Part shown: positions 1-64,000 of the stretch, in pieces
Layout: each line of letters begins with the position of its first letter
How positions within the stretch are numbered: the first letter of the stretch is position 1
NCBI GenBank assembly: GCA_026986575.1
Contig: JALSOH010000004.1
Location: forward strand, 128,001-192,000
Length of the DNA stretch: 64,000 nt
Direction: 5' to 3'
Source of the DNA: Thermoproteota archaeon
GTDB taxonomy: Archaea; Korarchaeota; Korarchaeia; Korarchaeales; Korarchaeaceae
The notes under the pieces: model-generated
The model's database searches: none
What the model saw: the letters and a program-made list of their open reading frames with translations, nothing else
What the model was told of the DNA's origin: nothing
Translations under genes and position numbers: made by a program

Positions 1-97
1 GGGTGACATAGTGGTAAGATACACACACCAACAGGTTCAGTGGCTGGTGGAGAAGGGATACATACCCGAGGACTGGGCGCTCTATAAGGAGGGCTGA
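1..97 (+). CDS. eif1a: translation initiation factor aIF-1A, C-terminal part (partial)
   Basis: Frame 2 reads GDIVVRYTHQQVQWLVEKGYI...*, typical of the aIF-1A C-terminus; lies upstream of RIO1 in the conserved archaeal order. Confidence 0.8.
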   Translation, partial: GDIVVRYTHQQVQWLVEKGYIPEDWALYKEG

Positions 98-115
98 TTC
101 GAGGGAGATTTCAGC

Positions 116-904
116 TTGTCCGACAGGTTCGAGGAGCTGGAGGAGAGGATAGAAGAACTGCTGGAGAAGGATCGCGGCAAGAAGAGGATTAAAGATGAAG
201 AGTATTTCAAGGTAAGGCAATTGGCCTTCGATAACAGGACGATAAGGTCCCTCCTGAAGCTGTTCAATAAGGGAGTGCTGGACGATCTGACATGGGTCAT
301 CAGCGCTGGAAAGGAATCCCTTGTCTTGGCCGGAAGGGGACCCGAGGGCGAGCTAGCGATCAAAATATACAGGATCTATACAGCTAATTTCAGGAAGTAC
401 TTGGACTACATCATAGGAGACCATAGATTTCCTCCTGTCAAGGATCGAGACAAAATCATACCCCTGTGGGCGAAGAAGGAGTTTAGAAACCTCAAGAGAC
501 TGAGGGATGTGGGAGTGAGGGTGCCCAAGCCCGTAGATGTTGTAGGGAACGTACTGGTGATGGGGTTCATAGGCAGAGAGGGGGTACCTGCCCCTCTCCT
601 GAAGGACACTGATCTAGAGGATCCTGAGAGATACCTCAAGGAGATACTTGAGGATATAAGGAAGTCTTACGTAAAGGCTGACCTAGTGCACGGGGATCTC
701 AGCGAGTATAACGTGATGGTGTGGGAGGACCATCCTTGGATCATAGATGTGTCCCAAGCGGTGGTCACAGTGCACCCTTTATCCTTCTCATTGCTCCTAA
801 GGGACTTGGAGAGGGTCACCTCATTTTTTAAAAAGCGATACCGGATAGATGTCCCGGACCCTTACAAGCTTGCCGAGGAGCTTGCTAGGACTAAGGAAGT
901 TTGA
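116..904 (+). CDS. rio1: RIO1-family serine protein kinase
   Basis: ISAGKES, AIKIY, WAKKEFRNL, HGDLSEYN and IDVSQ motifs. Confidence 0.95.
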   Translation: MSDRFEELEERIEELLEKDRGKKRIKDEEYFKVRQLAFDNRTIRSLLKLFNKGVLDDLTWVISAGKESLVLAGRGPEGELAIKIYRIYTANFRKYLDYIIGDHRFPPVKDRDKIIPLWAKKEFRNLKRLRDVGVRVPKPVDVVGNVLVMGFIGREGVPAPLLKDTDLEDPERYLKEILEDIRKSYVKADLVHGDLSEYNVMVWEDHPWIIDVSQAVVTVHPLSFSLLLRDLERVTSFFKKRYRIDVPDPYKLAEELARTKEV

Positions 905-919
905 GAGGGGGTCTTACTC

Positions 920-1516
920 TTGCAGGAGATCAGGGTCAGGATACCAAAAGACAGGATAGGAGTTCTGATAGGCAAGAGGGGTTCCACCAAGGCCATGATA
1001 GAGGAGCTCACCGGAGCCGAGATTGTGGTCGACAGCGGGACTGGAGAGGTCCTAATAAGGTTCCCTGATATTCCGGAGGATCCTCTAATGCCGATGAAGC
1101 TCGAATCTGTGATAAGGGCGATAGGCAGAGGTTTCAATCCTGAGATAGCGCTGAAGCTCCTGCAGGACGACTATGTGCTCGAGATCATAGATATAAGGAG
1201 GTTTGTTGGTGCTAGGAAGAATGCTTTGAAGAGAATGAGAGGGAGGCTAATCGGAGAGAAGGGGAAGGCTCGTTCCTACATAGAGAGCAGGACCAACACA
1301 CATATATCGGTTTACGGGCATACTGTCTCCATAATCGGAAGGACGTACGACGTCGTAGCCGCTAGAGAAGCGGTGTTCTCGCTGCTGGAGGGATCTATGC
1401 ACTCCACGGCCTACAGGGCCATGGAGAAGAAGATAGCTGAAATGAGTAAGAGGGCAATGCTCGATGAGAGTCTGCTGAGGAAGGCCCTCAAGGAGACTAT
1501 GAACGAGGAGAAGTGA
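920..1516 (+). CDS. KH-domain rRNA processing protein (Pno1/Dim2-like)
   Basis: Two KH GxxG motifs (IGKRG, IGEKG) and AIGRGF; rio1-KH-top6B synteny. Confidence 0.92.
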   Translation: MQEIRVRIPKDRIGVLIGKRGSTKAMIEELTGAEIVVDSGTGEVLIRFPDIPEDPLMPMKLESVIRAIGRGFNPEIALKLLQDDYVLEIIDIRRFVGARKNALKRMRGRLIGEKGKARSYIESRTNTHISVYGHTVSIIGRTYDVVAAREAVFSLLEGSMHSTAYRAMEKKIAEMSKRAMLDESLLRKALKETMNEEK

Positions 1517-1527
1517 GAGGTGTTTCT

Positions 1528-3090
1528 ATGTCCGAGGATGTGAGGCTCGAGGAGATAAGTGCTGCGGATTTCTTCTACAGAAATAAATCCTTAGCCGGGT
1601 TCGACAATCCTGTCAGAGCTACTTATACGATAGTCAGAGAGCTGGTGGAGAATGCTCTAGATGCGGCGGAGATGGCGGAAAATCCTCCGAAGATACAGGT
1701 AGTGATGGCTGGGTACAAGGAGAGGGACATGGGGTCCCTGCCCTGGTATAGGATAGTTGTCGCAGACAACGGAATAGGGTTAGGGCCAGATGAGATACCT
1801 AGAGCCTTCGGCAGAGTCTTCGTCAGTTCCAAATACAGGCTGATCCAGAGCAGAGGTACCTTCGGTCTCGGAGGAACTATGGCCCTCCTTTACGGGCAGA
1901 TAACTACGAATATGCCGTTCAAGGTAACGTCAGCTAAGAAGGGAGAGCCCGTTTATGAGATAACCATGATGATAGACATTCAGAAGAACGAGCCTGTGGT
2001 ACTGGACAGGAGGGTCTTAAAGGGCATATCTAGGGCTTCCTTCACTGTAGTGGAATCCTACTTCGAGGGTAATTACCCCAGGGCCAAGAGGAAGATAATA
2101 GATTACCTGCACCAGACGGCCATAGTCGTCCCCTACGCGGACATCACCTTCATGGACCCGGAAGGGAACTTCTACGTATTCCCCCGAAGTACTGACAGGC
2201 TGCCTCCCCGACCAAAGGAGGCGCTATATCATCCAAAGGGAGTGGATTTAGAGCTATTACAGAGGCTGCTGCAGGCAACGAAGGCACGCACCCTCAAGTC
2301 GTTCTTGACTAGGCACTTCCAGAGGGTAGGGGGTAAGACCGCCAGCGAGGTCCTGAAGATAGCTGGCTTGCCTCCAGATAAGAAGCCCTCCAAACTCACG
2401 AAGGAGGAGATAGAGAGGCTGTTTCGTGCGTTGAAGAGTTACGACAAGTTCCTCCCTCCCGACCCCAGCGTCCTATCTCCCCTAGGAGCGGACCTATTCG
2501 AGTCGGGTATAAAGAAGGAGTTGCGGCCTGAGTTCGTCAAAGCAGTTCAGAGACCGCCTTCAGTTTACGAGGCTCACCCTTTCATAGTAGAGACCGCCAT
2601 AGCCTATGGAGGGCAAATAAGACCTACGGGGGAGATACAGCTGTATAGGTACGCCAACAGGATACCCCTCCTCTACGACGTTTCAAGCGATGTATCATAC
2701 CAGATAATTAAGAGAATAGACTGGAGTAATTACGGCATAAAGAGTCCCGAGGATGAGCCGATCGTCTTCTTCGTTCACATAGTCTCCACTAAGGTTCCGT
2801 TTAAGACCGTAGGTAAGGAGTTCATAGCTAACGTACCTGAGGTGGCCAAGGAGATCGAGCTGGGGCTGAGAAACTGTGCTAGAGACCTGAGGATCTTCCT
2901 GAGTCGTAAGAGAAGGAAGGAGATGCTAAGAAGGAGGTACGAGTTGTTCAGGATGTACTACCAGATAATAGCGGAGACCTTGGAGGAATTGCTCGGTGAG
3001 CGCCCTCCCGTGGAGAATCTGCTGGATAAGTTGAGGGTTAAAGTAGGTGATGAGGATGGAGGAGATGGAGGTCAAGAAGAGAGCCCTTGA
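1528..3090 (+). CDS. top6B: DNA topoisomerase VI subunit B
   Basis: GHKL motifs ELVENALDA, DNGIG, SRGTFGLG, plus RYANRIPL; start placed at ATG 1528. Confidence 0.97.
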   Translation: MSEDVRLEEISAADFFYRNKSLAGFDNPVRATYTIVRELVENALDAAEMAENPPKIQVVMAGYKERDMGSLPWYRIVVADNGIGLGPDEIPRAFGRVFVSSKYRLIQSRGTFGLGGTMALLYGQITTNMPFKVTSAKKGEPVYEITMMIDIQKNEPVVLDRRVLKGISRASFTVVESYFEGNYPRAKRKIIDYLHQTAIVVPYADITFMDPEGNFYVFPRSTDRLPPRPKEALYHPKGVDLELLQRLLQATKARTLKSFLTRHFQRVGGKTASEVLKIAGLPPDKKPSKLTKEEIERLFRALKSYDKFLPPDPSVLSPLGADLFESGIKKELRPEFVKAVQRPPSVYEAHPFIVETAIAYGGQIRPTGEIQLYRYANRIPLLYDVSSDVSYQIIKRIDWSNYGIKSPEDEPIVFFVHIVSTKVPFKTVGKEFIANVPEVAKEIELGLRNCARDLRIFLSRKRRKEMLRRRYELFRMYYQIIAETLEELLGERPPVENLLDKLRVKVGDEDGGDGGQEESP

Positions 3091-4156
3091 GCTAGCCAAG
3101 GAGATTGCCGAGAGGATAAAGCAGGGAGAGTTCCCCGAGATAGAATATCCCCCGAACAGTCAGAAGAACATACTGTTCGATGAGGACATAGGCTACATAT
3201 TCAGCCCCAAGACCTACAGTAAGATAAGAGGTTCTAGAGTGAAGAGTCTCAAGACTCTGGCTGGCGTCCTGTACGGACTGAGCAGGGCGCTAGATCACCT
3301 AGAGAACGGACTTACCATGACAAAAAGGGATTTCTACTATGTGCATAAAGTGGAGAGGCTCAAGGGAACTCTCTTTCCCGAGGATCAGAGGGAAACTGAT
3401 GCCAGAATAGTGCTTATGGAACTCATACTCGGAATGCCTAGGGAGGCCTTTTCCATAACAAGCGATCCCAGGGGATGGATCTACGGAGATATAGAGCTCA
3501 TTGACAGATCAGGAAGAATCCTGAGAGCCGATCAGGTGGGAGAGATGGGGTATTCCGTACCACCGAGGCCTGAGAACATAAAGTTCAAGAGGATTGGTGT
3601 CAAGGCAGTCGTCGCCATAGAGAAGGTGGGTCCTGCCAAGAACATGATCGAGTTAGGTATCCCCGAGGAGAGAAAGATCGCCATCGCGATTTTACAGGGA
3701 CAGGCTTCTAGGAGCATGAGGAGATTCCTGAGGATGCTATCTGATGAAGGGGTCCCAATTGCTATACTCACGGACTTGTCCCCTTGGTCCCTCAGGATAG
3801 CGGCCACCGTGATATACAACAGCATAAATTCCGCCCACATACCTTATCTAGCGTCTCCTGAGGCTAGATTCATTGGCATACTCACGAAGGATGTAGAGGT
3901 GGGGTTCTTCAGGGATTATCAGTTCGCCCTCGAACCCCTCACTCCCGCGGATCTCAAGGCCGCTCAGGACAATCAGTTCCTTCCCAACCTCCAGAACGAG
4001 TTCTGGCAGAGGGAGAATAGGTGGTTCTTGGAGAAAAAGAAGAAGGCAGAGATAGAGATATTTAAGGCCATGAGTCCCACTGCCAAGAAGCTGAAGGAAC
4101 TATTCGTCGAGTACTTGAGGGAGAAGCTGGATGAACACTTGGGAATAAGTATCTGA
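3047..4156 (+). CDS. top6A: DNA topoisomerase VI subunit A
   Basis: RDFYY catalytic Tyr, IEK and KAEIE motifs; follows top6B; Toprim DxD reads DLS. Confidence 0.9.
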   Translation: MMRMEEMEVKKRALELAKEIAERIKQGEFPEIEYPPNSQKNILFDEDIGYIFSPKTYSKIRGSRVKSLKTLAGVLYGLSRALDHLENGLTMTKRDFYYVHKVERLKGTLFPEDQRETDARIVLMELILGMPREAFSITSDPRGWIYGDIELIDRSGRILRADQVGEMGYSVPPRPENIKFKRIGVKAVVAIEKVGPAKNMIELGIPEERKIAIAILQGQASRSMRRFLRMLSDEGVPIAILTDLSPWSLRIAATVIYNSINSAHIPYLASPEARFIGILTKDVEVGFFRDYQFALEPLTPADLKAAQDNQFLPNLQNEFWQRENRWFLEKKKKAEIEIFKAMSPTAKKLKELFVEYLREKLDEHLGISI

Positions 4157-4252
4157 TCCTCACTCTCCTATCTTCAATTCGAGAATTAGGGTCTCTCCTC
4201 GACGAGGGGCCTCATAACATTTTTATTGGGGTTATACTTATAGGTGGATTGG

Positions 4253-4330
4253 GCTCCGGTGGTGTAGCCCGGTCAAGCATAGGGGCCTTTCGAGCCCCAG
4301 ACCCGGGTTCAAATCCCGGCCGGAGCACCA
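4253..4330 (+). tRNA. tRNA-Glu(TTC)
   Basis: Cloverleaf; anticodon arm GGGGC-CTTTCGA-GCCCC; encoded CCA. Confidence 0.95.
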
Positions 4331-4420
4331 GCGGGGGTAGCCAAGCCAGGTCCAAGGCGCCGGATTCAGGGTCCGGTGGGCGTCAGGCCCGCGTGGGTTC
4401 GAATCCCACCCCCCGCACCA
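4331..4420 (+). tRNA. tRNA-Leu(CAG)
   Basis: CCGGA-TTCAGGG-TCCGG arm, long variable arm, encoded CCA. Confidence 0.95.
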
Positions 4421-4464
4421 CTTGTGATCAAATTTTATAGGGAGGATGATAACTAACCTGTCGA

Positions 4465-4540
4465 AGCCCCGTGGTGTAGCGGCCAAGCACGCCGGGCTTT
4501 GAACCCGGAGACCCCGGTTCGAATCCGGGCGGGGCTACCA
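4465..4540 (+). tRNA. tRNA-Gln(TTG)
   Basis: CCGGG-CTTTGAA-CCCGG arm, A1-U72 pair, encoded CCA. Confidence 0.95.
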
Positions 4541-4575
4541 CCTCCCCCTTCCCTTCCTCCAACCATCCTAAGTGA

Positions 4576-5067
4576 GTGGTATGGATGTGCGACGCCAAGT
4601 TCCTTGTTGACTCAATGGGCGGGAAACTAGCGAAGTGGCTGAGACTACTGGGATGTGACACCGAGTATGTGGATCCCAGAGAGGAGGACTCCTTGATACT
4701 TAGGTCTTCAATCGGCAGGATACTGGTCACTAGGGATAGGGAACTTGTCAAGAGGGCGATTAACTACGGAATTAAGGTGGTAAATGTCCCTGAGCGATTG
4801 GAAGAGGCTCTGGCCATTCTATCAGCGAGCGCAGGGGTGAGGTTGAGGATCAATCCCAAGGAGAGCAGGTGCCCGTTCTGCAACACCAAGTTAGATATCA
4901 TCAAGAGGGCTCAAGTGGTCAAGGAGCTACCTAGGGAGGTCCTCCGCTCCCACATTAAGTTTCTAGTATGCCCGTCATGTGGAAATGTCTTCTGGTTCGG
5001 GACGCATTACTGGAATATGCTCAAGACCCTATCCAAGGTAAAGAAGAAAAGGCGTTCCCTCCAATAG
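4576..5067 (+). CDS. Mut7-C RNase domain protein (DUF82)
   Basis: FLVDSM..KLAKWLRLLG.DT, LVTRD, and a CPFCN...CPSCG..FW.G.H zinc ribbon. Confidence 0.9.
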   Translation: MVWMCDAKFLVDSMGGKLAKWLRLLGCDTEYVDPREEDSLILRSSIGRILVTRDRELVKRAINYGIKVVNVPERLEEALAILSASAGVRLRINPKESRCPFCNTKLDIIKRAQVVKELPREVLRSHIKFLVCPSCGNVFWFGTHYWNMLKTLSKVKKKRRSLQ

Positions 5068-5071
5068 TCTA

Positions 5072-5136
5072 GGGGACCGGTGATGACAGGTGACGGCAAT
5101 GATTCGTGAGAAAACTGACCTACTCTGAGGTCCTCC
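5072..5136 (+). ncRNA. candidate box C/D sRNA (16S helix 34 guides)
   Basis: Intergenic; GGACC/GGTCC terminal stem, C box GTGATGA, D' ATGA, D box CTGA; guides pair imperfectly with 16S 17551-17559 and 17700-17707. Confidence 0.7.
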
Positions 5137-5217
5137 CATACAATTCGAGTCAGACCAAAGGAATTTATGTAGCTCTCCTCTCCCCCTCGGGGTGATATCA
5201 CGGATAGACTATCGCTA

Positions 5218-6336
5218 GTGCTAAGGGGCGTGGCGGAGCCGCTGGATGAGTTCGTCATGACTCTGGATGAGATAAAGGAGTTGCTCAAGACGGGACGGCA
5301 TAACACATACGTGGGTTATGAGCCATCCGGCCCGATCCATTTAGGTACGCTCATCACGCTCTATAAGCTGAAGGATATGGTAGAAGCGGGATTTCACGCA
5401 ATAGCTTTAATGGCGGATATCCATGCGATCCTCAATTTGAAGGGGCCTAGAGAGCTTATAGAGGAGGTTTCGATGACCTACTGGAAGACGGTGTTCCATG
5501 AGCTTGGCTCTCCAGAAATAGAGATAAAACTCGGTAGTAGCTTCGAACTGTCTCCCGACTATGTTTTAGACCTCCTATCGCTATCTCAGAGGGTAACTGC
5601 TAGAAGGGCCTGGAGGGCCATGTCGATAATAGCTAGAGAGCAGGAGGACCCCCTAGTATCCCACCACATCTATCCTTTGATGCAGGCCCTTGACATCCTG
5701 TACCTCCGGGTCAAGGTGGCCATCGGAGGGACAGATCAGAGAAAAATACATGCCCTAGCTAGGGACATATTCTCGACGAATGTTCCCCTCAGGGTTGAGA
5801 AATACGTACCGTCAGCCATACACACCCCGCTGCTGACGGGGCTGACGGGGGGTAAGATGAGTAGCAGCATTCCCAAGTCGCACATAGCCGTTCACGATCC
5901 ACCTGAGATCATAAGGGAGAAGATAAAGCACGCTTACTGCCCTCCCGGATCTGAAGACCAATATGATGAGGAGGGCAGATTGAAGAACCCGATACTGGGC
6001 ATAATGAGGTATATAATACTTCCAAGATCCGGAAGCGTCATCCTGCCGAAGTCTAAGGCCGCTGGTGGTGGAGAGATCGAGATTTCCAGCTATGAAGAGT
6101 TGGAGAGCAGTTACAGGAGAGGCGAGATACATCCGCTGGACTTGAAGAACTTTGTGGCTGAGTATCTGGTGGACGAATTCGCTGGATTGAGGGAGAAGTT
6201 GGTGTCCGATAGTGGGTTGATAGAGCCTCTCTACAGGCTGCAGAAGTGGCAGAAAGAGAGAGGTTTGTTCGGGGACTTGGAGTGGAAGGAGGTCCTCAGA
6301 TCATACCGCCCCTACTTGGGAGACTCTATCTCATAA
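5218..6336 (+). CDS. tyrS: tyrosine--tRNA ligase
   Basis: YVGYEPSGPIHLG, YPLMQALD, GGTDQRKIH, KMSSS, HPLDLK. Confidence 0.96.
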   Translation: MLRGVAEPLDEFVMTLDEIKELLKTGRHNTYVGYEPSGPIHLGTLITLYKLKDMVEAGFHAIALMADIHAILNLKGPRELIEEVSMTYWKTVFHELGSPEIEIKLGSSFELSPDYVLDLLSLSQRVTARRAWRAMSIIAREQEDPLVSHHIYPLMQALDILYLRVKVAIGGTDQRKIHALARDIFSTNVPLRVEKYVPSAIHTPLLTGLTGGKMSSSIPKSHIAVHDPPEIIREKIKHAYCPPGSEDQYDEEGRLKNPILGIMRYIILPRSGSVILPKSKAAGGGEIEISSYEELESSYRRGEIHPLDLKNFVAEYLVDEFAGLREKLVSDSGLIEPLYRLQKWQKERGLFGDLEWKEVLRSYRPYLGDSIS

Positions 6337-6380
6337 GGGGGATTCCCCCGAAATTTTTAGGGGAGATATGGTCAGAAGAG

Positions 6381-6449
6381 GGGGCTGTGATGATAGCTCC
6401 ACAGACGGATTATCACGAAAATGAGGAGACTCTCCGCTCCTGAGCCCCC
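6381..6449 (+). ncRNA. box C/D sRNA (23S dual guide)
   Basis: GGGGC/GCCCC stem; C GTGATGA, D' CGGA, C' ATGAGGA, D CTGA; guides complementary to adjacent 23S sites 20421-20430 and 20404-20412. Confidence 0.85.
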
Positions 6450-6483
6450 TTGATCGAGAAAATTGAGGGGTCGAGGAGATAGG

Positions 6484-7368
6484 TCAGGAGACCTTCTCCT
6501 GCAGGGCCTTGGCGGCAGCCGCCGCCCTCCTTATCAGCAGAGGTATGGTCTTGTCGCTGAGCCACGCAGCCTCTAGGGCCAGAGCTAAAGCCCTCGCGAC
6601 AGCCCTCTCCGTGAGAGGTCTCACTGTGTGCCTGTTTATCTCGCCCATCTCCAAGGCCAAGTTCAGGGCGGCAGAGTGGGCCCTGACGACCATCTCTATT
6701 ATGTCCTCCTTGGTGATCGAGAGGAGTTCCGGTAGGTAGAGAAGCCCGTCCTCGTCTATAGCCGCGGTCACCTTGAAACCGACCTTCAGGGGCTTTATGT
6801 TGAGGTTCCTGAGTAAGTCAGCAACCTGTGGGGAGGCGGTCTCACCTTTCTTAAGTATCGTAAAGTCCTCTGATATCGCTATCTTGCCCCCCTGTATCTT
6901 AGTGGGTATCCCCATGGCTCTTAGATCTGTGAGAATAGGTCCAGGAGCTATGTCCGTGGGTCCCTTAGGTATGATTACGTCCTCCTCAGCTACGTCGCCG
7001 GGTTTGAGGAAGACCTCTGCCTTTCTCTCGGTTACTAGCCTGTAGGTCTCGAACGGGTCTTTCTTGCTGAAAATAGCGACTAAGCTCATCGGCATTCTCT
7101 TGACTAACTCTTGGATGCCCTTCCTGTCCATTTTCTCGGCTGCCTTCTGAACAAGCCTCTTCTTTATCACGAAGAACTTTATGTCAGGAGCCAGCTCTTT
7201 TCTCACCCGCTGAAAATGATCAGCTGGCACCCTAGCGAAGTCAGCCAGCATTATAGTGGGGTACTCCTTGGCTAGCTCTATGAACCTCTCCATCATCTTA
7301 GCTTTCCTTATCCTCTGAGGACTCTGCTTCCTCCTTACCTCTCCAGTAACGGTTGACATGGGGATCAC
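6484..7368 (-). CDS. rpl10: 50S ribosomal protein L10 (P0)
   Basis: KPGDVA..DV.IPKGPT..PGP, TKIQGGKI; L11-L1-L10 order. Confidence 0.95.
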   Translation of the reverse strand: MIPMSTVTGEVRRKQSPQRIRKAKMMERFIELAKEYPTIMLADFARVPADHFQRVRKELAPDIKFFVIKKRLVQKAAEKMDRKGIQELVKRMPMSLVAIFSKKDPFETYRLVTERKAEVFLKPGDVAEEDVIIPKGPTDIAPGPILTDLRAMGIPTKIQGGKIAISEDFTILKKGETASPQVADLLRNLNIKPLKVGFKVTAAIDEDGLLYLPELLSITKEDIIEMVVRAHSAALNLALEMGEINRHTVRPLTERAVARALALALEAAWLSDKTIPLLIRRAAAAAKALQEKVS

Positions 7369-8057
7369 CTCCTCTTAGTGTAGGATATAGGGAGCTCGTA
7401 CGCTGGACCCATCGTCGTCTTCACATACACCTTGGCTATCTTGGAGGGATCCTCGTATTTCCTCTCTATCACGGATAGTACCGCCTTTATATTTTCCAGT
7501 AGTTCCTCGGGAGTCATGTTCCTAGATCCCACCTTCACATGAACCACGGGCTGATCCTTCATCCTTATCCTCACGGACCTCCTCAGCTTCTCTATCATGG
7601 CAGGTAGCTGAGATACCGCCGCTGCTGGGAGATTAACCGGCATCTTGTTTCTAGGACCGAAGACGGGACCTATGTACCTGACTATCCTAGGCAGGATGTC
7701 GGCTTGAGCTATGAAGAATTCGTACTCATTTGCTAGCTTTTTCAGTGCCCTCTTGTTACCGGCTAGTGTCTCTATCTCCTCCGGCTCAATTACCCTATCT
7801 GCTCCAGCCTCTTTAGCCTTGACCGCGAACTCCCCTTTCCCTATCACAGCTACCTTGATGGGCCTGTTCCTCGGCGGGTGAGGCAGCTCTACTATCTCGT
7901 TTATCTTCGCATTGGGATTCCTCTTGAGGTCTATTCCCCTGAGGAGGACCACTATATCAACAGCCTCGGTGAACCTCCTCTTAGGACTTTTCTCAAGCAT
8001 TTCAGAGATTACCTTCAACACCTCGTCTTCAATCAACACCTGAGACATCTCAACCAC
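7365..8057 (-). CDS. rpl1: 50S ribosomal protein L1
   Basis: RRFTEAVD, GPRNKMP, VYVKTTMGP. Confidence 0.96.
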   Translation of the reverse strand: MVEMSQVLIEDEVLKVISEMLEKSPKRRFTEAVDIVVLLRGIDLKRNPNAKINEIVELPHPPRNRPIKVAVIGKGEFAVKAKEAGADRVIEPEEIETLAGNKRALKKLANEYEFFIAQADILPRIVRYIGPVFGPRNKMPVNLPAAAVSQLPAMIEKLRRSVRIRMKDQPVVHVKVGSRNMTPEELLENIKAVLSVIERKYEDPSKIAKVYVKTTMGPAYELPISYTKRR

Positions 8058-8541
8058 CTATTACCTCATCCCAAGCTCCAGAATCTATTTCTCTCTGAAT
8101 CTCACGGGGGTCCTTCCCTTCCACGGTTACGCCCATAGATAGAGCCGTCCCCAATACCTGCTTCACCATCTTTTTGAGATCACTCGTATTAGCGTTCTCT
8201 AGTTTGGTCCTGGCTATCTTCACCACCTGATCCATCTTGAGATCTCCAATCCTCTTGGAGCCCGGATCGGAAGATCCCTTCTCCGCTCCCAATTCCCTGA
8301 GGATGAGCATGGAGGTAGGGGGAGTTCCTACCCTGACTTCGAACTCCTTACTCTCTAGGTCGATCTCTATCTCCACCGGAACCTTCATGCCAGCGTACTC
8401 CTTGGTCTTATCGTTTATCTCCTTGACCACGAGCCCCATGTTGAGGCCTAGACCTCCCAACGCGGGACCCAGTGGAGGACCGGGTGTGGCCTTTCCACCC
8501 TCTATCATAACCTTAACTACCTTCTTAGGCACTCTGAGCAC
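8050..8541 (-). CDS. rpl11: 50S ribosomal protein L11
   Basis: GGKATPGPPLGPALG, GTALSMG. Confidence 0.97.
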   Translation of the reverse strand: MLRVPKKVVKVMIEGGKATPGPPLGPALGGLGLNMGLVVKEINDKTKEYAGMKVPVEIEIDLESKEFEVRVGTPPTSMLILRELGAEKGSSDPGSKRIGDLKMDQVVKIARTKLENANTSDLKKMVKQVLGTALSMGVTVEGKDPREIQREIDSGAWDEVIGG

Positions 8542-9034
8542 CTCCCTCAGCCTCTTCTCCCTTCTTCTCTACCAGTTTCACGTTTGTTAGGGGCATTTTT
8601 ATCTCCCAGTCCCTGTCTATGTCCAACAACTTCAGGGTGAGCATCTTTCCCCTGCCACCCTCAGGGACCGAGAGCACGACGGCCCTATAGCCTTTGAAAT
8701 TCCCTTTAATAATCTTCACTATATCCCCAGGCTCTATCTCTATAGCAGCCGTTTCGGAGGCAATCAAGTTCTCTATCTCTTGGAGTGGAATGGGGCTCGT
8801 TGATGCGAGTTTAACCTTGGTAAGGCCCCTAATTAGCCTCCTAACCTCGTACTCCCTGTCTGACTCGATGAACAGATACCCCTTGAACTTCGGTATGAAG
8901 AGAATGGACTTTACCTTGGCTCCCGTAGAGGATACCCTCGCCATGAGCAGGCGTATTATGTTTATTTCTTTTCCTGAAACTATTCTGACTGGAAAAAAGA
9001 GTGCCTGGGATTGCTGGCTCTCCATCCTAGCCAC
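8525..9034 (-). CDS. spt5: transcription elongation factor Spt5 (NusG)
   Basis: NGN domain (KGYLFIE) and KOW motif (PGDIVKIIKGNFKG). Confidence 0.92.
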   Translation of the reverse strand: MARMESQQSQALFFPVRIVSGKEINIIRLLMARVSSTGAKVKSILFIPKFKGYLFIESDREYEVRRLIRGLTKVKLASTSPIPLQEIENLIASETAAIEIEPGDIVKIIKGNFKGYRAVVLSVPEGGRGKMLTLKLLDIDRDWEIKMPLTNVKLVEKKGEEAEGGAQSA

Positions 9035-9257
9035 CCACTAGGTAGAGCGCCGCTAGCTGGAACAGGAAGCCTATTACACCGACTATAAGGAAGCCCGTCA
9101 CGGTCACCTTGAACGTGCTCCACACCTCTTCCCAGCTCGGTTTCTCCGCGACCTTGAGCGTCTGGACTATGTAATCCCACAGTCCAGACCTGCTTTTGGT
9201 GGGCTGCTTACCTCTCTGATCCCTCTTCCTAGGCATGGGACATCCCTCACAACTCAT
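9027..9257 (-). CDS. secE: protein translocase SecE/Sec61-gamma
   Basis: LKVAEKPSWEE..T.KVT..G..G.IGF; ftsZ-secE-spt5 synteny. Confidence 0.9.
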   Translation of the reverse strand: MSCEGCPMPRKRDQRGKQPTKSRSGLWDYIVQTLKVAEKPSWEEVWSTFKVTVTGFLIVGVIGFLFQLAALYLVGG

Positions 9258-10452
9258 CCAGACCCAAGTCCCTTTCCGGTCCCCTTACCTCTCTAGCTAG
9301 AGGTACAGTCCTCCTATCTGAGACTATTCTCCTCGGAGCCGTGGGCCTCTCTACTCTCACCCTAGTGGCCCTCTCAGCGGTCGCCTCGGCGACCTCACCT
9401 TGGAGGGCAGCCTCAACACTAGGAGATGCTACTCCGGTAACCACCAAGAGAACTTGAACTACTCCCTTGAGGGACTCGTCTATCCTAGCCCCCCATATGA
9501 CATTGGCGGTCGGGTCCAAAGATCCCACTATGGTTTCCACGATCTGTTCCATCTCCTCGAGGGAGAAGTCCGGCCCTGATGTGATGTTTATGATGGCCGC
9601 CTTACCACCTGAGATATCGGCCTCGAGTAAGGGGTTACCTAGAGCATCCTCAACGGCCTCTATTGCCCTGTTCTCTCCATCGCTCTCTCCGAATGAGAGA
9701 ACTGCCGGGCCTCCATTCTCCAAGACGTTTCTGAGGTCGGCCAAGTCTACGTTTATCAGACCGGGCTTCATCACAAGCTCGACCATGCCCTTGACGGCCC
9801 TAGCTACAATTTCGTCCGAAATGAAGAACGCTTGATGCAGAGGAAGCTCTTTTGCTATATCCAGTATCCTATCGTTGTTAACCACCACTATAGTATCCGA
9901 GGATTCCGCCAGTTTGGCAAGTCCCTTCATGGCTATCTCCTTCTTCTTAGTTCCTTCCGCTGAGAATGGCAGTGTAACGACGGAAACCACAACGGCTCCT
10001 ACCCTCTTCCCGACCTCAGCTATCACAGGGGAAGCGCCCGTGCCAGTTCCCCCTCCCAGCCCGGCCATTATGAAGAGTACATCGGTACCCCTGAGGAACT
10101 GCTCTAGCTCCTCCATGCTCTCCCTAGCGGCCTCTTCACCTATATGCGGGTCACCACCTGATCCATTCCCGCCGCATAGCTCTTTACCCAAGAGGAATTT
10201 TCTATCGGCAATGGTGGTCAGGAGGTGCTGGGCGTCAGTGTTGACGGCCACTGTCTCCACAGAATCGACGCCTATCGCGTTAAGTCTGGTGATTGTATTA
10301 CTCCCAGCCCCACCTACGCCCATTATTACTATCCTAGCTTTAACTCTCTCCACGAAGTCCTTCAAAGCAGAATCTTCTGGGGATACCTTCTGGGGGATCT
10401 CCCGTACCTCCTCCTCAACTCTGCGTGTAGCAGATCTCACTATGGACTTCAA
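9247..10452 (-). CDS. ftsZ: cell division protein FtsZ
   Basis: GVGGAGSN, GLGGGTGTG, NVDLAD. Confidence 0.97.
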   Translation of the reverse strand: MKSIVRSATRRVEEEVREIPQKVSPEDSALKDFVERVKARIVIMGVGGAGSNTITRLNAIGVDSVETVAVNTDAQHLLTTIADRKFLLGKELCGGNGSGGDPHIGEEAARESMEELEQFLRGTDVLFIMAGLGGGTGTGASPVIAEVGKRVGAVVVSVVTLPFSAEGTKKKEIAMKGLAKLAESSDTIVVVNNDRILDIAKELPLHQAFFISDEIVARAVKGMVELVMKPGLINVDLADLRNVLENGGPAVLSFGESDGENRAIEAVEDALGNPLLEADISGGKAAIINITSGPDFSLEEMEQIVETIVGSLDPTANVIWGARIDESLKGVVQVLLVVTGVASPSVEAALQGEVAEATAERATRVRVERPTAPRRIVSDRRTVPLAREVRGPERDLGLDEL

Positions 10453-10632
10453 TACACATCCCCTTCTCGCTCTTATTTCTCTCTTAGGATGGTGTCAATT
10501 CCCTATTTAAAGTAAGGCATATGGTTCGACGATGCGCTTCCATGCGATTGATTGAATTGAGCACCTAACCGGAGATGATTCCGGTCACATGTGGGACAAT
10601 GTTTATTAAACCTTCAGTGGCTCCCTACGATT

Positions 10633-10708
10633 GGGCCCGTAGCTCAGATGGTAGAGCGCCGGCTTTGCAAGCCGGAGGTCCCGGGTTCGAGTCCCGGCGG
10701 GTCCACCA
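10633..10708 (+). tRNA. tRNA-Ala(TGC)
   Basis: CCGGC/CGGC-TTTGCAA-GCCG arm, G3-U70 pair, encoded CCA. Confidence 0.95.
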
Positions 10709-10797
10709 ACCTTAACTTCCTGAAAAGAGCCCTACCGCCTTATGTCGATATCTCATCATGTAGAGCCAACCGGCCTATCGAGGGCGAGCAGTCAGAA

Positions 10798-10873
10798 TGG
10801 GGCCGGGGCCGGGATTTGAACCCGGGTTAAGGGCTCCACAGGCCCCCAGGTTACCAGGCTACCTCACCCCGGC
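10798..10873 (-). tRNA. tRNA-His(GTG)
   Basis: Reverse-complement cloverleaf; loop CTGTGGA; C discriminator plus CCA. Confidence 0.93.
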
Positions 10874-10879
10874 AAGTAG

Positions 10880-10956
10880 TGGTGCGGCCGCCGGGATTTG
10901 AACCCGGGTCTGGGGCGTGGCAGGCCCCCATCCTGTCCAGGCTAGACTACGGCCGC
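10880..10956 (-). tRNA. tRNA-Gly(GCC)
   Basis: Reverse-complement cloverleaf; loop CTGCCAC; encoded CCA. Confidence 0.95.
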
Positions 10957-11009
10957 CAGCCCTATAGCAAGCGATCGTGTATTTAAGCATTAATTCCTCG
11001 AGATGGGAG

Positions 11010-11669
11010 ATGATCAGGGTATTTTTGGTGGAATCATCTTTAACAAAAATCCCGGAAGAGTTAAAGAACGATAGGATAAGGAGGTCATATACCAAAGTGT
11101 ATGGGAAGTTCTACGATGTCTTGGACATCCAAGCGCTGCCTCCCCAAGCTAGAGTCGGCATGGGACCCAAGGAGGGCAGACCGGACATAGTCCACAGATC
11201 TGTGCTTTCAGTAACCGATCATCCCCTCTTCCTTATGGGACAAATCGAGTTCTACATGCACACCTTGGATGGTAGGATATTCCGCTTCTCCAAGGAGGTC
11301 AGGCCCCCTCGCAACTACATAAGGTTCCTCGGTTTGATGAGTAAATTGCTCGACGAGGGGTGGGTGGGTCCGAGCGAGGATGAACCACTCATATGGGAGG
11401 TGAACGAGAGATTAGGAGATTTGGTAAGTGACCAGGCAATACTCCTAGAGGAAGGTGGAGAGTTCAGAGATCCCTTAGCCTACTTGAGAGACTTAGTGAA
11501 GAGGGGAGACGTATCGATTATGGTTGGCGGGTTCCCTCAGGGATCTTTTTCTGATGATGTCATATCGCTCGCTAGAGGCATATTCAGCCTATATAGGGGA
11601 GTGTTGTCCTCTTCAACGGCTCTCTCCATGGTGCTCACCTACCTCTACTACTTGGAGGTATGGAGATGA
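11010..11669 (+). CDS. nep1: 16S rRNA pseudouridine N1-methyltransferase Nep1/Emg1
   Basis: GRPDIVH, RPPRNY.RF.GLM, VGGFP.G (SPOUT fold); start placed at ATG 11010. Confidence 0.92.
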   Translation: MIRVFLVESSLTKIPEELKNDRIRRSYTKVYGKFYDVLDIQALPPQARVGMGPKEGRPDIVHRSVLSVTDHPLFLMGQIEFYMHTLDGRIFRFSKEVRPPRNYIRFLGLMSKLLDEGWVGPSEDEPLIWEVNERLGDLVSDQAILLEEGGEFRDPLAYLRDLVKRGDVSIMVGGFPQGSFSDDVISLARGIFSLYRGVLSSSTALSMVLTYLYYLEVWR

Positions 11670-12010
11670 GGAGGAAAGCCAAGGAAAGGGAGAAGGACCT
11701 TGCTAAGCAAAGGATAACGAGGTTGCTCAGGTTGGCCGATGAGGTATACCCTAGCGAACCTGAACTCGGACTCCGGTATGGAGAGCTGGCCAGAAGGTTG
11801 GCTCTAAGAACAAAAGCGAGGATACCCGAGCAATGGAAGTGGAGGTACTGCAGGAGATGTGGGTCCTTCCTTTACCCTGGAATAAGCGCTGATATTAGGA
11901 CGAGAGATCGCAGGCTTCCTCACCTAGTGATCAGATGTCAGTTATGCGGTGAGATGAGGAGAATCCCCTATCTAAGGGAGAAGAGGGCCAAGAGAGCGGC
12001 ATCTCGTTGA
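11660..12010 (+). CDS. rnp4: RNase P protein component 4 (Rpp21)
   Basis: YCRRCGSFL.PG...C..CG..RR.P. Confidence 0.93.
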   Translation: MEMRRKAKEREKDLAKQRITRLLRLADEVYPSEPELGLRYGELARRLALRTKARIPEQWKWRYCRRCGSFLYPGISADIRTRDRRLPHLVIRCQLCGEMRRIPYLREKRAKRAASR

Positions 12011-12111
12011 GTAGGGGGGTCATGCGAGGACACCTTGGTAGGCCTCAACTTCCCTAATGGTTTTATATGCCACGCCTGCAGTAGCTTGTTGAAGGTCTAA
12101 CGGAGAAAAGG

Positions 12112-12579
12112 GTGATGAGCTTGCCTACAGCTAGGGATGTAAGGGCTGACCTGCTGATAGACCGCCTCAAGGAGGAGCTTAAGAAGTTCGAATCGATAAG
12201 GCCACCTGAATGGGCTTTCTACACGAAAACGGGAGTGCATAAGGAGAGACCCCCGGTCCAAGAGGACTGGTGGTACATTAGGGCTGCCTCCATATTAAGG
12301 ACCCTTTACATGAGGGGAGGAAGGCCTGTCGGTGTAGAGAGGCTCAGAACAAAGTATGGAGGCAGGAAAGATAGGGGAGTAAGACCAGAGAGGTTCGTTA
12401 AGGGAAGTGGGCATGTGATACGGCTCATTCTCCAGCAGCTGGAGGCTGCTGATCTAGTAGAGAAGGTGGAAAGGAAGGGTAGGAGGATAACGCCGAAGGG
12501 AGTCTCTCTCTTGGATAAGACAGCCGCCGGAATAATCAAGGAGATTGAGTTGATTCCAGGAAAGGTGGAAGCGCCATGA
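12112..12579 (+). CDS. rps19e: 30S ribosomal protein S19e
   Basis: PPEWA..KTG.HKE.PP..DWWY.RAAS. Confidence 0.97.
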   Translation: MMSLPTARDVRADLLIDRLKEELKKFESIRPPEWAFYTKTGVHKERPPVQEDWWYIRAASILRTLYMRGGRPVGVERLRTKYGGRKDRGVRPERFVKGSGHVIRLILQQLEAADLVEKVERKGRRITPKGVSLLDKTAAGIIKEIELIPGKVEAP

Positions 12580-12902
12580 GTGCCGAGGATAGGGCGCTTA
12601 AGGAGATACAGGAGAAGTTGATGGCCGAGATGGCGGCTAAGCAGAGTAAAGAGGAGGAAGTAGCCAAGGAACTCCAGAAGATAGATGCTCTCGTTAAGCA
12701 ACTCCTGACCAATGAGGCTTGGCAGAGGCTCAAGAGGGTGGAGCTAGTTAAACCCGACCTAGCCAATGAGGTAAAGTTATATTTGGTTCAACTTTATACC
12801 GCCGGTCGGCTAGCTAGGAGACTGACCGACGATGAGTTGAAGGCCCTGCTGGCCCAGCTCTCGGAGAGGGCCAAGAGGGATTTCAACATAAGGATAGTGT
12901 AA
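12576..12902 (+). CDS. PDCD5-like DNA-binding protein
   Basis: LT.EA.QRL.RV.LVKP.LA..V...L.QL; S19e-PDCD5-L39e synteny. Confidence 0.9.
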   Translation: MSAEDRALKEIQEKLMAEMAAKQSKEEEVAKELQKIDALVKQLLTNEAWQRLKRVELVKPDLANEVKLYLVQLYTAGRLARRLTDDELKALLAQLSERAKRDFNIRIV

Positions 12903-12921
12903 GTAAGTATAGGTGATAACT

Positions 12922-13074
12922 ATGGCGACTAATAGGCCTCTGGGGAGTAAGCTGAGATATGCTAGGGCCCTCAAGAGTAATAAGAGGGTTCCTGCTTGGG
13001 TCTACGCGAGGACTAACAGGAAGGTCAGGGCCAGACCCCTCAGGAACTGGAGGAGGAGCAGGCTCCAACTGTGA
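12922..13074 (+). CDS. rpl39e: 50S ribosomal protein L39e (absent from ORF track)
   Basis: MATNRPLGSKLRYARALKSNKRVPAWVYARTNRKVRARPLRNWRRSRLQL; GGTGA SD. Confidence 0.95.
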   Translation: MATNRPLGSKLRYARALKSNKRVPAWVYARTNRKVRARPLRNWRRSRLQL

Positions 13075-13085
13075 GGTGATCTTCT

Positions 13086-13358
13086 ATGGCTGAGGTGAAG
13101 GAAGTGGCCTTCAACATAAATATGGGGATCCTCATAAGGGCGAAGTATCCTCCCAAGAAGAGAGCGGCGAGGGCCGTGAAGTTCATCAAGGCCTTCGTCA
13201 GGAGGCATGCGAGAATCCCTGAAGAATACGAGATAAAGGTCAGACCGGAATTAAACGAGCTCCTGTGGTCTAGAGGAGCTGGAAATCCACCTGGTAAGGT
13301 GAGAGTGCGCGTTGTATTGGACGAGGATGAGAAAACAGCTGTCATATGGCCGGCTTAG
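13086..13358 (+). CDS. rpl31e: 50S ribosomal protein L31e
   Basis: KRAARAVK.I..FV.RH, LNE.LWSRG..NPP.KVRV. Confidence 0.95.
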   Translation: MAEVKEVAFNINMGILIRAKYPPKKRAARAVKFIKAFVRRHARIPEEYEIKVRPELNELLWSRGAGNPPGKVRVRVVLDEDEKTAVIWPA

Positions 13359-13366
13359 GGATTTAG

Positions 13367-14038
13367 ATGGTGGTTTTCAGGGTAAAGATCTTCGGCAGCT
13401 ACAACTTAGGGGTTTACTTGAGGGCGGTGGGCCCTTACCTGCTGGCCCCGCCCAACGCCTCGCAGGTGATTGGCGAGGAGGTAGAGGAGATAGGTCTGAG
13501 GATAGTCGAGACCTCGATTTATGATAGTAGGATGTTGGGTATATTCTTGACTGGGAATAGCAGGTCCCTGCTGGTCCCTCCCATAGTATCAGAAGGCGAG
13601 ATAAGATACCTCAGGGAGAAGTTGAATTTGGAAGTTCATGTGCTTCCCTCGGCCAGACTGACTGCCTTGGGAAATGATATAGTGGTGAACGATTACGGGG
13701 CCCTAGTGCACCCCCTCTTCACGGACGACGAGGTGGATCTCATAAGCAAGTTCCTTGGAGTCAAGGCGATCAAGGGGAGGATAGGTGGTGTCCCCGTGGT
13801 CGGCTCCCTGGTGGTGGTCAATAACAAGGGATGCCTGATCTCCCCCTCAGCCGATGATGCCGAGCTGAGGGGCGCCTCCGAGATCCTAGGCGTGGAGTGC
13901 CTCAGGGGCACAGTCAACGATGGCGTTGGCTATATAAGGCTGGGACTAGTGGCCAGCGACTCTGGTGCCTTGGTTGGCTATCCCACCACCCCTATGGAGA
14001 TAGAGAACCTAGCGGAAGCTCTTAATATTGAACCATGA
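13367..14038 (+). CDS. eif6: translation initiation factor 6
   Basis: ALGN.I.VND.GALVHP, GTVN.G, G.PTT..E. Confidence 0.95.
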   Translation: MVVFRVKIFGSYNLGVYLRAVGPYLLAPPNASQVIGEEVEEIGLRIVETSIYDSRMLGIFLTGNSRSLLVPPIVSEGEIRYLREKLNLEVHVLPSARLTALGNDIVVNDYGALVHPLFTDDEVDLISKFLGVKAIKGRIGGVPVVGSLVVVNNKGCLISPSADDAELRGASEILGVECLRGTVNDGVGYIRLGLVASDSGALVGYPTTPMEIENLAEALNIEP

Positions 14039-14459
14039 GCCTATCAGTGAGGTGCGAAGATTGAGCCAAGAGAGAGCTGCCGACCTGAACTTCCTCCAAA
14101 CGCTCTATAGATACCTGCTGGACGAGTACAACAGGTTGAACCTTCTCAAGACAGACTTAGAGAGGACAATAGAGACTCTGAAGGCCCTTAATAAGGCGCA
14201 GGAGGAAGAAGTTGGTCCTCTGATAATTCCCGTTTCGTCTTTCCTGTCCCTCCTAGTGGACGGGGTTAAGGCCAAGGAGACGCTCGTTCTCATGGGCGGC
14301 AACATATATGCTAAAATGGGGCCCGAGGAGGCATTGAAGCAGGCCCAAGAGAGGCTGGAAGAGGTCAACAAGGGCCTTCAGGAGGTGGGCATGAACCTCA
14401 CTAAGGTCCAACTCGAGATAGAGAACCTGCAGAGGGGGACCTCGAGACGTGCTAGGTAG
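14028..14459 (+). CDS. pfdA: prefoldin alpha subunit
   Basis: Coiled coil / beta hairpins (LIIPV, LVLMGGNIY) / coiled coil; eif6-pfdA-ftsY synteny. Confidence 0.8.
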   Translation: MNHEPISEVRRLSQERAADLNFLQTLYRYLLDEYNRLNLLKTDLERTIETLKALNKAQEEEVGPLIIPVSSFLSLLVDGVKAKETLVLMGGNIYAKMGPEEALKQAQERLEEVNKGLQEVGMNLTKVQLEIENLQRGTSRRAR

Positions 14460-15321
14460 GCTCGTAGACGAATTAACCTCCAGAGGAATTGTGAGGAAAA
14501 AGTGGAGTAGGAAGGATGTTTTCAGGGTATTTGACTCCTTGGAGTTGGAGCTGGTGGCCCAAGGGATCCCCCCTTCCCTAGTGGACAGCCTCAGGGAGGA
14601 GGTGGCCAAGAAGCTGGATGGGGTGGAGACCAAGGGGGATCCAAAGGGGATCGTGAGGAACGCGATCAAATCCGCGATAAGGGGATTGCTCCCTCCTCAA
14701 ATGAGATTGGATGATGTTATCGGGATCAAAGGACTCTATAAGGTCGTGTTCTTCGGGTTCAACGGCGTGGGAAAGTCACTGAGCATCGTCAAGATGGCCA
14801 AACACTTGCAGAGTAAGGGGAAGAGGGTCCTTGTCATCTCGGCCGATACGTACAGGGCTGCAGCGGGCGACCAGCTCGAGGGTTACTGCAGATCTGCCGG
14901 CGTTCCAATGTTCAAGGGTCCAAGGGGCGCCGACCCCGCGGCTGTCGCGTACGACGGTCTCAATATGGCCTCCTCCAAGGGGTACGAGTTCGTCCTCATC
15001 GACACGGCCGGGAGGAACTACCTGAACAAGAACCTCACGGAGGAGCTGAGGAAGGTGGTGAGGATCGTCCAACCGGATCTCAAGGTCTTGGTGGTGGACG
15101 GCATGGCTGGGAATGATGTCCTCAATCAGTGCGATTCCTTCGAGGAGGCTGTCGGTATAGATGCCCTAGTGGTCACTAAGGTGGATGGCTCAGGCCCAGC
15201 CACCCCGCTTGTAGCTTCTCTCCACTCCGGTAAGCCCGTGCTCTTCCTAGGGACCGGCCAGTCCTTCAACGATCTCAGGGATTTCGACCCCGAGGAGGCA
15301 ATAGATTATATCCTCGCATGA
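14449..15321 (+). CDS. ftsY: SRP receptor FtsY
   Basis: GFNGVGKS, DTYRAAA, DTAGR, TKVD, GTGQ. Confidence 0.9.
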   Translation: MLGRLVDELTSRGIVRKKWSRKDVFRVFDSLELELVAQGIPPSLVDSLREEVAKKLDGVETKGDPKGIVRNAIKSAIRGLLPPQMRLDDVIGIKGLYKVVFFGFNGVGKSLSIVKMAKHLQSKGKRVLVISADTYRAAAGDQLEGYCRSAGVPMFKGPRGADPAAVAYDGLNMASSKGYEFVLIDTAGRNYLNKNLTEELRKVVRIVQPDLKVLVVDGMAGNDVLNQCDSFEEAVGIDALVVTKVDGSGPATPLVASLHSGKPVLFLGTGQSFNDLRDFDPEEAIDYILA

Positions 15322-15343
15322 CCCCTTATCCCGGTGTCAATCA

Positions 15344-16276
15344 ATGGCCTCGGTGCTGAGGAGGCTCAAGGGAAAGGACTTCCTCACTCTTCTGGATTTC
15401 ACGCCTCTAGAGTTCAAGGCGCTGATCGTCAGATCTAGGGAGCACAAGTGGGGTCTGGTGAGGGGAGACCCCTTAAAGGGCAAGTACGTCGCTGGCATCT
15501 TCGAGAAGCCGTCCACTAGGACTAGGGTCTCCATGTCTGTAGCTACGTTCGATCTGGGAGGAGTGTTCCTAGAGCTCCCCACATCCAGCCTTCAGGTATC
15601 AAGAGGAGAGACCTTAAGGGACACGGCTCAGGTGCTGAGCAGGTTCGTGAACGCCATAGCTGCTAGGGTGAAGTCCCATTCCACCCTAGAGGAACTCGCT
15701 AAGTGGGCCGACGTACCAGTGATCAACATGCTGAGCGACAAGTTCCACCCCCTTCAAGCCCTGACCGATGTGTTCACCATGATTGAGTTCTTCGGGGAGA
15801 GGAAGTTGAAGGTCGTCTTCCTAGGAGATGGGGCTGCCAACACGAACCACAGCCTCATGATAGCCTCAGCATTGGTGGGATACGACTATGTCGTGGGAGC
15901 GCCTCAGGAGTACTGGCCGGACAAGGGCATAGTGTCTAAGGTAGAGGAGATCATGGAGGAAACAGGGGGCGCATTGAGGGTGGTGGAGGATCCTGTCGAG
16001 GCCGTTAGGGAGGCCGACGTGATCTACACGGACACATGGTTCTCCATGGGTGTGAAGGACATAGAGAGGAGGAAGAATGTATTCCCGCCCTATCAGGTGA
16101 ACTCCAAGCTACTGAGCCACGCTGCTCCTCATGTAAAGGTGATGCATTGCCAGCCTTGGTTCTTGGGACAGGAGATAACCGAAGAAGTCGCCTATGGGCC
16201 TCATTCCATAGCGTTCGAGCAGGCGGAGAACAGGCTCCACACGGCGAAAGCCGTGCTGGAGGCTCTCCTCATATAA
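15344..16276 (+). CDS. argF: ornithine carbamoyltransferase
   Basis: STRT, HPLQ, SMG, HCQP, QAENR. Confidence 0.92.
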   Translation: MASVLRRLKGKDFLTLLDFTPLEFKALIVRSREHKWGLVRGDPLKGKYVAGIFEKPSTRTRVSMSVATFDLGGVFLELPTSSLQVSRGETLRDTAQVLSRFVNAIAARVKSHSTLEELAKWADVPVINMLSDKFHPLQALTDVFTMIEFFGERKLKVVFLGDGAANTNHSLMIASALVGYDYVVGAPQEYWPDKGIVSKVEEIMEETGGALRVVEDPVEAVREADVIYTDTWFSMGVKDIERRKNVFPPYQVNSKLLSHAAPHVKVMHCQPWFLGQEITEEVAYGPHSIAFEQAENRLHTAKAVLEALLI

Positions 16277-16285
16277 ATCTTTCTC

Positions 16286-16302
16286 AGTCAACTTTATATA
16301 GC
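16286..16302 (+). promoter_or_regulatory. rRNA operon promoter (BRE/TATA)
   Basis: CTTTATATA box ~25 nt upstream of the structured rRNA leader. Confidence 0.65.
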
Positions 16303-16324
16303 TACGTGACCACTAATCTGATTG

Positions 16325-16410
16325 GCCACGGTTGACCCGGTGGCGGTCCCGAGGAGATGAAGGGGGAGACCCCGATCGGGTGAGGGATCGTCTTTCCGAC
16401 CGTGGCGACA
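16325..16410 (+). ncRNA. candidate H/ACA guide hairpin in the rRNA 5' leader
   Basis: 10-bp basal stem, internal pocket, 9-bp upper stem capped by tandem-GA K-turn elements, terminal ACA 15 nt from the top of the pocket. Confidence 0.6.
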
Positions 16411-16471
16411 GTGTGCGTACGTTGTGTACGGTCATGTGAGCACGAGGAAACGTCAGATCCCTCGCGCTCAA

Positions 16472-16505
16472 GAGAGTCCGGATGTCCCCACGAATGGTGG
16501 GTGGC
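16472..16505 (+). other. 16S processing stem 5' strand (BHB, pairs with 18071-18104)
   Basis: GAGAGTCCGGATGTCCC-CACG-AAT-GGTGGGTGGC pairs with GCCACCCACC-CGTG-ATA-GGGACATCCGGACTCTC. Confidence 0.9.
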
Positions 16506-16534
16506 GGTTTTGGGAGGCCTTGCGGCCGTATGCG

Positions 16535-18041
<1,507 letters not shown>

Positions 18042-18181
18042 ATTATAATACCAATACCAAGGCCTTCTGGGCCACCCACCCGTGATAGGGACATCCGGAC
18101 TCTCAGTCGGATGATGCTCCGGAGGCGCCACCTCCGGAGTTGAGGCGCAAATCCCGTTAGTTGCCCGCTAACGGGAAATGT

Positions 18182-18219
18182 GCGCCCCGCATAGTTGGCG
18201 ACGCTACAGGCTGGCGCTA
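18182..18219 (+). other. 23S processing stem 5' strand (BHB, pairs with ~21254-21295)
   Basis: Helix/CGCT/ACA/helix pairs with helix/GGCG/TAA/helix: canonical bulge-helix-bulge. Confidence 0.9.
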
Positions 18220-21257
<3,038 letters not shown>

Positions 21258-21470
21258 TAGCGCCAGCCGGCGTAATCGCCAACTATGCGGGGCGCGTTCG
21301 TTTTCACACATATATCCATGGAAAACTTTCCTTTCCTAGAGTCTAGGGTCTTTCTAAAAGCTGTTTCGAGCTTTACCCATTTCGTTAACTTCAAGGATTT
21401 ATTTCATTATTATCTCATAATTAAAGGGAAACTTATATTTCTCCCCCCCCCCAGAATCAGGGTGATCATA

Positions 21471-21773
21471 TTGAAGATATATGGGATTGAAAGAGAGGTA
21501 TTTGCACTTTCTCTCGCAATCCTGTTAATACTGCCGTTAGTAGCCAGTATACCAAACTCCATGGGTGTCTGGATAGGGACCTATGTAAGAACGTGGTCTG
21601 TGAAGCGTGCTCACAGGATGGCTAGCTGGGCGCTTGATCAGATTACCGATCCCATCGGATGGGCAATAGGACACCATACTTGGTACACACGCCTCGCATC
21701 TATCGCACTCATAGCTTATACTGGCATTGGACCTTATTACGCGGCATTCACGATAGGATTCACTGTAGGGTGA
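21471..21773 (+). CDS. putative circular-bacteriocin-like precursor 1 (100 aa)
   Basis: GGTGA SD and TTG start; hydrophobic leader, W/A/G-rich amphipathic core ending FTIGFTVG; first gene of a SpoIIM/Yip1/ABC operon. Confidence 0.6.
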   Translation: MKIYGIEREVFALSLAILLILPLVASIPNSMGVWIGTYVRTWSVKRAHRMASWALDQITDPIGWAIGHHTWYTRLASIALIAYTGIGPYYAAFTIGFTVG

Positions 21774-22312
21774 CAGAAATTATTAGAACATCCTGTTTAC
21801 CCGAGTTTTTTATTCTAATCATTTATCTATCATCGTTTGTTGTAGGTACATGGCACACCTTTAACGAAAATGGCGCTCGGGATGGATCCTTCCATCTGAA
21901 GGATGTTAAAAATATTAATATAGATTACCTCGATTTCTTCAGGATGGTATTGTTAAATAATTTAGTGGCAGGTATCTTAATCATTGTGGGAGGATGGTTG
22001 TTCTGCATACCGACTCTCTTAGTCCCCATAGCTTCGGGTTACTTTGCTGGGCTTTACTTTGGAGCTGCTTACAGAGCTTATGGACTCTTCATTTCCTTAA
22101 TTTTGTACATTCCCATGCCCTTGGAGATAGCCGCCATAGTTATCCTAGGTCATGTATCCTTCAAGCTATGTAAGGAGAATCTCAGGAGATTAAGGGGAAA
22201 CGACTCGGATGCTCCTTTGCTCAGAGGCCATATTAAATCTATCACATACGGTATTTTCCTCATAGTTGTAGGTGCTGTGATCGAGACAGTTATTCAATTC
22301 TACATCGGTTAA
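21770..22312 (+). CDS. SpoIIM/DUF95 family membrane protein
   Basis: LNNL..G..I..GG....PT, PLEIAA, C-terminal GAVIET; GTG overlaps the precursor stop codon. Confidence 0.8.
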   Translation: MTEIIRTSCLPEFFILIIYLSSFVVGTWHTFNENGARDGSFHLKDVKNINIDYLDFFRMVLLNNLVAGILIIVGGWLFCIPTLLVPIASGYFAGLYFGAAYRAYGLFISLILYIPMPLEIAAIVILGHVSFKLCKENLRRLRGNDSDAPLLRGHIKSITYGIFLIVVGAVIETVIQFYIG

Positions 22313-22342
22313 ATTCATGAATGAGATCGCCGAGGGAGATTT

Positions 22343-22936
22343 ATGAGGCTATTCTTTTCCTTCATGCTAGTGCTTCTCACGGGAATCATGGTACACCTTT
22401 ACTTCACTATGCCGTTCTTAAAGCCTAGTACCTCCACATACGCCGAAATGGATGTCCGCATTATAAGGGGATCTTTCCTACTCACTCCGGTATTTTCCAG
22501 CCTCATAGTCGTCCTGATATGGGCTGTGGAATCTTCTTTAGCCTCGCTCGTCATCAGAAGATCGGTGAGAGGGGCGGAAAGGTCCCACATAAATTTAGGC
22601 GTCATAATGAGCGAATTTTCCTTGGGATACGTTCCTGAATTTATCTTCCTCCTCATAATAGTCCCGCTCGTATGGTTCAACCTCCCTGAATACACAGTGA
22701 CCTCTGTGAAGGAGCTTATTAACGCATCTAAGAGCCTAGGAGAGTCTCCATTATACGTAAACGGGATGCTCGCTCTGATTGCTGTATCCATATCTCGCTA
22801 TCCCATATACGCAGCCATACTCAGATACAGATTGGATATAGGATGGAGGGAGACCCTCACTATCATCGCCCTGCTTATCATTGTTGATACACTCATAGCT
22901 TTGTGGGGAGGAGGGTTCGACTTAGGTAGGGGGTGA
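22343..22936 (+). CDS. Yip1-like multi-pass membrane protein
   Basis: About 5 TM helices; W.V.S...LV, LGYVP, LRYRLDIGW pattern resembles Yip1. Confidence 0.55.
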   Translation: MRLFFSFMLVLLTGIMVHLYFTMPFLKPSTSTYAEMDVRIIRGSFLLTPVFSSLIVVLIWAVESSLASLVIRRSVRGAERSHINLGVIMSEFSLGYVPEFIFLLIIVPLVWFNLPEYTVTSVKELINASKSLGESPLYVNGMLALIAVSISRYPIYAAILRYRLDIGWRETLTIIALLIIVDTLIALWGGGFDLGRG

Positions 22937-22943
22937 GTTAGGC

Positions 22944-23591
22944 ATGAGAACTGAAGATAACCTCATCTTAGAGGTTAAAAGGATAAGTAAAAGGCTCGGG
23001 AAGAGACAGGTGTTAGCAGATGTGAGCTTCGACGTGAGGAATGGAGAGGTAGTCCTCATAAGGGGGCCCAATGGGTCGGGAAAGACGACGCTTCTAAGAA
23101 CCATTGCTGGGGTGTTTAGACCAGATTCCGGTCGAGTACTCCTATTGGGAAGGGATATTCACGAGGATATGGGTGTGAGGAGAGAAATCAGCTACTGTCC
23201 TGAGAGGCTAGGCCTTCTTGGGGATTACACAATCGAGGATAACATGATGTTCTTTACCAAAGTGTTCGGGAGATCGTTCGACGAGCACAGATTTAGAGAC
23301 TACGTGAAAGGGTTTCGGCTCGAGGGATACTCGGATGACAAGATATCCAAGCTCTCGGCTGGGACTAGGAAGAAGGTGGCTATCATCAGGACTCTCGTCT
23401 TCCCGGCTAGGCTGTACCTGCTTGACGAACCACTAGCTAACCTAGACGAGGAGAGCGTGAGCTTTTTAATTGAGGAAATTAGGAGAATGGCCGATCTAGG
23501 ATCTTCCTTCCTGATATCTTCTCACATAGAGTTCCCGGCTGCTGATCGTGAATTAGAGATGAGAGGTGGGGGACTTGTCGAGGTTAGGTGA
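22944..23591 (+). CDS. ABC exporter ATP-binding protein
   Basis: GPNGSGKTT, LSAG signature, LLDEP, SSH. Confidence 0.95.
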   Translation: MRTEDNLILEVKRISKRLGKRQVLADVSFDVRNGEVVLIRGPNGSGKTTLLRTIAGVFRPDSGRVLLLGRDIHEDMGVRREISYCPERLGLLGDYTIEDNMMFFTKVFGRSFDEHRFRDYVKGFRLEGYSDDKISKLSAGTRKKVAIIRTLVFPARLYLLDEPLANLDEESVSFLIEEIRRMADLGSSFLISSHIEFPAADRELEMRGGGLVEVR

Positions 23592-24309
23592 CCTAATAGC
23601 GGGTCACCTCTACCTAATGGGTGGATTGACCAATGTCAGGGAGATCTTCGTGTTCTTGAGCCCACAGATCCTGTTTTTGGCACTAGCTGAGGTCATAGCA
23701 GGATCCAGGACGTATACAGAATTATTGATGGTTACTTCGTTGCTTGAGAGTTTTTCCTTAGTCATTACGTATATTCTCCTTGGTATCGTGGTGCCGGGGA
23801 GGCTAATCAGATTAAGCTACTCGATGAGAGATGCCGGAATGATGGAGATATTCCTGAATCAGGGGGTTGGATTGGATCAGGTATTGCTGTCTCTCTGGAT
23901 CGGTTCGTCCCTAAAATACTCCTTATACGTGATTGCAGGAAGCCTGATAGCCCTGCTCTCTTTATACCTAGCTGGATGGATGACAGTAGTCGAATTCCTA
24001 ACGGCATTGGGCGTGATCGCCGTCATGGTCACACTCTTCTCGGCAATTTGCATTACCCTATCTCTTATCCTTCCTCCCAGTGAAGCTCAATACTGGTCTC
24101 AATTAGTCTTTTTCCTGATCTTCGGATATTTATACTTAGGTTTCCTCAATCCCCGGAATTACAATGATATCGTGAGGCTCTTCTTGGGCGGATACTTAAA
24201 CCCCATGTCGCTGGGTGGAGGGGCCATAGCAACCTTTCTCGTAATAGTTTTACTGATAGGATTATCTGAGGAGAGGGGGGATATTATTGAAATTGATGAG
24301 GTTAAATAA
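23566..24309 (+). CDS. ABC-2-type permease
   Basis: About 6 TM; RDAGMMEIFL motif equivalent to the ABC-2 E..G..E.L motif. Confidence 0.7.
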   Translation: MGDLSRLGDLIAGHLYLMGGLTNVREIFVFLSPQILFLALAEVIAGSRTYTELLMVTSLLESFSLVITYILLGIVVPGRLIRLSYSMRDAGMMEIFLNQGVGLDQVLLSLWIGSSLKYSLYVIAGSLIALLSLYLAGWMTVVEFLTALGVIAVMVTLFSAICITLSLILPPSEAQYWSQLVFFLIFGYLYLGFLNPRNYNDIVRLFLGGYLNPMSLGGGAIATFLVIVLLIGLSEERGDIIEIDEVK

Positions 24310-24973
24310 TCTAAATGCCCAAATCACCTTGGAATTGACTTTGCTTGTAAGGGGTAGGGGAAAGAGGATCGGGTGGTTAATTAGGGTACTCGTGGTCTCC
24401 ATGGCTGTGCTGTCGCTGGGTCTGCTAAGCTCACTGGAGTTGGGTAATCTCAAAAACATTTACCTATCACTCCCGGGTGTATGGCTCCTGTCTTCGGCCT
24501 TGATGATGGATAATACGGTCGAGATAAAGAATAGCGGTCTTGCTGAGATTTTGCTCCAGACATATGGGCCTTCATATTTGGGTGTGAGGTATCTCCTATA
24601 TACTGTGGTAACGATACTCCTATCAATATCCTTTATTTTGCTGGGAGGCTCTGTAGTTTCACTGATGGTTGGGATAGGATTATCGGGTTTGGATGCCATT
24701 TCCTTGCTATCTCTCTCCGTCATAGGTTCAACGGCTTTAATGACCGTTACAGTCTTATTATCGGTGAAAATTGGTGGCCTGAGGTTATTAGACACCTTTT
24801 CCCTAGCAAGTGGCGGACTTACCCTCCTCCTGATCATTTCCATGCCTTCTATATTGGAGGCGCTTAATCAAGAGTTGTTTGTTTGTATGTTGCTCGCTGG
24901 GACATTCTCCATAGCTGTTCTGACTATAGTGTACCTTAAGAGGCATGACTTTCCGGCATTATTAACAATCTAG
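24287..24973 (+). CDS. ABC-2-type permease
   Basis: About 6 TM; EIKNSGLAEILL motif. Confidence 0.7.
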   Translation: MKLMRLNNLNAQITLELTLLVRGRGKRIGWLIRVLVVSMAVLSLGLLSSLELGNLKNIYLSLPGVWLLSSALMMDNTVEIKNSGLAEILLQTYGPSYLGVRYLLYTVVTILLSISFILLGGSVVSLMVGIGLSGLDAISLLSLSVIGSTALMTVTVLLSVKIGGLRLLDTFSLASGGLTLLLIISMPSILEALNQELFVCMLLAGTFSIAVLTIVYLKRHDFPALLTI

Positions 24974-26074
24974 TGTCTCGATATTTCCCCTCATGTTCTT
25001 CCCTTCATCTTATATTAGGTTAAAGCATCCGAAGGGCTTGAGAAATTAGAAAATTCGAAGAGATTAGGACTTCTAAGGATCCAATCAAGTATAATTTGAG
25101 GAGAACCCTTAGTCGGAGTGACAGTCAAGAACTCAGTATTGTTCTCCTCACCTGAATTCTCTGGAGATTGTTTCGGCAGTACTGTAAATATTTTAACCGG
25201 TTTAAGCCTAATTAGGCGTCCAAGTGAATATTAGGTGGTTAAGGATCATGAGCGAGATGATGATCTTCTATCCTCTCACTTCGATCCTAACAGCATTGTT
25301 CGTAGAACAGAGGCCGCTTGATAATTTTTTATGTTTTTTTATTACTTTTTAGACGATACTATGCGAAGAAATCAAATTATGCGCGTGGTAAAATAATTAA
25401 AAAAGAAATCTTATTTCTTCAGACTTTTTGGAAAAATTACTTCTAAAGAAAATGCCAAAAAATGTGTTAAAAATTAGATACCTTCAACATCTCTTCTTTA
25501 GGAGCAGAGGTGCTTCTCGCCCCAAACACCTAATTTGCATCGATAATACCTTTTTAAGTGGCCTAGGCAGCCACTTGCTTAGTCGAGAATATGCTTTTTA
25601 TTTTGCACCATTTTTTGGTGATGCGTTGCGATAGCGCATATACACTATGTCACCACCTACTATTGGACCTACCCGCATTAGTTACTAATGCGAGCTGGTA
25701 GAGCTCTCGGTGTTTCAGCAAAATTGTTGTATATAGCTCGAGGATCCTTTGGGCCGTTAATCTTGCTAGAGAAGCACTATAATTTACAAAGTTGATGTCC
25801 TTCAGATGGCTTCAGCCAAATATGTCGAGTCAGAAAGGCTCTTAGCCAAGGATGGGGCTGCATGAGTGGCTACCAATAAAGGGATTAACTAACGAATGCA
25901 AGCCTCCGTCTCCGAAGGCCGAGGATACGAAAACTGTGTTTCCAGTAGAAACCATCAAATGGAAGCCACCACACAAATGATAATCTTCTAGATATCAACA
26001 TTGATAACTTGGAAGCTTCCTACTAGGAAAAGGCTAATTGGCTCATAAAGCCATATTTGACATGGGTGTAGGGA

Positions 26075-26275
26075 TTGTCTAAAGCCATATGGGTGAAGTA
26101 TGAGAAGGGGGTATTGAAGCCTCTGGAGGAGCTAGACCTCCCTGAGGGCGAGGTATTGCTTGTAAAGTTAATTGGGACACAATTGGCAGAGAAGGTATTT
26201 GGTTCCATAAAGGTCGATAAGGAGAGGCTCGAGCACTTTCTGAGGGAAGCTGAAGATGAGTTCGGTGTTTATTGA
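26075..26275 (+). CDS. AF2212/DUF104-like antitoxin
   Basis: YEKGVLKPLEELDLPEGE motif; overlaps a PIN gene. Confidence 0.88.
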   Translation: MSKAIWVKYEKGVLKPLEELDLPEGEVLLVKLIGTQLAEKVFGSIKVDKERLEHFLREAEDEFGVY

Positions 26276-26690
26276 TAGTAATGTATTCATTAAATACTTT
26301 GCTGGTGACATAGAGGCTAGGAGGCTCTTAGAACCGATAATTTACGGAGATATGCAGGGCTACATTAATAACGTAATTTTCTCAGAAGTACTCTTCATTT
26401 CAGTAAAGCTTCTCACGGGAAGGAAAGCTTACGAATTAAAGAAGAATCCGGAAATAATCAAGAATATATTCGATAAAATAACGGATTACGTTCTCTTCCT
26501 ACGGCAATACTTCAAAGAGTTAGAGATAAATGAAGAGATAAAGCAATCGGCGTATGAAATAATCAGAGACTACGGGCTACTACCCAACGACTCCTTAATC
26601 GCGGCAACATGCAAACACTACGGCATAGATACCATAGTGACTTTTGATGTAGATTTCAGGCGTATACCGTGGCTCAACGTAGTTCCCTAG
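26256..26690 (+). CDS. vapC: VapC PIN-domain toxin
   Basis: FIDSNV, SEV, PNDSLIAATC, TFD.DF. Confidence 0.92.
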   Translation: MSSVFIDSNVFIKYFAGDIEARRLLEPIIYGDMQGYINNVIFSEVLFISVKLLTGRKAYELKKNPEIIKNIFDKITDYVLFLRQYFKELEINEEIKQSAYEIIRDYGLLPNDSLIAATCKHYGIDTIVTFDVDFRRIPWLNVVP

Positions 26691-27319
26691 GTTTAGGTTT
26701 AGCTGATGAGTCCTAAGCTAGGAGGATATGCGGGAATGAGGCGGTGCAATGAGCACGTCCTGCCTCTTTTATTAGTGTGGTTATGGATGTTCATCGGTTT
26801 TGTTGTCACCAGCATTTTGTTAGCTATATTAAAAGGGTGTAGTTCACTTCAGAGCGTATCATCGAATTGTATAGCAATGAGCCCTACTTAGCGGTTTACG
26901 GCGAGATAACTAGTATGGGAGGGTTACCTCTCCCATCTCAATCCTATGTGGAGACAGTTTCACGATGTATGGTTTTAGAAGGCAGGGAATGCTCTGAGGA
27001 GCTTAGGGTTATTATCTATATTTGCCATTGTCATGTCAACATTGAGAACCATGCGGAGCGACTGATCCTTTGAGAGCTTTAACCTAAAGTTCCCCCTTAA
27101 TGTTTGGTATGCAGTATTGGGTGTCTTAGCTTACGGTTCTCTAGAGATTTTCTTTGTGGTATGGCTTATAGTAAATGTCTATAGGGTACCTAATAAGTGT
27201 GGAAGGTTATTATCTCATGAGCTACTCATCACTGCTACAATACTTAGTTTGTCGCATTTGGTACTATCCCCTGCAGGTGGAGATCAACGAGAAGGCTGGT
27301 GGGAAGGATTACCCCGTAA

Positions 27320-27743
27320 GTTATGGTCTACTCCCTTCTCCTCAGCCCACTTGATCAGCGATAATGCAAGCTTTTCTATGTCACTGTAGAGCTTATCCTC
27401 CAAGATTTTCCTCACGATATAAAGATCCACAGACTAATACTGATTGATCACAACGTTCCTGAATCTTATGATCTTCCTGAACAGCTCAGCCTCGGGATCG
27501 CTCAGGCAGCTCTCCCGTTTCAGGATCTGAGGGATTCCTATAACTCTAGGGGACAGCAGCTCCAACCTTCGAGGCTGTATGAGCCGTCAGAGCTATGAAC
27601 GCTTGAGATGCTAACTGGAGGGCGTGTAGAGCTGATAGAAGGAGAAACTTATCCTTTAAAATAGCGATTCCGTGTCTCTGAATCCCCTCATCCAGTAACT
27701 CGGTGCCCTCCCTGATGACTTATAGGAGCCTCTCGTTTCTCAT
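27320..27743 (-). pseudogene. HepT/DUF86 RNase toxin pseudogene
   Basis: Reads LHALQLASQA...IIRFRNVVINQY*SVD; several in-frame stops; RxxxxH His lost; 3' end approximate. Confidence 0.7.
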
Positions 27744-27900
27744 CTCAGATCCCTCTCCGCGGCCTTTAAGAACTTCCTCCTGAGGTCCAACTTCTCCCTG
27801 AAGACGAGGTAGTCTAGGTATTGGGAGAGGATCCTTCTCTTATTACTCGCTGCAGAGCTGGGGATCCGAGGATCAGAGCGGGATCTCAGATTACAGCGTC
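27740..27900 (-). pseudogene. remnant of cognate MNT antitoxin (C-terminus only)
   Basis: SQYLDYLVFREKLDLRRKF...* directly overlapping the HepT start. Confidence 0.4.
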
Positions 27901-27950
27901 GTACAGGAGGCGCGCGCATTCATGCGATAACCCATATGGATCCTCTGCTT

Positions 27951-28466
27951 TTACCCTTCAGCTGAACTCTCTCCGCTTTCTTCACCGCTCCTCTTCTCCT
28001 TCCAAGGTTCTCTTAGTTCTCCTGGCTCTGAGAGCTTATCACCGTACTTGTAGAACAATATGTAGATGAAATAGCTCCCTGCCACTAAGAAGGCAAAGTC
28101 ACGAAGCTCTTTGCCGGGAATTAAGTCTGAGCTAATCCCCAGTCTGATGAGCGTATACGGATAAAGCACTACCATCATAACGTAGAAGGTTATCAGAGAG
28201 AAGAAGACGTATATGAGAGCATATCTCGTTCTCCTTACTTCCAGCATGTAGTAGTCGATCGCACCGATCAGCCCGAAGCTGGTAATTACTATGAGCACTC
28301 CTTCTATAAAAGGTAGATACCTGTTATTCTTACTGGCAACCGGAAAGTATGTAATGAAATGATAGATTAGCATGGCAAAAAGCATAAATATAGTAAATAA
28401 TATCCTCTCTTTGGATGATTTATTTGAACCTCCTACATCTTGAGGCCTTAAGGTACGCATTGACAT
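27951..28466 (-). CDS. four-TM membrane protein, putative immunity protein
   Basis: Four hydrophobic segments; overlaps the 3' end of the Cys-rich precursor gene. Confidence 0.5.
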   Translation of the reverse strand: MSMRTLRPQDVGGSNKSSKERILFTIFMLFAMLIYHFITYFPVASKNNRYLPFIEGVLIVITSFGLIGAIDYYMLEVRRTRYALIYVFFSLITFYVMMVVLYPYTLIRLGISSDLIPGKELRDFAFLVAGSYFIYILFYKYGDKLSEPGELREPWKEKRSGEESGESSAEG

Positions 28467-29245
28467 ACCGTACCTACCTCGCTACAACATCCGCCATACA
28501 GGGTAAATACTAAGCAAAAGGGACACCAGACTATCAAGCATTCCCAGAATGCCGGAACATTTCTACAGCTAGCGCAGCAATTGAGAAGACATGAGATATT
28601 CCATCTACAGCAGTACGCGGAGCAACTGCAGTAGTCCCCACATGAATCATATCCTGGATATGCTGTGCAATTATGAGCGCAACTGCTCAAATTTATATAT
28701 GAACCATTGATGATTCTAGCATCAATTGATATATAGTCTTTATGAGAGCTGAGAATCAACGCTATACTTCTAATTTCATTGACTAATTTAGTGCCCTTCA
28801 TATAAATTAAATACTTTCTTTCCTTAAGTGGGATTAGAAGCAGTACTGCTGTGACTATATCTCCATCGACCGAAAATCTAATGAGCGAGCCTTTAGGTTG
28901 AGATGCCTTAAGATCATTTACATTAAGTGCGCCCCTCTCTATAAGAGAAATCACATCATTTGATTTTAAAGCCTCTGTAACGAAATTTTTGAGCTCTGCT
29001 CCCTCCAGTTTCATGTGATCCAATTCAACAAAATAGGGTTCATTTCTTAATCCTTTGTTCGCCTTTATTTTGAGATCTCCTGTACAAGTAATTGATACTA
29101 TGCTGAGAAGAGATGCCTTTAATGCTTCTTTAATAAACCTCCTTCTGCTCAAATTAATTCTCCATAGGCGCATGAGCGTAATAGACATTCCTGAAATATA
29201 AATTCTACGTTCTATTCCTATGCATTCTTTCCTTGAGAATCTCAC
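28448..29245 (-). CDS. Tat-exported halocin-C8-like precursor with 18-Cys C-terminal domain
   Basis: LSRRRFIK twin-arginine motif plus h-region; ~77-aa C-terminus with 18 Cys; real start likely ATG 29188. Confidence 0.6.
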   Translation of the reverse strand: MRFSRKECIGIERRIYISGMSITLMRLWRINLSRRRFIKEALKASLLSIVSITCTGDLKIKANKGLRNEPYFVELDHMKLEGAELKNFVTEALKSNDVISLIERGALNVNDLKASQPKGSLIRFSVDGDIVTAVLLLIPLKERKYLIYMKGTKLVNEIRSIALILSSHKDYISIDARIINGSYINLSSCAHNCTAYPGYDSCGDYCSCSAYCCRWNISCLLNCCASCRNVPAFWECLIVWCPFCLVFTLYGGCCSEVGTVCQCVP

Positions 29246-29518
29246 CTTACCCTCTACATTTCCGCCCTCAGGCCATATCGCGTTTAGGGCTTCCTTGAAT
29301 CCTAGATCCGCTGATCTGAACAGTCTGATCGCAAGTTCCTTGAGGTAGAGACCAATTTGCCTCCTTTAACTTGGCCTTTATTAACTCTTTGTTCTTTCTC
29401 GCTTTTGTCTCCTTTATTCTCGTCTCTACGATTCTTCTGAGCTTCTCAGCGCGCGAATAGGATTATTAAAGTTCATCACAGATCTTCGGGAATTCGTTAA
29501 ATACTTCCCGAAGATTTA

Positions 29519-29945
29519 ATGCTTGGAACCCTCATGAGGGACGAAGCCAGAAGGTGGTTCTCTGAGGCGAGATGGAACTTGGAGACCGCTAGGATATTGC
29601 ATGATAGGGGAAGATACAACGCCGCTTGCTTTTACGCTCATAGCCGCGGAGATGGCTGTCAAAGCCCTCTTGATAAGCAGGAACGAGCCTCCTTGGAGCC
29701 ACGGCGTGAGGGCCCTGCTCGAGAGGTATTCGGAGATCAGTGGTGAGGACGTGTCCCTCCTCTTACCTCACGCCAGGGAGCTGGACAGGCACTACATCCC
29801 CTCCAGATATCCGAACGCCCATCCATACGGGACGCCCCACGAGGCTTACGACAAGCCAACCTCCATAAAGGCCATCGGAAGCGCGGAACTAATATTGGGT
29901 TACGTGGAGGATAGGTTGGATGGATCTCAGGAAGCTGGTGAATAG
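29519..29945 (+). pseudogene. HEPN-domain protein, frameshifted near 29641
   Basis: ACFYAH in one frame continues as AAEMAVKA...LDRHYIPSRYP in another. Confidence 0.8.
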
Positions 29946-30312
29946 GATAAGGGAGAGGTATAGGGTCTACGCGATCATACTCTTCGGCTCACGGGCCAGG
30001 GGAGACTGGCTCCCTCACAGTGATTACGATCTTCTCGTCGTGGCCGAATTCAAAGAGCCCTTCCTAGACAGGATCTACGAGCTCTCCGGATTGGCTAAGG
30101 GCCCTGTGGAATTCCATCCCTACACCCTCTACGAGGTGAGGGAATTACTGAGGAGGGGCGTTCCATCGATCGTTGATGCCCTCGAGGAGGGCATCGTCCT
30201 CTACGAGGGGGAGGAGTTCAGGGAGGTGAGGGAGCTTTTCGAGGAGATGAAGAGGAAGGGGCTCAGGAGGAGCGGTGTATCGATCATATTGCCCGGAGGT
30301 GATCAGCCGTAG
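29920..30312 (+). CDS. minimal nucleotidyltransferase (MNT)
   Basis: LFGSRARGD....SDYDLLVV. Confidence 0.92.
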   Translation: MDLRKLVNRIRERYRVYAIILFGSRARGDWLPHSDYDLLVVAEFKEPFLDRIYELSGLAKGPVEFHPYTLYEVRELLRRGVPSIVDALEEGIVLYEGEEFREVRELFEEMKRKGLRRSGVSIILPGGDQP

Positions 30313-31284
30313 GTCTCTTCCACGCCCCCACCCAGCCGGGGATCTGGTGTTCCCGAGTTTTATCGACCCTTCACCCTTCAATACGCTTCTAACGTCGGAT
30401 ATGAAGATCTGAGGTGTGTTGCAAGATCCCAAGCATCCGCAGTAGCTGTAGTAGGGACATGGATCCCTTTTCGTGTGGGTCATCATGTAGCTGACGAACA
30501 TGATACCTCCCAGATCCCTCAGCTCCAGCCCGCACGTCCCGTTAACTAGCGTGTTGGCGGAGCCGCACGACCCCCCGCAGTTCGCTGCTGGTTCACTGCC
30601 CGATAGGGTGATCAGCGCTACGCCCTCACCCATGCCCAAGAACCTCGCTCTGAAGATCATGTGAACGTCGCATGCCGTGCGAGGTGGTTTCTGTCTCGTG
30701 CACCCACTCGCCCTGCCATGTTCGTAGTAAAACCACCAGACATTCCCCTCGGGGTGCATGAGCCCGTGATATATCTCGTTGCACCTCCACATACCATCTC
30801 CGTAACCCTCTGATGGTCCGCTCAGCCTCCTCCACCCCTTCTCCTCCCTAATCCAGAGATCCGCGACCCCTCTCAGGGGGTCCAGTAGGGTGGGCGGTAA
30901 GTCGGCGAAGATCCTAGAAGGCACGCTGCTAAGGGCTAGCTCTGATGCCAGCATCTCGATATAGTGGATGTCGTGACTCCCGTTGAGGGACCATATTATA
31001 ACGAACGGGAGGGTCCTGTTGATTCGCTCGGCGTAATCGAGCAGCTTCCTTATCTCTAACCTGTTAAACCTGAGTGGAGGGACGACGAGGGCGAGAGAAC
31101 CTAGCCTCCTCCCGTATCTCTCGAATACCTCCTTCTCCTTGGCGTAATATTCAACGTCAGGGAGGGATTTGAGGAACATCTCCTTCACGGAATTCCCCCT
31201 AGGAGCTAAGCTTAAGACAAGTCCGCCGATGAGTAGGATAAGGAATAGAGAATTAAGAGCCCTCCTATCGACCGTGGGATCCAT
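30145..31284 (-). CDS. secreted or membrane-anchored Cys-rich hypothetical protein
   Basis: RR plus hydrophobic N-terminus; ~10 Cys in the C-terminal half; last ~55 codons overlap MNT antisense. Confidence 0.55.
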   Translation of the reverse strand: MDPTVDRRALNSLFLILLIGGLVLSLAPRGNSVKEMFLKSLPDVEYYAKEKEVFERYGRRLGSLALVVPPLRFNRLEIRKLLDYAERINRTLPFVIIWSLNGSHDIHYIEMLASELALSSVPSRIFADLPPTLLDPLRGVADLWIREEKGWRRLSGPSEGYGDGMWRCNEIYHGLMHPEGNVWWFYYEHGRASGCTRQKPPRTACDVHMIFRARFLGMGEGVALITLSGSEPAANCGGSCGSANTLVNGTCGLELRDLGGIMFVSYMMTHTKRDPCPYYSYCGCLGSCNTPQIFISDVRSVLKGEGSIKLGNTRSPAGWGRGRDLRLITSGQYDRYTAPPEPLPLHLLEKLPHLPELLPLVEDDALLEGINDRWNAPPQ

Positions 31285-31376
31285 GCATCCTTTCCTATGT
31301 CGTACCGGGTGCAATGTTATAAGATCTGATGCGCTGCCCTCGAGTCAGTTTTTAATTTCGAGGGGAGCAATAAATT

Positions 31377-31673
31377 GGGGGAGAGGAGGCCGGGGGTTAC
31401 GGCCGTAAGGCTGAGGAAGGTCCGCCCACGCCCCCAGCACCGCCTCCCCGTAAGGGGATGCCCCGAGAGGGGCAGGAAGGCCCACAGAAACGACACGTCC
31501 CTCGGGGCATGGCGATGATGCCGGTGAGGCAGAGGACCCCGAGGGGACCGGTGAAACGGGGCCCCGGCGGTGTGCAAGCCAGTCCCCGCAATGAGCAGCT
31601 GGGGCGAGCGGGGGGTAGGCGCTCAGCCGAATCCCCCAAGTACAGAAGGCGGACTATGGCCTCCACTCCCCCC
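31377..31673 (+). ncRNA. rnpB: RNase P RNA
   Basis: GAGGAAGGTCCGC ... ACAGAAAC ... TGAAAC ... TACAGAAGGCGGACTAT (P4) and terminal P1 helix. Confidence 0.95.
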
Positions 31674-31836
31674 CCAACGAGATCCCACTCCCCCTAACTG
31701 AAATGGGGGTGCGGGAAGATCATGACCATATAGCGCAGGAGAGACGGCTCCAAGCCAAAAGAGGAGAGAATAGCCTTCCACCGCTTGGGAAATCTTTAAA
31801 TATGGGAAATTCAGGTATAGGATGGCGGGGCGAAGC

Positions 31837-31910
31837 AGCGGGGTGGGGCAGCCTGGTAGCCCGCCGGGCTCATAACCCGGAGGTCGGTGGTTCAAATCCA
31901 CCCCCCGCTA
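31837..31910 (+). tRNA. initiator tRNA-Met(CAT)
   Basis: A1-U72 pair; CCGGG-CTCATAA-CCCGG arm; no encoded CCA. Confidence 0.93.
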
Positions 31911-32083
31911 CTTGAAAAGTTTTGACATTATTTCGTGTTTTCTGATGTATATTTTCCTATAAATCCGAGTTATTGAATAAAACCATCTATAACATCCCCT
32001 TCAAAAATTCAGTCCCCTGTCTCACAACTCTCATTGACGTGATTTTGAATAAGTCCGGGCACTTAGCACCTATTAGATAGTCG

Positions 32084-32299
32084 CTATGAGGAATCTCTCT
32101 CCGCATTTCGGCCAATGCTGGGTCTCGCACCACCCTCCTCAACTCTCTTAGCTAGATCTATTAGCCTCCTTATTATATCATCGTAGGTTTCTCCCTTCCT
32201 CCCAAGACTCTTGAGCATCTCTCTGGTCTCTTTTGATATCTGAATGGTCGTTAGATCTCTTCTAGATTTAGGCATCGTCGTTATGGGTAGTTTATGCAT
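32084..32299 (-). CDS. small RHH/VapB-like DNA-binding protein
   Basis: TTIQISKET...LKSL..KGETYDDII.RL. Confidence 0.75.
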   Translation of the reverse strand: MHKLPITTMPKSRRDLTTIQISKETREMLKSLGRKGETYDDIIRRLIDLAKRVEEGGARPSIGRNAERDSS

Positions 32300-32369
32300 T
32301 TTAAACTTAATTATGCATCACATATAATTGCACATAATAATTATATAATTCTACCTCCGAAATTATGGG

Positions 32370-33441
32370 GTGCACATGGTAAGCGAGAAAGTACGGAGTC
32401 AGAAAGTTACTCCTAGGGGAAGACGCATCCCTCATGACCTCAGAATGGAACTCTACTTTTTAGTTAGAGAGCCCCGCGATAGAGGGATGAGTTATCGTGA
32501 GATTCAGAGAATTGTGGAAAGGGAGCGCGGTATCAAAATAAGCAGGTCTCACATATCCTACTGGATTCACGGCCTTCATACCCCGCTAAACGAGCCCTAC
32601 AATCATGTCGATACTTCCAAGAAGGGTGAGCTGGCTTGGATAGCAGGGATGTTCGTAGGGGATGGTTCCGTGAAGATCAACAGGAAGGGTCGCTTCTTGG
32701 TGCTGAAAGTTAAGGATAGGGAGCTAGCGGAGGCTGCCGCTAATAAACTGGCAGTTGTTCTGGGAAAGGGAGAGAGGTACGCGGTAAACAGGATGGGGGA
32801 CGGTAGGTACTACGTACAGGTCCAGTCGAGGGAACTAGTCGACCACTTGAGAGCGTGGGAGAACATTCTCTCGCATCTAGAGAGAAGCCCTAGAGAGTTC
32901 ATTCAGGCACTCTTCGATTGTGAGGGCGGACCTATAGGACACGTTAGTGCATCTGGCAGGTTCTTCGCCAGAATAGATGTAGGTAATACCAATAGAGAGT
33001 TGCTCGAGGATGTATCCCTGAAGCTCTCTGACATGGGGATTCCAATCAACCGTTTCGATGCATTATCCCAAGGGAAAGGTTTTCGTAACTAGGAAGGGGA
33101 GATCCGTGGCTAGAAGAGACTGTTACTTCTTAAGGATATATCGGCAGGGGGGCATCATTAGGTACCGGGATGAGGTTGGATTTGTCACTTCAAGGAAGCA
33201 GGAGAAGCTAGAGGACATAGTTTACATCCTCTCTAATCTCGGATCTGGACGGGAAGCTGCCGTGGAGTGGATTAGGAGATACGAATACAAGAGAGGGATG
33301 GGCCGCCAGAGGTGGTTCAGGAGGGAGAGGTTCCTTGAATGGGAGGATGCTGTTAAGGAGTATGAGAGGTTCTTAGCCAGGAGATCGGCGATTAATCGTT
33401 ATTATAGGTCACAGCATTCCCCTCTTTCTGCAGGCCTCTAG
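32370..33441 (+). pseudogene. free-standing HTH + double LAGLIDADG endonuclease, frameshifted near 33044
   Basis: GMSYREI HTH, AWIAGMFVGDG and FIQALFDCEG motifs; removing one A joins the two ORFs. Confidence 0.8.
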
Positions 33442-33885
33442 CGCCTTTTCCCACCTGTCTCTCCTCCTGTAACTCTCGAGCTCCTCGAATACCCTCATTA
33501 GTAGCTCTCCTCTAAGACCGGAGCTCCTATCACGTCTGAAATCGGTTTAGATTCTTACCGTCTAAATAGGCTAGCTATCGTGGTTTCTTAACGCAATTCG
33601 TGGAGGCCTTGACCGGCTCCCCGGAACCCACCTCTACCCTCCGCGCGGGGTGTCCCTTCACTCACCTCAGTTATCTCTTATAGAGCACCAGGTATTCCTG
33701 CGCTGTGGTTTTCAAGCCTGAACTATCTTAGAGATACCGCACGGGATCCTAAGGAGGATTATGGCGTTTACACCCACGAATCCAAGCGATAATATGAGAC
33801 GGGATGCGAACTCTCCGTATTGTAAGCCGAGCCCCCTATTATCCTCTGGCGAACAGGAGAACGAGAAACGCATTTAATATAGGTG

Positions 33886-33953
33886 TGGCGGGCCCGCCGG
33901 GATTTGAACCCAGGACCTCCGGCTCCGAAGGCTGGCACTTAAATACCTCTGTC
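33886..33953 (-). repeat. att-like 3' fragment of tRNA-Arg, copy 1
   Basis: Anticodon arm to CCA of a tRNA-Arg(TCG)-like gene with no 5' half; near-identical to 34876-34942. Confidence 0.8.
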
Positions 33954-34255
33954 CTAGGGTTTGATAATAGACCAAGACAGGCAGTTACAATAAACATTCA
34001 TACTCATTACCTAGTACATGGGACAGCCAATCTGAGAGCTTAGCTTTGTTAATGCTATGGCTTCGGAGAGGTGATCAAAGGCAATCAATTATACTAATTA
34101 TAACTGTTAATGTCCCATTGAGAGAAATTATGTTATTAGGTTCTCATTGAAGCTTTATCATAAACACCGGATTATATTCATAGTAATATTTCATCCCTTT
34201 AGGGATAGGAGAAGCTAAGTGTAATGGGAAATCGCATTATATCATTTTCAACTTC

Positions 34256-34578
34256 ATACGGTAGCCCAGTTTTCTACTGTTTGGAGAGTATATGTGCGAA
34301 ATCTGTGTCACGAGTGACTAGTTCTTCATCGCGGTTGATAGCTATAGCGGCCACTAGTAGGTCTGCAAATGCTTTTGCTTCCTCATCCTCAATTAGCTCA
34401 AGCTGTATTCTATGAGCTAGAATGAAATTGTCTCTGAGGGGAAATATTACTCCACCGTAGAAGCGCTCATAGAAAATGATCCTGGATACTCTACGAAGGT
34501 TACAGCCGTTATATCCTCTTGGATGGGCTTCTTCTCTCTAATCCTATCAATAACGATACCTGTATCCAGTATGGTCAA
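34256..34578 (-). pseudogene. VapC PIN toxin, frameshifted
   Basis: ILDTGIVI...VTFVEYP, frameshift, then ADLLVAAIAIN....LVTRD.DF. Confidence 0.8.
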
Positions 34579-34787
34579 GACAGCCTCCCCTTCTCCCTGC
34601 GCCTCAGCTCCCCCACATCATAGACCTCTATGTCCTCAGTCAACTCCTCCGATCTAATACCAAGCATCTCCCTAACCTCAGCTACATCAACACGGCCACC
34701 AAGCCTCGCTAAAACGGCCTCTATGACCTCCTTCACCTCCTCCTCAGAGAGCCATGGGGGAATCCTCACTACCACACTCTTAGACAT
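34575..34787 (-). CDS. putative antitoxin partner of the PIN pseudogene
   Basis: 70-aa acidic protein overlapping the PIN start. Confidence 0.6.
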   Translation of the reverse strand: MSKSVVVRIPPWLSEEEVKEVIEAVLARLGGRVDVAEVREMLGIRSEELTEDIEVYDVGELRRREKGRLS

Positions 34788-34875
34788 CCACGCATCCCCA
34801 AGACTGTATGAGGCCTAAGGAACCTATAATCCTGTTTCGACGATCTATAGCAGGTACCTCAGGGGTTTTAATCTA

Positions 34876-34942
34876 TGGCGGCCCGTCGGGACTTGAACCC
34901 GGGACCTCCGGCTCCGAAGGCTGGCACTTAAATACCTCTGTC
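34876..34942 (-). repeat. att-like 3' fragment of tRNA-Arg, copy 2
   Basis: Direct repeat of 33886-33953; weaker similarity extends ~110 nt further. Confidence 0.8.
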
Positions 34943-35258
34943 TAACTAATTGATAGTAAGCGGGACAGATAGGTACAGTTTTATACTTATTATTCGGTGT
35001 ATAGGACAGTAGTCTAGAAATTTAGCGCTATTAAGAACATGTTTTGAGAGAATAGGGATAGTCTCCTATGGATATTAATGTCTTTAATGGATAATGGATA
35101 AAGAGGTGAGATCTAATATGCTTACATGTGATTAGTGAGCTGATAGAACCAATATATGAGGCTCTTGATTAAGAGAAAGTTAAGCCACTGGATGATACTG
35201 CCCCTATTCCGATTCTTCCCCCTGCGAGCTCCATAACTTTTCCTTGGCTCAAAAAAGA

Positions 35259-35534
35259 TTAGAGGGTTGAAGGGTCAACCTCAGCCATTGGATATACTCC
35301 TCCCAGGGGGAACTGGGCCTCGTTCAATATCCTCCTTATGGATTCCGCGTCCGGGGACTCCCAGCAGCAGTAAATCCTCTCGATTAAGCCTTCCTCTGTT
35401 AGTTGGACCCATGTGTTAATCAATCTGACCTCTTGGGTGGTGAGGTCCCTCACCTTCTTCCCCATAGCGGAGGCTACCTCAACGGATACCGGCTCAGCCA
35501 TATCGTGCACAGCCAAGAACTTTGGGACATCCAC
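35259..35534 (-). CDS. DUF4242 / SCO4226-like small protein
   Basis: PKFLAVH...IYCCWESPDAESIR pattern; start uncertain (ORF opens at 35597). Confidence 0.65.
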   Translation of the reverse strand: MDVPKFLAVHDMAEPVSVEVASAMGKKVRDLTTQEVRLINTWVQLTEEGLIERIYCCWESPDAESIRRILNEAQFPLGGVYPMAEVDPSTL

Positions 35535-35694
35535 GCGCGATATCAAACGCCTTTCATCGGTAAATCCTCTAACGAATCCTTGGAGACAACTGTTCATGGT
35601 GGATCCTACCTAAAAACCATGCCGCAGAGTGAGCGATATCGGATGGGTCTCTTGCTCACTCTCCCTCCTTAATATGATCGAACCAAAGGGTGCC

Positions 35695-36294
35695 TTAGGG
35701 ATAGAGTGCGTGATTTTTTAATAACTGCTGGGCAGCAATCTTCGGATAATATATTCTCAGCACTATGTCCGTCAAAAGAAGCATGAGTATCATTGCTACG
35801 TCGTCCACCCTCTTCATCCCATATCTATGATTGAAAACACGATAGAAGTAGATGAAGGATAGAGTCGAGAAGGAAGTATCGATTAGCGCCTTGATTGATG
35901 AGTATAGCTCGATACTAGATGCTCCTATAATGGGAAGAAGCACTAGATCCGTTACTAGTGATATAGACGAAAAGAGGAAGTAAAAGGATACAACACTCAG
36001 TATTGGGGAGAGCGGACCCTTATACACGCTTCTATAAAACAAGAAGAGGTAAGTTAGTGCTCCCAGCAGGCCCCAAAGTAGGGCTCCGGTGAAGCTGCTT
36101 CCTAACAATACAAAATATGCGATAACATATGGGGGAATGGATTGATTGGCTACACCCAGCTCGTTCAAGACGATCATTAGGTACAAGGATTGAGTACCCG
36201 TGTAGAGCAAGTATAGGAGAAGGGGCCTTCTCCTATTGGATGGAGGGCTATTGTTAAGCAGATCCGGATTTTCTTCTCTTCTACATATGGCCAT
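35695..36294 (-). CDS. Yip1-like multi-pass membrane protein
   Basis: About 5 TM; W.L.G.L.YL, Y..F...YGM pattern; last gene of cluster 2. Confidence 0.5.
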   Translation of the reverse strand: MAICRREENPDLLNNSPPSNRRRPLLLYLLYTGTQSLYLMIVLNELGVANQSIPPYVIAYFVLLGSSFTGALLWGLLGALTYLFLFYRSVYKGPLSPILSVVSFYFLFSSISLVTDLVLLPIIGASSIELYSSIKALIDTSFSTLSFIYFYRVFNHRYGMKRVDDVAMILMLLLTDIVLRIYYPKIAAQQLLKNHALYP

Positions 36295-36841
36295 TTAACT
36301 TCACCAAGATGCAAGGTATTGAGAGATAATATTCTATAACTGATGATAATATTATCATAATTAAACTTAATAACGCCAATTTTGTTAAATAAACTAACTG
36401 ATCTCTGGAGAGGTCATAGTGATCCCCGCCATGGATGACCGTTACGGCGCTCGAAAGACCTACGGATGAGGAGATGAGGATAGAAGTGATCTCCAGCGGC
36501 CCGTGGAATAGAAAGCAGGGGAGTGCACCTGTCAAGTTTTCTCTGAGAATTTCCCTGACGATGCTACCTACCACCATGCCGTTGAAGCTAAGGGAGAGAG
36601 CCGTGAGCGTTCCAAGTGTCACATATCCTATGGAAAGAATCAGGATAACGGAACTGTTCAAGAGTATAAGTCCGCGTAAATCATAATGTCCATTAAAGGA
36701 ATGAGGAACGAAAACTCCACCTAACCCTTCTGTGTAAGATTGATCTGGGATCAGGAAACTTCCTAAGATCCCGGCCGCATAGAAAAGCGATGCTAAGATC
36801 AGTCCCTCACCCACCCTTGGGCCTTGTTTCGTCCCTACCAT
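36281..36841 (-). CDS. SpoIIM/DUF95 family membrane protein
   Basis: LNS.V.L, FNGMVVG, FHGPLEI, SSVIEYY signatures. Confidence 0.88.
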   Translation of the reverse strand: MVGTKQGPRVGEGLILASLFYAAGILGSFLIPDQSYTEGLGGVFVPHSFNGHYDLRGLILLNSSVILILSIGYVTLGTLTALSLSFNGMVVGSIVREILRENLTGALPCFLFHGPLEITSILISSSVGLSSAVTVIHGGDHYDLSRDQLVYLTKLALLSLIMIILSSVIEYYLSIPCILVKLNGHM

Positions 36842-37778
36842 GGCTCATCCTCCTGATGATCTCTATTCTCTTCTCCAAGCTAGGATGCGTTGGAAGTAGG
36901 GAGGGGGTTTCCTTCATTCCATATATTTTGATCAGAGCGTTTATCAGATCCTCTGGATTTGAGTAAGATGCTGCAATGAGATCGGCCTTGACCTCCCTCC
37001 TCCTTATCAGGATTAAGAAGACCGACAACGCTGCCAAGAAGCCAGCCACCACTAGCAGGAAGATTACGGGATCGCGTTTCGTTACTGCCCCCGTTAGGGA
37101 GGAGGGTACTTCGCCTACAAGGAGTAGCATCGCGTACATCAGTAGTGTGTAGCCCAGATACCTGGCGATGTCTCCTTCTTTATAATGGGCGAGTTCGTGG
37201 GCCAGTACGCTCTTGATCTCTCCATTAGACAGCACCTTAAGCAGATCCTCATTTATGAAGACAGTCGGTTGAACGATCCCGCCAAGAAGCGCGGTTTTCA
37301 TTAGAGAGGATCTGAATAATCGGAGCCTTATATTCTTCCTGATCTCCATCTTTCCCTTAAGATCCTCGAAAACCCTCTTCAGATCGTCCGGGGGGTCTCT
37401 CCCCTGACCAATCTTATCGAAGATTATAGGAACCAGATTAACTGTGACGAACAGTACTACGAGAAGAGTGGAGAATTCCACTAGGATGCTGTGGTTGGGA
37501 AGTGAGGAGATCACAGCAGCGTAGATGAAGATCAAATATAAATCGAAATAATTGAGCAGGAGATCCTTGAATAATCTCCTGGCTCCCGGGCTTTCCTTAC
37601 GAAGAATGGGGTCTACAAGGGAGAGAATTATAGCAGCTAGTATCAAGATGAAAAATCCTGTGATAAGGGGGTTAAGCCTGTACTCCACCACGAGGATTAC
37701 GGTAAGAGACATCATAGCTACTGTTATGAGAGCCATCACTAAATTGTAAAGAGAAAAAAATGGAGAGTTAGTTCCCAA
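36807..37778 (-). CDS. M48 family membrane zinc metallopeptidase
   Basis: HELAH, REVKAD, THPSLEKRI; four N-terminal TM helices. Confidence 0.92.
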   Translation of the reverse strand: MGTNSPFFSLYNLVMALITVAMMSLTVILVVEYRLNPLITGFFILILAAIILSLVDPILRKESPGARRLFKDLLLNYFDLYLIFIYAAVISSLPNHSILVEFSTLLVVLFVTVNLVPIIFDKIGQGRDPPDDLKRVFEDLKGKMEIRKNIRLRLFRSSLMKTALLGGIVQPTVFINEDLLKVLSNGEIKSVLAHELAHYKEGDIARYLGYTLLMYAMLLLVGEVPSSLTGAVTKRDPVIFLLVVAGFLAALSVFLILIRRREVKADLIAASYSNPEDLINALIKIYGMKETPSLLPTHPSLEKRIEIIRRMSHGRDETRPKGG

Positions 37779-37788
37779 TGTAGATCCC

Positions 37789-38034
37789 TTATCCTATTAA
37801 AAAGCTCCCTACTGCTACAAGGGCGCCAGTGAGACCCGTAATTGGAGTACTGCATGCTGCTATTTTTGCTAGGGCTAAGAAATACCCTCCAAGTGCTACC
37901 GCAGCTGCTCCATAGTTACCTTTTGCAAGTAGATAGCCTATTCCCAACTGAGTGGCTGCAGGTGTTAATATAGGAACCACTAGTATTGCTATATTGAGGG
38001 CGAGGAGGGCTAGGGCTTTCTTTTCTGTCTTCAT
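37789..38034 (-). CDS. putative circular-bacteriocin-like precursor 2 (81 aa)
   Basis: Hydrophobic A/G/L-rich helical peptide ending VGSFLIG; heads the M48-SpoIIM-Yip1 operon. Confidence 0.65.
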   Translation of the reverse strand: MKTEKKALALLALNIAILVVPILTPAATQLGIGYLLAKGNYGAAAVALGGYFLALAKIAACSTPITGLTGALVAVGSFLIG

Positions 38035-38083
38035 ACCATCGCCCCCGTTCTCCTAACTATTAGAGAATTATAGAATAATGAGA

Positions 38084-38108
38084 ATAATTATAAAAATCTT
38101 GCGCGAAA
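38084..38108 (-). promoter_or_regulatory. BRE/TATA promoter of cluster 2
   Basis: Minus strand reads CGCGCAAGA-TTTTTATAA ~55 nt upstream of the precursor ATG. Confidence 0.5.
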
Positions 38109-38632
38109 TCTACTCTTTTTTTCACTAAAAAAAGAAAAACTGAAAAATTTGAAGATAACGGCGTCCTTGAGGTAGAATCGTCTACCTAGATTCCCACGGA
38201 GCAGATATGCATAAATTATACTAAGCAAAGAGGTTATATTTTATAGAGGCTTTGAGGAAGACTCTTATATAGCATTTAAGCTAAAGTTATTGTCAGTCCA
38301 GCGGGAGAAGTTTATGCTGACTTTTGATCACAATTAATTAGTTCGGTTTAGACCCTTCTTACCGGACTCGATCTCTATCCTCACCCCCTCAATAGTTAGA
38401 TCGATGTCTGTCCTTCTATTCACACTCAGTCCAAGTTTTTCGAGTTAGGATGACCATCTCCTCGATCATCAACATGTGAAGACGGATCTTTGAATTGGAT
38501 GGGGGCTTACAATATACAAGATTCTTTCCATGATAGTCAATGGGTTCAGCCTTAACTAACTAGCGCGAGATCTGGAGAACAAAGCCAGTATCTTAGGAGG
38601 AGGCTCTACCATGCCGGCATGTTTGATTGGAT

Positions 38633-38855
38633 TACATAGAGTGGGTGGTCAGCATTCCCCCTCTGATAACCTCCTTCTTTTCCTCCTTGGAGAGTGTTTC
38701 AAGGTATAACTCTGCTGCTTCCTGACATTCCTAATCGCCTCATCTAGGCTATCGCCCTGTGTATGGCATCTCGGGAGTTCCCGGACGATCGCGACGTAGC
38801 CTCCGCCTTCATCCTCTAGTGTAATAACACTAAACTCACGCATACTCCTGTCCAT
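38633..38855 (-). pseudogene. HicB antitoxin, frameshifted
   Basis: EDEGGGYVA.V.ELP.CHTQGDSLDEA..NVR, then a 1-nt shift before EAAELYLE. Confidence 0.75.
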
Positions 38856-39217
38856 TTAATAACCCCCTTAAAGTAAACAGTAATTACCTCTCCAAGACGG
38901 CCCTAGGGGCTAACTTCTAATAAAGTTATATAATGCTTACGTGTTTTCCTGCTCTCGCGCGATTTATTTAAAGATAAGCGTCTCTACAGTAGAATTGTTT
39001 ATCTAGATACGCGTGAAATAAAATATGCTTAGATTGCATCAAGTGGGGGGAAGGATCACTGAGGACTCTTATGGAAAATTTAAGCTAGATCATTGCCGCC
39101 AAGCTAGCAGGAGAAGTTTTATTATTTAGAATTTCTCATTGATCACGAATCGCGCACTGCATTAGTTCAAACTTATATCTGAGACTACTTTTTAATCCTT
39201 CTAACCGTCATCTACCG

Positions 39218-39700
39218 ATGGCCGAGATCCCAAGTAGACCATCCCTCTTCAAGGCTGAGTGTGGCTTCATATTGGTCGCTGGGCTGCTTCCCAGCGATAA
39301 GCTGCCTCTATCAGCCCTACCCGACAGAATAGCCCTAGTCCCCGTCGAGTTAGTGGCTTCCCTGAGGCATATAGTCATGGCAGCTTTCAGAGCATGCAGG
39401 GCCCTTAACACGGGAAGGAATGTGGCCGAAGCATTCGCCTACGAGCTGGGAGCGTGCCTCACGGGTATGAGAGAGGTATCTAAGGTAAGAAAAGCCCTCT
39501 CATCTTTAGGCCCCAAGGTGTTCGTCTCCATCTGCGAGGATGTGGGTGACTGTCTGGGACCGTTGATGGCCATGTTGGCTTGGGGTTCTCGCCTCACCGA
39601 CGTCGAGCCCAGATACAAGCCGGACGACCTGCCCTCCTGTTCCGGCAATGTTGAGGCCCTGGCGATGGAAGAAGGCGCCATGTTGGAGCTGGATCGGTGA
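39218..39700 (+). CDS. cgi121: KEOPS subunit Cgi121-like
   Basis: VAS.RHI..A...A.RA...G.NVA.....E....LTG.R.VS. Confidence 0.7.
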   Translation: MAEIPSRPSLFKAECGFILVAGLLPSDKLPLSALPDRIALVPVELVASLRHIVMAAFRACRALNTGRNVAEAFAYELGACLTGMREVSKVRKALSSLGPKVFVSICEDVGDCLGPLMAMLAWGSRLTDVEPRYKPDDLPSCSGNVEALAMEEGAMLELDR

Positions 39701-39781
39701 GGTGGAGTGATGCGAAAGCGGAGGGAAGGGAGAGAGGGGAATGGGATACCTTTTAAAGAGTAGTAGTTAGAAGCGGAGGAG

Positions 39782-40108
39782 ATGGAGATGTCTTCCGAGG
39801 ATTTCCTGCAGGCTAAGGCGGAGGAGCTGCTCAACGAGCTGAATCAGGTGGTCACCCAGATATCCACTCTGAAGGCTGAGCTCGCCTCGGTGGAGGAAGC
39901 GCTCAAGAGGTTGGAGAAGCTGAGCGATGTGGAGGAGGTCTTCGAGAGGATCGGGGTGGTCTACGTCAAGAGGGATAGGGAGTCCGTGATAGTCGAGTTG
40001 AAGGCCACCAAGGAGGCCCTCGAGACCACCATAGGATCGCTGGAGAAGAGGGAGAAGGACCTCAGAGAGACCTTGAACAGGATGTTGCAGCCCTCCCAAG
40101 GTGGTTAA
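39782..40108 (+). CDS. pfdB: prefoldin beta subunit
   Basis: Coiled coil / VFERIG.VYV hairpin / coiled coil. Confidence 0.85.
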   Translation: MEMSSEDFLQAKAEELLNELNQVVTQISTLKAELASVEEALKRLEKLSDVEEVFERIGVVYVKRDRESVIVELKATKEALETTIGSLEKREKDLRETLNRMLQPSQGG

Positions 40109-40207
40109 GCCCTAGACCGATCTGAAAGGGAGGGTAGCGCTTTCCAACTTTCATTATTTCACCTCCCCTCAGATCCCTGATAGATGCAGGTTTTAGCTGA
40201 GATGTAT

Positions 40208-41554
40208 TCACTCGAAGTATTTGAGAAGTGTCGATTCGAAAGCCTTCTTCCCTTCCCTAGGTATCTGGGCTCCAGCGGCCATCTGATGACCGCCACCTGT
40301 CCCACCGGCCTCCTTAGATGCCGTCCTGATGAGCTCGTCGAGGTCTATCCGCTTGGAGCTTCCCTTCCCAGTCAGCCTAGCTGACACCTTTATCATGCCC
40401 TCATCGGTATGCGCGTACCCCACTACTATGTCCGCTTCTCTAAGGGATTTGCTGAGTATCGACGTGACCGTGCCTATCATGGTGTCCTCGGCCAAGCCCT
40501 CATCTATGAAAGCCACTCTGCCTACTATTCTGGGCCTGGCGCTCCTCAGTACTTGGGCGAGAACCCTCTTGTAGGACTGTTGCAGCTCTAGCGCTTTCCT
40601 CAGGACCTCTCCTCTTAGGCCGGAAGCTAGCAGGGCTCCCACATGACCGCCCCCCATTCGCCCGCAGGCGTTGAGTATCGTGGCGAAGCTGCCCAGATCC
40701 CTGAGAGGGGAACCCTTGGGCTCCTTCAGATATATGTAGACGTTTCCCACCAAAGATTTAGCTTTCTCTAAGCTCTCCATCCTCTTGACCAGCTCGTTGG
40801 TCAGGTCCCTCTTCTGCTCCTCCGACAGGTCAGAGAGGGTGATCCACCTCTCCCCCACCTTTATGGGTATCCCCAAGGACTCAACGAGTGCCAACGCCCC
40901 GGCTGAGTTGTTGGACACTCCCTCTATGAAGGGATCCACCGTCCTCTCCAGCGATGCTACCAAGGGGTAATCCGGACCTCCAAAGAGCCTGAGGTCCGGC
41001 ATGACCTCTACCAATCCTGATTCCACGGCCAGCTTCAGTATCTCGGCGTTGAGGCCCCGGAAACCATCGTTCTCCTGGACGTCGCCCAGCGCCCCGGTTA
41101 TGGCCATCGGGGCCATGTCGGGATCATCCAGCATCTCGTAATACAGCAGGAAGGCCACCCCAGCACCGCTGATCTCCCTGTCTCCGTCTATCCCGGCAAG
41201 GAACGGATTGAGGATCCTCGCCTTTCCAACATCCCCCTCCGGGCGGTGATGGTCCACTATGAAGATCTTCTTCCCCAGTGAGGATATGATTTGGAGGTCG
41301 CCGGAACCCAGATCTGAGAATAGATATACCTCGTAGGGCTCTCTCCTCAGTTCCTCCACGAGAGACTCGCTGACGTACTTGACGATCGTCAGGTGGAAGG
41401 GGACGTTCAGCCTTCTGAGGAGGGAGATCAATATACCTGCTGAACTCAGGCCATCGGCATCGAGGTGGCTTATCAACCTTACCGTACCCTCAAAGGAGTT
41501 GTATAGGTCCCGGGCGAAGGACCTGACGTGATCCCGGAACCGGCCTAGGTCCAA
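40208..41554 (-). CDS. RecJ-like DHH phosphoesterase
   Basis: SHLDADG, DLG, DHH, LNACGR, GGGH.MAAGA; adjacent to rps15. Confidence 0.93.
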   Translation of the reverse strand: MDLGRFRDHVRSFARDLYNSFEGTVRLISHLDADGLSSAGILISLLRRLNVPFHLTIVKYVSESLVEELRREPYEVYLFSDLGSGDLQIISSLGKKIFIVDHHRPEGDVGKARILNPFLAGIDGDREISGAGVAFLLYYEMLDDPDMAPMAITGALGDVQENDGFRGLNAEILKLAVESGLVEVMPDLRLFGGPDYPLVASLERTVDPFIEGVSNNSAGALALVESLGIPIKVGERWITLSDLSEEQKRDLTNELVKRMESLEKAKSLVGNVYIYLKEPKGSPLRDLGSFATILNACGRMGGGHVGALLASGLRGEVLRKALELQQSYKRVLAQVLRSARPRIVGRVAFIDEGLAEDTMIGTVTSILSKSLREADIVVGYAHTDEGMIKVSARLTGKGSSKRIDLDELIRTASKEAGGTGGGHQMAAGAQIPREGKKAFESTLLKYFE

Positions 41555-41565
41555 GGGAACCCCTT

Positions 41566-42021
41566 CTATGACGCGTAGAGCTCGGCCAGCTCGGGACTGT
41601 AGCGCCAGTCCGGTGGGAGCTTACCCACCCTCTTGTAGTACTTGACCAGCCTGCTTATCTTGGACTCCGTGAGTATGAGACCCCTCTTGGCGTGGAAGTC
41701 CTTCCTATGCTCCTCTAGATGCTTCCTGATCTTGTATGCCTTGCTTATCAGCGCCAGTAGATCCTCGGGTATGGGCGGCGCTGCATCGTGCTCCTCCAGT
41801 ATCTGGGTTATCTTCTTACCGACGACCCTCTTCACTAGAGGTACTCCGTACTCGTCCCTAAGTATCATGCCTATCTGGCTGGGGGAGACTCCTCTCTTGC
41901 CAAGCTTAACCACCAGCTCCTCTATCTCCTCCTTGGACAGGGGGACCCAGTCTAGGGGGGTCTCTCTGGGGGGCCTAGTCGACTCGGACTTGCCCTTCTT
42001 CCTGCTGTGCATCCTAGCCAT
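41566..42021 (-). CDS. rps15: 30S ribosomal protein S15
   Basis: [26 protein letters not shown]. Confidence 0.97.
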
Positions 42022-42025
42022 TTGT

Positions 42026-42616
42026 TCACCCTTCAGCTCCCCATGACCCAAGCTCGTTTTTAAACAATTGCGCCCCCCTCGCCCGAAGGAAACGCCGGAG
42101 TTCCCTCACCGCTGCTCCCCTATGCGAGAATACGTCCTTCTCTTCTCCCAGCTCACCGAAGGTCCTGCCTCCTGATCCCTCGGGAATGAAAATGGGGTCA
42201 AAACCCCAGCCCCCTCCCCTAGGTTCGGTGGATATCCGGCCCCTCGACCTGCCCACGAAGGTCAGTAGCTCCCTCCCCGTGTGTAGCGCTATGACTGAGA
42301 TGAACTCCGCTTCCCTATCATCGATACCGGACATTAGTTTTAGCAGGCCCTCATTTCCCAGCTTCGAGAACACGTAAGAGGAGAACGGCCCTGGGAAGCC
42401 CCCCAGCGAGTGTATGAACAGACCGGCGTCCTCCAAGAAGAAGGGCTTAGGCAGGTGGTCTGCCAGCCACAGGGCCGAAGTGAGCGCCACTTCCTCGAGA
42501 TCGTCGCTCTGCGGTTCGAGATATTCTATTTGGATCCATTGGACCTTCACTATGTCGGAGAGCATCCTCCTGAACTCCTCATACTTGTGCCTGTTAGAGG
42601 ACGCCAGATAGATCAT
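42026..42616 (-). CDS. rdgB: non-canonical purine NTP pyrophosphatase (RdgB/HAM1)
   Basis: SSN.HK, EDAGL, GFPGP, GFDPIF, SHRG. Confidence 0.95.
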
Positions 42617-43200
42617 TTGTATCTCCCTCTAGCCTCCACCTTGACCAGCCTGGCCAGCACCCTGTCAGAGAGTTCACCGCACTTCCGATATCCGCGGAGG
42701 AAGGATTGCCAGAGCGGCTCCCAATCGTCTCTGAGGGACTTGAGGGACCTCTTGAGCACGTAAAGGTCGACGGCATAGTCCTCAACGTCGTGGGTGTACT
42801 CAGCGAGGCCGAAGTCTATGAGGCATATTCCAGAGGGAGTCACCAGCGCGTTGTAGAGGGTAAGGTCGTTGTGGGCTATGTGGGACGAGTGGAGCTTGCA
42901 GGCCATGTCCCCGAAGATCTCCATCCTCTCGGGAGTGAGCTCCTCTGCAAGCCTCACGCCTTCTATGAACTCCATCATCAGTGAGTCCTTCCACACATCC
43001 AACACGGCCGGAACGCTCACCCCTCCCAGTCTAGCCCTCCTCATTAACCTAGCCTCCTTCCTAGTCCTCCCTCTCCTCAGGTGGATGTCCAAGTCGGGGT
43101 GCCTGTACCCCTTCCTGATCCTCCTCTTCACCACCACGGGGAGACCCATGAATTCGGTCCTGTAGAGCTCCGCCTCAGCTCCCCTGTATATCAGCTCCAT
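42613..43200 (-). CDS. bud32: KEOPS kinase Bud32
   Basis: RGAEA, K.YRHP.LD, IDFGL, AVDL, RGRY. Confidence 0.93.
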   Translation of the reverse strand: MELIYRGAEAELYRTEFMGLPVVVKRRIRKGYRHPDLDIHLRRGRTRKEARLMRRARLGGVSVPAVLDVWKDSLMMEFIEGVRLAEELTPERMEIFGDMACKLHSSHIAHNDLTLYNALVTPSGICLIDFGLAEYTHDVEDYAVDLYVLKRSLKSLRDDWEPLWQSFLRGYRKCGELSDRVLARLVKVEARGRYK

Positions 43201-43209
43201 CCCATTAAC

Positions 43210-43878
43210 TCACCTCCAACCGAACTTACCCCTCAAGGGGACGAAGGCCACATCCGTGACCCTCTTGGTGACCATTCTCCCCTCAACCTTCTCGACTAGG
43301 AGGAGTTCCTGGCCCCAGAGACCCGGGGTCCCAACTGGGATGACCATCTTGCCGCCCTCCTTGAGCATTTCGAAGAGGGGTTTTGGAATGTCGGGCGCAG
43401 CGGCGGTCACTAGTATCCTATCGACCTTCACCCTCAGGGGAACCCCGGCGCCGCCATCCATGTTGAGCACATGGACTCTACAGGAGTACCCTGCGGCCAT
43501 CAGATTGTAACGCGCGAGAGTGGCCAAGTGGGGATTTATCTCGACACTCACCACGACTCCCCAAGTGTGGGGCGGCTCCTCCAATGGGGCCACTATCTCG
43601 GCCACAGTAGCTGCGTGGTATCCGCTGCCCGCCCCCACCTCAAGCACCACCTGGCCCACTTCCAAGTCCAAGAGCTCGTTCATCATGAAGACCATGTGGA
43701 GCGCGCTTATGGTCTGCCCCTCCCCTATAGGGAGGGGCGTGTCGGCGTAGACCACATCCTTATAGCTTTTGGGGACGAACATCTCCCTCTTGACCCTTTC
43801 AGCGGCTCTCCTGACCTTCTCGCTCCTTATAATTCCGAGTCTCACCAGCCTATCCACTAACGATTTATGAGTGTCCAT
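43210..43878 (-). CDS. pcm: protein-L-isoaspartate O-methyltransferase
   Basis: GQTISA.HM, LEVGAGSGY, VTAAA, FVPL; start placed at ATG 43878. Confidence 0.95.
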   Translation of the reverse strand: MDTHKSLVDRLVRLGIIRSEKVRRAAERVKREMFVPKSYKDVVYADTPLPIGEGQTISALHMVFMMNELLDLEVGQVVLEVGAGSGYHAATVAEIVAPLEEPPHTWGVVVSVEINPHLATLARYNLMAAGYSCRVHVLNMDGGAGVPLRVKVDRILVTAAAPDIPKPLFEMLKEGGKMVIPVGTPGLWGQELLLVEKVEGRMVTKRVTDVAFVPLRGKFGWR

Positions 43879-43890
43879 TCGGGGAAACTT

Positions 43891-44301
43891 ATGCTGGAGG
43901 AAATAATAGCTTACGGGCACCCCAACATAACTGCCAAGCACAGGACCACGCTCCAAGTGACCAAGGACGAGGAGATAACCCCGAGGGCAGACTGCATCAT
44001 AGGGGTCAGGGCCGATAAGGCGGTGAGGGACCTCTCGCAGGAGCTTAAGTCCCACCTGATCGAAGGAGGGTCCGTGAGTATCACCATTTCGGTGGGAGGA
44101 ATGGAGTTCCGCCTGGAGGCGGTGGGAGATCCGAGACTCAGGCTCACTCACGCTAGGGATGCGGTCGTGAGGAGATCCGACTTCGTTGATGACAGGACCC
44201 TAGTCATCAGGTCCAGCGCCGCGGCTAGAGATCTGCCTAGGGAGATGGTGAGGGTCATGAGGAGGGCTGACGAGGTAGTGGTCATGGAGATAATCTTCTG
44301 A
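43891..44301 (+). CDS. DUF371 family protein
   Basis: GHPNI.A.H.TTL..TKD..ITPR.DCIIGV, VVRRS.F.D.RT. Confidence 0.9.
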   Translation: MLEEIIAYGHPNITAKHRTTLQVTKDEEITPRADCIIGVRADKAVRDLSQELKSHLIEGGSVSITISVGGMEFRLEAVGDPRLRLTHARDAVVRRSDFVDDRTLVIRSSAAARDLPREMVRVMRRADEVVVMEIIF

Positions 44302-44304
44302 CGA

Positions 44305-45393
44305 TCAGTGAAACCCCTGAGCCACTGGATCCTTAGGTTTGATGATCTCCCTCAGGAAGGAGGTTGCGTAAGTCCCCCTATCGAGGAAGAAGGACAGGAT
44401 TAGGTTATTCTCTCTCCAAAGCGACGCTAGGGACTTGACCCTCGCCAGCGCCGCTCTGAGGTCTCCCAAGGCGCTTATCTCTGGAAGTTCCCTGAACAGG
44501 AACAGGTCCAATGATACGCTCTCCTCACTCAGCAAGTCCCTCAGCGCCTCAGACGCCCATCCCCTCACTCTAGTGTAGGCCCCAGGAATGGGTAGCACCA
44601 ACTCGCCATCTTCGGGGTAGAGGGCCACCTCACCGTTCTCCTTGATGACGAGATCTCCCTCCCTGGGGTTGAGGCCCTCAAGCAACCTCTTTGATAGGAG
44701 CACGTTGAAGAGGTAGGATTGGTAGGAGTGAACGTAGAACCTGAGCAGCTCAACTCCCACCTCGCTAGCCAACTGCCTCAGGCTCCTACCTTGGGTCTCG
44801 TACCCCTGCTCCGCCATCATCGATGTGGCTGACCTGAGGTCCCTGAGGATGAGGGCCCTTCCTATTTCATGATTGAAGGGGGGCCTCACCCCGAACCTCT
44901 GGTAGGAGAAGAAGTTGGGGAACCTGTCGGGTATTGAGGGGGTTAACGCGCCCCCCCGAACAACTACGGTGAAGTGGTTACCGTCGTTCCTCCCCTTAGA
45001 TAGGGGTTCGTGGAGCCGTCCCACTGGCCTGATCCACACGCCATTTCTGACCTCTCTGAGCCTGAATCTCCCCTCCAGCGAGAAGAACTGGAAGGCAATG
45101 GCTCTGGCATCCTTCAGTCCTGCGTACCTGACTCGACCACCCAGTTCCCTGTTGATGAGGGAGGCGAGCTCCCTAGTCCCCATTTTGGTGAATTTGGCGG
45201 CCACCACATAGTGGCAGGGTCCCTCCGACGGGAAGTCCTCCACCCCTAGGAGGACCCGAGATGCCCTCCTTCTCATGAGGACTTCGTCCACTATGAAATC
45301 GCTGAGCCTCTCTTTTATCCTCCCGCCGATTCCATCACCTTCAGTGAGGTAAGTCAGCATCCCCAACCTCTCGTCCAGTTCGGGCACTCTCAC
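44305..45393 (-). CDS. truD: tRNA pseudouridine(13) synthase TruD
   Basis: DF.V.E, AGLKD, GN.F, NFF.YQRFG, G.YAT..LRE. Confidence 0.93.
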   Translation of the reverse strand: MRVPELDERLGMLTYLTEGDGIGGRIKERLSDFIVDEVLMRRRASRVLLGVEDFPSEGPCHYVVAAKFTKMGTRELASLINRELGGRVRYAGLKDARAIAFQFFSLEGRFRLREVRNGVWIRPVGRLHEPLSKGRNDGNHFTVVVRGGALTPSIPDRFPNFFSYQRFGVRPPFNHEIGRALILRDLRSATSMMAEQGYETQGRSLRQLASEVGVELLRFYVHSYQSYLFNVLLSKRLLEGLNPREGDLVIKENGEVALYPEDGELVLPIPGAYTRVRGWASEALRDLLSEESVSLDLFLFRELPEISALGDLRAALARVKSLASLWRENNLILSFFLDRGTYATSFLREIIKPKDPVAQGFH

Positions 45394-45746
45394 CTGTACA
45401 GCCTCAGCCTCCCGGTGACCCTATCGATCCTCTCGCTCTCGTGGGGCCCTATCCCAACGGCCGTGGGGGTTCCGGGTTCCAGCTCGGTCAGGCCAGCATC
45501 CCTTATCAGGACAGCAGGCAGGCCCTTCTCCAGAGCCTCCCGGTAGACATCCATGAGCTCATCCTCGCTCCCCACCTGAACGACCACCTTCTTAGCCCCT
45601 TCATCCCTCCACATCCTGTACACATCCGGCATCCTCTTTCTCACCACTTCCGCTGCCTCAAGTGATGCGTGGGCTACCTGAACCGCAAGTTTGCCGCAGC
45701 TCATTCCCAGATCCTTCCTCACCACTATGACCTGCTTGTACCTCAC
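45390..45746 (-). CDS. pth2: peptidyl-tRNA hydrolase Pth2
   Basis: KQVIVVRKDL.MS.GK..VQVAHA, DAGLTE. Confidence 0.96.
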   Translation of the reverse strand: MRYKQVIVVRKDLGMSCGKLAVQVAHASLEAAEVVRKRMPDVYRMWRDEGAKKVVVQVGSEDELMDVYREALEKGLPAVLIRDAGLTELEPGTPTAVGIGPHESERIDRVTGRLRLYR

Positions 45747-46816
45747 GAGAACACCCTCCCAAGCAATCTCAAGTAGTCGAGGGCCACATGTCTCCACGTC
45801 CTAGATAGGGCCTTATCCCTTCCTCTCTCACCCATCTCCTTCCTGAGATCGTCGTTCAGTAGGAGGAAGGCCACTCTGTCTGCCATCTTCTCGGCATTCC
45901 TCTCCTCGATGTAACCATTCACCCCGTCCTCCACGAGGTCCCTAGCCCCACCCACATCGGTGGTGATCACTGGAGTGCCAGCAGCCATCGCCTCCCTTAT
46001 AACCAATCCGTAGCCTTCGAATCTGGCTGGATGAAGGAGGAGATCAGCTGCTCTATAATATTTGACCGTCTCCTCGAACTTCTTACGGCCTAGGAGGATG
46101 ATACGGTCCCTCACGCCTAGACGAGCGGCTTTCTCCTCTATGATCCTTCTGAGGGGACCTTCCCCAATTAGTAAAAAATTCGCAACGACCTCCTTCTTCA
46201 TCAGGAAGGCTGCTATCTCCGGGACCATGTCGAACCCCTTAGCCTCAATCAGGGCTCCAACCGATAAAACCAGCTTGTTTCCGGGATCCAAACCCAAATC
46301 CTCTCTCACCTCCTCCCTAGGAGGGAGTGCTAGAAAGGGATCTGGATCTATCCCTCCCGGTATGACATCGCTTACCTCTATGCCCGAATCTTCGAGGCGC
46401 TCGGCCAACCAACTACTCACTGAGATCACAGCTTCAGCCCTAGAGGATGCAATTCTAGAGAGGCGGGGCGAGATCCTGAGATCACTGCCGTGAAACGTGA
46501 CTGTATAGGGTACTCCGAGGAAGCTTGCGAGCCAGGCAGCGACACCGGAGGTTATGGCGTATTGGGCTAGGGCTACATCCGGTTCCTCCCTAACTAGTGA
46601 GAACGCCGAATAGGTCATGAACGCGAGCCCCCTCAGACCCCGAATCCTCACATTAGGGGACCTCCTCACCTGCTCCCCCCACCTAGATCTGGCGTAGTAA
46701 TAGGAGACGACGACCACGTTGTGTCCCAAAGAAGCGAGTTCTCCCGCCAAGTACGTGGTGTATATCTGCACGCCGCCCATATCTGGGTGGTAGGGCCCCA
46801 CGAGCGCTATCCTCAT
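45743..46816 (-). CDS. glycosyltransferase family 4
   Basis: GGVQ, TFHGSD, KG.D, EGYGL...EAMA.G.PV. Confidence 0.93.
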   Translation of the reverse strand: MRIALVGPYHPDMGGVQIYTTYLAGELASLGHNVVVVSYYYARSRWGEQVRRSPNVRIRGLRGLAFMTYSAFSLVREEPDVALAQYAITSGVAAWLASFLGVPYTVTFHGSDLRISPRLSRIASSRAEAVISVSSWLAERLEDSGIEVSDVIPGGIDPDPFLALPPREEVREDLGLDPGNKLVLSVGALIEAKGFDMVPEIAAFLMKKEVVANFLLIGEGPLRRIIEEKAARLGVRDRIILLGRKKFEETVKYYRAADLLLHPARFEGYGLVIREAMAAGTPVITTDVGGARDLVEDGVNGYIEERNAEKMADRVAFLLLNDDLRKEMGERGRDKALSRTWRHVALDYLRLLGRVFS

Positions 46817-46892
46817 CTGGAGGAGTTGACAGTTCGACTTGATAAAGACCAAGGTTTAATTCGAGGGAGCGGCGGAATAACTGTGACCTCCC

Positions 46893-47921
46893 ATGGGGGT
46901 CAAGATAGGTGATCTGATAATCAAGAAGGTGGAGCTCAGGCTGAAGGACCTATCTGGAAGGAGGTTGGCCCTCGATGCGTTCAACGCTATGTATCAGTTC
47001 CTCGCCAAGATAAGGCAGCCCGACGGCACGCCCCTAATGACTAGCAGGGGGGAGATAACCAGTGTCCACTCTGGGATCTTCTACAGGACCGCGAACCTGT
47101 TGAAGGAAGGGATAATTCCCGTCTACGTTTTCGATGGGGAGCCACCGGAGTTCAAGGCCGAGACAGTTGAGGAGCGCATAAGGGCTAGGGAGGAGGCTGG
47201 AGAGAGGTGGAAGGAAGCCCTCCAGAAGGGAGATCTGGAGGAGGCTAGGAAGTACGCCCAAGCAGCGTTGATGGTTACGGATGAGATGGTGGAGGATGCC
47301 AAGCAGATACTCCGACTGATGGGCGTTCCAGTCGTGCAAGCGCTAAGTGAGGGTGAAGCCCAAGCTGCCCATATGGCCGCCAAAGGGGATGTCTGGGCAG
47401 CCGCCTCCCAAGATTACGACTCCCTCTTGTTCGGCGCGCCAAAGCTCGTTAGAAATGTTACGATCACAGGCAAGAGGAAGCTCCCCGGGAAGAACATATA
47501 CATTGATGTGCATCCCGAGTTAATAGAGTTAAAGGATGTTTTGAATGCTCACGGGATCACTAGGGAGCAGCTGATACTCATAGGCATCTTAGTGGGGACC
47601 GACTACAACCCCGGTGGTGTCAGGGGGATAGGGGTAAAGAGGGCACTGGAGCTTGTGAAGAGATTCCCGAAGCCCGAGATCCTCTTCTCCAAGGTGAATT
47701 GGGAGTTCGATGTGGATCCCCAAAGCATATTAGAGTTCTTCCTGAATCCACCCACCACCGACGACTACGACATCAACCTGAGGAGACCCGACAGGGAAGG
47801 ATTGCTTAAGTTCATGGTTGAGGAGCACGAATTCTCGGAGGACAGGGTGAGAAAGGTGATAGATGAGGTAGAGGAGGCATACAAGATGTTGGCAGGAGGA
47901 GGATTGGAGGCCTGGTTCTGA
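46893..47921 (+). CDS. fen: flap endonuclease 1
   Basis: [28 protein letters not shown]-terminal PIP-like LEAWF. Confidence 0.97.
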
Positions 47922-47926
47922 GCCGC

Positions 47927-48175
47927 TCACTCCTCGTCCGGTGTCAGATATCTCCTCTCACCGGCTATTTCGATGAGCAGCTCTCCCTTCTTACCGCTCG
48001 CTGATGTGACGACTTTGCCCATTACCTCCAGCTTAAGTAGGGCCTCCTCTATCTGTGAGAGCGATACTCCCGGTATTTTGGAGGAGACCAGCTCGTACAG
48101 GTCCCTGTCGTTTATTACCTTCTTGCTCCTGACCACATCGTAGACTACTGTGAGGAGGGGTAGGTTCCGGGACAT
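47927..48175 (-). CDS. small winged-helix hypothetical protein
   Basis: LLKLEVMGKV wHTH pattern; in operon with ef1b. Confidence 0.55.
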   Translation of the reverse strand: MSRNLPLLTVVYDVVRSKKVINDRDLYELVSSKIPGVSLSQIEEALLKLEVMGKVVTSASGKKGELLIEIAGERRYLTPDEE

Positions 48176-48445
48176 TCAGCCCGCCCTGCTCACTCTCTCA
48201 AGTTCAGCGCTGCTCACTCCTTCGATGCCCTGTATGACCTCCATTATCCTGTCGGTTATTCCGTCCTCCTCTGGGGCGGTGAGCACCACGCTGAGGGCCG
48301 TTATCCCAAAGCCGATGGGTTTCTCCTCGTAGCTCTCTAGACTACTCCCGATTGAGGAGAGGGCCTTCCTGAGGTCCTCAACGATCTTGGCCGATTCTAC
48401 GCTCCCATCGAGGAGCACCCTCACTAGAGCCATTATCCTAGCCAT
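48176..48445 (-). CDS. ef1b: translation elongation factor 1-beta
   Basis: EKPIGFGI.AL, IEGV.S.E. Confidence 0.92.
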   Translation of the reverse strand: MARIMALVRVLLDGSVESAKIVEDLRKALSSIGSSLESYEEKPIGFGITALSVVLTAPEEDGITDRIMEVIQGIEGVSSAELERVSRAG

Positions 48446-48455
48446 TCAGACCACC

Positions 48456-48692
48456 TCACGGACCGACGAATCCGCAGTTGGGACAGACATACTCGTTGGC
48501 CTGCTTCCTGCAGACCTTGCACCTTATTATGATAGCCTCTCCGCAGTTAGGGCAGCGGAAGGCCACGAACCCCTGCTCGTAAGTGACCTTCTTACCGCAT
48601 GAGGTGCAGTAAACATCCTCGTCGGGAGGTATTAGGGTGAAGACTAGGCTCTCGCTGGACACTTCATCACACCGGTAAGGGCCCCGCCCCAC
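48456..48692 (-). CDS. HVO_2753/DUF1610-like zinc finger protein
   Basis: CTSCG...F.CPNCG...I.RC..CRK....Y.CPNCGF.GP. Confidence 0.92.
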   Translation of the reverse strand: MGRGPYRCDEVSSESLVFTLIPPDEDVYCTSCGKKVTYEQGFVAFRCPNCGEAIIIRCKVCRKQANEYVCPNCGFVGP

Positions 48693-48710
48693 GGTAATTT
48701 AAAGATGTCC

Positions 48711-49778
48711 CTAACTGGTCTGCGACCTGAACCTCTCAGTTAGGGTCACCAAGTAGGTCTTGCCGTACTTCTTCCTCTCCACGACCTTCCTATCGACTAG
48801 ATCCTTCAATAGTCTGCTTATCTTTGGTTTGGAGAACCCGGTCAGCTCGGGGAGCTCCTCCTGCGACACCTCGCCTCTCTCCATGACGACCTCTATGAGC
48901 TTCCTCTCATCCACGGTGAAGAAATCCATTATGTCGGAGGGACCCGGCTTGGGCCTCAGCCTGTAGATCAGGATCGCTACTGCCAGGCCGGCAAGCAGAC
49001 CCGTGAGGAGGGGGAGGGGTTTGAGGATCTCCCTTATTATGAACGAGGGTGACCATCCGCCTGAGAAGGGTTTGCTACCTCCTATCTCTCCGATGACCTC
49101 CACATTATAACCATGAGATGTGAACTTAGCTGCCTCCTCCCTATCTAGGCTACTACCTATCACCACCAAACTCTTCACATCCTTGAGGTGCTCCTTCAGG
49201 GCCGCTTCAAAGCCCTCGGGAGGCCTGCCGTTCATCGTGTAGATTATCGGGGCGTTCCTCTCCACGGCAACAGAGAGTGCCACCATGTAGTAGGAGGAAT
49301 TGAGCCCGTCAGCCAGCACCACTGAATCGCAGTCGTTCCAGTAGTACATAGCTAGGAGGAGGGATGTGTCGAGCCTAGTCGCCCCCCCTATCCTGCTGAC
49401 GGTCGCCCCCATTCTCCGCAGCTTTTCCTCGAATTCAATAGGGACGGCGTTAGGGGCACCTATTATGAGGATGCTCATGCCCTTACGGAACCTCATGAAC
49501 CCGGAGAGGAGGTTGAGCACCTCTCCCTCGTTGTCTGCCGTTAGATGCATGACCCAAGATCCGTGGGTTATACCGTAGGCCATGGCCACTGCCCAATCGG
49601 TGTATATGTCTCCCCTCACGATTACGGCGTCGAAACGAGCTTGCTGTCCCGAGAGGGGGATCAGGGGTATGATCAGAATGATCAGCAGGAGGATGGCGGG
49701 CCCGCCGGGACTTGAACCCGGGACCTCCGGCTCCGCAGGCCGGCGCTCTGATCCTTGCTGAGCTACGGGCCCGCTCAT
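48711..49778 (-). CDS. cell-wall-binding-repeat-2-like ectodomain + TM + C-terminal wHTH protein
   Basis: IIGAPNAVP, RIGGATRLDTS, one TM, Q.EL...TGFSK.KISR.L..L; first ~28 codons overlap tRNA-Arg. Confidence 0.75.
   Translation of the reverse strand: MSGPVAQQGSERRPAEPEVPGSSPGGPAILLLIILIIPLIPLSGQQARFDAVIVRGDIYTDWAVAMAYGITHGSWVMHLTADNEGEVLNLLSGFMRFRKGMSILIIGAPNAVPIEFEEKLRRMGATVSRIGGATRLDTSLLLAMYYWNDCDSVVLADGLNSSYYMVALSVAVERNAPIIYTMNGRPPEGFEAALKEHLKDVKSLVVIGSSLDREEAAKFTSHGYNVEVIGEIGGSKPFSGGWSPSFIIREILKPLPLLTGLLAGLAVAILIYRLRPKPGPSDIMDFFTVDERKLIEVVMERGEVSQEELPELTGFSKPKISRLLKDLVDRKVVERKKYGKTYLVTLTERFRSQTS
49694..49772 (-). tRNA. tRNA-Arg(GCG)
   Basis: CCGGC-CTGCGGA-GCCGG arm; full cloverleaf with CCA. 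Confidence 0.95.
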
Positions 49779-49828
49779 TTGAAACCCTCCAAGTGAGAGG
49801 AGTTTGTGGATTGAAAAAGGTTAATGGA

Positions 49829-49993
49829 TCACTTCCTCACGAGCTTGGTCTTCTTCAGCCGGAGGTTCTTGCTCCTGCACCTCCTGCATCTAGTAGCGCT
49901 TAGGGGATTCCTAGCGCCGCATTTCCTGCATATCTTGTATCCCAGCAGGGCTTTCATAGCCACACTCCTTTTGAACGGGTCTTCTATCGGCAT
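49829..49993 (-). CDS. rpl40e: 50S ribosomal protein L40e (absent from ORF track)
   Basis: MPIEDP...KICRKCGARNP..ATRCRRCRSKNLRLK. Confidence 0.95.
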   Translation of the reverse strand: MPIEDPFKRSVAMKALLGYKICRKCGARNPLSATRCRRCRSKNLRLKKTKLVRK

Positions 49994-50062
49994 TTCGATC
50001 TCCCAGCTAGGGGCATCGCACGGCTTGATAAAACTTTATGCTTGTGGATCGTGGGATAGATC

Positions 50063-50413
50063 ATGGGCTCGGGATTGAGGGAAAGGGTGCTCAGGGAGCT
50101 TAGTGGGCCGGAGGTTCTCCATCTCAGGGAGCTCTTGAGGAAGCTGGATGTCTCCATCTCCGAACTCAAGCCTGTACTGGAGGAGATGGTGAGAGAAGGA
50201 CTGGTAGAGAAGTTCTCTCATGGAGGATACACTTTCTACAGGATAACTAGTGAGGGTAAGGGGTTCCTGCTTCAGATGGAGGCCGAATCCCAACTCACAA
50301 ATGAGGGGATGGGGATAGAGGCGGAAGTGGATGAGGATTCAGAAAGAAGTACTGAAGAAGGTGAAAGTGAGGATACAGAGGGTGGAGGTCAGGTGGACGA
50401 TTCGATGGCTTAG
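50063..50413 (+). CDS. winged-helix protein with acidic tail
   Basis: L.EMV.EGLV......YRITSEG; E/D-rich C-terminus. Confidence 0.6.
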
Positions 50414-51300
50414 GCTAACCCCCTTTCCTTCATCGCTTTCTCCAGTAAGGAAGCTATTTCGAACGGTGTCTTGGCCACTGGCACCCCGGCTTCCCTGAAT
50501 GCCGCTTCCTTGCTCTTCACGGTACCTTGTCCCCCAGTTATTATTGCTCCCGCGTGTCCCATCCTCTTGCCGGGAGGTGCGGTCCTTCCAGCCACGTACG
50601 CCACCACCGGCTTTGGATAGTTCGTCTCCTTTATGTAACGAGCGGCCCTCTCCTCAGCATCCCCTCCGATTTCTCCTACCAAGACAACTGCCTTCGTTTC
50701 TGGATCCTTCTTAAACATCTCCAGCACCTCTATGAAGTTCAGTCCAGTTATCGGATCCCCGCCTATGCCTATGGTCGTGCTTGATCCGTAGCCGTCCTCC
50801 TTGAGTGAGATAGAGATCTCATAGGTTAGTGTTCCGCTCCTCGATACTATCCCGACCGGCCCGGGAGTGAAGGCATCAGCGGGCATTATCCCTATCTTCA
50901 CCCTGCCTGGCGCGATTATACCGGGGCAGTTGGGTCCTATTATTGTGGCTCCCTTGCTTTTCGCGTAACTCACGAACTTGGCCGTGTCATGGACGGGTAT
51001 GCCCTCGGTTATCACCACCACTAGAGGTATTCCGTTATCGACGGCCTCGACGACCGCATCCAAGGCGAAGGGAGCTGGCACGAATATTATGGAGGCGTCT
51101 ATCGATCCTACCTCCTTAATCGCTTCCTCTACCGTGTCGAAGACCGGAACACCGTGCACCTCCGTCCCCGCCTTTCCTGGAGTAACTCCAGCGACCACGT
51201 TCGTTCCATAATCAAGCATGAGCTTCGTGTGGATTGTTCCCTGCCTTCCAGTAATGCCCTGAACGAGCACCTTCATGCCCTCGCGTACCAGTATCGCCAT
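50410..51300 (-). CDS. sucD: succinate--CoA ligase alpha subunit
   Basis: [26 protein letters not shown]. Confidence 0.96.
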
Positions 51301-51360
51301 CCGATCACCGGGTCCAATCGGCGGTGTAATGATTAAAATTATCGATGGAAGGATTGCCCT

Positions 51361-52491
51361 ATGAGATTGCTCGAGTACGAGTCAAAGGAGGCGCTTGCTT
51401 CAAAGGGAGTGCCAATCCCCCTGGGTGAAGTCGCCAGAACTCCGGAGGAGGCTGCCGCTATAACCGAGAAGCTGGGTGGTAGGGCTGTTTTGAAGATACA
51501 GATCCCCCACGGGCAGAGGGGAAAGGCCGGAGGGATAAAGGTAGTCAGCTCACCTGAGGAAGCTAGGCAGGTGGCCAGCGAGCTGCTCTCCAAGACGTTC
51601 TACAGCTACAAGCCCGAGTCCTTGCTGGTTGAGGAGCCTATAAAGGTCAAGACCGAGATTTACGTGGGTGCAATTGCCGACAGGAATGCGAGGAGCATGA
51701 CCTTCATCACCACCCCCTATGGGGGAATGGAGGTCGAGGAGATCGCTGCGGAGCATCCCGAGTCCATAGAGAAGAGGTCCGTCCACCCCTTGCTTGGGAT
51801 GGTTCCCTACATTGCCAGGGCTTTGGCCAAGAACGCCTCCATGAACGTGCCTGACAAGCTGAAGGAGATCCAGAAAGTTGTTATGGCCCTATGGGAGGTC
51901 GCCAGGGACTACGATGCCATGATGCTCGAGATAAACCCCCTAGCGGTTACGGAGGACGGCAGGCTACTGGCCCTAGATGCCAGGATAGAGGTGGATGACA
52001 ACGCCCTTTTCAGGCATAAGGAGTTCGAGAAGCGCTACTATGCAGTGGGCAATCCGAGGGAGGCGGAGGCTAAGAAGAAGGGAATAGCCTACGTGGAGCT
52101 TGAGGGTAACGTGGGCACGATGGCCAACGGAGCTGGGCTGGCGATGGCGACGATGGACCTGGTCTACACCTTCGGAGGGAAGCCCGCCAACTTCTGCGAC
52201 GTGGGAGGTGGTGCCTCAGCTGACAGGGTCGCCGAGGCTCTGGAGCTGGTGGTGAGCAATCCCAACGTGAAGGTGGTCCTGATAAACACGCTGTGCGGGA
52301 TAACCAGCTGCGTGGATGTGGCTGAGGGCGTGAGGAAGGTTCACGAGAAGGGCCTCCTCAAAGTGCCCGTGGTGGTCAGGATGTCCGGCAACAGGGCCGA
52401 GGAGGGCAAGAGCATCCTGTCGGAGCTCGGAATAAAGGCGACGGAGAAGGCCGTGGAGGCAGTGAAGCACGCCACCGAGCTGGCCAAGTGA
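51361..52491 (+). CDS. sucC: succinate--CoA ligase beta subunit
   Basis: [32 protein letters not shown]. Confidence 0.95.
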
Positions 52492-52530
52492 GGGAACTTT
52501 TTTATATCCCTCTAATCCCTATAGGTGGTG

Positions 52531-52604
52531 GGGCCCGTAGCTCAGAATGGTAGAGCGCCCGGCTCTTAACCGGGAGGTCGGGGGTTCGAAGCCCCCCGGG
52601 CCCG
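52531..52604 (+). tRNA. tRNA-Lys(CTT)
   Basis: CCCGG-CTCTTAA-CCGGG arm; TATA box upstream; no encoded CCA. Confidence 0.94.
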
Positions 52605-52636
52605 CTATATCGTCTCAAAATCCTATAATCGGATTG

Positions 52637-54394
52637 CTAGAGGATATACTCCTGAAGAAAGCCATAAAATCTCACTGCAAGGCCTCGTTCTGCTGTTTCA
52701 ACAGCTTTCTGTTTAATTTTCTCCTTAGTAGGTATTTCCTCCGCTAGAAGCGTTTCTACCGTATTTAGCAAGCTTTCTGCAAGCGATTCAAGAAACCGAG
52801 AAAACGAATGTAATGACTCTTGCATAGTGTCAATCACTTCGTGGCGATCTCTGTTATAAAGGGACGATACATCTATATTACATGTGCCCTGAATAATATT
52901 AAAAATAGTCCTGAGGAGCTCTTCCGGCACATAAACTCTAACTGGAGATAATGAAGCTCTATATTCCCTTGTCCTCTTTACTTCCTCCGATATGTGCCAT
53001 CTGATGTCCAATAAAGACCTAGATCTTCTTTCTACCTCGTCGTAAAGCAGAGGCTCCTCTATAATTCCGGAACTCACCAAGGGAATAGTTTCGAGGTCAA
53101 AGATTACTGGTTTTCTGTCTGGGTTTAGAAGCTCGTCCCATTGCATGGGATGTATTCTATTAAGGAGGTGGAGAAGTACTTTGGTTGTCTCTTTTTCTTT
53201 TTCATATATTAATGGAAGCATAGTTACCTTAGACTTTGCAGGATCCCACCCGATATCTTTTGCCGAAATTCTAAAGGGAATCTCGTTGTAGACTTTTCTC
53301 TTCATTATTCTTTCTGCCACTTCTTGTGGAAGAGAGCCGCTACCCCTCATTTCTATCAATAGTTCTTCGTCAGTCATTGTGAGTATCTCTCTTAGATTTC
53401 TATTCTGAAATCTGATCATATTATACACCGCTCTTATGATCAACTCCTGATACGCTCTGTGTATTGGATGAAAGTAAACGCTAGTATACATTAAGTCCCT
53501 AGACCTACTCAAGCTCTCCAGAGCATCCGAATACTTCAGATCTATCCTAAGTCTAACGGTTTCTTCACCATCATCGGTTGGTTCCCTAATAAGCATTACT
53601 CCATTAACTAAAGCCCATATATCTGTGTAACCCGTCTCAACGCCTGTAAATAAGGCATCCCTTCTAAGATAATCCATCCTATCTGCGTCGAAACCGACGC
53701 TGATTATATCGCTAAGAAATTGAAACTCTCGAGCTTGCTCCAGTATACAACCTGATTCAATTAGGCTCTTTGAATTTTTAATTCGTTCCTTCATTTTAGA
53801 GTCTTCCCAAGGATACCTACAACCATTTTGATGATCAGATGGTTTTTGGGGAGACTCGCCTATTGAGATGTTCGCTATATTTAAAGGATCCAAGAGCCAC
53901 CAGAATTTCATTTCTCTATCTATGGCTCTATTACGTAACCTCGTTATGAATTCGTTCACCTCTATCATCTGTGGATCTTTTCCTAATATTATCTCGTAGG
54001 TTCTATACTTATCTTTCAACTCCTCTCCGTAACCAGCCCTCCTTCCAAACATGTCCATAGTATGAGAAAAAGGCCCATGACCGATATCATGGAATATAGC
54101 ACTTATCTCAGCAGCTAATCTTGCGATAGATGGTATATTATTGTCTCTGCTGGGCCTTTCTTCAAGTACATCTAGTATCCTGCTCGTTAAGTAGAACACT
54201 CCAAGGGTGTGAGCGAATCTTGTATGGGTTGCTCCTGGGTAGACTAGGTCCACCGTTGCTAACTGTTTTATCCTACGTAATCTTTGGACCGGCCATAAGT
54301 CAAAGGCCCTCCTATGGAGAGAGGAAGATGGTACAAAACCATATAGGGGGTCATAGAATGTACCTATCTCATACGCGCTCGACATATGTCCCAT
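52637..54394 (-). CDS. HD-domain phosphohydrolase (SAMHD1/YwfO-like)
   Basis: QRLRRIKQL, YPGATHTRFAH, HDIGHGPFSH, DADRMDYL.RD, VYFH. Confidence 0.92.
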   Translation of the reverse strand: MGHMSSAYEIGTFYDPLYGFVPSSSLHRRAFDLWPVQRLRRIKQLATVDLVYPGATHTRFAHTLGVFYLTSRILDVLEERPSRDNNIPSIARLAAEISAIFHDIGHGPFSHTMDMFGRRAGYGEELKDKYRTYEIILGKDPQMIEVNEFITRLRNRAIDREMKFWWLLDPLNIANISIGESPQKPSDHQNGCRYPWEDSKMKERIKNSKSLIESGCILEQAREFQFLSDIISVGFDADRMDYLRRDALFTGVETGYTDIWALVNGVMLIREPTDDGEETVRLRIDLKYSDALESLSRSRDLMYTSVYFHPIHRAYQELIIRAVYNMIRFQNRNLREILTMTDEELLIEMRGSGSLPQEVAERIMKRKVYNEIPFRISAKDIGWDPAKSKVTMLPLIYEKEKETTKVLLHLLNRIHPMQWDELLNPDRKPVIFDLETIPLVSSGIIEEPLLYDEVERRSRSLLDIRWHISEEVKRTREYRASLSPVRVYVPEELLRTIFNIIQGTCNIDVSSLYNRDRHEVIDTMQESLHSFSRFLESLAESLLNTVETLLAEEIPTKEKIKQKAVETAERGLAVRFYGFLQEYIL

Positions 54395-54427
54395 CTCACA
54401 GAAAAACGTCGAAAGTCGGAGTGCACC

Positions 54428-54925
54428 TCATGGCCTAGTGGATAGGAGGATATGTAATGCTTGTCTAGCGGTGCTTCTCAGGGATCTTAACGTTTCTGTC
54501 TCATTTAATGAGCCTATCTCATTAAAGAGCCCTTCAGCGAATTCCTTAGTCTCCTTATAAAGGTCCTCAGCTTGCCTAAGCTCTTTACGGAAAATCTCTA
54601 TAACCAGCCAACCTCTATCCGTTGGTGTTATGGGGCTTCCCCAAGTCAGCAATTCGGCTGATCTAAGGTTCCTTAGATCTTGATCTAAAAGTCTACTGTG
54701 AAGGGCTGTAGAGAAAGAATAGTCGAGTGGTACACCTCTGGACTTAGCGATTAGTGCTATATAATGTGCTGTGTTTATGGTAAACATCTCTTTCATACGT
54801 GTTTCGTTTACGCCTCCGGAGAATAGAAGGAATTTCTCTCTTCGTGGTATGAAACCCTTAGGGAGCGCTTCTATGAACTCTCTTATAACTTCCTCCAGAT
54901 GGGGCACGTTCCCACCTATACTCAT
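54428..54925 (-). CDS. YwgA/DUF4065-like winged-helix protein
   Basis: Y.F....HS..L..DL..L...LL...T.RG pattern; co-oriented just upstream of the HD gene. Confidence 0.45.
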   Translation of the reverse strand: MSIGGNVPHLEEVIREFIEALPKGFIPRREKFLLFSGGVNETRMKEMFTINTAHYIALIAKSRGVPLDYSFSTALHSRLLDQDLRNLRSAELLTWGSPITPTDRGWLVIEIFRKELRQAEDLYKETKEFAEGLFNEIGSLNETETLRSLRSTARQALHILLSTRP

Positions 54926-55029
54926 ATATGTGCTATGGGACCCAAAGTAATAATAAAAAGTTAGGTTAACCCTAACCCTCAGTTGTTGTTAAAGAATAGA
55001 TCTTCGATCTATTAAGAAATTATGTTTTA

Positions 55030-55105
55030 TGGTAGCCCCGCCCGGATTCGAACCGGGGTCTCCGGGTCCAGAGCCCGGCGTGCTTGGCCGCTACACCACG
55101 GGGCT
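55030..55105 (-). tRNA. tRNA-Gln(CTG)
   Basis: Near-identical to the tRNA-Gln at 4465 except loop CTCTGGA; encoded CCA. Confidence 0.95.
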
Positions 55106-55267
55106 CCGAGGTGATCATCGTCATGATACGTTCATAAGCTTTGCGGTGAAGTCCTCGCTGTCCCCTAGAAAGACCAACTACATCACTGATCTGCTGAGGA
55201 TTTATTTTATGTGTATCGGGCACGAACACGTAACTTTTTGAGCATTTAAGATGAGAGTATCCAACTA

Positions 55268-55600
55268 ATGGAGCGTCCAACTGGCAGAGTCCCTCGTCGA
55301 GGTGTACAATCTGATCAAGAGTCATGGCAGGGGTGACGGCGCTCAGAGAACTCTCCTTTGAGGTGCAAGAGGGGGAAATTTGCGGACTCTTAGGACCTAA
55401 TGGCGCGGGTAAGACCACGACCCTCAAGATGCTGGTGGGTCTGCTCACTCCCCGAGGTAGTAGGGCGCACATAACTGGGACATGACATCGTGCGTGAGAG
55501 AGTGGCCGCCCTGAAGTACGTGGGTTACATACAGAGAATCCCGTCCTCTTCAGAAATATAACAGTGAGAGAATTTTTGGAAATGATCGCGAGTGGTAACT
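55268..55600 (+). pseudogene. ABC transporter ATPase remnant
   Basis: [28 protein letters not shown], broken by frameshifts and truncated; degenerate membrane-protein fragments follow to ~56240. Confidence 0.75.
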
Positions 55601-56237
55601 TGGTGGCCTTAGTGTCCTACCCGCGATAGCTCTGATAGGAGATTACCGAGCTGGGTACTCGGGATGTCCGGTGATCCTAAGTTTCTGAAATCGGTAGGTG
55701 CGATGATCATCTTCATCCTCGCTCCCTCCATCATGACATCGATTTGGAGATTGTGTGGGTGGTAGGTCTGTGAATCTACCGCGTCTACTCGATAGAGATG
55801 AGGCCTTTCGGGGAGCTCTCATTCTCAAGTACTTCTATAGGATGACGGTCCCTCTGGCTGTATTGTCGGCATTCATCTTCGGCTTTACGAGGAGTCCAGT
55901 ATCCTTACGGCTCCTCTGTGTCTTCTCGCCCGTCGCGATCGTAGCTGTCTTTATGACGACTCTTCCTATAGTCTACTTCCTCCCTAGGAGGAGGGTGTGG
56001 AGGGTTGTCAGGTAGAACCCCCCTGGCTATTACTCGTTGGATTGGCTGGTGACGATCTTGGCGATCGCATCGATCTCGATGGTAGTCATAGGCTTCTTCT
56101 TAGCTATCTACTTCACCATCGTCAGCTGGGAGATTATACTGCTGGCCTCCGCCTCCTCTCCCTTAATGTCAGCGTTCCTGATAAGGTTCCTAGGGGGATC
56201 AGTTGGGCGATATGCTCTATTTCGCGGACCTAGCAGG

Positions 56238-56981
56238 TTAGCTTCTGGAGGTCTTCTCCTTTAGGGATCTTACTTTCTCCTCTACGTTGCCGCCTTCCTC
56301 TATATGAGTTCCCACCACCACTATGTCGGCGCCTGCCCTGACTCTCTCCTCCACCTGGTAGGGGGACTTTAACCCCCCTCCCACTATTATCCTGAGTCCC
56401 GTCCTCGCTCGAACTGTAGCCACCATCTCGACTGGAACTGGCTCCTCAGCACCGCTACCCGCCTCGAGATACACCCACCTCATGCCCAACAGCTCAGCCG
56501 CCATGGCATAGGCCAGCACTATCTCCGGCTTCTTCCTAGGAATGGGATTCACCCATCCGACCCATCCCGCAGCGCTAGTGTGTCCGGGTTCGACTATGAG
56601 GTATGCGGTGGGCATGACCTCTATTCCCAGTCTCTTGACGACCGGCGCCGCCAAGGCTTGGGCCTGGATTATCCAGTAGGGGTTGGACGAGTTCAGGAGG
56701 GACATGAAGAGTATCGCGTCGGCGTAGGGGGAGACCCCGTCCACGTTACCAGGGAAGAGTATCACAGGGAGGTCGGATCCCTCCTTGGCTCCCAGTATGG
56801 TATCATTGAGCCCGAAGGCCGCGCCAACCGAGCCACCAACGAATATGAGATCGGCCCCACCTCTCTCGGCCTGGGAGGCTATTAGACGCGCCTGATCCCT
56901 ATTGAGGTTTGCGGGATCCAATAGCACGGCGAGAAGGGCCTCCTCCCTTGACTTCTCCCTTATCCTATCCTCTATGGACAT
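56238..56981 (-). CDS. geranylgeranylglyceryl phosphate synthase
   Basis: LLDP, VGGS, ILFPG, SLLNS, YLEAGSGA, VGGG. Confidence 0.95.
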   Translation of the reverse strand: MSIEDRIREKSREEALLAVLLDPANLNRDQARLIASQAERGGADLIFVGGSVGAAFGLNDTILGAKEGSDLPVILFPGNVDGVSPYADAILFMSLLNSSNPYWIIQAQALAAPVVKRLGIEVMPTAYLIVEPGHTSAAGWVGWVNPIPRKKPEIVLAYAMAAELLGMRWVYLEAGSGAEEPVPVEMVATVRARTGLRIIVGGGLKSPYQVEERVRAGADIVVVGTHIEEGGNVEEKVRSLKEKTSRS

Positions 56982-57019
56982 CTCTCTTTGGGAGGGAGGA
57001 GACAATATAAGGAGGGGTG

Positions 57020-57379
57020 TTAGCCATCTGTCCTTAGCTCAGCCAACCTAGCCAGCCTGGCAGATAGATCTTTGAGCCTCTTCCTGCTATCCGCATCCAA
57101 ATCCATGCGCTCCAGCTCAGAGACTATGCTCTCCAGGTAGTCCAGCAACCTCTGGTGGCCCTCTCCAACCAGACCACGGAGCTGGAAGCCCTGAAGGGGA
57201 GTCACCCTAGAGTAGAGCTTCGGGCCCAAGTAGCACCTCCTCTTCCTCCACCTGCCTCCCTCCTTGTACATGTGAACCGCGTAGAAGTACACCTGCTTGG
57301 ATCCCTTGACTGTCCTTCTCTCGATGTAGCTGTAGGGCTGACCGCAGCGTGGACATACCTTCTCGCTCATTACCCACAA
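57020..57379 (-). CDS. small zinc-ribbon protein of mobile-element type
   Basis: CPRCG.PYSYIE...YFYAVH....RRCYLGP resembles archaeal virus/plasmid integrase-N-like proteins. Confidence 0.5.
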   Translation of the reverse strand: MWVMSEKVCPRCGQPYSYIERRTVKGSKQVYFYAVHMYKEGGRWRKRRCYLGPKLYSRVTPLQGFQLRGLVGEGHQRLLDYLESIVSELERMDLDADSRKRLKDLSARLARLAELRTDG

Positions 57380-57442
57380 ATTTATGGGTAAAAATATAAC
57401 CTTTGCCCCTAAATTTATGGGAGACTGGAGGCGAGTGACCTG

Positions 57443-57997
57443 ATGAAGAGAGGAATCAGGATACTCGCTATGGACGATGCTCCCTTCAATAAATGGTCGG
57501 ATGAGAAAGCATTCCTCGTCGGGCTTCTCTTTAGAGAGTTAACTCTTGAGGTGGCCTTGAGGGAGATTGTGAGCGTCGATGGCGATGACTCGACCTCAGC
57601 CCTTATCAGGATGGTGAGGCATCCAAAGGTAAGAGAGGAGGTGAAGGTGGTCTTCACTCACGGGACGACGTTCGCGGGCCTCAACCTGCTCAATATGCGA
57701 TCCTTCTACGAGGAGACCGGCGTGCCGGTGATAGCCGTCACCTCAAAGGAACCTACTGATGAGATAAGGGATGCGCTCAGGGCCGCAAAGCAGGAATGGA
57801 AGGAGGAGATTCTAGGGAGGAACCCGCCCTATAAGGCGCTCGAGACCCCACATGGAACCTGCTACTACTCCCACCTTGGATTGGGAAGGGATGAGGTTGA
57901 AGAGTTGCTGAGGAGGTACTCCATAGAGTCCAAGCTACCTGAGCAGCTTAGAGTGACTGACCTAGTAGCGAGGCTGCTCGAGGGCCTTGCCCCCTAA
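57443..57997 (+). CDS. DUF99 family (endonuclease V-like) protein
   Basis: DDAPF, VDG.D.T, G.TFAG.N, LPE.LR. Confidence 0.9.
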   Translation: MKRGIRILAMDDAPFNKWSDEKAFLVGLLFRELTLEVALREIVSVDGDDSTSALIRMVRHPKVREEVKVVFTHGTTFAGLNLLNMRSFYEETGVPVIAVTSKEPTDEIRDALRAAKQEWKEEILGRNPPYKALETPHGTCYYSHLGLGRDEVEELLRRYSIESKLPEQLRVTDLVARLLEGLAP

Positions 57998-58052
57998 ACT
58001 ATTTATTGACGGAGGGGATCATCAGGAGAGCTGAAGGAAAGGAGGGATCCCT

Positions 58053-60386
58053 TTGTCTAGACGAGAGCCCAGACTCAAGGAAAAGCACTGGTCTCCCGAT
58101 ATGGAGCTCGAGATGCAGAAGGTGTGGGAGGAGGAGGACACTTATCGCTTCAATCCGGACTCTGATAGGCCTCTCTTCTCAATAGATACGCCCCCTCCCT
58201 ACGCTAGCGGTAAGTGGCACATAGCTGCGGCCATCCATTATTCTCAGATCGACATGATCGCGAGGACCCAGAGGATGAGGGGTTACGAGGTCTACTTCCC
58301 CTTCGGGGTGGACAGGAACGGCCTCCCGGTTGAGGTGGAGACTGAGAAGAGGTACGAGATCAAGATGTTCGAATATCCTAGAGAGGAGTTCCTCAGGCTG
58401 TGTAGGGAGTTCTTGGATGAAGCTGAGCAGGACATCCTCTCGATAGTCAAGAGGCTGGGTATTAGCGCAGACACCAAGAACTACTTCCAGACTGATAGTG
58501 AGAAGTGGAGGGCTGTGACTCAAGCCACCTTTATCGATGCCTGGAATAAGGGGTACATCTACGAGGACTACAGGCCGAACATATACTGCCCGAGGTGCAG
58601 GACCACTCTAGCAGATGCGGAGGTCGAGTACAAGGAGCTCCCCACCAGACTCGTGTACCTCAAGTTCAAGGTGGAGGGGAGTGAAGAGGAGGTGGTCGTG
58701 GCCACTACCAGGCCGGAGCTCCTCCCAGCATGTAAGGCGGTCATATACAATCCCGACGATGAGAGGTACAAGTGGCTGAGGGGGAAGAGGGTGGTCACGC
58801 CCCTAGGGGATGCCATACCCGTTATGGAACACCCGTATGCCGATCCCGAGTTCGGGACCGGCTTGGTGATGATATGTTCCTATGGTGACAAGATGGATGT
58901 CCAACTCTTCAGGGAGCTCGGTCTGGAGCCGAAAATAGTGGTCAATGAGGACGGCGCCCTCAATGAGAACGCTGGGGAGTACGCGGGCCTCACCATACAG
59001 GAGGCGAGGGAGAGGATAATAAGGGATTTAGAGCGGAAGGGGTTTGTTGAGAGGATCGAGACCATCATGCACAGGACTCCCGTGTGCTGGCGCTGCAAGA
59101 CTCCTCTGGAGATAGTCCCGATGAGGGAGTACTACCTAAAGCAGGTTGATCTGATTCATGAACTCGAGGAATACCTTGATGTGGTGAGATTCTACCCGGA
59201 GTGGGCGTCCAACTACTGGAGGGACTGGTTGAAGTCCGTGAGTTCCGACTGGCCCATATCCAGGAGGAGGTACTACGCCACGGAGATACCGGTATGGTAC
59301 TGCAAGAGCTGCGGAAAGCCCGTGTTACCGCCTCCCGGCAAGTACTACCAGCCTTGGAAGGAGGATCCGCCCTACGACAAGTGCCCGCACTGTGGTTCAA
59401 CGGCTGGCTTCGAGGGGGAGAAGAGGGTCTTCGATACGTGGATGGACTCCTCCATCTCGCCCCTAGTCTACAACGGATTCGGTTGGGACGACGAGTTCTT
59501 CAGTAAGCTAGGATCGAGCGATTTGAGGCCTCAGGGCAAGGACATAGTGAGAACTTGGCTCCATTACACCTTCCTGAGGGTGCATCAGGTGCTCGGGAAG
59601 CCAGCCTTCAAGCACGTCTGGATATCGGGGATGGGGCTGGATGCGAAAGGCAGGGCTATGCACAAGAGCTTGGGTAACATAATATACCCGTGGCCCTTGT
59701 TTGAGAAGTACGGGGCCGATGCTGTGAGGTTCTTCGGTGCGGCAGAGGCGCATCACGGTTCCGACTTCAGGATATCTGAGAGGAAGATAGAGGGCGCCTA
59801 TAAGTTCCTGCAGAAACTGTGGAACGTGGCCAGGTTCATCTCACAATTCGAGGAACCCAAGGGGATGCCTGAGCTGGAACCCTCTGATCTCTGGATACTG
59901 GGGGAGCTGAACAAGTCTATAAGGAGGGCCCTGTCGGGTTATGAGAGGTTCGACTTCTTTGACCCGGCTAACGAGGTCAGGATCTTCATCTGGGATGTGT
60001 TCGCCCCCCACTACATAGAGCTCGTCAAGGGAAGGGCCTACGGTGATTGTGTAGATGAAGGGAAGTCGGCGGCAGCGAGGTGGACCCTCCACTACGTCCT
60101 GAGGGCCGTACTTAGATTAGCGGCTCCCGTCATCCCCCACATCACTGACTACATATGGAGGAGCATCTACGGAGGAACGGTCCACAGGGAGCTCTTTCCC
60201 GAGGTAAGGGAGGAGTGGGACACGGAGTACTTGGAGCTCGGAAGGAAAGTGATGGAATTCAACAGCCTAGTCTGGAAGACCAAGAAAGAAAGGGGCATGA
60301 GGATGAAGGATCCGATAGAGATGAAGATCCCTGAGGACCTCAAGCCCTTCGAGGAGGATCTGAGAAAACTTCACAACATAAAGTAA
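58053..60386 (+). CDS. valS: valine--tRNA ligase
   Basis: DTPPPY.SG.WH, ATTRPE, W.ISRRRYY, DTWMDSS, AMHKS. Confidence 0.95.
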   Translation: MSRREPRLKEKHWSPDMELEMQKVWEEEDTYRFNPDSDRPLFSIDTPPPYASGKWHIAAAIHYSQIDMIARTQRMRGYEVYFPFGVDRNGLPVEVETEKRYEIKMFEYPREEFLRLCREFLDEAEQDILSIVKRLGISADTKNYFQTDSEKWRAVTQATFIDAWNKGYIYEDYRPNIYCPRCRTTLADAEVEYKELPTRLVYLKFKVEGSEEEVVVATTRPELLPACKAVIYNPDDERYKWLRGKRVVTPLGDAIPVMEHPYADPEFGTGLVMICSYGDKMDVQLFRELGLEPKIVVNEDGALNENAGEYAGLTIQEARERIIRDLERKGFVERIETIMHRTPVCWRCKTPLEIVPMREYYLKQVDLIHELEEYLDVVRFYPEWASNYWRDWLKSVSSDWPISRRRYYATEIPVWYCKSCGKPVLPPPGKYYQPWKEDPPYDKCPHCGSTAGFEGEKRVFDTWMDSSISPLVYNGFGWDDEFFSKLGSSDLRPQGKDIVRTWLHYTFLRVHQVLGKPAFKHVWISGMGLDAKGRAMHKSLGNIIYPWPLFEKYGADAVRFFGAAEAHHGSDFRISERKIEGAYKFLQKLWNVARFISQFEEPKGMPELEPSDLWILGELNKSIRRALSGYERFDFFDPANEVRIFIWDVFAPHYIELVKGRAYGDCVDEGKSAAARWTLHYVLRAVLRLAAPVIPHITDYIWRSIYGGTVHRELFPEVREEWDTEYLELGRKVMEFNSLVWKTKKERGMRMKDPIEMKIPEDLKPFEEDLRKLHNIK

Positions 60387-60387
60387 G

Positions 60388-60497
60388 TGGCGCCGGGGGT
60401 GGGATTCGAACCCACGAGGCCCGTGAGGGCCACCGGATCTCGAGTCCGGCCCCTTGCTTCGCCGGGCGCCTGGGCCCTCTGGCTAGGGTACCCCGGC
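60388..60497 (-). tRNA. tRNA-Ser(CGA) with 21-nt D-loop intron (60458-60478)
   Basis: CCGGA-CTCGAGA-TCCGG arm and long variable arm; BHB-like excision restores G18G19. Confidence 0.88.
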
Positions 60498-60553
60498 ACT
60501 ACCCCGCCACTTTCTCCCTGATCTCTGGGGCTATAAATGTTGGGGGTGATAAG

Positions 60554-61312
60554 ATGGATGCTGCCCTCGTCTTAGGGACCGCTGGATCCGGTAAGACCAC
60601 CTTCACTGCGAGCTATTCGGAATGGTTAAGGAGGAGGTTCATGCCGCTCCGGAGTTGCACAGCCAACTTGGATCCGGGAGTGCTGAGCCTGCCGTACAAA
60701 CCCGATTACGATGTTAGGGAGCTGATCAGCGTACAAGATATAATGGGGAAGGAGATACTGGGTCCTAACGGCGCTCTGGTGAGGGCTGCGGAGATCATGG
60801 TGGCTAAGATGGGTGAGATAGTCGAATCCCTATGCTCCCTCAGCTGCGACCATTTAGTGATAGACACGCCCGGTCAAATGGAGATCTTCGCCTTCAGGCC
60901 CTTGGGGAGGGTGCTGTGTGAGAGGCTCTCTTCATGCCTAAATCTGGCTGCCGTCTTTTTGGGAGATCACGAGCCGGGAAGGGAGATGGAGGACATCGTC
61001 ACCTCGGCCCTGCTAGCCAAGATACTGGAACTGAAGCTTGGAGTGACTGTGATCCCCCTGCTCAACAAGATGGATATCTGGCGGGGCGAGGGAGTCGAGA
61101 AGGTATGGGAGAGGGTGCTGAGGGGGGAGGTGGATGGGCTCGATGCTGGCGAGGGTACCCTGTCGGACGCATTGCTGGAGCTCGTGAGGGCCGTTTCCTC
61201 TTTTAAATCACCGGTCAGGGTGGTACCCATCTCGGCTAGGGAGGGAATTAACTACCAAGAGGTTTTCGATCTTCTAAGCGAGGTATGGTGCTCTTGCGGA
61301 GATATGACCTGA
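60554..61312 (+). CDS. GPN-loop GTPase
   Basis: GTAGSGKT, NLDPG, LGPNG, DTPGQME, NK.D. Confidence 0.93.
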   Translation: MDAALVLGTAGSGKTTFTASYSEWLRRRFMPLRSCTANLDPGVLSLPYKPDYDVRELISVQDIMGKEILGPNGALVRAAEIMVAKMGEIVESLCSLSCDHLVIDTPGQMEIFAFRPLGRVLCERLSSCLNLAAVFLGDHEPGREMEDIVTSALLAKILELKLGVTVIPLLNKMDIWRGEGVEKVWERVLRGEVDGLDAGEGTLSDALLELVRAVSSFKSPVRVVPISAREGINYQEVFDLLSEVWCSCGDMT

Positions 61313-61854
61313 TTGGTATCGACCTGGCCGTTAGGAAACCCTCCTCCCTAGCGGGTTACTCAAAGGGGAGCAAGATAGAGATATGGAGGATGACCCCCTG
61401 TGAGCTACTAGAGGAGGGGTTGGAAACCGAGCTCGTCGTTATAGACGCGTCCCTCTCCCTTCCTAAGGAGGGGGCCTTCAGGGACTTCGAAAGGGAGGTG
61501 TTATCGAGGGGATACAAGCTCCTACCCGTAAAGAAGGGGCCGATGAGGGATCTAGCGATCATGGGCTCCCAGCTGAAGCTCAAGTTGGAAAGTAAAGGGG
61601 TTAAGGTGTTGGAGACACATCCATCCTCAGCCCTGAAGGCGATCGGAATGACTAGGTATCATGTGGTCTCCCTCCTGTCGAAGGTGGGCTTCACCCCGAG
61701 CCCGCCTGTGAGTGAAGATGATGAAGATGCCCTTATATGCCTGCTAGTTGGGATGCTCTACCTGAAGGGAGGAGTGGAGATCTTCGAGGGTGAGGAGGGG
61801 TCGATGGTCCTGCCCAAGCTGGGATTGAGGCTCAGGGATTTGGATCTCACTTGA
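61285..61854 (+). CDS. DUF429 family putative nuclease
   Basis: GIDLA, IDA.LS.P, R..ER, ETHP, DA. Confidence 0.85.
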   Translation: MVLLRRYDLIGIDLAVRKPSSLAGYSKGSKIEIWRMTPCELLEEGLETELVVIDASLSLPKEGAFRDFEREVLSRGYKLLPVKKGPMRDLAIMGSQLKLKLESKGVKVLETHPSSALKAIGMTRYHVVSLLSKVGFTPSPPVSEDDEDALICLLVGMLYLKGGVEIFEGEEGSMVLPKLGLRLRDLDLT

Positions 61855-61900
61855 AGGAACTGAGATCACCTTTTTAGTAGTGATGGGGTAACTGACCCAG

Positions 61901-63337
61901 ATGGCACAGCAAGTGGAGATCGTCAGGAGAGTCCTAAGTAGAGGCTATAACATATCTCCAGAGGCTTTGGCCCTCTTAATGGAGCGGGATATCGGGGAGG
62001 TAGACTCCTTACTAGATTTAATTCCTGATAAACCCGTAATAGAATTGCATGACTTGGAAGAGGCCTTAAGAAGGATGAGGAGGCGCGTGGAGAGGCAATC
62101 CTCTTATGCGACTGGAGAGGTCGTGGAAGGAGTAAGCGTCATTAAGGCTCCCACAAATTTGGGGGTAAAAGGAAGCTCGGAGGAGTTCGTGGAACTCATG
62201 AGGAAAAGGTTTCAGTTCCTGAAGTCTGTTCTCATGAGTAAGAGCGAGATAGATCCCATCCCCATATCTAATCTTCTGAATTCTACGTCTAGAAATGGAG
62301 ATAGAGTGCTCGTGGTTGGGATGGTCTTGGAGAAGCGAGTACTGAGAGACTTCTCCATAAGGATGGAAATAGATGACGAGAGCGGGTCGATCCCCGTCAT
62401 ATTCAAGAAGGGGAGTAGATATTGGGATAAGGCCGACAAGATTCCTGTAGATAGCGTGATAGCTGTCAGGGGAACCTTCATCAATGGAAAACTTTACGCC
62501 GACACTTTCAGGATCCCAGATCTCGATGGCAAGCTGGTGAAGCCGGGCTCGGCATCTGGAAGAGTTGCTCTCGTGAGCGACATCCATATGGGAAGTAAGT
62601 ACTTTAACGAGGAGGCCTTCGAGAGGTTCGTGAGGTGGTTGAACAGCGATCAGGCAAGAGATGTGAAGTATTTGATGATCTGCGGCGACTTAGTCGACGG
62701 TATTGGTGTATATCCTAATCAGGAGGAGGAGTTGAAGATATCAGATGTGTACAAGCAGTTCCAGCTGGCATCAGGGTTCTTGGAGAGGATCCCCAAGGAC
62801 ATCAAGGTAATCTATATACCCGGTAATCACGAGCCGGTCAGGCAGGCGGAGCCTCAACCAGTCGTCCCAGAGGAGTATTTGGATCACCTGTTGGAGGTTA
62901 GACCAGATCTCATAGCCCTTCCCAATCCGGCGATGATAGGTATAGGCGATGTACGTGTCCTGATCTATCACGGACGAAGTTTGAACGCCATCTTCAAGCA
63001 CATACCTGGATTGCAGCCCATAAGGCCCGAGACCGTCGTTGAAGCCATGAGATGGATCCTCAGGCTAAGGCACTTAGCTCCTATCTACGGAGAGCATCCA
63101 ATATCGCCAGAGAGTGAGGACTGGCTTCTAGTGGATCAGATACCCCATGTCCTCCATGTCGGCCATATTCACGTCTACGGAGTAGGGGAGTACAATGGGG
63201 TGAAGATAGTCAATTCTGGGACTTTTGAGAACGAGACTCCATACATAAAGAGTTTGGGGATTGAGGTGACTGTGGGGAAGGCCCCAATACTGGATCTAAA
63301 GAGTATGGAGATTGAGGTGAAGGATTTCTCCTCATAG
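61901..63337 (+). CDS. polD1: DNA polymerase D small subunit DP1
   Basis: OB fold; SDIH.GS, GDLVDG.G.YP.Q, PGNHE, YHG.S, RHLAP, GH.H. Confidence 0.95.
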   Translation: MAQQVEIVRRVLSRGYNISPEALALLMERDIGEVDSLLDLIPDKPVIELHDLEEALRRMRRRVERQSSYATGEVVEGVSVIKAPTNLGVKGSSEEFVELMRKRFQFLKSVLMSKSEIDPIPISNLLNSTSRNGDRVLVVGMVLEKRVLRDFSIRMEIDDESGSIPVIFKKGSRYWDKADKIPVDSVIAVRGTFINGKLYADTFRIPDLDGKLVKPGSASGRVALVSDIHMGSKYFNEEAFERFVRWLNSDQARDVKYLMICGDLVDGIGVYPNQEEELKISDVYKQFQLASGFLERIPKDIKVIYIPGNHEPVRQAEPQPVVPEEYLDHLLEVRPDLIALPNPAMIGIGDVRVLIYHGRSLNAIFKHIPGLQPIRPETVVEAMRWILRLRHLAPIYGEHPISPESEDWLLVDQIPHVLHVGHIHVYGVGEYNGVKIVNSGTFENETPYIKSLGIEVTVGKAPILDLKSMEIEVKDFSS

Positions 63338-63340
63338 CCG

Positions 63341-64000
63341 TTACCTTATGCCCATCTGGGCTAAGAGGTTCCTCATCTGCCTGAGGGGGAGGGCCATTTT
63401 CTTCACCACTTTTGTGTTCCCCCTAGCCCCCCCATATTGCATCTCTATCTCGACGAGACCTTGGGACTCCAGCTCCCTCAATATACCCGAGACCCTCCTC
63501 ATAGTCAGCGGCTTCACCCCGTACAAACTAGCCCTCTGTTCGTACGCCCGGTAGATGGTACCAGTTCCAGCCCTGACCACCGGTCGTTCGAGCACATCGG
63601 CGATGGCTGCTAGTATGAGCCTGTGGTGGAGAGGCAGGGTCCTGACAGTTATTGAGACCTCCTCCTCGTTGACCGTATCCACCGCCATGATAGCGTGCTT
63701 CTTCGTCAGTTTCTCAGCCCTCTCGTTCTCCGCTAGCTCAGCAGCCATCCTCAGAATGTCTATAGCCCTCCTAGCATCACCAGACTCTTGGGCTACCCTG
63801 CTAGCTATGTACTGCAAGGCTTCGTCCTCCCAAGTGCCGACCTTGAGCCCCAGATCCGCCCTCTGCCTGAGTATCTGATACAGCTGAGGATGGTTGTAGG
63901 GTGGGAACTGCAACCTGTTTGGTTCGAAGCTGCTCCTCTCCCTAGGATCTAACCTCTCAAGGAAGTCCATTGTGTTGCTGATGACCACCAAGCTTATGCT
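63341..64000 (-). CDS. cdc6: Orc1/Cdc6 replication initiator, C-terminal part (partial)
   Basis: F.PY...QL..IL..R, GDARRAID, wHTH GGARG.T. Confidence 0.93.
   Translation of the reverse strand, partial: SISLVVISNTMDFLERLDPRERSSFEPNRLQFPPYNHPQLYQILRQRADLGLKVGTWEDEALQYIASRVAQESGDARRAIDILRMAAELAENERAEKLTKKHAIMAVDTVNEEEVSITVRTLPLHHRLILAAIADVLERPVVRAGTGTIYRAYEQRASLYGVKPLTMRRVSGILRELESQGLVEIEMQYGGARGNTKVVKKMALPLRQMRNLLAQMGIR

What the first reader, a model, noticed from the sequence alone, without database searches (positions are those of the whole stretch)
21471..24973. Archaeal circular-bacteriocin-like cluster 1: precursor + SpoIIM + Yip1-like + ABC exporter, right after the 23S rRNA
Seen: a lower-GC six-gene operon starting ~200 nt after the rRNA operon. 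The ORF track over-extends the first two genes. The better reading is a 100-aa Trp/Ala/Gly-rich precursor (SD + TTG 21471) coupled by a GTGA overlap to a DUF95 protein, followed by a Yip1-like gene, an ABC ATPase and two ABC-2 permeases. Established: precursor/DUF95/ATPase/membrane proteins is the core layout of circular bacteriocin clusters. Inference: a second, sequence-distinct RiPP-type archaeocin.
Basis: partly seen in the sequence, partly recalled or inferred. Interest (0 to 1): 0.85.

Follow-up and report, generated by a model that had tools for sequence, protein, structure and literature searches.

The report
Archaeal circular-bacteriocin-like peptide gene cluster
Right after the ribosomal RNA genes, this vent archaeon carries a rare six-gene module with the gene set that Gram-positive bacteria use to make ring-closed antimicrobial peptides, but nothing yet shows that the small peptide it encodes is cut, closed into a ring or toxic.

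Summary
A tight six-gene operon (21471-24973, +) starts 214 nt after the 23S rRNA. It encodes a 100-aa peptide, a SpoIIM/DUF95 protein, a 5-TM Yip1-like protein, an ABC ATPase and two membrane proteins.

The small ORF is a real gene. It has three relatives with a conserved SD-plus-start, a conserved core and a conserved ...GFTxG end. Against the 55%-identical ortholog, pN is 0.30 and pS 0.86.

It is accessory: 3 of 38 genomes of the order carry it. It is one of four small-peptide-plus-short-SpoIIM modules in this genome. Nearly every relative has only one vertically inherited RDD-SpoIIM fusion.

The gene set matches what papers call the characteristic components of Bacillota circular-bacteriocin clusters. 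The SpoIIM's only plasmid hit sits in a Bacillus cereus small-ORF/Yip1-like/SpoIIM/M48 locus.

Not shown:
- homology of the peptide to any known bacteriocin family (none found)
- its fold (AlphaFold pLDDT 52)
- expression, cleavage, cyclisation or activity

I found no archaeal case in the papers searched. This scan has noted similar modules in Asgard archaea. Verdict: a new variant of a known kind. Confidence in the bacteriocin-like reading is about 0.55; cyclisation itself about 0.4.

The parts
21285..21348 (+). Two terminator-like hairpins with T-runs after the 23S rRNA (21285-21297 and 21334-21348). They suggest that the cluster is not simply read through from the rRNA operon.
   Evidence: a consensus scan only; 2 found against 3.9 expected in shuffles, so weak.
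21400..21467 (+). A/T-rich promoter-like stretch, with TATA-like TTATATTT at 21433-21440 and ATAATTAAA near 21417-21425. It is followed by the Shine-Dalgarno match GGTGATC at 21461-21467.
   Evidence: Sequence. The 16S 3' end GGATCACCTCC is. An equivalent SD and an A/T-rich stretch precede the G012 ortholog. The promoter assignment is inference.
21471..21773 (+). Precursor-like peptide gene, 100 aa, TTG start. GTG 21462 is an in-frame alternative that adds 3 aa.
   Evidence: Relatives: 95% identity (G017), 55% (G012) and P0002 (97 aa). Against G012, pN is 0.30 and pS 0.86 over 95 aligned codons.
21471..21560 (+). Predicted leader (residues 1-30). It looks like a signal peptide: a charged start, a hydrophobic stretch with an invariant Pro, and small residues (..AS or ..NS) just before the conserved Met.
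   Evidence: Alignments. Hydropathy maximum 2.53 for residues 10-28. The cleavage site is inferred from where conservation begins.
21561..21770 (+). Predicted core peptide (residues 31-100, 70 aa): pI 9.7, net charge about +2.8, GRAVY 0.32. Conserved motifs are M(G/N)VW..TY, DPIG, HTWYTR and a C-terminal GFTxG directly before the stop.
   Evidence: The core hydropathy maximum of 1.32 is below the 1.6 TM threshold used. AlphaFold predicts three helices but at pLDDT 52.5.
21770..22312 (+). SpoIIM/DUF95 membrane protein, 180 aa from GTG 21770, overlapping the precursor's stop codon by 4 nt.
   Evidence: PF01944 at E 1.4e-15. AlphaFold pLDDT 82.1, pTM 0.74, an all-helical membrane protein. 31% identity over 166 aa to the SpoIIM of a B. 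cereus plasmid bacteriocin-like locus.
22343..22936 (+). 197-aa membrane protein with 5 predicted TM segments. It is Yip1-like by position and by a structure lead only.
   Evidence: No Pfam or NCBIfam family. ESM Atlas: the best structural neighbour is a Yip1-family cluster (TM 0.59, 162 residues aligned), and 21 of 30 feature hits fall in one set whose listed cluster has PF04893 on 13% of its members. TM count.
22944..23591 (+). ABC transporter ATP-binding protein, 215 aa.
   Evidence: PF00005 at E 1.6e-30. The best NCBIfam hit is TIGR01189 ccmA at 138.6 bits against a cut-off of 131.6.
23566..24309 (+). 247-aa membrane protein, the presumed permease 1. Its GTG start overlaps the ATPase gene by 26 nt, and the N-terminus is conserved in G012.
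   Evidence: 5 TM segments. Weak ABC2_membrane_5 hit at E 0.38.
24287..24973 (+). 228-aa membrane protein, the presumed permease 2. It overlaps permease 1 by 23 nt.
   Evidence: 5 TM segments. No family found. An ortholog is present in G012 (226 aa).
21258..25119 (+). Extent of the module shared with genome G017, which is 96.5% identical and collinear from within the 23S rRNA (20577) to 25119. The window's next 4.35 kb (25120-29470) are absent from G017.
   Evidence: blastn.

Best explanation
This is an accessory gene module that makes, exports and protects against a small membrane-active peptide. It is built like the circular (head-to-tail cyclised) bacteriocin clusters of Bacillota.

Proposed course:
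1. The 100-aa product is made with a 30-residue signal-like leader that takes it to the membrane.
2. The leader is removed just before the conserved Met31. In cluster 1 this would be done by a host signal peptidase. In the sister cluster 2 it may be done by the M48 peptidase encoded there.
3. The cationic 70-residue core, which always ends in GFTxG, is handled by a membrane complex of the SpoIIM/DUF95 protein and the Yip1-like protein. That complex probably joins its two ends.
4. The ABC ATPase with the two membrane proteins exports the peptide and/or keeps it out of the producer's own membrane.
5. The peptide then acts on competing cells.

Shown: the genes, their conservation, their tight coupling, their accessory and multi-copy distribution, and the match of the gene set to bacterial clusters.

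Inferred: the cleavage site, ring closure, export, target and toxicity.
For: (1) The small ORF is a real coding gene.
- Relatives exist in 3 of 38 genomes of the order, G000 included.
- A further 97-aa relative, P0002, came from a profile search of 1.84 billion representatives.
- Against G012, pS is 0.855 and pN 0.303 over 95 codons.
- An SD-like motif and a start codon are conserved in position.

(2) Precursor anatomy.
- Only the leader is hydrophobic enough for a TM segment (2.53 against 1.32 for the core).
- The core is 70-76 aa, with pI 9.7-10.9.
- The ORF ends right after GFTxG in 4 of 4 family members.
- A related ending occurs in two other paralogous small ORFs of this genome..SFLIG, and ..GFLIG followed by two more residues.

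(3) Gene set.
- PF01944 SpoIIM and PF00005 ABC ATPase are present, with a Yip1-like lead and two further membrane proteins.
- Passages name precursor, SpoIIM/DUF95, YIP1 and ABC as the characteristic components. One search calls SpoIIM class-defining.

(4) Link to a bacterial locus.
- The only plasmid hit of this SpoIIM is a B. cereus plasmid gene (31% identity, 90% coverage, E 0.4; E 2e-11 in the small local database).
- That gene lies in a locus of small ORF, weakly Yip1-like protein, SpoIIM and M48.
- Its 82-aa ORF hits PF12173 (cyclic gassericin A-like) at E 6.5e-4, 20.4 bits, below the cut-off of 27.
- Its M48 protein matches the M48 of this window's cluster 2 (27% identity, E 2e-10).

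(5) Accessory and repeated.
- The genome has 5 SpoIIM genes. Four are short and each has an upstream small hydrophobic ORF. The fifth is an RDD-SpoIIM fusion.
- In the phylum search, 13 short copies lie in 5 of 32 genomes, while the long fusion is near-universal.
- In the tree, 29 of 30 fusion copies form one clade (SH-aLRT 93). The short copies are 5-6 long-branched lineages.

(6) Two other small ORFs are also under constraint: 17 synonymous against 6 non-synonymous changed codons, and 9 against 3.

(7) The order of the two sub-operons differs in G012: ABC genes first, then precursor-SpoIIM-197aa. This fits a modular cluster.
Against: - No sequence relation of the peptide to any known bacteriocin family: 0 Pfam families at E<=10 and no meaningful NCBIfam hit. 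The ESM Atlas gave nothing usable.
- AlphaFold on 4 sequences gave pLDDT 52.5 and pTM 0.23, so the compact helical fold with adjoining ends that defines circular bacteriocins is untested.
- The leader looks like an ordinary Sec signal peptide. That would suffice for secretion without any special maturation.
- No small cationic immunity-type ORF lies inside cluster 1.
- A C-terminal Gly is, as far as I recall, not the usual last residue of characterised circular bacteriocins (recalled, not checked).
- SpoIIM-family proteins also have other roles. PMC5898192 (passages) proposes membrane remodelling for the archaeal family.
- Between the window and G017 the precursor differs in 6 codons, 5 of them non-synonymous. 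This is too few to interpret.
- The family is very narrow: one genus plus one unplaced protein.
Confidence: 0.55

Rival explanations
1. A linear secreted or membrane-anchored peptide. The 100-aa product would be an ordinary Sec substrate whose signal peptide is removed. The 70-aa peptide stays linear. SpoIIM, the Yip1-like protein and the ABC transporter serve only in export or self-protection, as with unmodified or leaderless bacteriocins. There is no ring closure.
For: - The leader has the layout of a Sec signal peptide: a charged start, a hydrophobic stretch, a helix-breaking Pro, and small residues at -3 and -1 before Met31 in 2 of 4 members.
- Yip1 proteins also turn up in papers on leaderless bacteriocin clusters (search listing only).
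- No enzyme for ring closure is established even in bacteria (passages).
Against: - A SpoIIM/DUF95 gene is treated as class-defining for circular bacteriocins.
- The strict conservation of the very last residues, GFTxG then stop, in 4 of 4 members is easier to explain if the C-terminus takes part in a reaction.
- The 4-nt overlap with the SpoIIM gene points to a fixed stoichiometric partnership.
Confidence: 0.25
2. A membrane module with no antagonistic role. The small protein would be a subunit or substrate of a SpoIIM-centred membrane complex (membrane remodelling, vesicle formation or transport), and the ABC transporter moves something else.
For: - PMC5898192 (passages) links archaeal SpoIIM (arCOG01994) to membrane remodelling.
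- The peptide has no detectable bacteriocin relatives.
- The ABC ATPase's best family is not bacteriocin-specific.
Against: - The cluster occurs in only 3 of 38 genomes of the order.
- This genome has four unrelated small ORFs next to four fast-evolving short SpoIIM paralogs, against one conserved fusion copy in nearly every genome.
- It lies in lower-GC DNA next to toxin-antitoxin genes.
Patchy, multi-copy and fast-evolving is the pattern of conflict systems, not of housekeeping complexes.
Confidence: 0.15
3. A CcmA-type haem exporter. The ATPase would be CcmA, the two membrane proteins its CcmB/CcmC-like partners, and the small ORF and SpoIIM would be unrelated neighbours.
For: The ATPase scores 138.6 bits on TIGR01189 ccmA, above that model's cut-off of 131.6.
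Against: - Neither membrane protein matches any Pfam or NCBIfam family, CcmB and CcmC included.
- The genes are translationally coupled to the precursor-SpoIIM pair in the window, and again adjacent in G012.
- The module is absent from most relatives.
- Many other short ABC ATPase families score almost as well.
Confidence: 0.03
4. The 100-aa ORF is not a gene, and the operon starts with SpoIIM.
For: - It has a TTG start and no family.
- Gene callers chose a different, longer start (P0001, 151 aa).
Against: - Four family members keep the frame, with indels in multiples of three.
- pN 0.30 against saturated pS 0.86.
- Conserved SD and start.
- Conserved stop position.
Confidence: 0.02

Closest known systems
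Circular-bacteriocin gene clusters of Bacillota with precursor, SpoIIM/DUF95, YIP1 protein and ABC transporter (pumilarin, altitudin A and cerecyclin type; passages in 10.1101/2025.10.31.685828, PMC8534725 and PMC8659200)
   Same: - A small precursor gene, a DUF95/SpoIIM gene, a roughly 200-aa five-helix Yip1-like membrane protein, a short ABC ATPase and extra membrane proteins, all in one tight operon.
- An accessory, patchy distribution.
- A cationic core of about 70 residues.
   Different: - The host is an archaeon, probably hyperthermophilic by its 64-68% GC rRNA.
- The precursor matches no known family.
- The leader is signal-peptide-like.
- The core ends in Gly.
- No small immunity ORF and no large (about 500 aa) membrane protein are in the cluster.
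- Yip1 membership is not shown by sequence.
M48-bearing circular-bacteriocin clusters: the altitudin S subgroup (preprint) and the locus on Bacillus cereus plasmid NZ_CP090086.1 (L047). A Geobacillus plasmid, CP017693.1, is similar.
   Same: - The window's cluster-1 SpoIIM is 31% identical over 166 aa to the B. cereus one. That is better than its match to any paralog in its own genome.
- The window's cluster 2 (35695-38034) has the same parts as the B. cereus locus: small ORF, M48, SpoIIM and a membrane protein.
   Different: - Cluster 1 itself has no M48 gene.
- The small ORFs are not detectably related (E 1.9).
- In the tree the bacterial pair sits among the archaeal short copies without support (SH-aLRT 28), so no transfer can be claimed.
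Subgroup II (gassericin A-like) circular bacteriocins, Pfam PF12173
   Same: A small Gly/Ala-rich hydrophobic product next to DUF95. The B. cereus comparator's small ORF hits this family weakly. I recall that this subgroup has long, partly hydrophobic leaders (recalled, not checked).
   Different: None of the four small ORFs of this genome hits PF12173 even at E<=10. The cluster-1 core is cationic. From recall, subgroup II peptides are near-neutral or acidic.
Archaeal housekeeping SpoIIM (arCOG01994 / COG1300), here an RDD-SpoIIM fusion
   Same: The same Pfam domain, PF01944.
   Different: - The fusion is 460-577 aa. It is present in 33 of 38 genomes of the order, one per genome, and tracks the species tree on short branches.
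- The cluster copies are 172-223 aa, occur in 5 of 32 genomes and sit on long branches.
Similar modules noted earlier by this scan in Asgard archaea (e1-5563187 Lokiarchaeon, e1-5700885 Thorarchaeota) and a Bacteroidota peptide/zinc-protease/SpoIIM cassette (e1-5199921)
   Same: A small, very hydrophobic peptide gene next to SpoIIM/DUF95, with Yip1 and ABC genes in one case and a membrane zinc protease in another. All are rare and foreign-looking.
   Different: They lie in other phyla and other DNA. They are unchecked AI notes that I did not test. No sequence relation to this window's peptide was examined.

Membership tests
Circular (head-to-tail cyclised) bacteriocin gene cluster | A small precursor gene (under about 130 aa) with a leader and a core of roughly 58-70+ residues | tested here: met
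   A 100-aa ORF, with the leader/core boundary inferred at residue 30/31 from conservation. The core is 70 aa, or 76 aa in G012.
Circular (head-to-tail cyclised) bacteriocin gene cluster | A SpoIIM/DUF95 membrane protein gene in the cluster (called class-defining in PMC13289728) | tested here: met
   PF01944 at E 1.4e-15, 58 bits against a cut-off of 26.9. It overlaps the precursor gene by 4 nt.
Circular (head-to-tail cyclised) bacteriocin gene cluster | An ABC transporter ATPase and accessory membrane or permease proteins | tested here: met
   PF00005 at E 1.6e-30. Two adjacent 5-TM proteins. ABC-2 membership is only weak (E 0.38).
Circular (head-to-tail cyclised) bacteriocin gene cluster | The precursor belongs to a known circular-bacteriocin family (e.g. 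PF12173 and others in Pfam/NCBIfam) | tested here: not met
   0 Pfam families at E<=10. The only NCBIfam hit is an irrelevant one at E 0.015. The profile search of 1.84 billion proteins finds only its own narrow family.
Circular (head-to-tail cyclised) bacteriocin gene cluster | A compact 4-5 helix globular fold with N- and C-termini adjacent | tested here: inconclusive
   AlphaFold2 on the 4-sequence core alignment gave three helices, pLDDT 52.5 and pTM 0.23. This is too poor to compare, so no fold search was run on it.
Circular (head-to-tail cyclised) bacteriocin gene cluster | A small cationic hydrophobic immunity protein encoded in the cluster (common, not universal) | tested here: not met
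   No free-standing small ORF lies between or after the six genes within the module shared with G017. A 61-aa candidate of this kind exists in the sister locus of G020.
Circular (head-to-tail cyclised) bacteriocin gene cluster | A peptide bond between the first and last residue of the mature product, and antimicrobial activity | not testable with these tools
   This needs mass spectrometry and bioassay. No RNA run holds the region either.
Yip1 family (PF04893), for the 197-aa protein | A match to the Yip1 profile | tested here: not met
   No Pfam hit at E<=10. hhalign against the B. cereus Yip1-like neighbour gave probability 0.4.
Yip1 family (PF04893), for the 197-aa protein | A five-helix Yip1-like fold | tested here: inconclusive
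   5 TM segments by hydropathy. The Atlas's best structural neighbour is a cluster that is 100% PF04893, at TM 0.59 over 162 residues, flagged 'under the bar'.
CcmABC haem exporter | A CcmA ATPase together with CcmB and CcmC membrane partners | tested here: not met
   The ATPase passes TIGR01189 (138.6 against 131.6 bits). Neither membrane protein matches any family.
SpoIIM (PF01944) | A match above Pfam's gathering score over the whole domain | tested here: met
   58 bits, profile positions 2-161 of 163. A confident helical membrane model, pLDDT 82.1.

The most novel reading that the evidence does not exclude
Archaea of a small hydrothermal-vent lineage make genuine head-to-tail cyclised peptides with a DUF95/SpoIIM-Yip1-ABC machinery. 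One genome keeps an arsenal of four such modules with unrelated peptides, which share a signal-peptide-like leader with an invariant Pro and, in three of the four, a G-F-x-[IV]-G tail. These would be the first circular 'archaeocins'. They would show that this maturation route spans both prokaryotic domains and works at very high temperature. They would also offer a new family, with its conserved tail motif, in which to look for the still unidentified cyclisation step.
Probability: 0.4. Interest if true: 0.8.

Novelty: new variant of a known kind. Interest (0 to 1): 0.62.

Why it matters
Known archaeal antimicrobial peptides are few: halocins, sulfolobicins and lanthipeptides.

The large in-silico surveys of circular bacteriocins that I could read report only bacteria. 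PMC8534725 counts Firmicutes 6,925, Actinobacteria 2 and Thermotogae 1. PMC7132975 and PMC8659200 do not contain the word archaea.

If these modules work as proposed, three things follow:
- They extend a well-studied class of ultra-stable peptides to archaea and to vent temperatures.
- They show that one genome can carry several unrelated peptides served by diverged copies of the same machinery.
- They give comparative leverage on an open question: which protein removes the leader and closes the ring. The levers are the conserved tail motif, the invariant Asn and two Glu residues in the short SpoIIM copies, and M48-bearing against M48-less variants side by side in one genome.

If they do not, they still define an unrecognised, fast-evolving accessory branch of the archaeal SpoIIM family that always travels with a small exported peptide.

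Tried and rejected
- AlphaFold2 of the 70-aa core (4 sequences) gave pLDDT 52.5. I therefore ran no fold search on it.
- ESM Atlas on the precursor: the best score was 0.75 to an unnamed bacterial cluster, with no structure held. Unusable.
- Complex prediction, SpoIIM with precursor: no answer (score 0.01, mark 0.32).
- Expression: no RNA holder is listed for the region. Laying three DNA runs (contigs) showed only presence in two possible source samples and fragments in a third, with no joints.
- Foldseek of the confident SpoIIM model against the PDB: 0 matches at E<=0.001, best E 0.63, TM at most 0.38. No mechanistic clue.
- Word-index protein searches found only the window's own proteins: precursor 1 of 8 candidates, SpoIIM 1 of 345.
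- The search for related loci with the 10-sequence SpoIIM alignment could not be run, because it had no conserved stretch.
- The search for related loci with the 3-sequence SpoIIM alignment found only the two known relatives in genome contigs, nothing in viral contigs, and one false lead in metagenome contigs. That lead, L051, is a sensor/cyclase-type protein that shares a short GGWLLCIPT-like stretch.
- The precursor alignment found nothing in metagenome contigs.
- hhalign among the accessory membrane proteins of the different modules and the B. cereus Yip1-like protein: all probabilities at most 0.5.
- Direct repeats that could bound an inserted element: only two short chance-like families, none flanking the module.
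- The sigma-70 promoter scan does not apply to archaea.
- The tree cannot say whether the cluster-1 SpoIIM came from bacteria, because the joining branch has SH-aLRT 28.
- The CcmA reading and the 'not a gene' reading were considered and rejected (see rivals).
- A possible 14th short copy (G034:C103, 27.3 bits, genome 78% complete, at a contig start) was left out of the counts as too weak. G015:C104 (235-aa open frame) is a fusion copy cut by the contig end.

Full report
WHAT IS THERE.

The window is archaeal. It holds a 16S rRNA at 16535-18041, a 23S rRNA at 18220-21257 and an archaeal RNase P RNA at 31381-31668. It is G000:C4:128001-192000 of a 1.91-Mb, 11-contig genome.

Six same-strand ORFs follow the 23S. 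Their gaps and overlaps are -4, +30, +7, -26 and -23 nt. GC is 0.43-0.50 here, against 0.55-0.59 beyond 29500.

Pfam names the second ORF SpoIIM (PF01944, E 1.4e-15) and the fourth an ABC ATPase (PF00005, E 1.6e-30). The others get no family, apart from a weak ABC2_membrane_5 hit (E 0.38) for the fifth.

IS THE SMALL ORF A GENE, AND WHERE DOES IT START?

A search of the 38 genomes of the order found it in 3, G000 included. G017 has it at 95% identity, also right after the 23S. G012 has it at 55% identity.

A profile search of 1.84 billion representative proteins gave 3 hits at E<=0.001:
- the window's own cluster
- a fourth member, P0002 (97 aa)
- a spurious repeat protein

The long upstream extension of the ORF track is not conserved. 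G017 has a stop upstream, and G012 and P0002 start at an ATG that aligns near residue 6.

The 16S 3' end is GGATCACCTCC. GGTGATC sits 3 nt before TTG 21471, and GAGGGTGACC sits 6 nt before the G012 ATG.

Against G012, synonymous sites are saturated (pS 0.855) while pN is 0.303 over 95 aligned codons. This is a translated, constrained gene.

ANATOMY OF THE PEPTIDE.

The first 30 residues look like a signal peptide. The hydropathy maximum is 2.53 for residues 10-28, and a Pro is invariant in the three cluster-1-type sequences aligned full-length and across the genome's four different small ORFs.

Strong conservation starts at S-M-(G/N)-V-W. It runs through DPIG and HTWYTR to a terminal GFTxG. 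All four ORFs stop directly after that Gly.

The 70-residue core is cationic (pI 9.69, charge +2.8). It is only moderately hydrophobic (maximum 1.32, below the 1.6 used for TM segments).

AlphaFold2 predicts three helices, but at pLDDT 52.5. The fold is therefore unknown.

THE OTHER GENES.

- The SpoIIM gene starts at GTG 21770 inside the precursor's stop (GTGA). The same is true in G017.
- Its AlphaFold model is confident (pLDDT 82.1) but resembles nothing in the PDB.
- The 197-aa protein has five predicted TM segments and no profile hit.
- The ESM Atlas's own model of the 197-aa protein has a Yip1-family cluster as its best neighbour (TM 0.59, 162 residues aligned). 21 of 30 feature hits fall in one set whose listed cluster has PF04893 on 13% of its members. 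'Yip1-like' is thus a lead, not a membership.
- The ATPase formally passes the CcmA model (138.6 against 131.6 bits), but its membrane partners match neither CcmB nor CcmC.

CONTEXT IN THE GENOME AND ITS RELATIVES.

The genome has five SpoIIM genes. One is a 460-aa RDD-SpoIIM fusion. A long copy of this kind (474-577-aa open frames) occurs once in almost every relative: 33 of 38 genomes have a PF01944 hit, and 21 of 21 high-quality ones do.

The other four are short, at 180-207 aa. Each has a small hydrophobic ORF upstream on the same strand:
- 100 aa in cluster 1
- 81 aa in cluster 2, at window 37789-38034 on the minus strand, followed by an M48 peptidase, a SpoIIM and a 199-aa membrane protein
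- 94 aa on C6
- 86 aa on C1

Genome-wide, such small ORFs number 80, so 0.027 are expected per upstream window. The criterion was set after the fact.

In the phylum (32 genomes at least 80% complete) I count 13 short copies in 5 genomes. The profile used was built from 10 of them, so I separate them from the fusions by open-frame length and by the tree, not by score.

Of these 13 loci:
- 9 have a clear leader-plus-core small ORF
- 3 have small hydrophobic ORFs of another shape
- 1 is cut by a contig end

Several of these are orthologs of each other. The independent peptide families number about five.

Two further small ORFs also show constraint: 17 synonymous against 6 non-synonymous changed codons, and 9 against 3.

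In a quick ML tree, 29 of 30 fusion copies form one clade (SH-aLRT 93) with short branches. The short copies form 5-6 long-branched lineages.

G017 is collinear with the window at 96.5% identity from within the 23S to 25119. It then skips to 29471. The module proper is therefore 21258-25119, and the window has a further 4.35-kb insert behind it.

In G012 the ABC genes precede the precursor on a 3.4-kb contig whose two ends are cut genes. This is a cyclic permutation of the window's order.

COMPARISON WITH WHAT IS KNOWN.

Passages I read say that circular-bacteriocin clusters characteristically hold a precursor, SpoIIM/DUF95, a YIP1 membrane protein and ABC transporter subunits. Sources: the altitudin S preprint, PMC8534725, PMC8659200 and PMC7132975. 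PMC13289728 says SpoIIM is class-defining.

The same passages say that some clusters add an M48 peptidase. They also say that the enzymes for leader removal and ring closure are still unknown.

The window's SpoIIM has a single tblastn hit among 72,556 plasmids: a Bacillus cereus plasmid gene at 31% identity over 90% of the query. In the small local database the E-value is 2e-11, better than to any paralog of its own genome.

That gene lies in a locus of small ORF, weakly Yip1-like protein (E 0.15), SpoIIM and M48. Its 82-aa ORF hits the cyclic gassericin-A-like family PF12173 at E 6.5e-4, which is below the gathering score. Its M48 protein matches the window's cluster-2 M48 at E 2e-10.

So both archaeal layouts, with ABC (cluster 1) and with M48 (cluster 2), have bacterial counterparts.

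The archaeal peptides themselves match no known family.

NOVELTY.

Full-text searches combined circular or cyclised bacteriocins with archaea, archaeocin, DUF95, SpoIIM, M48 or Yip1. They returned no paper describing such a cluster in an archaeon.

- PMC10105419 on archaeal RiPPs holds neither 'circular' nor 'head-to-tail'.
- I could not read the 2019 mBio survey of archaeal antimicrobial systems (not held) or any supplement.
- This scan's own earlier, unchecked notes describe comparable modules in two Asgard archaea and a Bacteroidota cassette. Within the scan, the kind has therefore been seen before on other DNA.

MECHANISM AND ODDS.

I commit to a bacteriocin-like peptide module at 0.55. 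The steps would be signal-like leader removal before Met31, handling and probably head-to-tail ligation by the SpoIIM/Yip1-like membrane complex, and export and self-protection by the ABC proteins. Cyclisation itself I put near 0.4.

The main rival is a linear secreted peptide that uses the same helpers (0.25). Next is a non-antagonistic membrane module (0.15). Nothing experimental is available, and the decisive test is mass spectrometry for a junction-spanning peptide.

Noticed in passing
window 35695-38034 (- strand): A second module ('cluster 2'). It has an 81-aa Gly/Ala-rich small ORF (37789-38034), a 323-aa membrane M48 peptidase (36807-37778; PF01435, E 3.1e-22), a SpoIIM (36281-36841) and a 199-aa membrane protein (35695-36294). 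The whole module is conserved in G017, and its M48 (cut by the contig end), SpoIIM and membrane protein genes in G012. The layout is the same as a B. cereus plasmid locus and the M48-bearing altitudin S type.
   Followed up: partly
G000:C6:405061-406435 and G000:C1:32242-33989: Two more small-ORF-plus-short-SpoIIM modules lie elsewhere in the genome, with a 94-aa and an 86-aa small ORF. The ortholog of the C1 module in G020 has a 61-aa cationic membrane ORF between the peptide gene and SpoIIM, which looks like an immunity protein. The flanks of the C1 module carry an AF2212-like/PIN pair and a small membrane ORF similar to those at window 26075-26891.
   Followed up: partly
window 27951-29245 (- strand): A two-gene unit inside the 4.35-kb insert that G017 lacks. 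The 265-aa protein has a twin-arginine-type motif (SRRRFIK) near its start and 18 Cys in its last 90 residues. It overlaps a 171-aa membrane protein gene. Neither has a Pfam or NCBIfam family.
   Followed up: no
L046 / L050 (G012:C25, 3428 bp): The whole contig is ATPase (cut), permease, permease, precursor, SpoIIM and 197-aa homolog (cut). This is a cyclic permutation of the window's gene order. It could be a tandem duplication collapsed in assembly, a circular form, or a true rearrangement.
   Followed up: no
L043 (G032:C21), 3732-5104: In another genus, a short SpoIIM follows a 99-aa hydrophobic ORF. An Rce1-like (CPBP) intramembrane protease comes next (PF02517, E 2.2e-10). From recall, that family is linked to bacteriocin self-immunity in bacteria.
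   Followed up: no
window 26075-26690 and 29601-30312: Toxin-antitoxin-type pairs flank the region: AF2212-like with PIN (E 9.5e-17 and 5e-19), and HEPN with a nucleotidyltransferase (E 3.8e-14 and 6.1e-13).
   Followed up: partly
window 21471-21773 against L007:885-1187: Between the two near-identical genomes, the precursor differs in 6 codons, 5 of them non-synonymous. The adjacent SpoIIM has 9 synonymous and 7 non-synonymous changed codons. This may hint at diversifying change, but the numbers are too few to test.
   Followed up: partly
window 32370-33441: Two adjacent ORFs of 240 and 127 aa. The first has a LAGLIDADG-like stretch (..IAGMFVGDGS..) and lies just downstream of a tRNA. It may be a homing-endonuclease remnant. 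It was not checked against any family.
   Followed up: no

Follow-up and report, generated by a model that had tools for sequence, protein, structure and literature searches.

A korarchaeote gene pair encoding a secreted, disulfide-rich candidate archaeocin and a putative membrane immunity protein

What is known in molecular detail about antagonism between archaea comes mainly from halocins and sulfolobicins, and Makarova et al. 2019 is reportedly the chief survey of antimicrobial systems in archaea. Halocin C8, which has 10 cysteines, is the archaeal peptide among the closest known counterparts of the locus described here. In bacteria, polymorphic toxins such as CdiA-CT/CdiI, Rhs-CT/RhsI, and the colicin and pyocin toxin-immunity pairs combine a conserved N-terminal part with a C-terminal domain that switches after a conserved motif, and an adjoining downstream cognate gene co-diverges with that domain and can be left displaced or orphaned. 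The family to which the korarchaeote locus belongs shares each of these features, its conserved motif being S-I-N-G. It differs from polymorphic toxins in that its protein is much smaller (~200 aa when mature), is exported by Tat or Sec and not through lysis or a type V or VI secretion system, and has as its variable domain a predicted disulfide knot where polymorphic toxins carry nucleases, deaminases, or pore-formers of known families; its partner is a polytopic membrane protein. With secreted disulfide-rich antimicrobial peptides that have membrane immunity proteins, class II bacteriocins among them, the family has in common a hydrophobic, secreted candidate effector with predicted disulfides, a small multi-pass putative immunity protein encoded next to it, and orphan copies of the putative immunity gene in genomes without an intact effector gene. 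Unlike class II bacteriocins, the cassette has no double-glycine leader or dedicated ABC exporter, includes a large folded middle domain, and is hosted by archaeal hyperthermophiles.

The likeness to the halocin C8 precursor is one of layout. ProC8 of Natrinema shares with the protein studied here a Tat leader, archaeal origin, patchy distribution, an N-terminal/middle domain of ~130 to 200 aa, and, at the C terminus, a hydrophobic domain of ~76 aa that is rich in cysteines, their number being even (bioRxiv 10.64898/2026.07.27.741052; PMC3387779). Immunity to halocin C8 is ascribed to HalI, the N-terminal portion of the precursor itself (PMC3387779), whereas in the family described here a separate membrane-protein gene always lies downstream.

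The window analyzed is a 64,000-nucleotide stretch of a contig from a korarchaeote of hot-spring type, and all positions (Table 1) count from its first letter. An earlier sequence-only reading had reported a precursor with an SRRRFIK leader, a middle domain, and a tail of 77 residues holding 18 cysteines and three CC pairs, overlapped at its 3' end by a gene for a protein with four hydrophobic segments; all of these are present. The precursor features lie in an open reading frame of 265 aa counted from the first GTG (28448..29245, minus strand), which supplies the residue numbers used below. A TTG start giving MSRRRFIK is the one used by a 94%-identical NCBI relative. Judged against the usual TATA-to-start spacing in archaea, TTTATATT could be the promoter of a leaderless or near-leaderless transcript.

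Table 1. Features of the candidate archaeocin locus
Feature	Position	Strand	Description
Precursor gene	28448..29173	-	241 aa from ATG 29173 (the genome's own gene call); begins MRLWRINLSRRRFIK
Precursor, alternative starts	TTG 29152; GTG 29245	-	234 aa from the TTG; 265 aa from the GTG (longest ORF)
TATA-like element	29195..29202	-	TTTATATT, read by eye; centered ~26 nt upstream of ATG 29173
Twin-arginine signal peptide	29060..29173	-	n-region MRLWRINL, then S-R-R-R-F-I-K, h-region ASLLSIVSITCTG, then DLKIKA; putative cleavage site
Middle domain	28682..29059	-	Residues 63-188 (265-aa ORF numbering); helices, then antiparallel beta-sheet
Cys-rich C-terminal domain	28451..28681	-	Residues 189-265; 18 Cys; hydrophobic helix-Pro-helix FWECLIVWCPFCLVFTLY
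Partner gene	27951..28466	-	Membrane protein of 171 aa (or 169 aa) with 4 hydrophobic segments
Gene overlap	28448..28466	-	19 nt; 13 nt if the partner starts at its second ATG

Conservation across the family is concentrated in the middle domain, which closes with a nearly invariant (S)-I-N-G motif. Beyond this motif, cysteine accounts for 23% of the tail, versus 1.0% in the window's open frames of at least 150 aa, and the tail's cysteine density was unmatched, with no close second, among all 79-aa segments of the 64 kb. The precursor has 20 cysteines in total, and the 18 in the tail are at residues 189 to 263, including the pairs 212-213, 223-224, and 253-254. Because all 18 are kept in a relative from a congeneric genome that is only 52% identical, the feature is real and under selection and is not a product of chance.

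The window protein founds an unnamed family of 22 members from korarchaeote-type genomes, Thermococci, and Archaeoglobaceae, among them an uncharacterized protein of Thermococcus sibiricus. Distribution is patchy: the genus has positives in 2 of its 21 genomes, the taxonomic family in 4 of 36, and a second family (f11) in 5 of 18, with a single weak match among the other 347 archaeal genomes searched; the viral collection searched yielded no relatives. Scans of both proteins with Pfam, NCBIfam, PADLOC, and PHROGs returned nothing meaningful, a profile search of PDB sequences gave chance rows only, and no description of the family was found in the literature searched, the Makarova et al. 2019 survey lying outside that search. 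A possible N-terminal fusion to a DCC-type oxidoreductase in two members (P0011 and P0014) was rejected, as it consisted of only a GCxxC motif with no Pfam match.

The window copy lies in a low-GC stretch (42 to 47%). The sequence-only reading had counted it as the third antagonism module of an island, a description that its neighbors, VapBC and HEPN/MNT toxin-antitoxin pairs, do not bear out. A link to ABC transporter genes at 22944-24973 was also rejected, since these lie on the other strand at a distance of 3 kb and lack conservation at other loci. No conserved processing protease or dedicated exporter was found near the loci, which counts against a toxin/immunity function.

In the family, leader type goes with export machinery. 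The Tat consensus is S/T-R-R-x-F-L-K followed by an uncharged h-region, and the window protein fits it with S33-R-R-R-F-I-K39 and an h-region, ASLLSIVSITCTG, of 13 uncharged residues. The Pfam scan reported no match of the window protein to the TAT_signal model. Tat machinery is encoded in the host genome, with TatC (168 bits) and TatA (74 bits) both on contig 6. The motif RRxF[ILM] occurs in 9 of the 10 members with a Tat-type leader, although these are only 22 to 37% identical, and the tenth has SRGRF. Members from Thermococci and Archaeoglobaceae have Sec-type leaders; of the genomes with such members, none of the four complete ones gave a TatC, but TatC was found in G047. Leader type follows TatC across the family, with RRxF where TatC is present, in support of the Tat-type leader first proposed. 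A lipoprotein reading was rejected because the cysteine of "SITC" is a tryptophan in the 94%-identical relative.

Some Tat-dependent hydrogenase and formate dehydrogenase subunits have a C-terminal tail anchor. A Tat leader followed by a Cys-rich domain and a hydrophobic C-terminal segment could likewise describe an exported metal- or Fe-S-binding redox protein, with the cysteines as cofactor ligands and the C-terminal hydrophobic helix as tail anchor, and in an organism of anaerobic type extracellular disulfides would be less expected. The cysteines themselves make this highly improbable. Their number in the C-terminal domain is always even, at 14, 16, 18, or 20, both across the 18 aligned members and across the 4 kept out of the alignment (22 of 22). 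Variable cysteine columns have identical presence/absence patterns in pairs, with no pair of columns differing by one mismatch, so that variable cysteines are gained or lost exactly two at a time. Only 9 columns are invariant, with 3 more nearly so. In addition, no Fe-S or metal family was matched in Pfam or NCBIfam at E values up to 10 or among PDB sequences, and the Sec-type leaders of relatives in genomes with no detected TatC indicate that cytoplasmic cofactor insertion is not required, because Sec exports unfolded chains. Even counts and exact pairwise gain and loss argue that the tail cysteines form disulfides and are not metal ligands, in agreement with the disulfide-locked tail of the sequence-only reading. 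Nine disulfides are the natural reading of the window tail, and the covariation suggests C206-C263, C219-C253, and C223-C244 as three of the pairs.

Membership in the halocin C8 family, implied by the halocin-C8-like precursor of the sequence-only reading, was not borne out. The halocin_C8_dom model (TIGR04449) matched neither the window protein at E values up to 10 nor any of 18 family members at E up to 1. A six-frame search for the domain came up empty (0 candidates) in the korarchaeote's own genome; run in the same way on 401 other archaeal genomes, it detected the domain in 5, and it also recovered it from Haloferax volcanii, used as control. The HalC8_like_N model (PF22862) did not match the window protein (E up to 10) or 10 relatives (E up to 1). 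This model is narrow, since 7 TIGR04449-positive proteins of non-halophiles also lacked a match to it. Cysteine numbers are 14 to 20 across the family of the window protein versus 10 in halocin C8, and the cysteine patterns are unrelated; the window protein resembles halocin C8 in architecture and not in sequence.

A more distant relationship, in which the middle domain is homologous to the HalI-like N-terminal domain and the Cys-rich toxin domain was replaced or diverged radically, is rather unlikely. Leader, middle domain, and hydrophobic Cys-rich C-terminal domain follow in the same order in TIGR04449-positive proteins of non-halophilic archaea, which also have genes for small membrane-spanning proteins downstream (L028, L029, L032, and L033). 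A protein-language-model (Atlas) search ranked a "Halocin C8" cluster fourth (score 0.79), which is no more than a lead, both for this relationship and for a toxin. A first profile-profile comparison with the halocin C8 family gave an hhalign probability of only 2%; a second, full-length comparison gave 55% (E = 1.2e-4), collinear across 215 columns, a score inflated by leader peptides and composition. When domains were compared separately, the middle domains scored 20.1 (P = 0.0074), above the maximum of 17.8 among 30 column-shuffled controls by a small margin, while the Cys-rich domains scored 10.9 against a shuffled maximum of 19.1, which is noise level.

A partner gene accompanies the Cys-protein gene throughout. 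At each of the 16 distinct loci, a small membrane protein of 77 to 171 aa is encoded by a gene that starts between -41 and +30 nt from the stop codon of the Cys-protein gene, and the overlap in the window is consistent with a single operon and translational coupling. In the window partner, the segments are at residues 22-40, 52-70, 83-101, and 121-139, three of them strong and one weaker, followed by a charged, conserved C-terminal tail, KYGDKLxEPGExREPWKEK. Partners sort into three small BLASTP groups plus singletons, and those at L024 and L045 are short, with only 1 to 2 predicted membrane segments each. Partners of different clades may be non-homologous, which counts against a toxin/immunity pair. 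An Atlas search with the window partner returned only unnamed small membrane proteins of bacteria, and a structure prediction for the complex of mature protein and partner, run without controls, scored 0.00, which speaks neither for nor against an interaction.

Comparing the closest pairs of loci separated the two ends of the cassette. Identity was 88% in the N-terminal and middle parts, 39% in the Cys domain, and 23% in the partner for L015 versus L010; the corresponding values were 78, 69, and 36% for L015 versus L017 and 59, 36, and 24% for L014 versus L024. At the DNA level, L015 and L010 are 90 to 97% identical as far as the domain border and unalignable across the Cys domain. Behind its own partner gene, L010 carries an L015-type partner gene (93% DNA identity) that is frameshifted, and the same arrangement occurs in L018. 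The L010 locus is a case of cassette displacement that left the old partner gene behind; the frameshift means that the displaced gene is not evidently kept by selection, which counts against an immunity function.

Orphans were found as well. In the congeneric genome G011, an intact partner gene (72% identity, dN/dS 0.125) remains, while the Cys-protein gene is reduced to roughly its 12 final codons; the low dN/dS is weak evidence, because most of the orphan's divergence may have accumulated before the Cys-protein gene was lost. In G007, the leader and the greater part of the middle domain have been lost from the Cys-protein gene, and the partner gene is intact. The loci display three genomic features of polymorphic toxins: an N-terminal part that is conserved next to a C-terminal domain that varies, a co-varying downstream gene, and orphan or displaced partners. 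The immunity-like role that had been suggested for the membrane neighbor is strengthened by its position at all distinct loci, its co-divergence with the Cys domain, and its displaced and orphan copies, and on comparative grounds the partner is a candidate cognate immunity protein.

The same strict pairing could be explained if the Cys-rich protein were a non-antagonistic surface protein that docks on its small membrane partner or signals through it, in anchoring, as a receptor pair, or in adhesion or self-recognition, without killing. The partner's charged tail, conserved within the genus and probably cytoplasmic, is not needed for simple immunity and hints at another role, which also counts against a toxin/immunity pair. 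No similarity to known toxin, bacteriocin, or immunity families was found for either protein in the searches above, a further point against toxicity, and the same polymorphism is possible in self/non-self recognition. A confident AlphaFold2 model built from 18 sequences (pLDDT 86.8, pTM 0.82; an earlier model from 3 sequences, with pLDDT 39, was unusable) predicts a single compact unit, which also fits a toxin exported in folded form, with no obviously releasable peptide. Searches with this fold gave no match in the PDB by Foldseek at E up to 0.001, a best Z of 5.2 in a VIA wide search, below the tool's stated noise level, and nothing in BFVD; the lack of a fold match counts against a toxin reading and is still compatible with a cofactor-binding family. 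A surface protein of this kind nevertheless seems unlikely, with about the same standing as a remote halocin relationship. An obligate complex leaves unexplained how an intact partner gene persists alone after loss of the Cys-protein gene, and it does not account for the sharp drop in identity at the Cys-domain border, the co-divergence of partners, the displaced old partner, or the patchy distribution.

Even cysteine numbers, the match between leader and TatC, the 16 of 16 pairing, and co-divergence together with displaced and orphan partners favor a toxin and its immunity protein. The two genes are thus, somewhat more probably than not, a polymorphic, secreted, disulfide-rich candidate archaeocin and its cognate immunity protein. 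We infer toxicity, target, cleavage, and the mode of immunity as follows. The precursor, with its twin-arginine leader, would fold in the cytoplasm as one compact unit in which the beta-sheet middle domain cradles the hydrophobic C-terminal domain, locked by nine disulfides, and the folded protein would be exported by TatA/TatC. Outside the cell, the Cys-rich domain, either still attached or cleaved near the S-I-N-G border, would act on competing archaea, most likely at the membrane or envelope, while the co-translated four-segment membrane protein would protect the producer.

Whatever the function of the secreted domain, the family offers a natural case of one such domain leaving the cell via Tat in some hosts and via Sec in others. 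Judged by genome comparison, the cassette may be a swappable toxin with a matching antidote and may represent a new family of heat-stable antimicrobials. A broader interpretation, which we regard as speculative and on balance doubtful, is that this is the first hyperthermophile archaeocin family outside the Sulfolobales, in which a Tat- or Sec-exported warhead (75 to 89 residues, 7 to 10 disulfides) is swapped with its immunity gene among Korarchaeota, Thermococci, and Archaeoglobi, and the middle domain marks the family as an old sister lineage to the halocin C8 superfamily. If this were true, halocin-type warfare would be pan-archaeal and no specialty of haloarchaea. The family's hosts include cultivable archaea along with uncultured Korarchaeota, and a polymorphic toxin/immunity family among them would make interference competition at high temperature accessible to experiments. 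If the protein is a toxin, it would also provide an antimicrobial scaffold with an extreme density of disulfides and, presumably, very high thermostability.

All the parts described in the sequence-only reading, namely a twin-arginine leader, a middle domain, an 18-cysteine tail with three CC pairs, and an overlapping downstream membrane-protein gene, were recovered in two overlapping ORFs on the minus strand at 27951 to 29245. The leader of the Cys protein reads S-R-R-R-F-I-K followed by 13 uncharged residues, and about 125 residues separate it from the tail, the last 77 residues, where Cys content reaches 23% versus 1.0% across the window's long open frames. The genome's own gene call (P0016) gives a 241-aa protein that starts at ATG 29173 and begins MRLWRINLSRRRFIK, and the start of a 94%-identical NCBI protein corresponds to TTG at 29152. 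A TATA-like TTTATATT, read by eye, precedes ATG 29173 by about 26 nt and may be a promoter element. Of the partner protein's four hydrophobic segments, three are strong and one is weaker.

Coordinates of the cassette ORFs and of other features in the window
Feature	Position	Strand	Description
Cys-protein ORF	28448-29245	-	265 aa from first possible start
Partner ORF	27951-28466	-	171 aa; 19-nt overlap with Cys-protein ORF
ORF between HEPN/MNT pair and RNase P RNA	30145-31314	-	389 aa (333 aa past overlap with MNT gene)
Cluster with SpoIIM-like membrane proteins	21659-24973		
Cluster with SpoIIM-like membrane proteins	35695-37778		
LAGLIDADG endonuclease ORF	32370-33092		

Searching 1.84 billion representative proteins with a profile yielded 11 matches to the Cys protein, and genome and metagenome scans added further members. 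The set compared comprised 22 members, 18 in the family alignment (some near-duplicates) plus four hold-outs. Every member has the middle domain, with the signature PLKDGK..YYEFSKPV..VK....S-I-N-G, and the Cys-rich domain, in which 9 Cys columns are invariant and 3 nearly so. The family is patchily distributed: members occur in 2 of 21 genomes of the window's genus, 4 of 36 of its family, and 5 of 18 in a second family (complete genomes of about 2 Mb), with 1 weak match in the other 347 archaeal genomes. By named records, members belong to Thermococci, Archaeoglobaceae, and Ca. Methanodesulfokora, relatives from the window's GTDB family bear korarchaeote names, and source annotations are hypothetical or uncharacterised (e.g., in Thermococcus sibiricus and a Candidatus Korarchaeota archaeon). 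The viral collection searched held no relative of the Cys protein. Literature searches of limited coverage found no description of the family, and an earlier one may exist.

The window cassette is a real two-gene unit under selection. A small membrane-protein gene lies directly 3' of the Cys-protein gene in all 16 distinct loci with downstream sequence, with a start that falls anywhere from 41 nt before to 30 nt past the Cys-protein stop; the remaining flanking genes are not conserved among loci. Partners are 77 to 171 aa long, mostly with four hydrophobic segments (one or two in two short ones), and diverge in sequence far more than the Cys proteins. BLASTP grouped the window partner with those of genomes G011, G007, and G005, paired L012 with L013 and L015 with L017, and left the others as singletons. 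In the congeneric genome G011 the partner gene is intact (72% identity, dN/dS 0.125), whereas the Cys-protein gene is reduced to about 12 final codons that adjoin an unrelated gene. The congeneric G007 keeps a partner gene beside a Cys protein lacking its leader and most of its middle domain; P0006, found elsewhere, is a full-length relative. On the Thermococci contig L010, two more small multi-pass membrane-protein genes (178 and 111 aa; 1376-2244) immediately precede the Cys-protein gene and could be additional orphan partner genes.

The number of cysteines in the domain is always even (14, 16, 18, or 20), both in the 18 aligned members and in the 4 hold-outs. Variable columns pair by identical presence or absence (C206/C263, C219/C253, and C223/C244 in 265-aa ORF numbering), more such pairs sit in insertions that the window protein lacks, and no two patterns differ by one sequence. 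Disulfide partners are gained and lost in pairs. Because cysteines vary this way across the family, the best reading of the tail is nine disulfides in 77 residues, with the cysteines probably forming disulfides rather than serving as ligands, which supports the proposal of a disulfide-locked tail. An AlphaFold2 model from 18 sequences is confident and forms a single unit (pLDDT 86.8, pTM 0.82) in which helices and a five- to six-stranded antiparallel sheet precede the Cys domain (strand, three short helices, strand, including the hydrophobic helix-Pro-helix FWECLIVWCPFCLVFTLY). It had no match above noise among solved structures and viral predicted structures.

The host genome encodes TatC and TatA, and RRxF[ILM] is kept in 9 of 10 members of the window's leader type at only 22 to 37% identity. 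Thermococci and Archaeoglobaceae members have short, positively charged Sec-type leaders in its place; TatC was not found in the 4 complete genomes holding such members, and is present in genome G047. Since leader type follows the host's export machinery, the pattern argues for a functional twin-arginine motif, as first proposed, and for a Cys domain that would not need cytoplasmic cofactor insertion. Some members carry an extra 60 to 140 N-terminal residues before RRxF (L014:4713-5597, L024:303-1181, L005:1492-2442, P0007, P0011, and P0014), without a Pfam match. In some these form two hydrophobic helices, often with CxxC or another Cys motif, and in P0011 and P0014 they are soluble with GCxxC. 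An internal twin-arginine motif behind two membrane helices points either to insertion by Sec and Tat together or to a thiol-redox module within the protein itself.

By sequence, the Cys protein, first read as halocin C8-like, is not a member of the halocin C8 family. No Pfam or NCBIfam model matched the Cys protein or its partner at E up to 10, the halocin C8 domain model TIGR04449 matched none of 18 relatives at E up to 1, and a six-frame search of the window's whole genome with it found nothing. The same search detected the domain in the Haloferax control and, out of 401 other archaeal genomes of 1.0 to 2.1 Mb around the window's lineage, in 5 of non-halophile size (G176, G286, G307, G328, and G350; loci L027 to L033). 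G176 and G328 have two matches each, and G328 also encodes a Cys-protein family member. As two sources describe it, ProC8 is a 283-aa Tat-exported precursor, its C-terminal 76 residues are halocin C8, and its N-terminal part (HalI) confers immunity (bioRxiv 10.64898/2026.07.27.741052; PMC3387779). In TIGR04449-positive proteins of non-halophilic archaea the parts follow the order seen in the Cys-protein family, and small membrane-spanning-protein genes lie downstream at L028, L029, L032, and L033. Profile comparison of the two types gave mixed results, with a probability of 2% in one setting and 55% (E 1.2e-4, 215 collinear columns) in another. Middle domains scored 20.1, narrowly above all 30 shuffled controls (maximum 17.8), and Cys domains 10.9, below the control maximum (19.1); a language-model search ranked a Halocin C8 cluster fourth (score 0.79), as a lead only. 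The family can be described as halocin C8-like in architecture, and shared descent of the middle domains is possible but unproven.

The window is archaeal DNA, and within it the cassette occupies a stretch of 42 to 47% G+C between the 16S-23S operon (64 to 65% G+C) and the RNase P RNA, neighbored by a VapBC pair and a HEPN/MNT pair. The 389-aa ORF beyond that pair encodes an N-terminal hydrophobic segment and several Cys clusters and matched no Pfam family. Homologues occur in 11 of the family's 36 genomes and extra copies in its own genome, and stop codons interrupt several of the copies. One SpoIIM-like cluster includes an ABC ATPase and two unnamed ORFs and the other an M48 peptidase, both in low-G+C stretches (42 to 48%) that flank the region of the rRNA operon, RNase P, and tRNA-Met. 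A similar gene of about 250 aa adjoins the cassette or its remnant in two genera of the family, in differing orientations (L034:684-1457 and L014:6212-6952); by eye, its product resembles the geranylgeranylglyceryl-phosphate-synthase type.

Identity between the loci L015 and L010 is 88% in the N-terminal and middle parts, 39% in the Cys domain, and 23% in the partner; corresponding values are 78%, 69%, and 36% for L015 versus L017 and 59%, 36%, and 24% for L014 versus L024. DNA of L015 and L010 is 90 to 97% identical up to the Cys-domain border and unalignable across the domain. Behind its resident partner gene (3155-3529), L010 carries a frameshifted L015-type partner gene (3542-4044, 93% DNA identity), and the independent metagenome contig L018 has the same arrangement. 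Polymorphic toxin loci typically show displacement of a cassette made up of the C-terminal domain and its immunity gene, and the L010 and L018 arrangement is such a displacement, with the old partner gene left behind. At the sequence level, the Cys domain and partner diverge together, and orphan and displaced partner genes exist.

The immunity role first assigned to the neighbor is consistent with this co-divergence, the invariant pairing, and the orphan and displaced copies; the conserved charged tail of the partner is not explained by immunity alone. That tail, and the absence of homology between the Cys protein and any toxin, count against a toxin/immunity function and would also fit a role in self-recognition or anchoring, for which polymorphism would look similar. 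On balance, a toxin/immunity system is the probable function of the cassette. The precursor would fold and oxidize ahead of Tat export, the middle domain would keep the effector soluble or target it, and the hydrophobic Cys-rich domain, possibly cut free after the S-I-N-G border, would act as an effector aimed at the membranes or envelopes of competitors, with the membrane partner protecting the producer.

What the first reader, a model, noticed from the sequence alone, without database searches (positions are those of the whole stretch)
35695..38034. Archaeal circular-bacteriocin-like cluster 2: precursor + M48 peptidase + SpoIIM/DUF95 + Yip1-like protein
Seen: a tightly coupled minus-strand operon with its own BRE/TATA. 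It encodes an 81-aa hydrophobic Ala/Gly/Leu-rich peptide, an HExxH M48 protease, a DUF95 protein with the HG.LE motif and a ~5-TM protein. Established: SpoIIM/DUF95 is the hallmark of bacterial head-to-tail cyclised bacteriocin loci, and Yip1 and M48 genes recur in some of them. Inference: a ribosomally made, possibly cyclised antimicrobial peptide system in a thermophilic archaeon. I know of no characterised archaeal example.
Basis: partly seen in the sequence, partly recalled or inferred. Interest (0 to 1): 0.88.

Follow-up and report, generated by a model that had tools for sequence, protein, structure and literature searches.

The report
Korarchaeal peptide–protease–DUF95 membrane cassette
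A heat-loving archaeon carries a rare four-gene set that resembles bacterial circular-antibiotic-peptide loci but lacks their ATPase, so it may be a new archaeal peptide weapon, though nothing yet shows the peptide is cut, cyclised or toxic.

Summary
The four overlapping minus-strand genes are real. They encode an 81-aa Ala/Leu/Gly-rich peptide, an M48 zinc protease (Pfam 3e-22), a short SpoIIM/DUF95 protein (1e-12) and a 199-aa multi-TM protein. The peptide is under purifying selection (dN/dS 0.11).

The whole cassette is very rare. The peptide has only three to four relatives among 1.84 and 5.8 billion proteins. It was found only in Korarchaeota, in 2 of 43 genomes of the phylum.

The genome has four such cassettes, each pairing a small leader-bearing hydrophobic peptide with a short SpoIIM. 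One universal RDD–SpoIIM fusion serves as the housekeeping copy.

Language-model features place the peptide next to three cyclic-bacteriocin families. However, no bacteriocin HMM, PDB sequence or fold match supports this. The Yip1 profile fails on the fourth protein. The ATP-binding protein found in all described circular-bacteriocin clusters is absent here.

Verdict: this is a circular-bacteriocin-like but atypical peptide processing and export cassette (about 0.45). Cyclisation is unproven (about 0.2). The main rival is a small membrane-protein subunit.

The parts
38080..38100 (-). Archaeal promoter candidate: BRE-like GCGCAAGA followed by TATA box TTTTTATAA, about 56 nt upstream of the peptide's ATG
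   Evidence: Read. The motif block CGCGCAA(G/T)ATTTTTATAAT is conserved in the G020 locus while the sequence between it and the ATG diverges. No transcript data exist.
37789..38034 (-). pep81, an 81-aa precursor-like peptide. It has a basic N-terminus (MKTEKK), a hydrophobic leader or signal-like helix (7-25), then a Gly/Ala-rich hydrophobic region ending in ...GSFLIG directly at the stop codon
   Evidence: ORF. dN/dS is 0.11, with 19 synonymous and 7 non-synonymous changes against G020. Homologues are at 93%, 80% and 59% identity, all 79-81 aa and all ending in Gly. No Pfam or NCBIfam family matches. The nearest ESM-Atlas neighbours are cyclic-bacteriocin clusters.
36807..37778 (-). M48-family zinc metalloprotease, 323 aa, with about 4 N-terminal TM helices plus 2 after HELAH. 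The catalytic loop is rich in Lys/Arg, so it probably faces the cytoplasm (inference). It is the candidate leader peptidase or immunity protease
   Evidence: PF01435 3.1e-22 and PF05569 (M56) 1.7e-09. HtpX/BlaR1 NCBIfam matches are far below their cut-offs. HELAH and REVKAD are conserved in homologues. Hydrophobic segments.
36281..36841 (-). Short-form SpoIIM/DUF95 membrane protein, 186 aa, about 5 TM, with an FHGPLE motif
   Evidence: PF01944 9.6e-13, 48.8 bits against a cut-off of 26.9. Orthologues at 95% and 64% identity. Only 4 clusters of this subtype among 5.8 billion proteins.
35695..36294 (-). 199-aa multi-pass membrane protein of no named family. A Yip1-like fold is a lead only
   Evidence: No Pfam or NCBIfam hit. 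The Yip1 HMM misses it even at E<=10 in the genome scan. hhalign against the genome's own Yip1 proteins gives probability 1.2%. ESM-Atlas feature score is 0.92-0.93, and the structure search gives TM 0.57-0.70 over ten rows, of which four are clusters partly annotated Yip1, all 'under the bar'. 4 clusters among 5.8 billion proteins.

Best explanation
This is an accessory, Korarchaeota-restricted membrane cassette that makes and handles a small, very hydrophobic ribosomal peptide. It works like, but is not a canonical member of, the circular-bacteriocin gene clusters.

Proposed mechanism, all steps inferred:
1. The operon is transcribed from its own TATA/BRE promoter.
2. pep81 is made as an 81-aa precursor whose basic N-terminus and hydrophobic leader bring it to the membrane.
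3. The co-translated M48 zinc protease, whose active-site loop probably faces the cytoplasm, trims the N-terminal part. The cut would fall either after MKTEKK or near residue 29.
4. The short SpoIIM/DUF95 protein, together with the 199-aa membrane protein, exports the product and/or protects the producer.

The product would act in membranes of competitors. Head-to-tail ligation of the invariant C-terminal Gly to the new N-terminus is possible but unproven. There is no ATPase in the locus. Export would therefore be ATP-independent or borrow the ABC ATPase of the neighbouring cassette (window 22944-23591).
For: Shown by the calls:
- The four genes are translationally coupled, and each is under purifying selection, the peptide most strongly (dN/dS 0.11).
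- M48 and SpoIIM pass the curated Pfam cut-offs.
- The same four genes in the same order occur in G020. M48 (cut by the contig end), SpoIIM and the fourth protein occur in that order in G003. Equal longest-contig lengths link peptide with fourth protein (99,688 bp), and SpoIIM with fourth protein (58,966 and 2,057 bp), in further assemblies.
- The peptide family keeps its length (79-81 aa) and ends in Gly at the stop codon in all 6 sequences.
- In the ESM-Atlas, the peptide's rank 1, 3 and 7 neighbours are cyclic-bacteriocin clusters: PF12173 at 0.92 with 189 of 256 features, PF09221 at 0.90 with 174, and PF16942 at 0.83.
- G000 has 4 short-form SpoIIM genes, each preceded on the same strand by an 81-103-aa peptide with a signal-like N-terminus. 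Of the 15 short-form loci in the phylum that I read by eye, 12 have a small hydrophobic ORF just upstream, 1 is cut by a contig end, 1 is unclear and 1 has none.
- Short forms are patchy, occurring in 7 of 43 genomes. The RDD-SpoIIM long form is near-universal.
- Exact FLIG within the last 8 residues occurs in only 2 of 6,386 six-frame ORFs of at least 60 aa: pep81 and another SpoIIM-adjacent peptide.
- Other proteases recur in such cassettes: M48 beside a different SpoIIM in G003:C18, and a CPBP (PF02517, 2e-10) plus an HExxH protein in G047.

From the literature (passages read):
- DUF95 is the class-defining gene of circular-bacteriocin clusters.
- A YIP1 gene sits in the cerecyclin cluster.
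- The leader protease of circular bacteriocins is unknown.
Against: - No ATP-binding protein lies in or within about 3 kb of the operon. The passages read state that all reported clusters have one.
- The peptide matches no bacteriocin Pfam family even at E<=10 and no PDB sequence at E<=10.
- The AF2 models are of low confidence (pLDDT 65.4 and 66.3). They show three long helices rather than a confident 4-5-helix bundle. Foldseek gave no hit at E<=0.001.
- The putative core is extremely hydrophobic (GRAVY 1.31-1.49) with only two Lys, and none net in P0004/P0005. That looks more like an integral membrane segment than a soluble cationic bacteriocin.
- In the 4-sequence alignment the N-terminal 29 residues are about as conserved as the rest: 13 of 29 invariant against 29 of 52. 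There is therefore no clear leader/core boundary.
- M48 homologues at 54% and 71% identity stand without SpoIIM in G007 and G019.
- The fourth protein fails the Yip1 tests.
- No small immunity-like ORF was seen in the operon.
- SpoIIM genes in two archaea of other phyla have no small peptide nearby.
- The four peptide families are not detectably homologous: hhalign probabilities 0.4% and 1.4%.
- The ESM-Atlas tool states that shuffled proteins reach 0.9 in 4-10% of cases.
Confidence: 0.45

Rival explanations
1. pep81 is not an exported product. It is a small three-helix integral membrane protein that stays in the producer. It would be a subunit, regulator or substrate of a membrane module formed with the M48 protease, SpoIIM and the 199-aa protein, for instance an accessory membrane-proteostasis or envelope-maintenance unit. 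SpoIIM would act as a scaffold, as recalled for Bacillus SpoIIM in the engulfment complex.
For: - The peptide is very hydrophobic (GRAVY 1.21 overall, 1.31 for residues 30-81), has few charges and carries small-xxx-small packing motifs.
- AF2 predicts three long helices, 2-38, 41-62 and 64-80.
- The N-terminal segment is conserved about as well as the rest.
- There is no ATPase and no obvious immunity gene.
- M48-SpoIIM adjacency also occurs with quite different small TM proteins of 113, 97 and 113 aa in G003:C18.
- SpoIIM is mostly a housekeeping gene in archaea.
Against: - The distribution is patchy and island-like, with multiple non-homologous peptide types per genome. That is unusual for a housekeeping membrane module and typical of conflict loci.
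- The region is low in GC and surrounded by toxin-antitoxin-like genes and tRNA fragments.
- The language-model neighbours are cyclic bacteriocins.
- Unrelated peptides share a C-terminal FLIG or F[LT][IV]G motif exactly at the end of the ORF.
Confidence: 0.33
2. The cassette is a self-protection or exclusion module, carried in a variable island, against a membrane-active peptide. M48, SpoIIM and the 199-aa protein would be immunity factors, as recalled for Abi/CPBP proteases and DUF95 in bacteriocin immunity. pep81 would be either the cognate toxin produced with the help of the neighbouring ABC-containing cassette, or a decoy.
For: - The cluster-1 type (with ABC ATPase, PF00005 1.6e-30) and the cluster-2 type occur together in G000, G020 and G003. 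Neither was seen in the other 40 genomes of the phylum.
- DUF95 contributes to immunity, according to the passages read.
- A CPBP protease sits in an analogous cassette in G047.
Against: - G000 and G020 are close kin, so the co-occurrence rests on about two independent lineages.
- In G003 the two types lie on separate short contigs.
- PADLOC gave nothing.
- No experiment bears on immunity.
Confidence: 0.15
3. pep81 is a short archaeal type IV pilin-like protein with a class III signal peptide, cleaved after MKTEKKA by a prepilin peptidase. It would then assemble into a surface filament.
For: K6-A7-L8-A9 followed at once by a hydrophobic stretch fits the recalled FlaFind-type pattern [KR][GA][ALIFQMVED][ILMVTAGS] (sequence).
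Against: - The homologue P0002 has Ser at the -1 position.
- There is no globular domain after the helix.
- No pilus ATPase, platform or prepilin-peptidase gene is nearby.
- The same gene position in the three other cassettes holds peptides with ordinary signal-like N-termini.
Confidence: 0.04

Closest known systems
Circular (head-to-tail cyclised) bacteriocin gene clusters of Bacillota, e.g. the cerecyclin (cyc) cluster of Bacillus cereus (Xin et al. 2020, PMC8534725, passages read)
   Same: A small precursor gene is translationally coupled to a DUF95/SpoIIM membrane protein and further multi-pass membrane proteins. The cyc cluster even has a YIP1-family gene. The product class is very diverse in sequence. 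Language-model features of pep81 are nearest to PF12173, PF09221 and PF16942 clusters.
   Different: - There is no ATP-binding protein, ABC permease or small immunity gene in the operon.
- The peptide fails all three bacteriocin HMMs.
- The core is far more hydrophobic.
- An M48 protease is encoded in the operon, whereas described clusters almost never encode a protease.
- The host is an archaeon. 'Archae' occurs 0 times in the main texts of the two mining papers searched.
Neighbouring cassette in the same window (cluster 1, 21462-24973)
   Same: A leader-bearing small peptide ending in ...FTIGFTVG is followed by a short SpoIIM and a roughly 197-aa TM protein. It has the same patchy distribution (G000, G020, G003).
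   Different: Cluster 1 has the ABC ATPase (PF00005 1.6e-30) and two permease-like proteins and no protease. Its peptide is more polar and basic and is not detectably homologous to pep81 (hhalign probability 0.4%). Cluster 1 meets the three-gene criterion; cluster 2 does not.
Ste24/HtpX-type M48 proteases (Ste24 N-terminal trimming of the yeast a-factor precursor; recalled, not from a call)
   Same: It is an HExxH...E membrane zinc protease of family M48, placed next to a small hydrophobic peptide it could trim.
   Different: NCBIfam HtpX equivalog scores are 21-41 bits against cut-offs of 245-422, so it is not an HtpX orthologue. It has no CAAX context. Activity and substrate are untested.
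Bacillus subtilis SpoIIM (engulfment DMP complex; recalled) and the archaeal housekeeping RDD-SpoIIM fusion
   Same: They share the same Pfam family, PF01944.
   Different: The cassette copy is a short stand-alone form, only 28-33% identical to the long forms. It is patchy in distribution and always sits next to a small peptide gene in this genome.

Membership tests
Circular bacteriocin gene cluster | DUF95/SpoIIM (PF01944) protein encoded in the cluster | tested here: met
   PF01944 9.6e-13, 48.8 bits against a cut-off of 26.9. Its role as a class-defining gene comes from the passages read.
Circular bacteriocin gene cluster | ATP-binding protein encoded in the cluster (stated for all reported clusters) | tested here: not met
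   The operon's four proteins and the flanking 112-aa ORF have no ATPase domain. The nearest ABC ATPase is at window 22944-23591, about 12 kb away in another cassette.
Circular bacteriocin gene cluster | Precursor belongs to a known cyclic-bacteriocin family (PF09221, PF12173, PF16942) | tested here: not met
   0 Pfam families at E<=1 and E<=10. No PDB sequence at E<=10. There is only a language-model resemblance, 0.92, 0.90 and 0.83, which is a lead and not a test.
Circular bacteriocin gene cluster | Small precursor (under about 110 aa) with an N-terminal leader of 2-48 aa and no C-terminal extension | tested here: inconclusive
   The 81-aa ORF has a basic, hydrophobic N-terminus and an invariant C-terminal Gly at the stop codon. 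No cleavage site can be assigned: 13 of 29 invariant columns against 29 of 52.
Circular bacteriocin gene cluster | Compact 4-5-helix (saposin-like) fold with adjacent termini | tested here: inconclusive
   AF2 gave pLDDT 65.4 for the whole peptide and 66.3 for residues 30-81, each with three helices. Foldseek against PDB gave 2 hits at E 7.7 and 8.8, neither a bacteriocin.
Circular bacteriocin gene cluster | Peptide bond between the first and last residue of the mature product, and antimicrobial activity | not testable with these tools
   This needs mass spectrometry and bioassays. No RNA run holds the locus.
Peptidase family M48 | Profile match above the curated cut-off, with HExxH and a downstream Glu ligand | tested here: met
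   PF01435 79.7 bits against 20.3. HELAH at 194-198 and REVKAD at about 269-274 in the translation, conserved in homologues.
HtpX (NCBIfam equivalogs) | Score above the equivalog cut-off | tested here: not met
   The best HtpX model scores 40.3 bits against a cut-off of 285.
Yip1 (PF04893) | Profile match to PF04893 | tested here: not met
   There is no hit at E<=1. The genome-wide scan at E<=10 finds two other genes but not this one. hhalign against those two gives probability 1.2%. The ESM-Atlas structure rows partly annotated Yip1 have TM 0.57-0.70 and are all 'under the bar'.
Archaeal type IV pilin (class III signal peptide) | [KR][GA] cleavage motif before a hydrophobic helix, conserved in homologues, with pilus genes nearby (motif recalled) | tested here: inconclusive
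   KALA is present in pep81, but P0002 has KSLV. No pilus assembly genes lie in the neighbourhood.

The most novel reading that the evidence does not exclude
Korarchaeota make head-to-tail cyclised, membrane-active peptides. This operon would be an ATPase-independent minimal version whose own M48 protease is the long-sought leader peptidase, or even the transpeptidase partner, acting on a conserved C-terminal ...F-L-I-G signal that unrelated cassette peptides share. That would give the first archaeal circular 'archaeocin' and the first cluster-encoded maturation protease for this peptide class.
Probability: 0.2. Interest if true: 0.85.

Novelty: new variant of a known kind. Interest (0 to 1): 0.6.

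Why it matters
Circular bacteriocins are prized for their heat and protease stability. Two of their maturation steps are still unassigned: the passages read say no leader protease has been characterised, and the passages read say the circularisation mechanism and the gene roles are not fully elucidated.

A thermophilic archaeal cassette that couples a precursor-like peptide directly to a membrane zinc protease and a DUF95 protein, without an ABC ATPase, would make those steps testable in a four-gene system.

It would also extend this peptide class to Archaea. My four full-text searches found no such report. The Makarova et al. 2019 survey of archaeal antimicrobial peptides could not be read.

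Even if the peptide is not cyclised, one result is new as far as these searches go. Korarchaeal genomes carry up to 4-5 different accessory cassettes pairing a small peptide with a short SpoIIM, beside one housekeeping RDD-SpoIIM.

Tried and rejected
- The Makarova et al. 2019 mBio paper is not held, so its content is only recalled.
- The complex prediction of SpoIIM with pep81 gave no verdict (score 0.00, controls not run).
- Foldseek of the low-confidence core model gave nothing usable.
- The PDB sequence profile search gave 0 hits.
- Searches for more loci failed. Metagenome contigs with the peptide alignment gave 0 relatives among 133 pattern matches. Viral contigs with SpoIIM and with the peptide gave 0. 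Genome contigs with the fourth protein gave only the two loci already known.
- No RNA holder is listed. Laying contigs of three DNA runs showed only one source-like contig spanning the locus and a few near-identical fragments.
- PADLOC gave 0 hits, and PHROGs gave only generic metalloprotease hits.
- I considered an integrated element bounded by tRNA-Arg(GCG) at 49.7 kb and its 3'-half copies at 33.9 and 34.9 kb. I rejected it as a clean element because 40-48 kb holds housekeeping genes: ribosomal protein S15, Ham1, RIO, PCMT, TruD and FEN1.
- I looked for homology among the four cassette peptide families and among the post-SpoIIM membrane proteins. For the peptides, blastp linked only the C1_86 and G003:C57 91-aa pair. 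The membrane proteins of the C1-type cassettes form a family of their own, and nothing links cluster 2's protein to them or to cluster 1's protein.
They may list archaeal hits that the main texts do not mention.
Full report
**1. What is there**

Window 35695-38034 holds four minus-strand ORFs:
- an 81-aa peptide, pep81, at 38034..37789;
- a 323-aa protein at 37778..36807;
- a 186-aa protein at 36841..36281;
- a 199-aa protein at 36294..35695.

The spacing is a 10-nt gap followed by overlaps of 35 nt and 14 nt, which fits a translationally coupled operon. About 56 nt upstream of the pep81 ATG lies GCGCAAGA-TTTTTATAA. This block is conserved in the orthologous locus of genome G020, while the sequence between it and the start codon is not.

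The Pfam results are as follows.
- The 323-aa protein is Peptidase_M48 (3.1e-22, 79.7 bits against a cut-off of 20.3). It also has a weaker M56/BlaR1 match.
- The 186-aa protein is SpoIIM/PF01944 (9.6e-13, 48.8 bits against 26.9).
- The peptide and the 199-aa protein match nothing in Pfam or NCBIfam.
- HtpX equivalog models score far below their cut-offs.

HELAH, the downstream REVKAD Glu and the SpoIIM FHGPLE motif are visible in the translations and invariant in orthologues. pep81 is 52% Ala+Leu+Gly with GRAVY 1.21.

Against G020, dN/dS is 0.11 for the peptide (19 synonymous and 7 non-synonymous changes), 0.24 for M48, 0.22 for SpoIIM and 0.15 for the fourth gene. All four are real genes.

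**2. How widespread it is**

A record label printed names the organism Candidatus Korarchaeota. The GTDB phylum holds 43 genomes here.

*The peptide.*
- pep81 has significant matches in 2 of 41 relatives' genomes including its own (G000 and G020, 93% identity). The other ten rows are E 0.015-0.8 noise inside larger frames.
- The more divergent family member P0005 finds the same 2 of 43 genomes of the phylum.
- In 5.8 billion clustered proteins there are two clusters.
- In a word-index-free HMMER scan of 1.84 billion representatives there are 2 hits at E<=0.001: P0002 at 80% identity and P0003 at 59%.
- With cluster members, six sequences are known. All are 79-81 aa and all end in Gly at the stop codon.

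*The other genes.*
- The fourth protein has 4 clusters in 5.8 billion.
- The cassette-type SpoIIM also has 4 clusters.
- The M48 subtype occurs in 5 of 43 genomes of the phylum at E<=1e-8.

*Gene order.*
- The full gene order recurs in G020.
- G003:C57 keeps M48, SpoIIM and the fourth gene. The contig ends inside M48, so the peptide position is unknown.
- Equal longest-contig lengths suggest co-location in other assemblies: peptide with fourth protein on 99,688 bp, and SpoIIM with fourth protein on 58,966 and 2,057 bp. This is indirect evidence.
- M48 homologues in G007 (54%) and G019 (71%, contig end) have no SpoIIM beside them. In G003:C18 a 56% homologue sits next to a different SpoIIM and three small TM proteins.

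**3. The wider pattern**

PF01944 is found in 37 of 43 genomes of the phylum.
- Nearly all have one long form with an open frame of 474-577 aa. In G000 this is an RDD+SpoIIM fusion.
- Short forms of 170-225 aa are patchy: G000 has 4, G003 has 5, G020 has 2, and G019, G047, G049 and G030 have one each.

In G000 every short form is preceded on the same strand by a small peptide with a basic, hydrophobic, signal-like N-terminus:
- cluster 1 (window 21462-21773, about 103 aa, ending FTIGFTVG);
- pep81;
- an 86-aa peptide on contig C1, followed by a 61-aa Lys-rich TM protein, SpoIIM and a 235-aa TM protein;
- a 94-aa peptide on contig C6.

I read 15 short-form loci by eye. Of these, 12 have a small hydrophobic ORF directly upstream, one is cut by a contig end, one is unclear (G049) and one has none (G030).

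The peptide families are not detectably homologous. blastp gives only weak matches, except between C1_86 and a G003 peptide. hhalign gives probabilities of 0.4% and 1.4%.

Even so, exact FLIG within the last eight residues occurs in only 2 of 6,386 six-frame ORFs of at least 60 aa in the genome: pep81 and the C6 peptide. The looser F[LT][IV]G adds only the cluster-1 peptide. I derived the motif after seeing these peptides, so only the absence of other hits is informative.

Cluster 1 has an ABC ATPase (PF00005, 1.6e-30) and two permease-like proteins. An analogous cassette in G047 carries a CPBP protease (2.2e-10) and an HExxH protein.

Two SpoIIM genes of archaea from other phyla have no small peptide nearby. 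SpoIIM alone is therefore not diagnostic.

The locus lies in a patch of 44-48% GC, against about 55-57% in the flanks. That patch also contains toxin-antitoxin-like ORFs named by eye from the translations, a split LAGLIDADG gene and two tRNA 3'-half fragments. No clean mobile element could be delimited. PADLOC and PHROGs add nothing.

**4. Tests of the circular-bacteriocin reading**

*For the reading.*
- The ESM-Atlas feature search puts pep81 nearest to a class IIc cyclic bacteriocin cluster (0.92, 189 of 256 features). Next come a circularin/uberolysin cluster (0.90, 174 features) and a CclA_1 cluster (0.83). The tool warns that shuffled proteins reach 0.9 in 4-10% of cases.
- DUF95 is the class-defining gene of these clusters (passages).
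- A YIP1 gene is listed in the cerecyclin cluster.
- The fourth protein's Atlas neighbours include clusters partly annotated Yip1 (features 0.92-0.93). In the structure search, four of the ten rows are such clusters, with TM 0.57-0.70 and all 'under the bar'.

*Against the reading.*
- There is no hit to PF09221, PF12173 or PF16942 even at E<=10.
- There is no PDB sequence hit.
- The AF2 models have pLDDT 65.4 (whole peptide) and 66.3 (residues 30-81), with three helices. No meaningful Foldseek match was found.
- Yip1 fails by HMM and by hhalign (probability 1.2%).
- The operon has no ATP-binding protein, which the passages read from Xin et al. 2020 state is present in all reported clusters.
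- The putative core is unusually hydrophobic (GRAVY 1.31-1.49) with at most two basic residues.
- With four sequences, the N-terminal 29 residues are not clearly less conserved than the rest: 13 of 29 invariant against 29 of 52. The sharper contrast seen with three sequences does not hold, and no cleavage site can be assigned.

**5. Most likely mechanism**

My best reading, at about 0.45, is a peptide-production cassette that works like a circular-bacteriocin cluster but is not a canonical member. All steps below are inferred.
- The precursor goes to the membrane.
- The M48 protease trims its N-terminal part. The HELAH loop is flanked by an even number of TM helices and is Lys/Arg-rich, so it probably faces the cytoplasm.
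- SpoIIM and the 199-aa protein export the product and/or confer immunity.

Export would be ATP-independent or would use the ABC genes of cluster 1. Cluster 1 co-occurs with cluster 2 in the three genomes that have either. That amounts to only about two independent lineages.

Cyclisation itself I put at about 0.2.

The main rival (0.33) is that pep81 is a resident three-helix membrane subunit or substrate of an accessory M48/SpoIIM module. Its extreme hydrophobicity, the missing ATPase and the missing immunity gene favour this. The patchy, multi-type, island-like distribution speaks against it. An immunity or exclusion role (0.15) and a short pilin (0.04) are less likely.

**6. Novelty**

Four full-text searches returned no paper describing circular-bacteriocin-like loci in archaea. 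The main texts of two genome-mining papers contain 'archae' 0 times. Their supplements were not seen, and Makarova et al. 2019 is not held.

I rate this a new variant of a known kind. It is archaeal, protease-containing and ATPase-less. The calls demonstrate the gene content, its conservation and the wider cassette pattern. Processing, export, cyclisation and activity all remain inference.

Noticed in passing
window 21462-24973 (+): This is 'cluster 1': a roughly 103-aa leader-bearing peptide ending FTIGFTVG, a short SpoIIM (PF01944 1.4e-15), a 197-aa TM protein, an ABC ATPase (PF00005 1.6e-30) and two permease-like proteins. It meets the precursor + DUF95 + ATP-binding criterion better than the finding does. 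It is conserved in G020 and G003:C25, with the peptide at 95% and 55% identity.
   Followed up: partly
G000 contig C1 32242-33989 (-), locus L003; G000 contig C6 404360-406435, locus L002: Two further cassettes occur in the same genome. On C1: an 86-aa peptide, a 61-aa Lys-rich TM protein, SpoIIM (189 aa) and a 235-aa TM protein. The same cassette is in G019:C38, with the 235-aa TM protein 94% identical. On C6: a 94-aa peptide ending GFLIGIA, a 136-aa TM protein and SpoIIM (207 aa).
   Followed up: partly
C-termini of the peptides at window 37789-38034, window 21462-21773 and L002:537-821: A shared C-terminal motif, F[LT][IV]G, lies within the last 8 residues. It occurs in only these 3 of 6,386 six-frame ORFs of at least 60 aa in the genome. 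Exact FLIG occurs only in pep81 and the C6 peptide. I defined the motif post hoc. It may be a recognition or ligation signal.
   Followed up: partly
window 33891-33969 and 34880-34958: Two 79-nt direct repeats, 87% alike, are tRNA 3'-half fragments (T-arm plus acceptor strand, minus sense). They match tRNA-Arg(GCG) at 49694-49772 in 25-27 of 27 bases. They look like footprints of integration or recombination right beside the operon. Similar fragments lie near the C1 cassette, at C1:28697-28772 and 30239-30280.
   Followed up: partly
window 32370-33441 (+): A LAGLIDADG-domain gene (PF14528, 1.5e-13) is split into 240-aa and 127-aa ORFs here. It is a single 366-aa ORF in G020 (L048 858-1958), so it is probably a frameshifted pseudogene in this genome.
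   Followed up: no
G000:C4:794398-795780 (L001:700-2082): The near-universal SpoIIM of the phylum is a 460-aa RDD+SpoIIM fusion (RDD 4.7e-14, SpoIIM 2.8e-18). Long open frames of 474-577 aa with this domain occur in most of the 37 SpoIIM-positive genomes.
   Followed up: partly
L089 (G047:C21) 4032-5891: Another cassette type was seen: a 99-aa TM protein, SpoIIM (177 aa), a CPBP/Rce1-like protease (PF02517 2.2e-10) and, on the opposite strand, a 164-aa HELAH protein with a weak M50 match (E 0.084). It follows two large secreted-looking proteins.
   Followed up: no
window 27951-29245 (-) and 30145-31314 (-): A 265-aa protein with an extremely Cys-rich C-terminal third is followed by a 171-aa TM protein. 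A 389-aa Cys-rich protein lies nearby. The first pair lies in the low-GC stretch, while the 389-aa ORF is in a 56% GC bin. They were not analysed.
   Followed up: no
window 35259-35597 (-): A 112-aa SCO4226-like (nickel-responsive) protein (PF14026, 5.2e-09) lies just downstream of the operon. The G020 counterpart is a shorter 76-aa ORF, so it is probably not part of the cassette.
   Followed up: no
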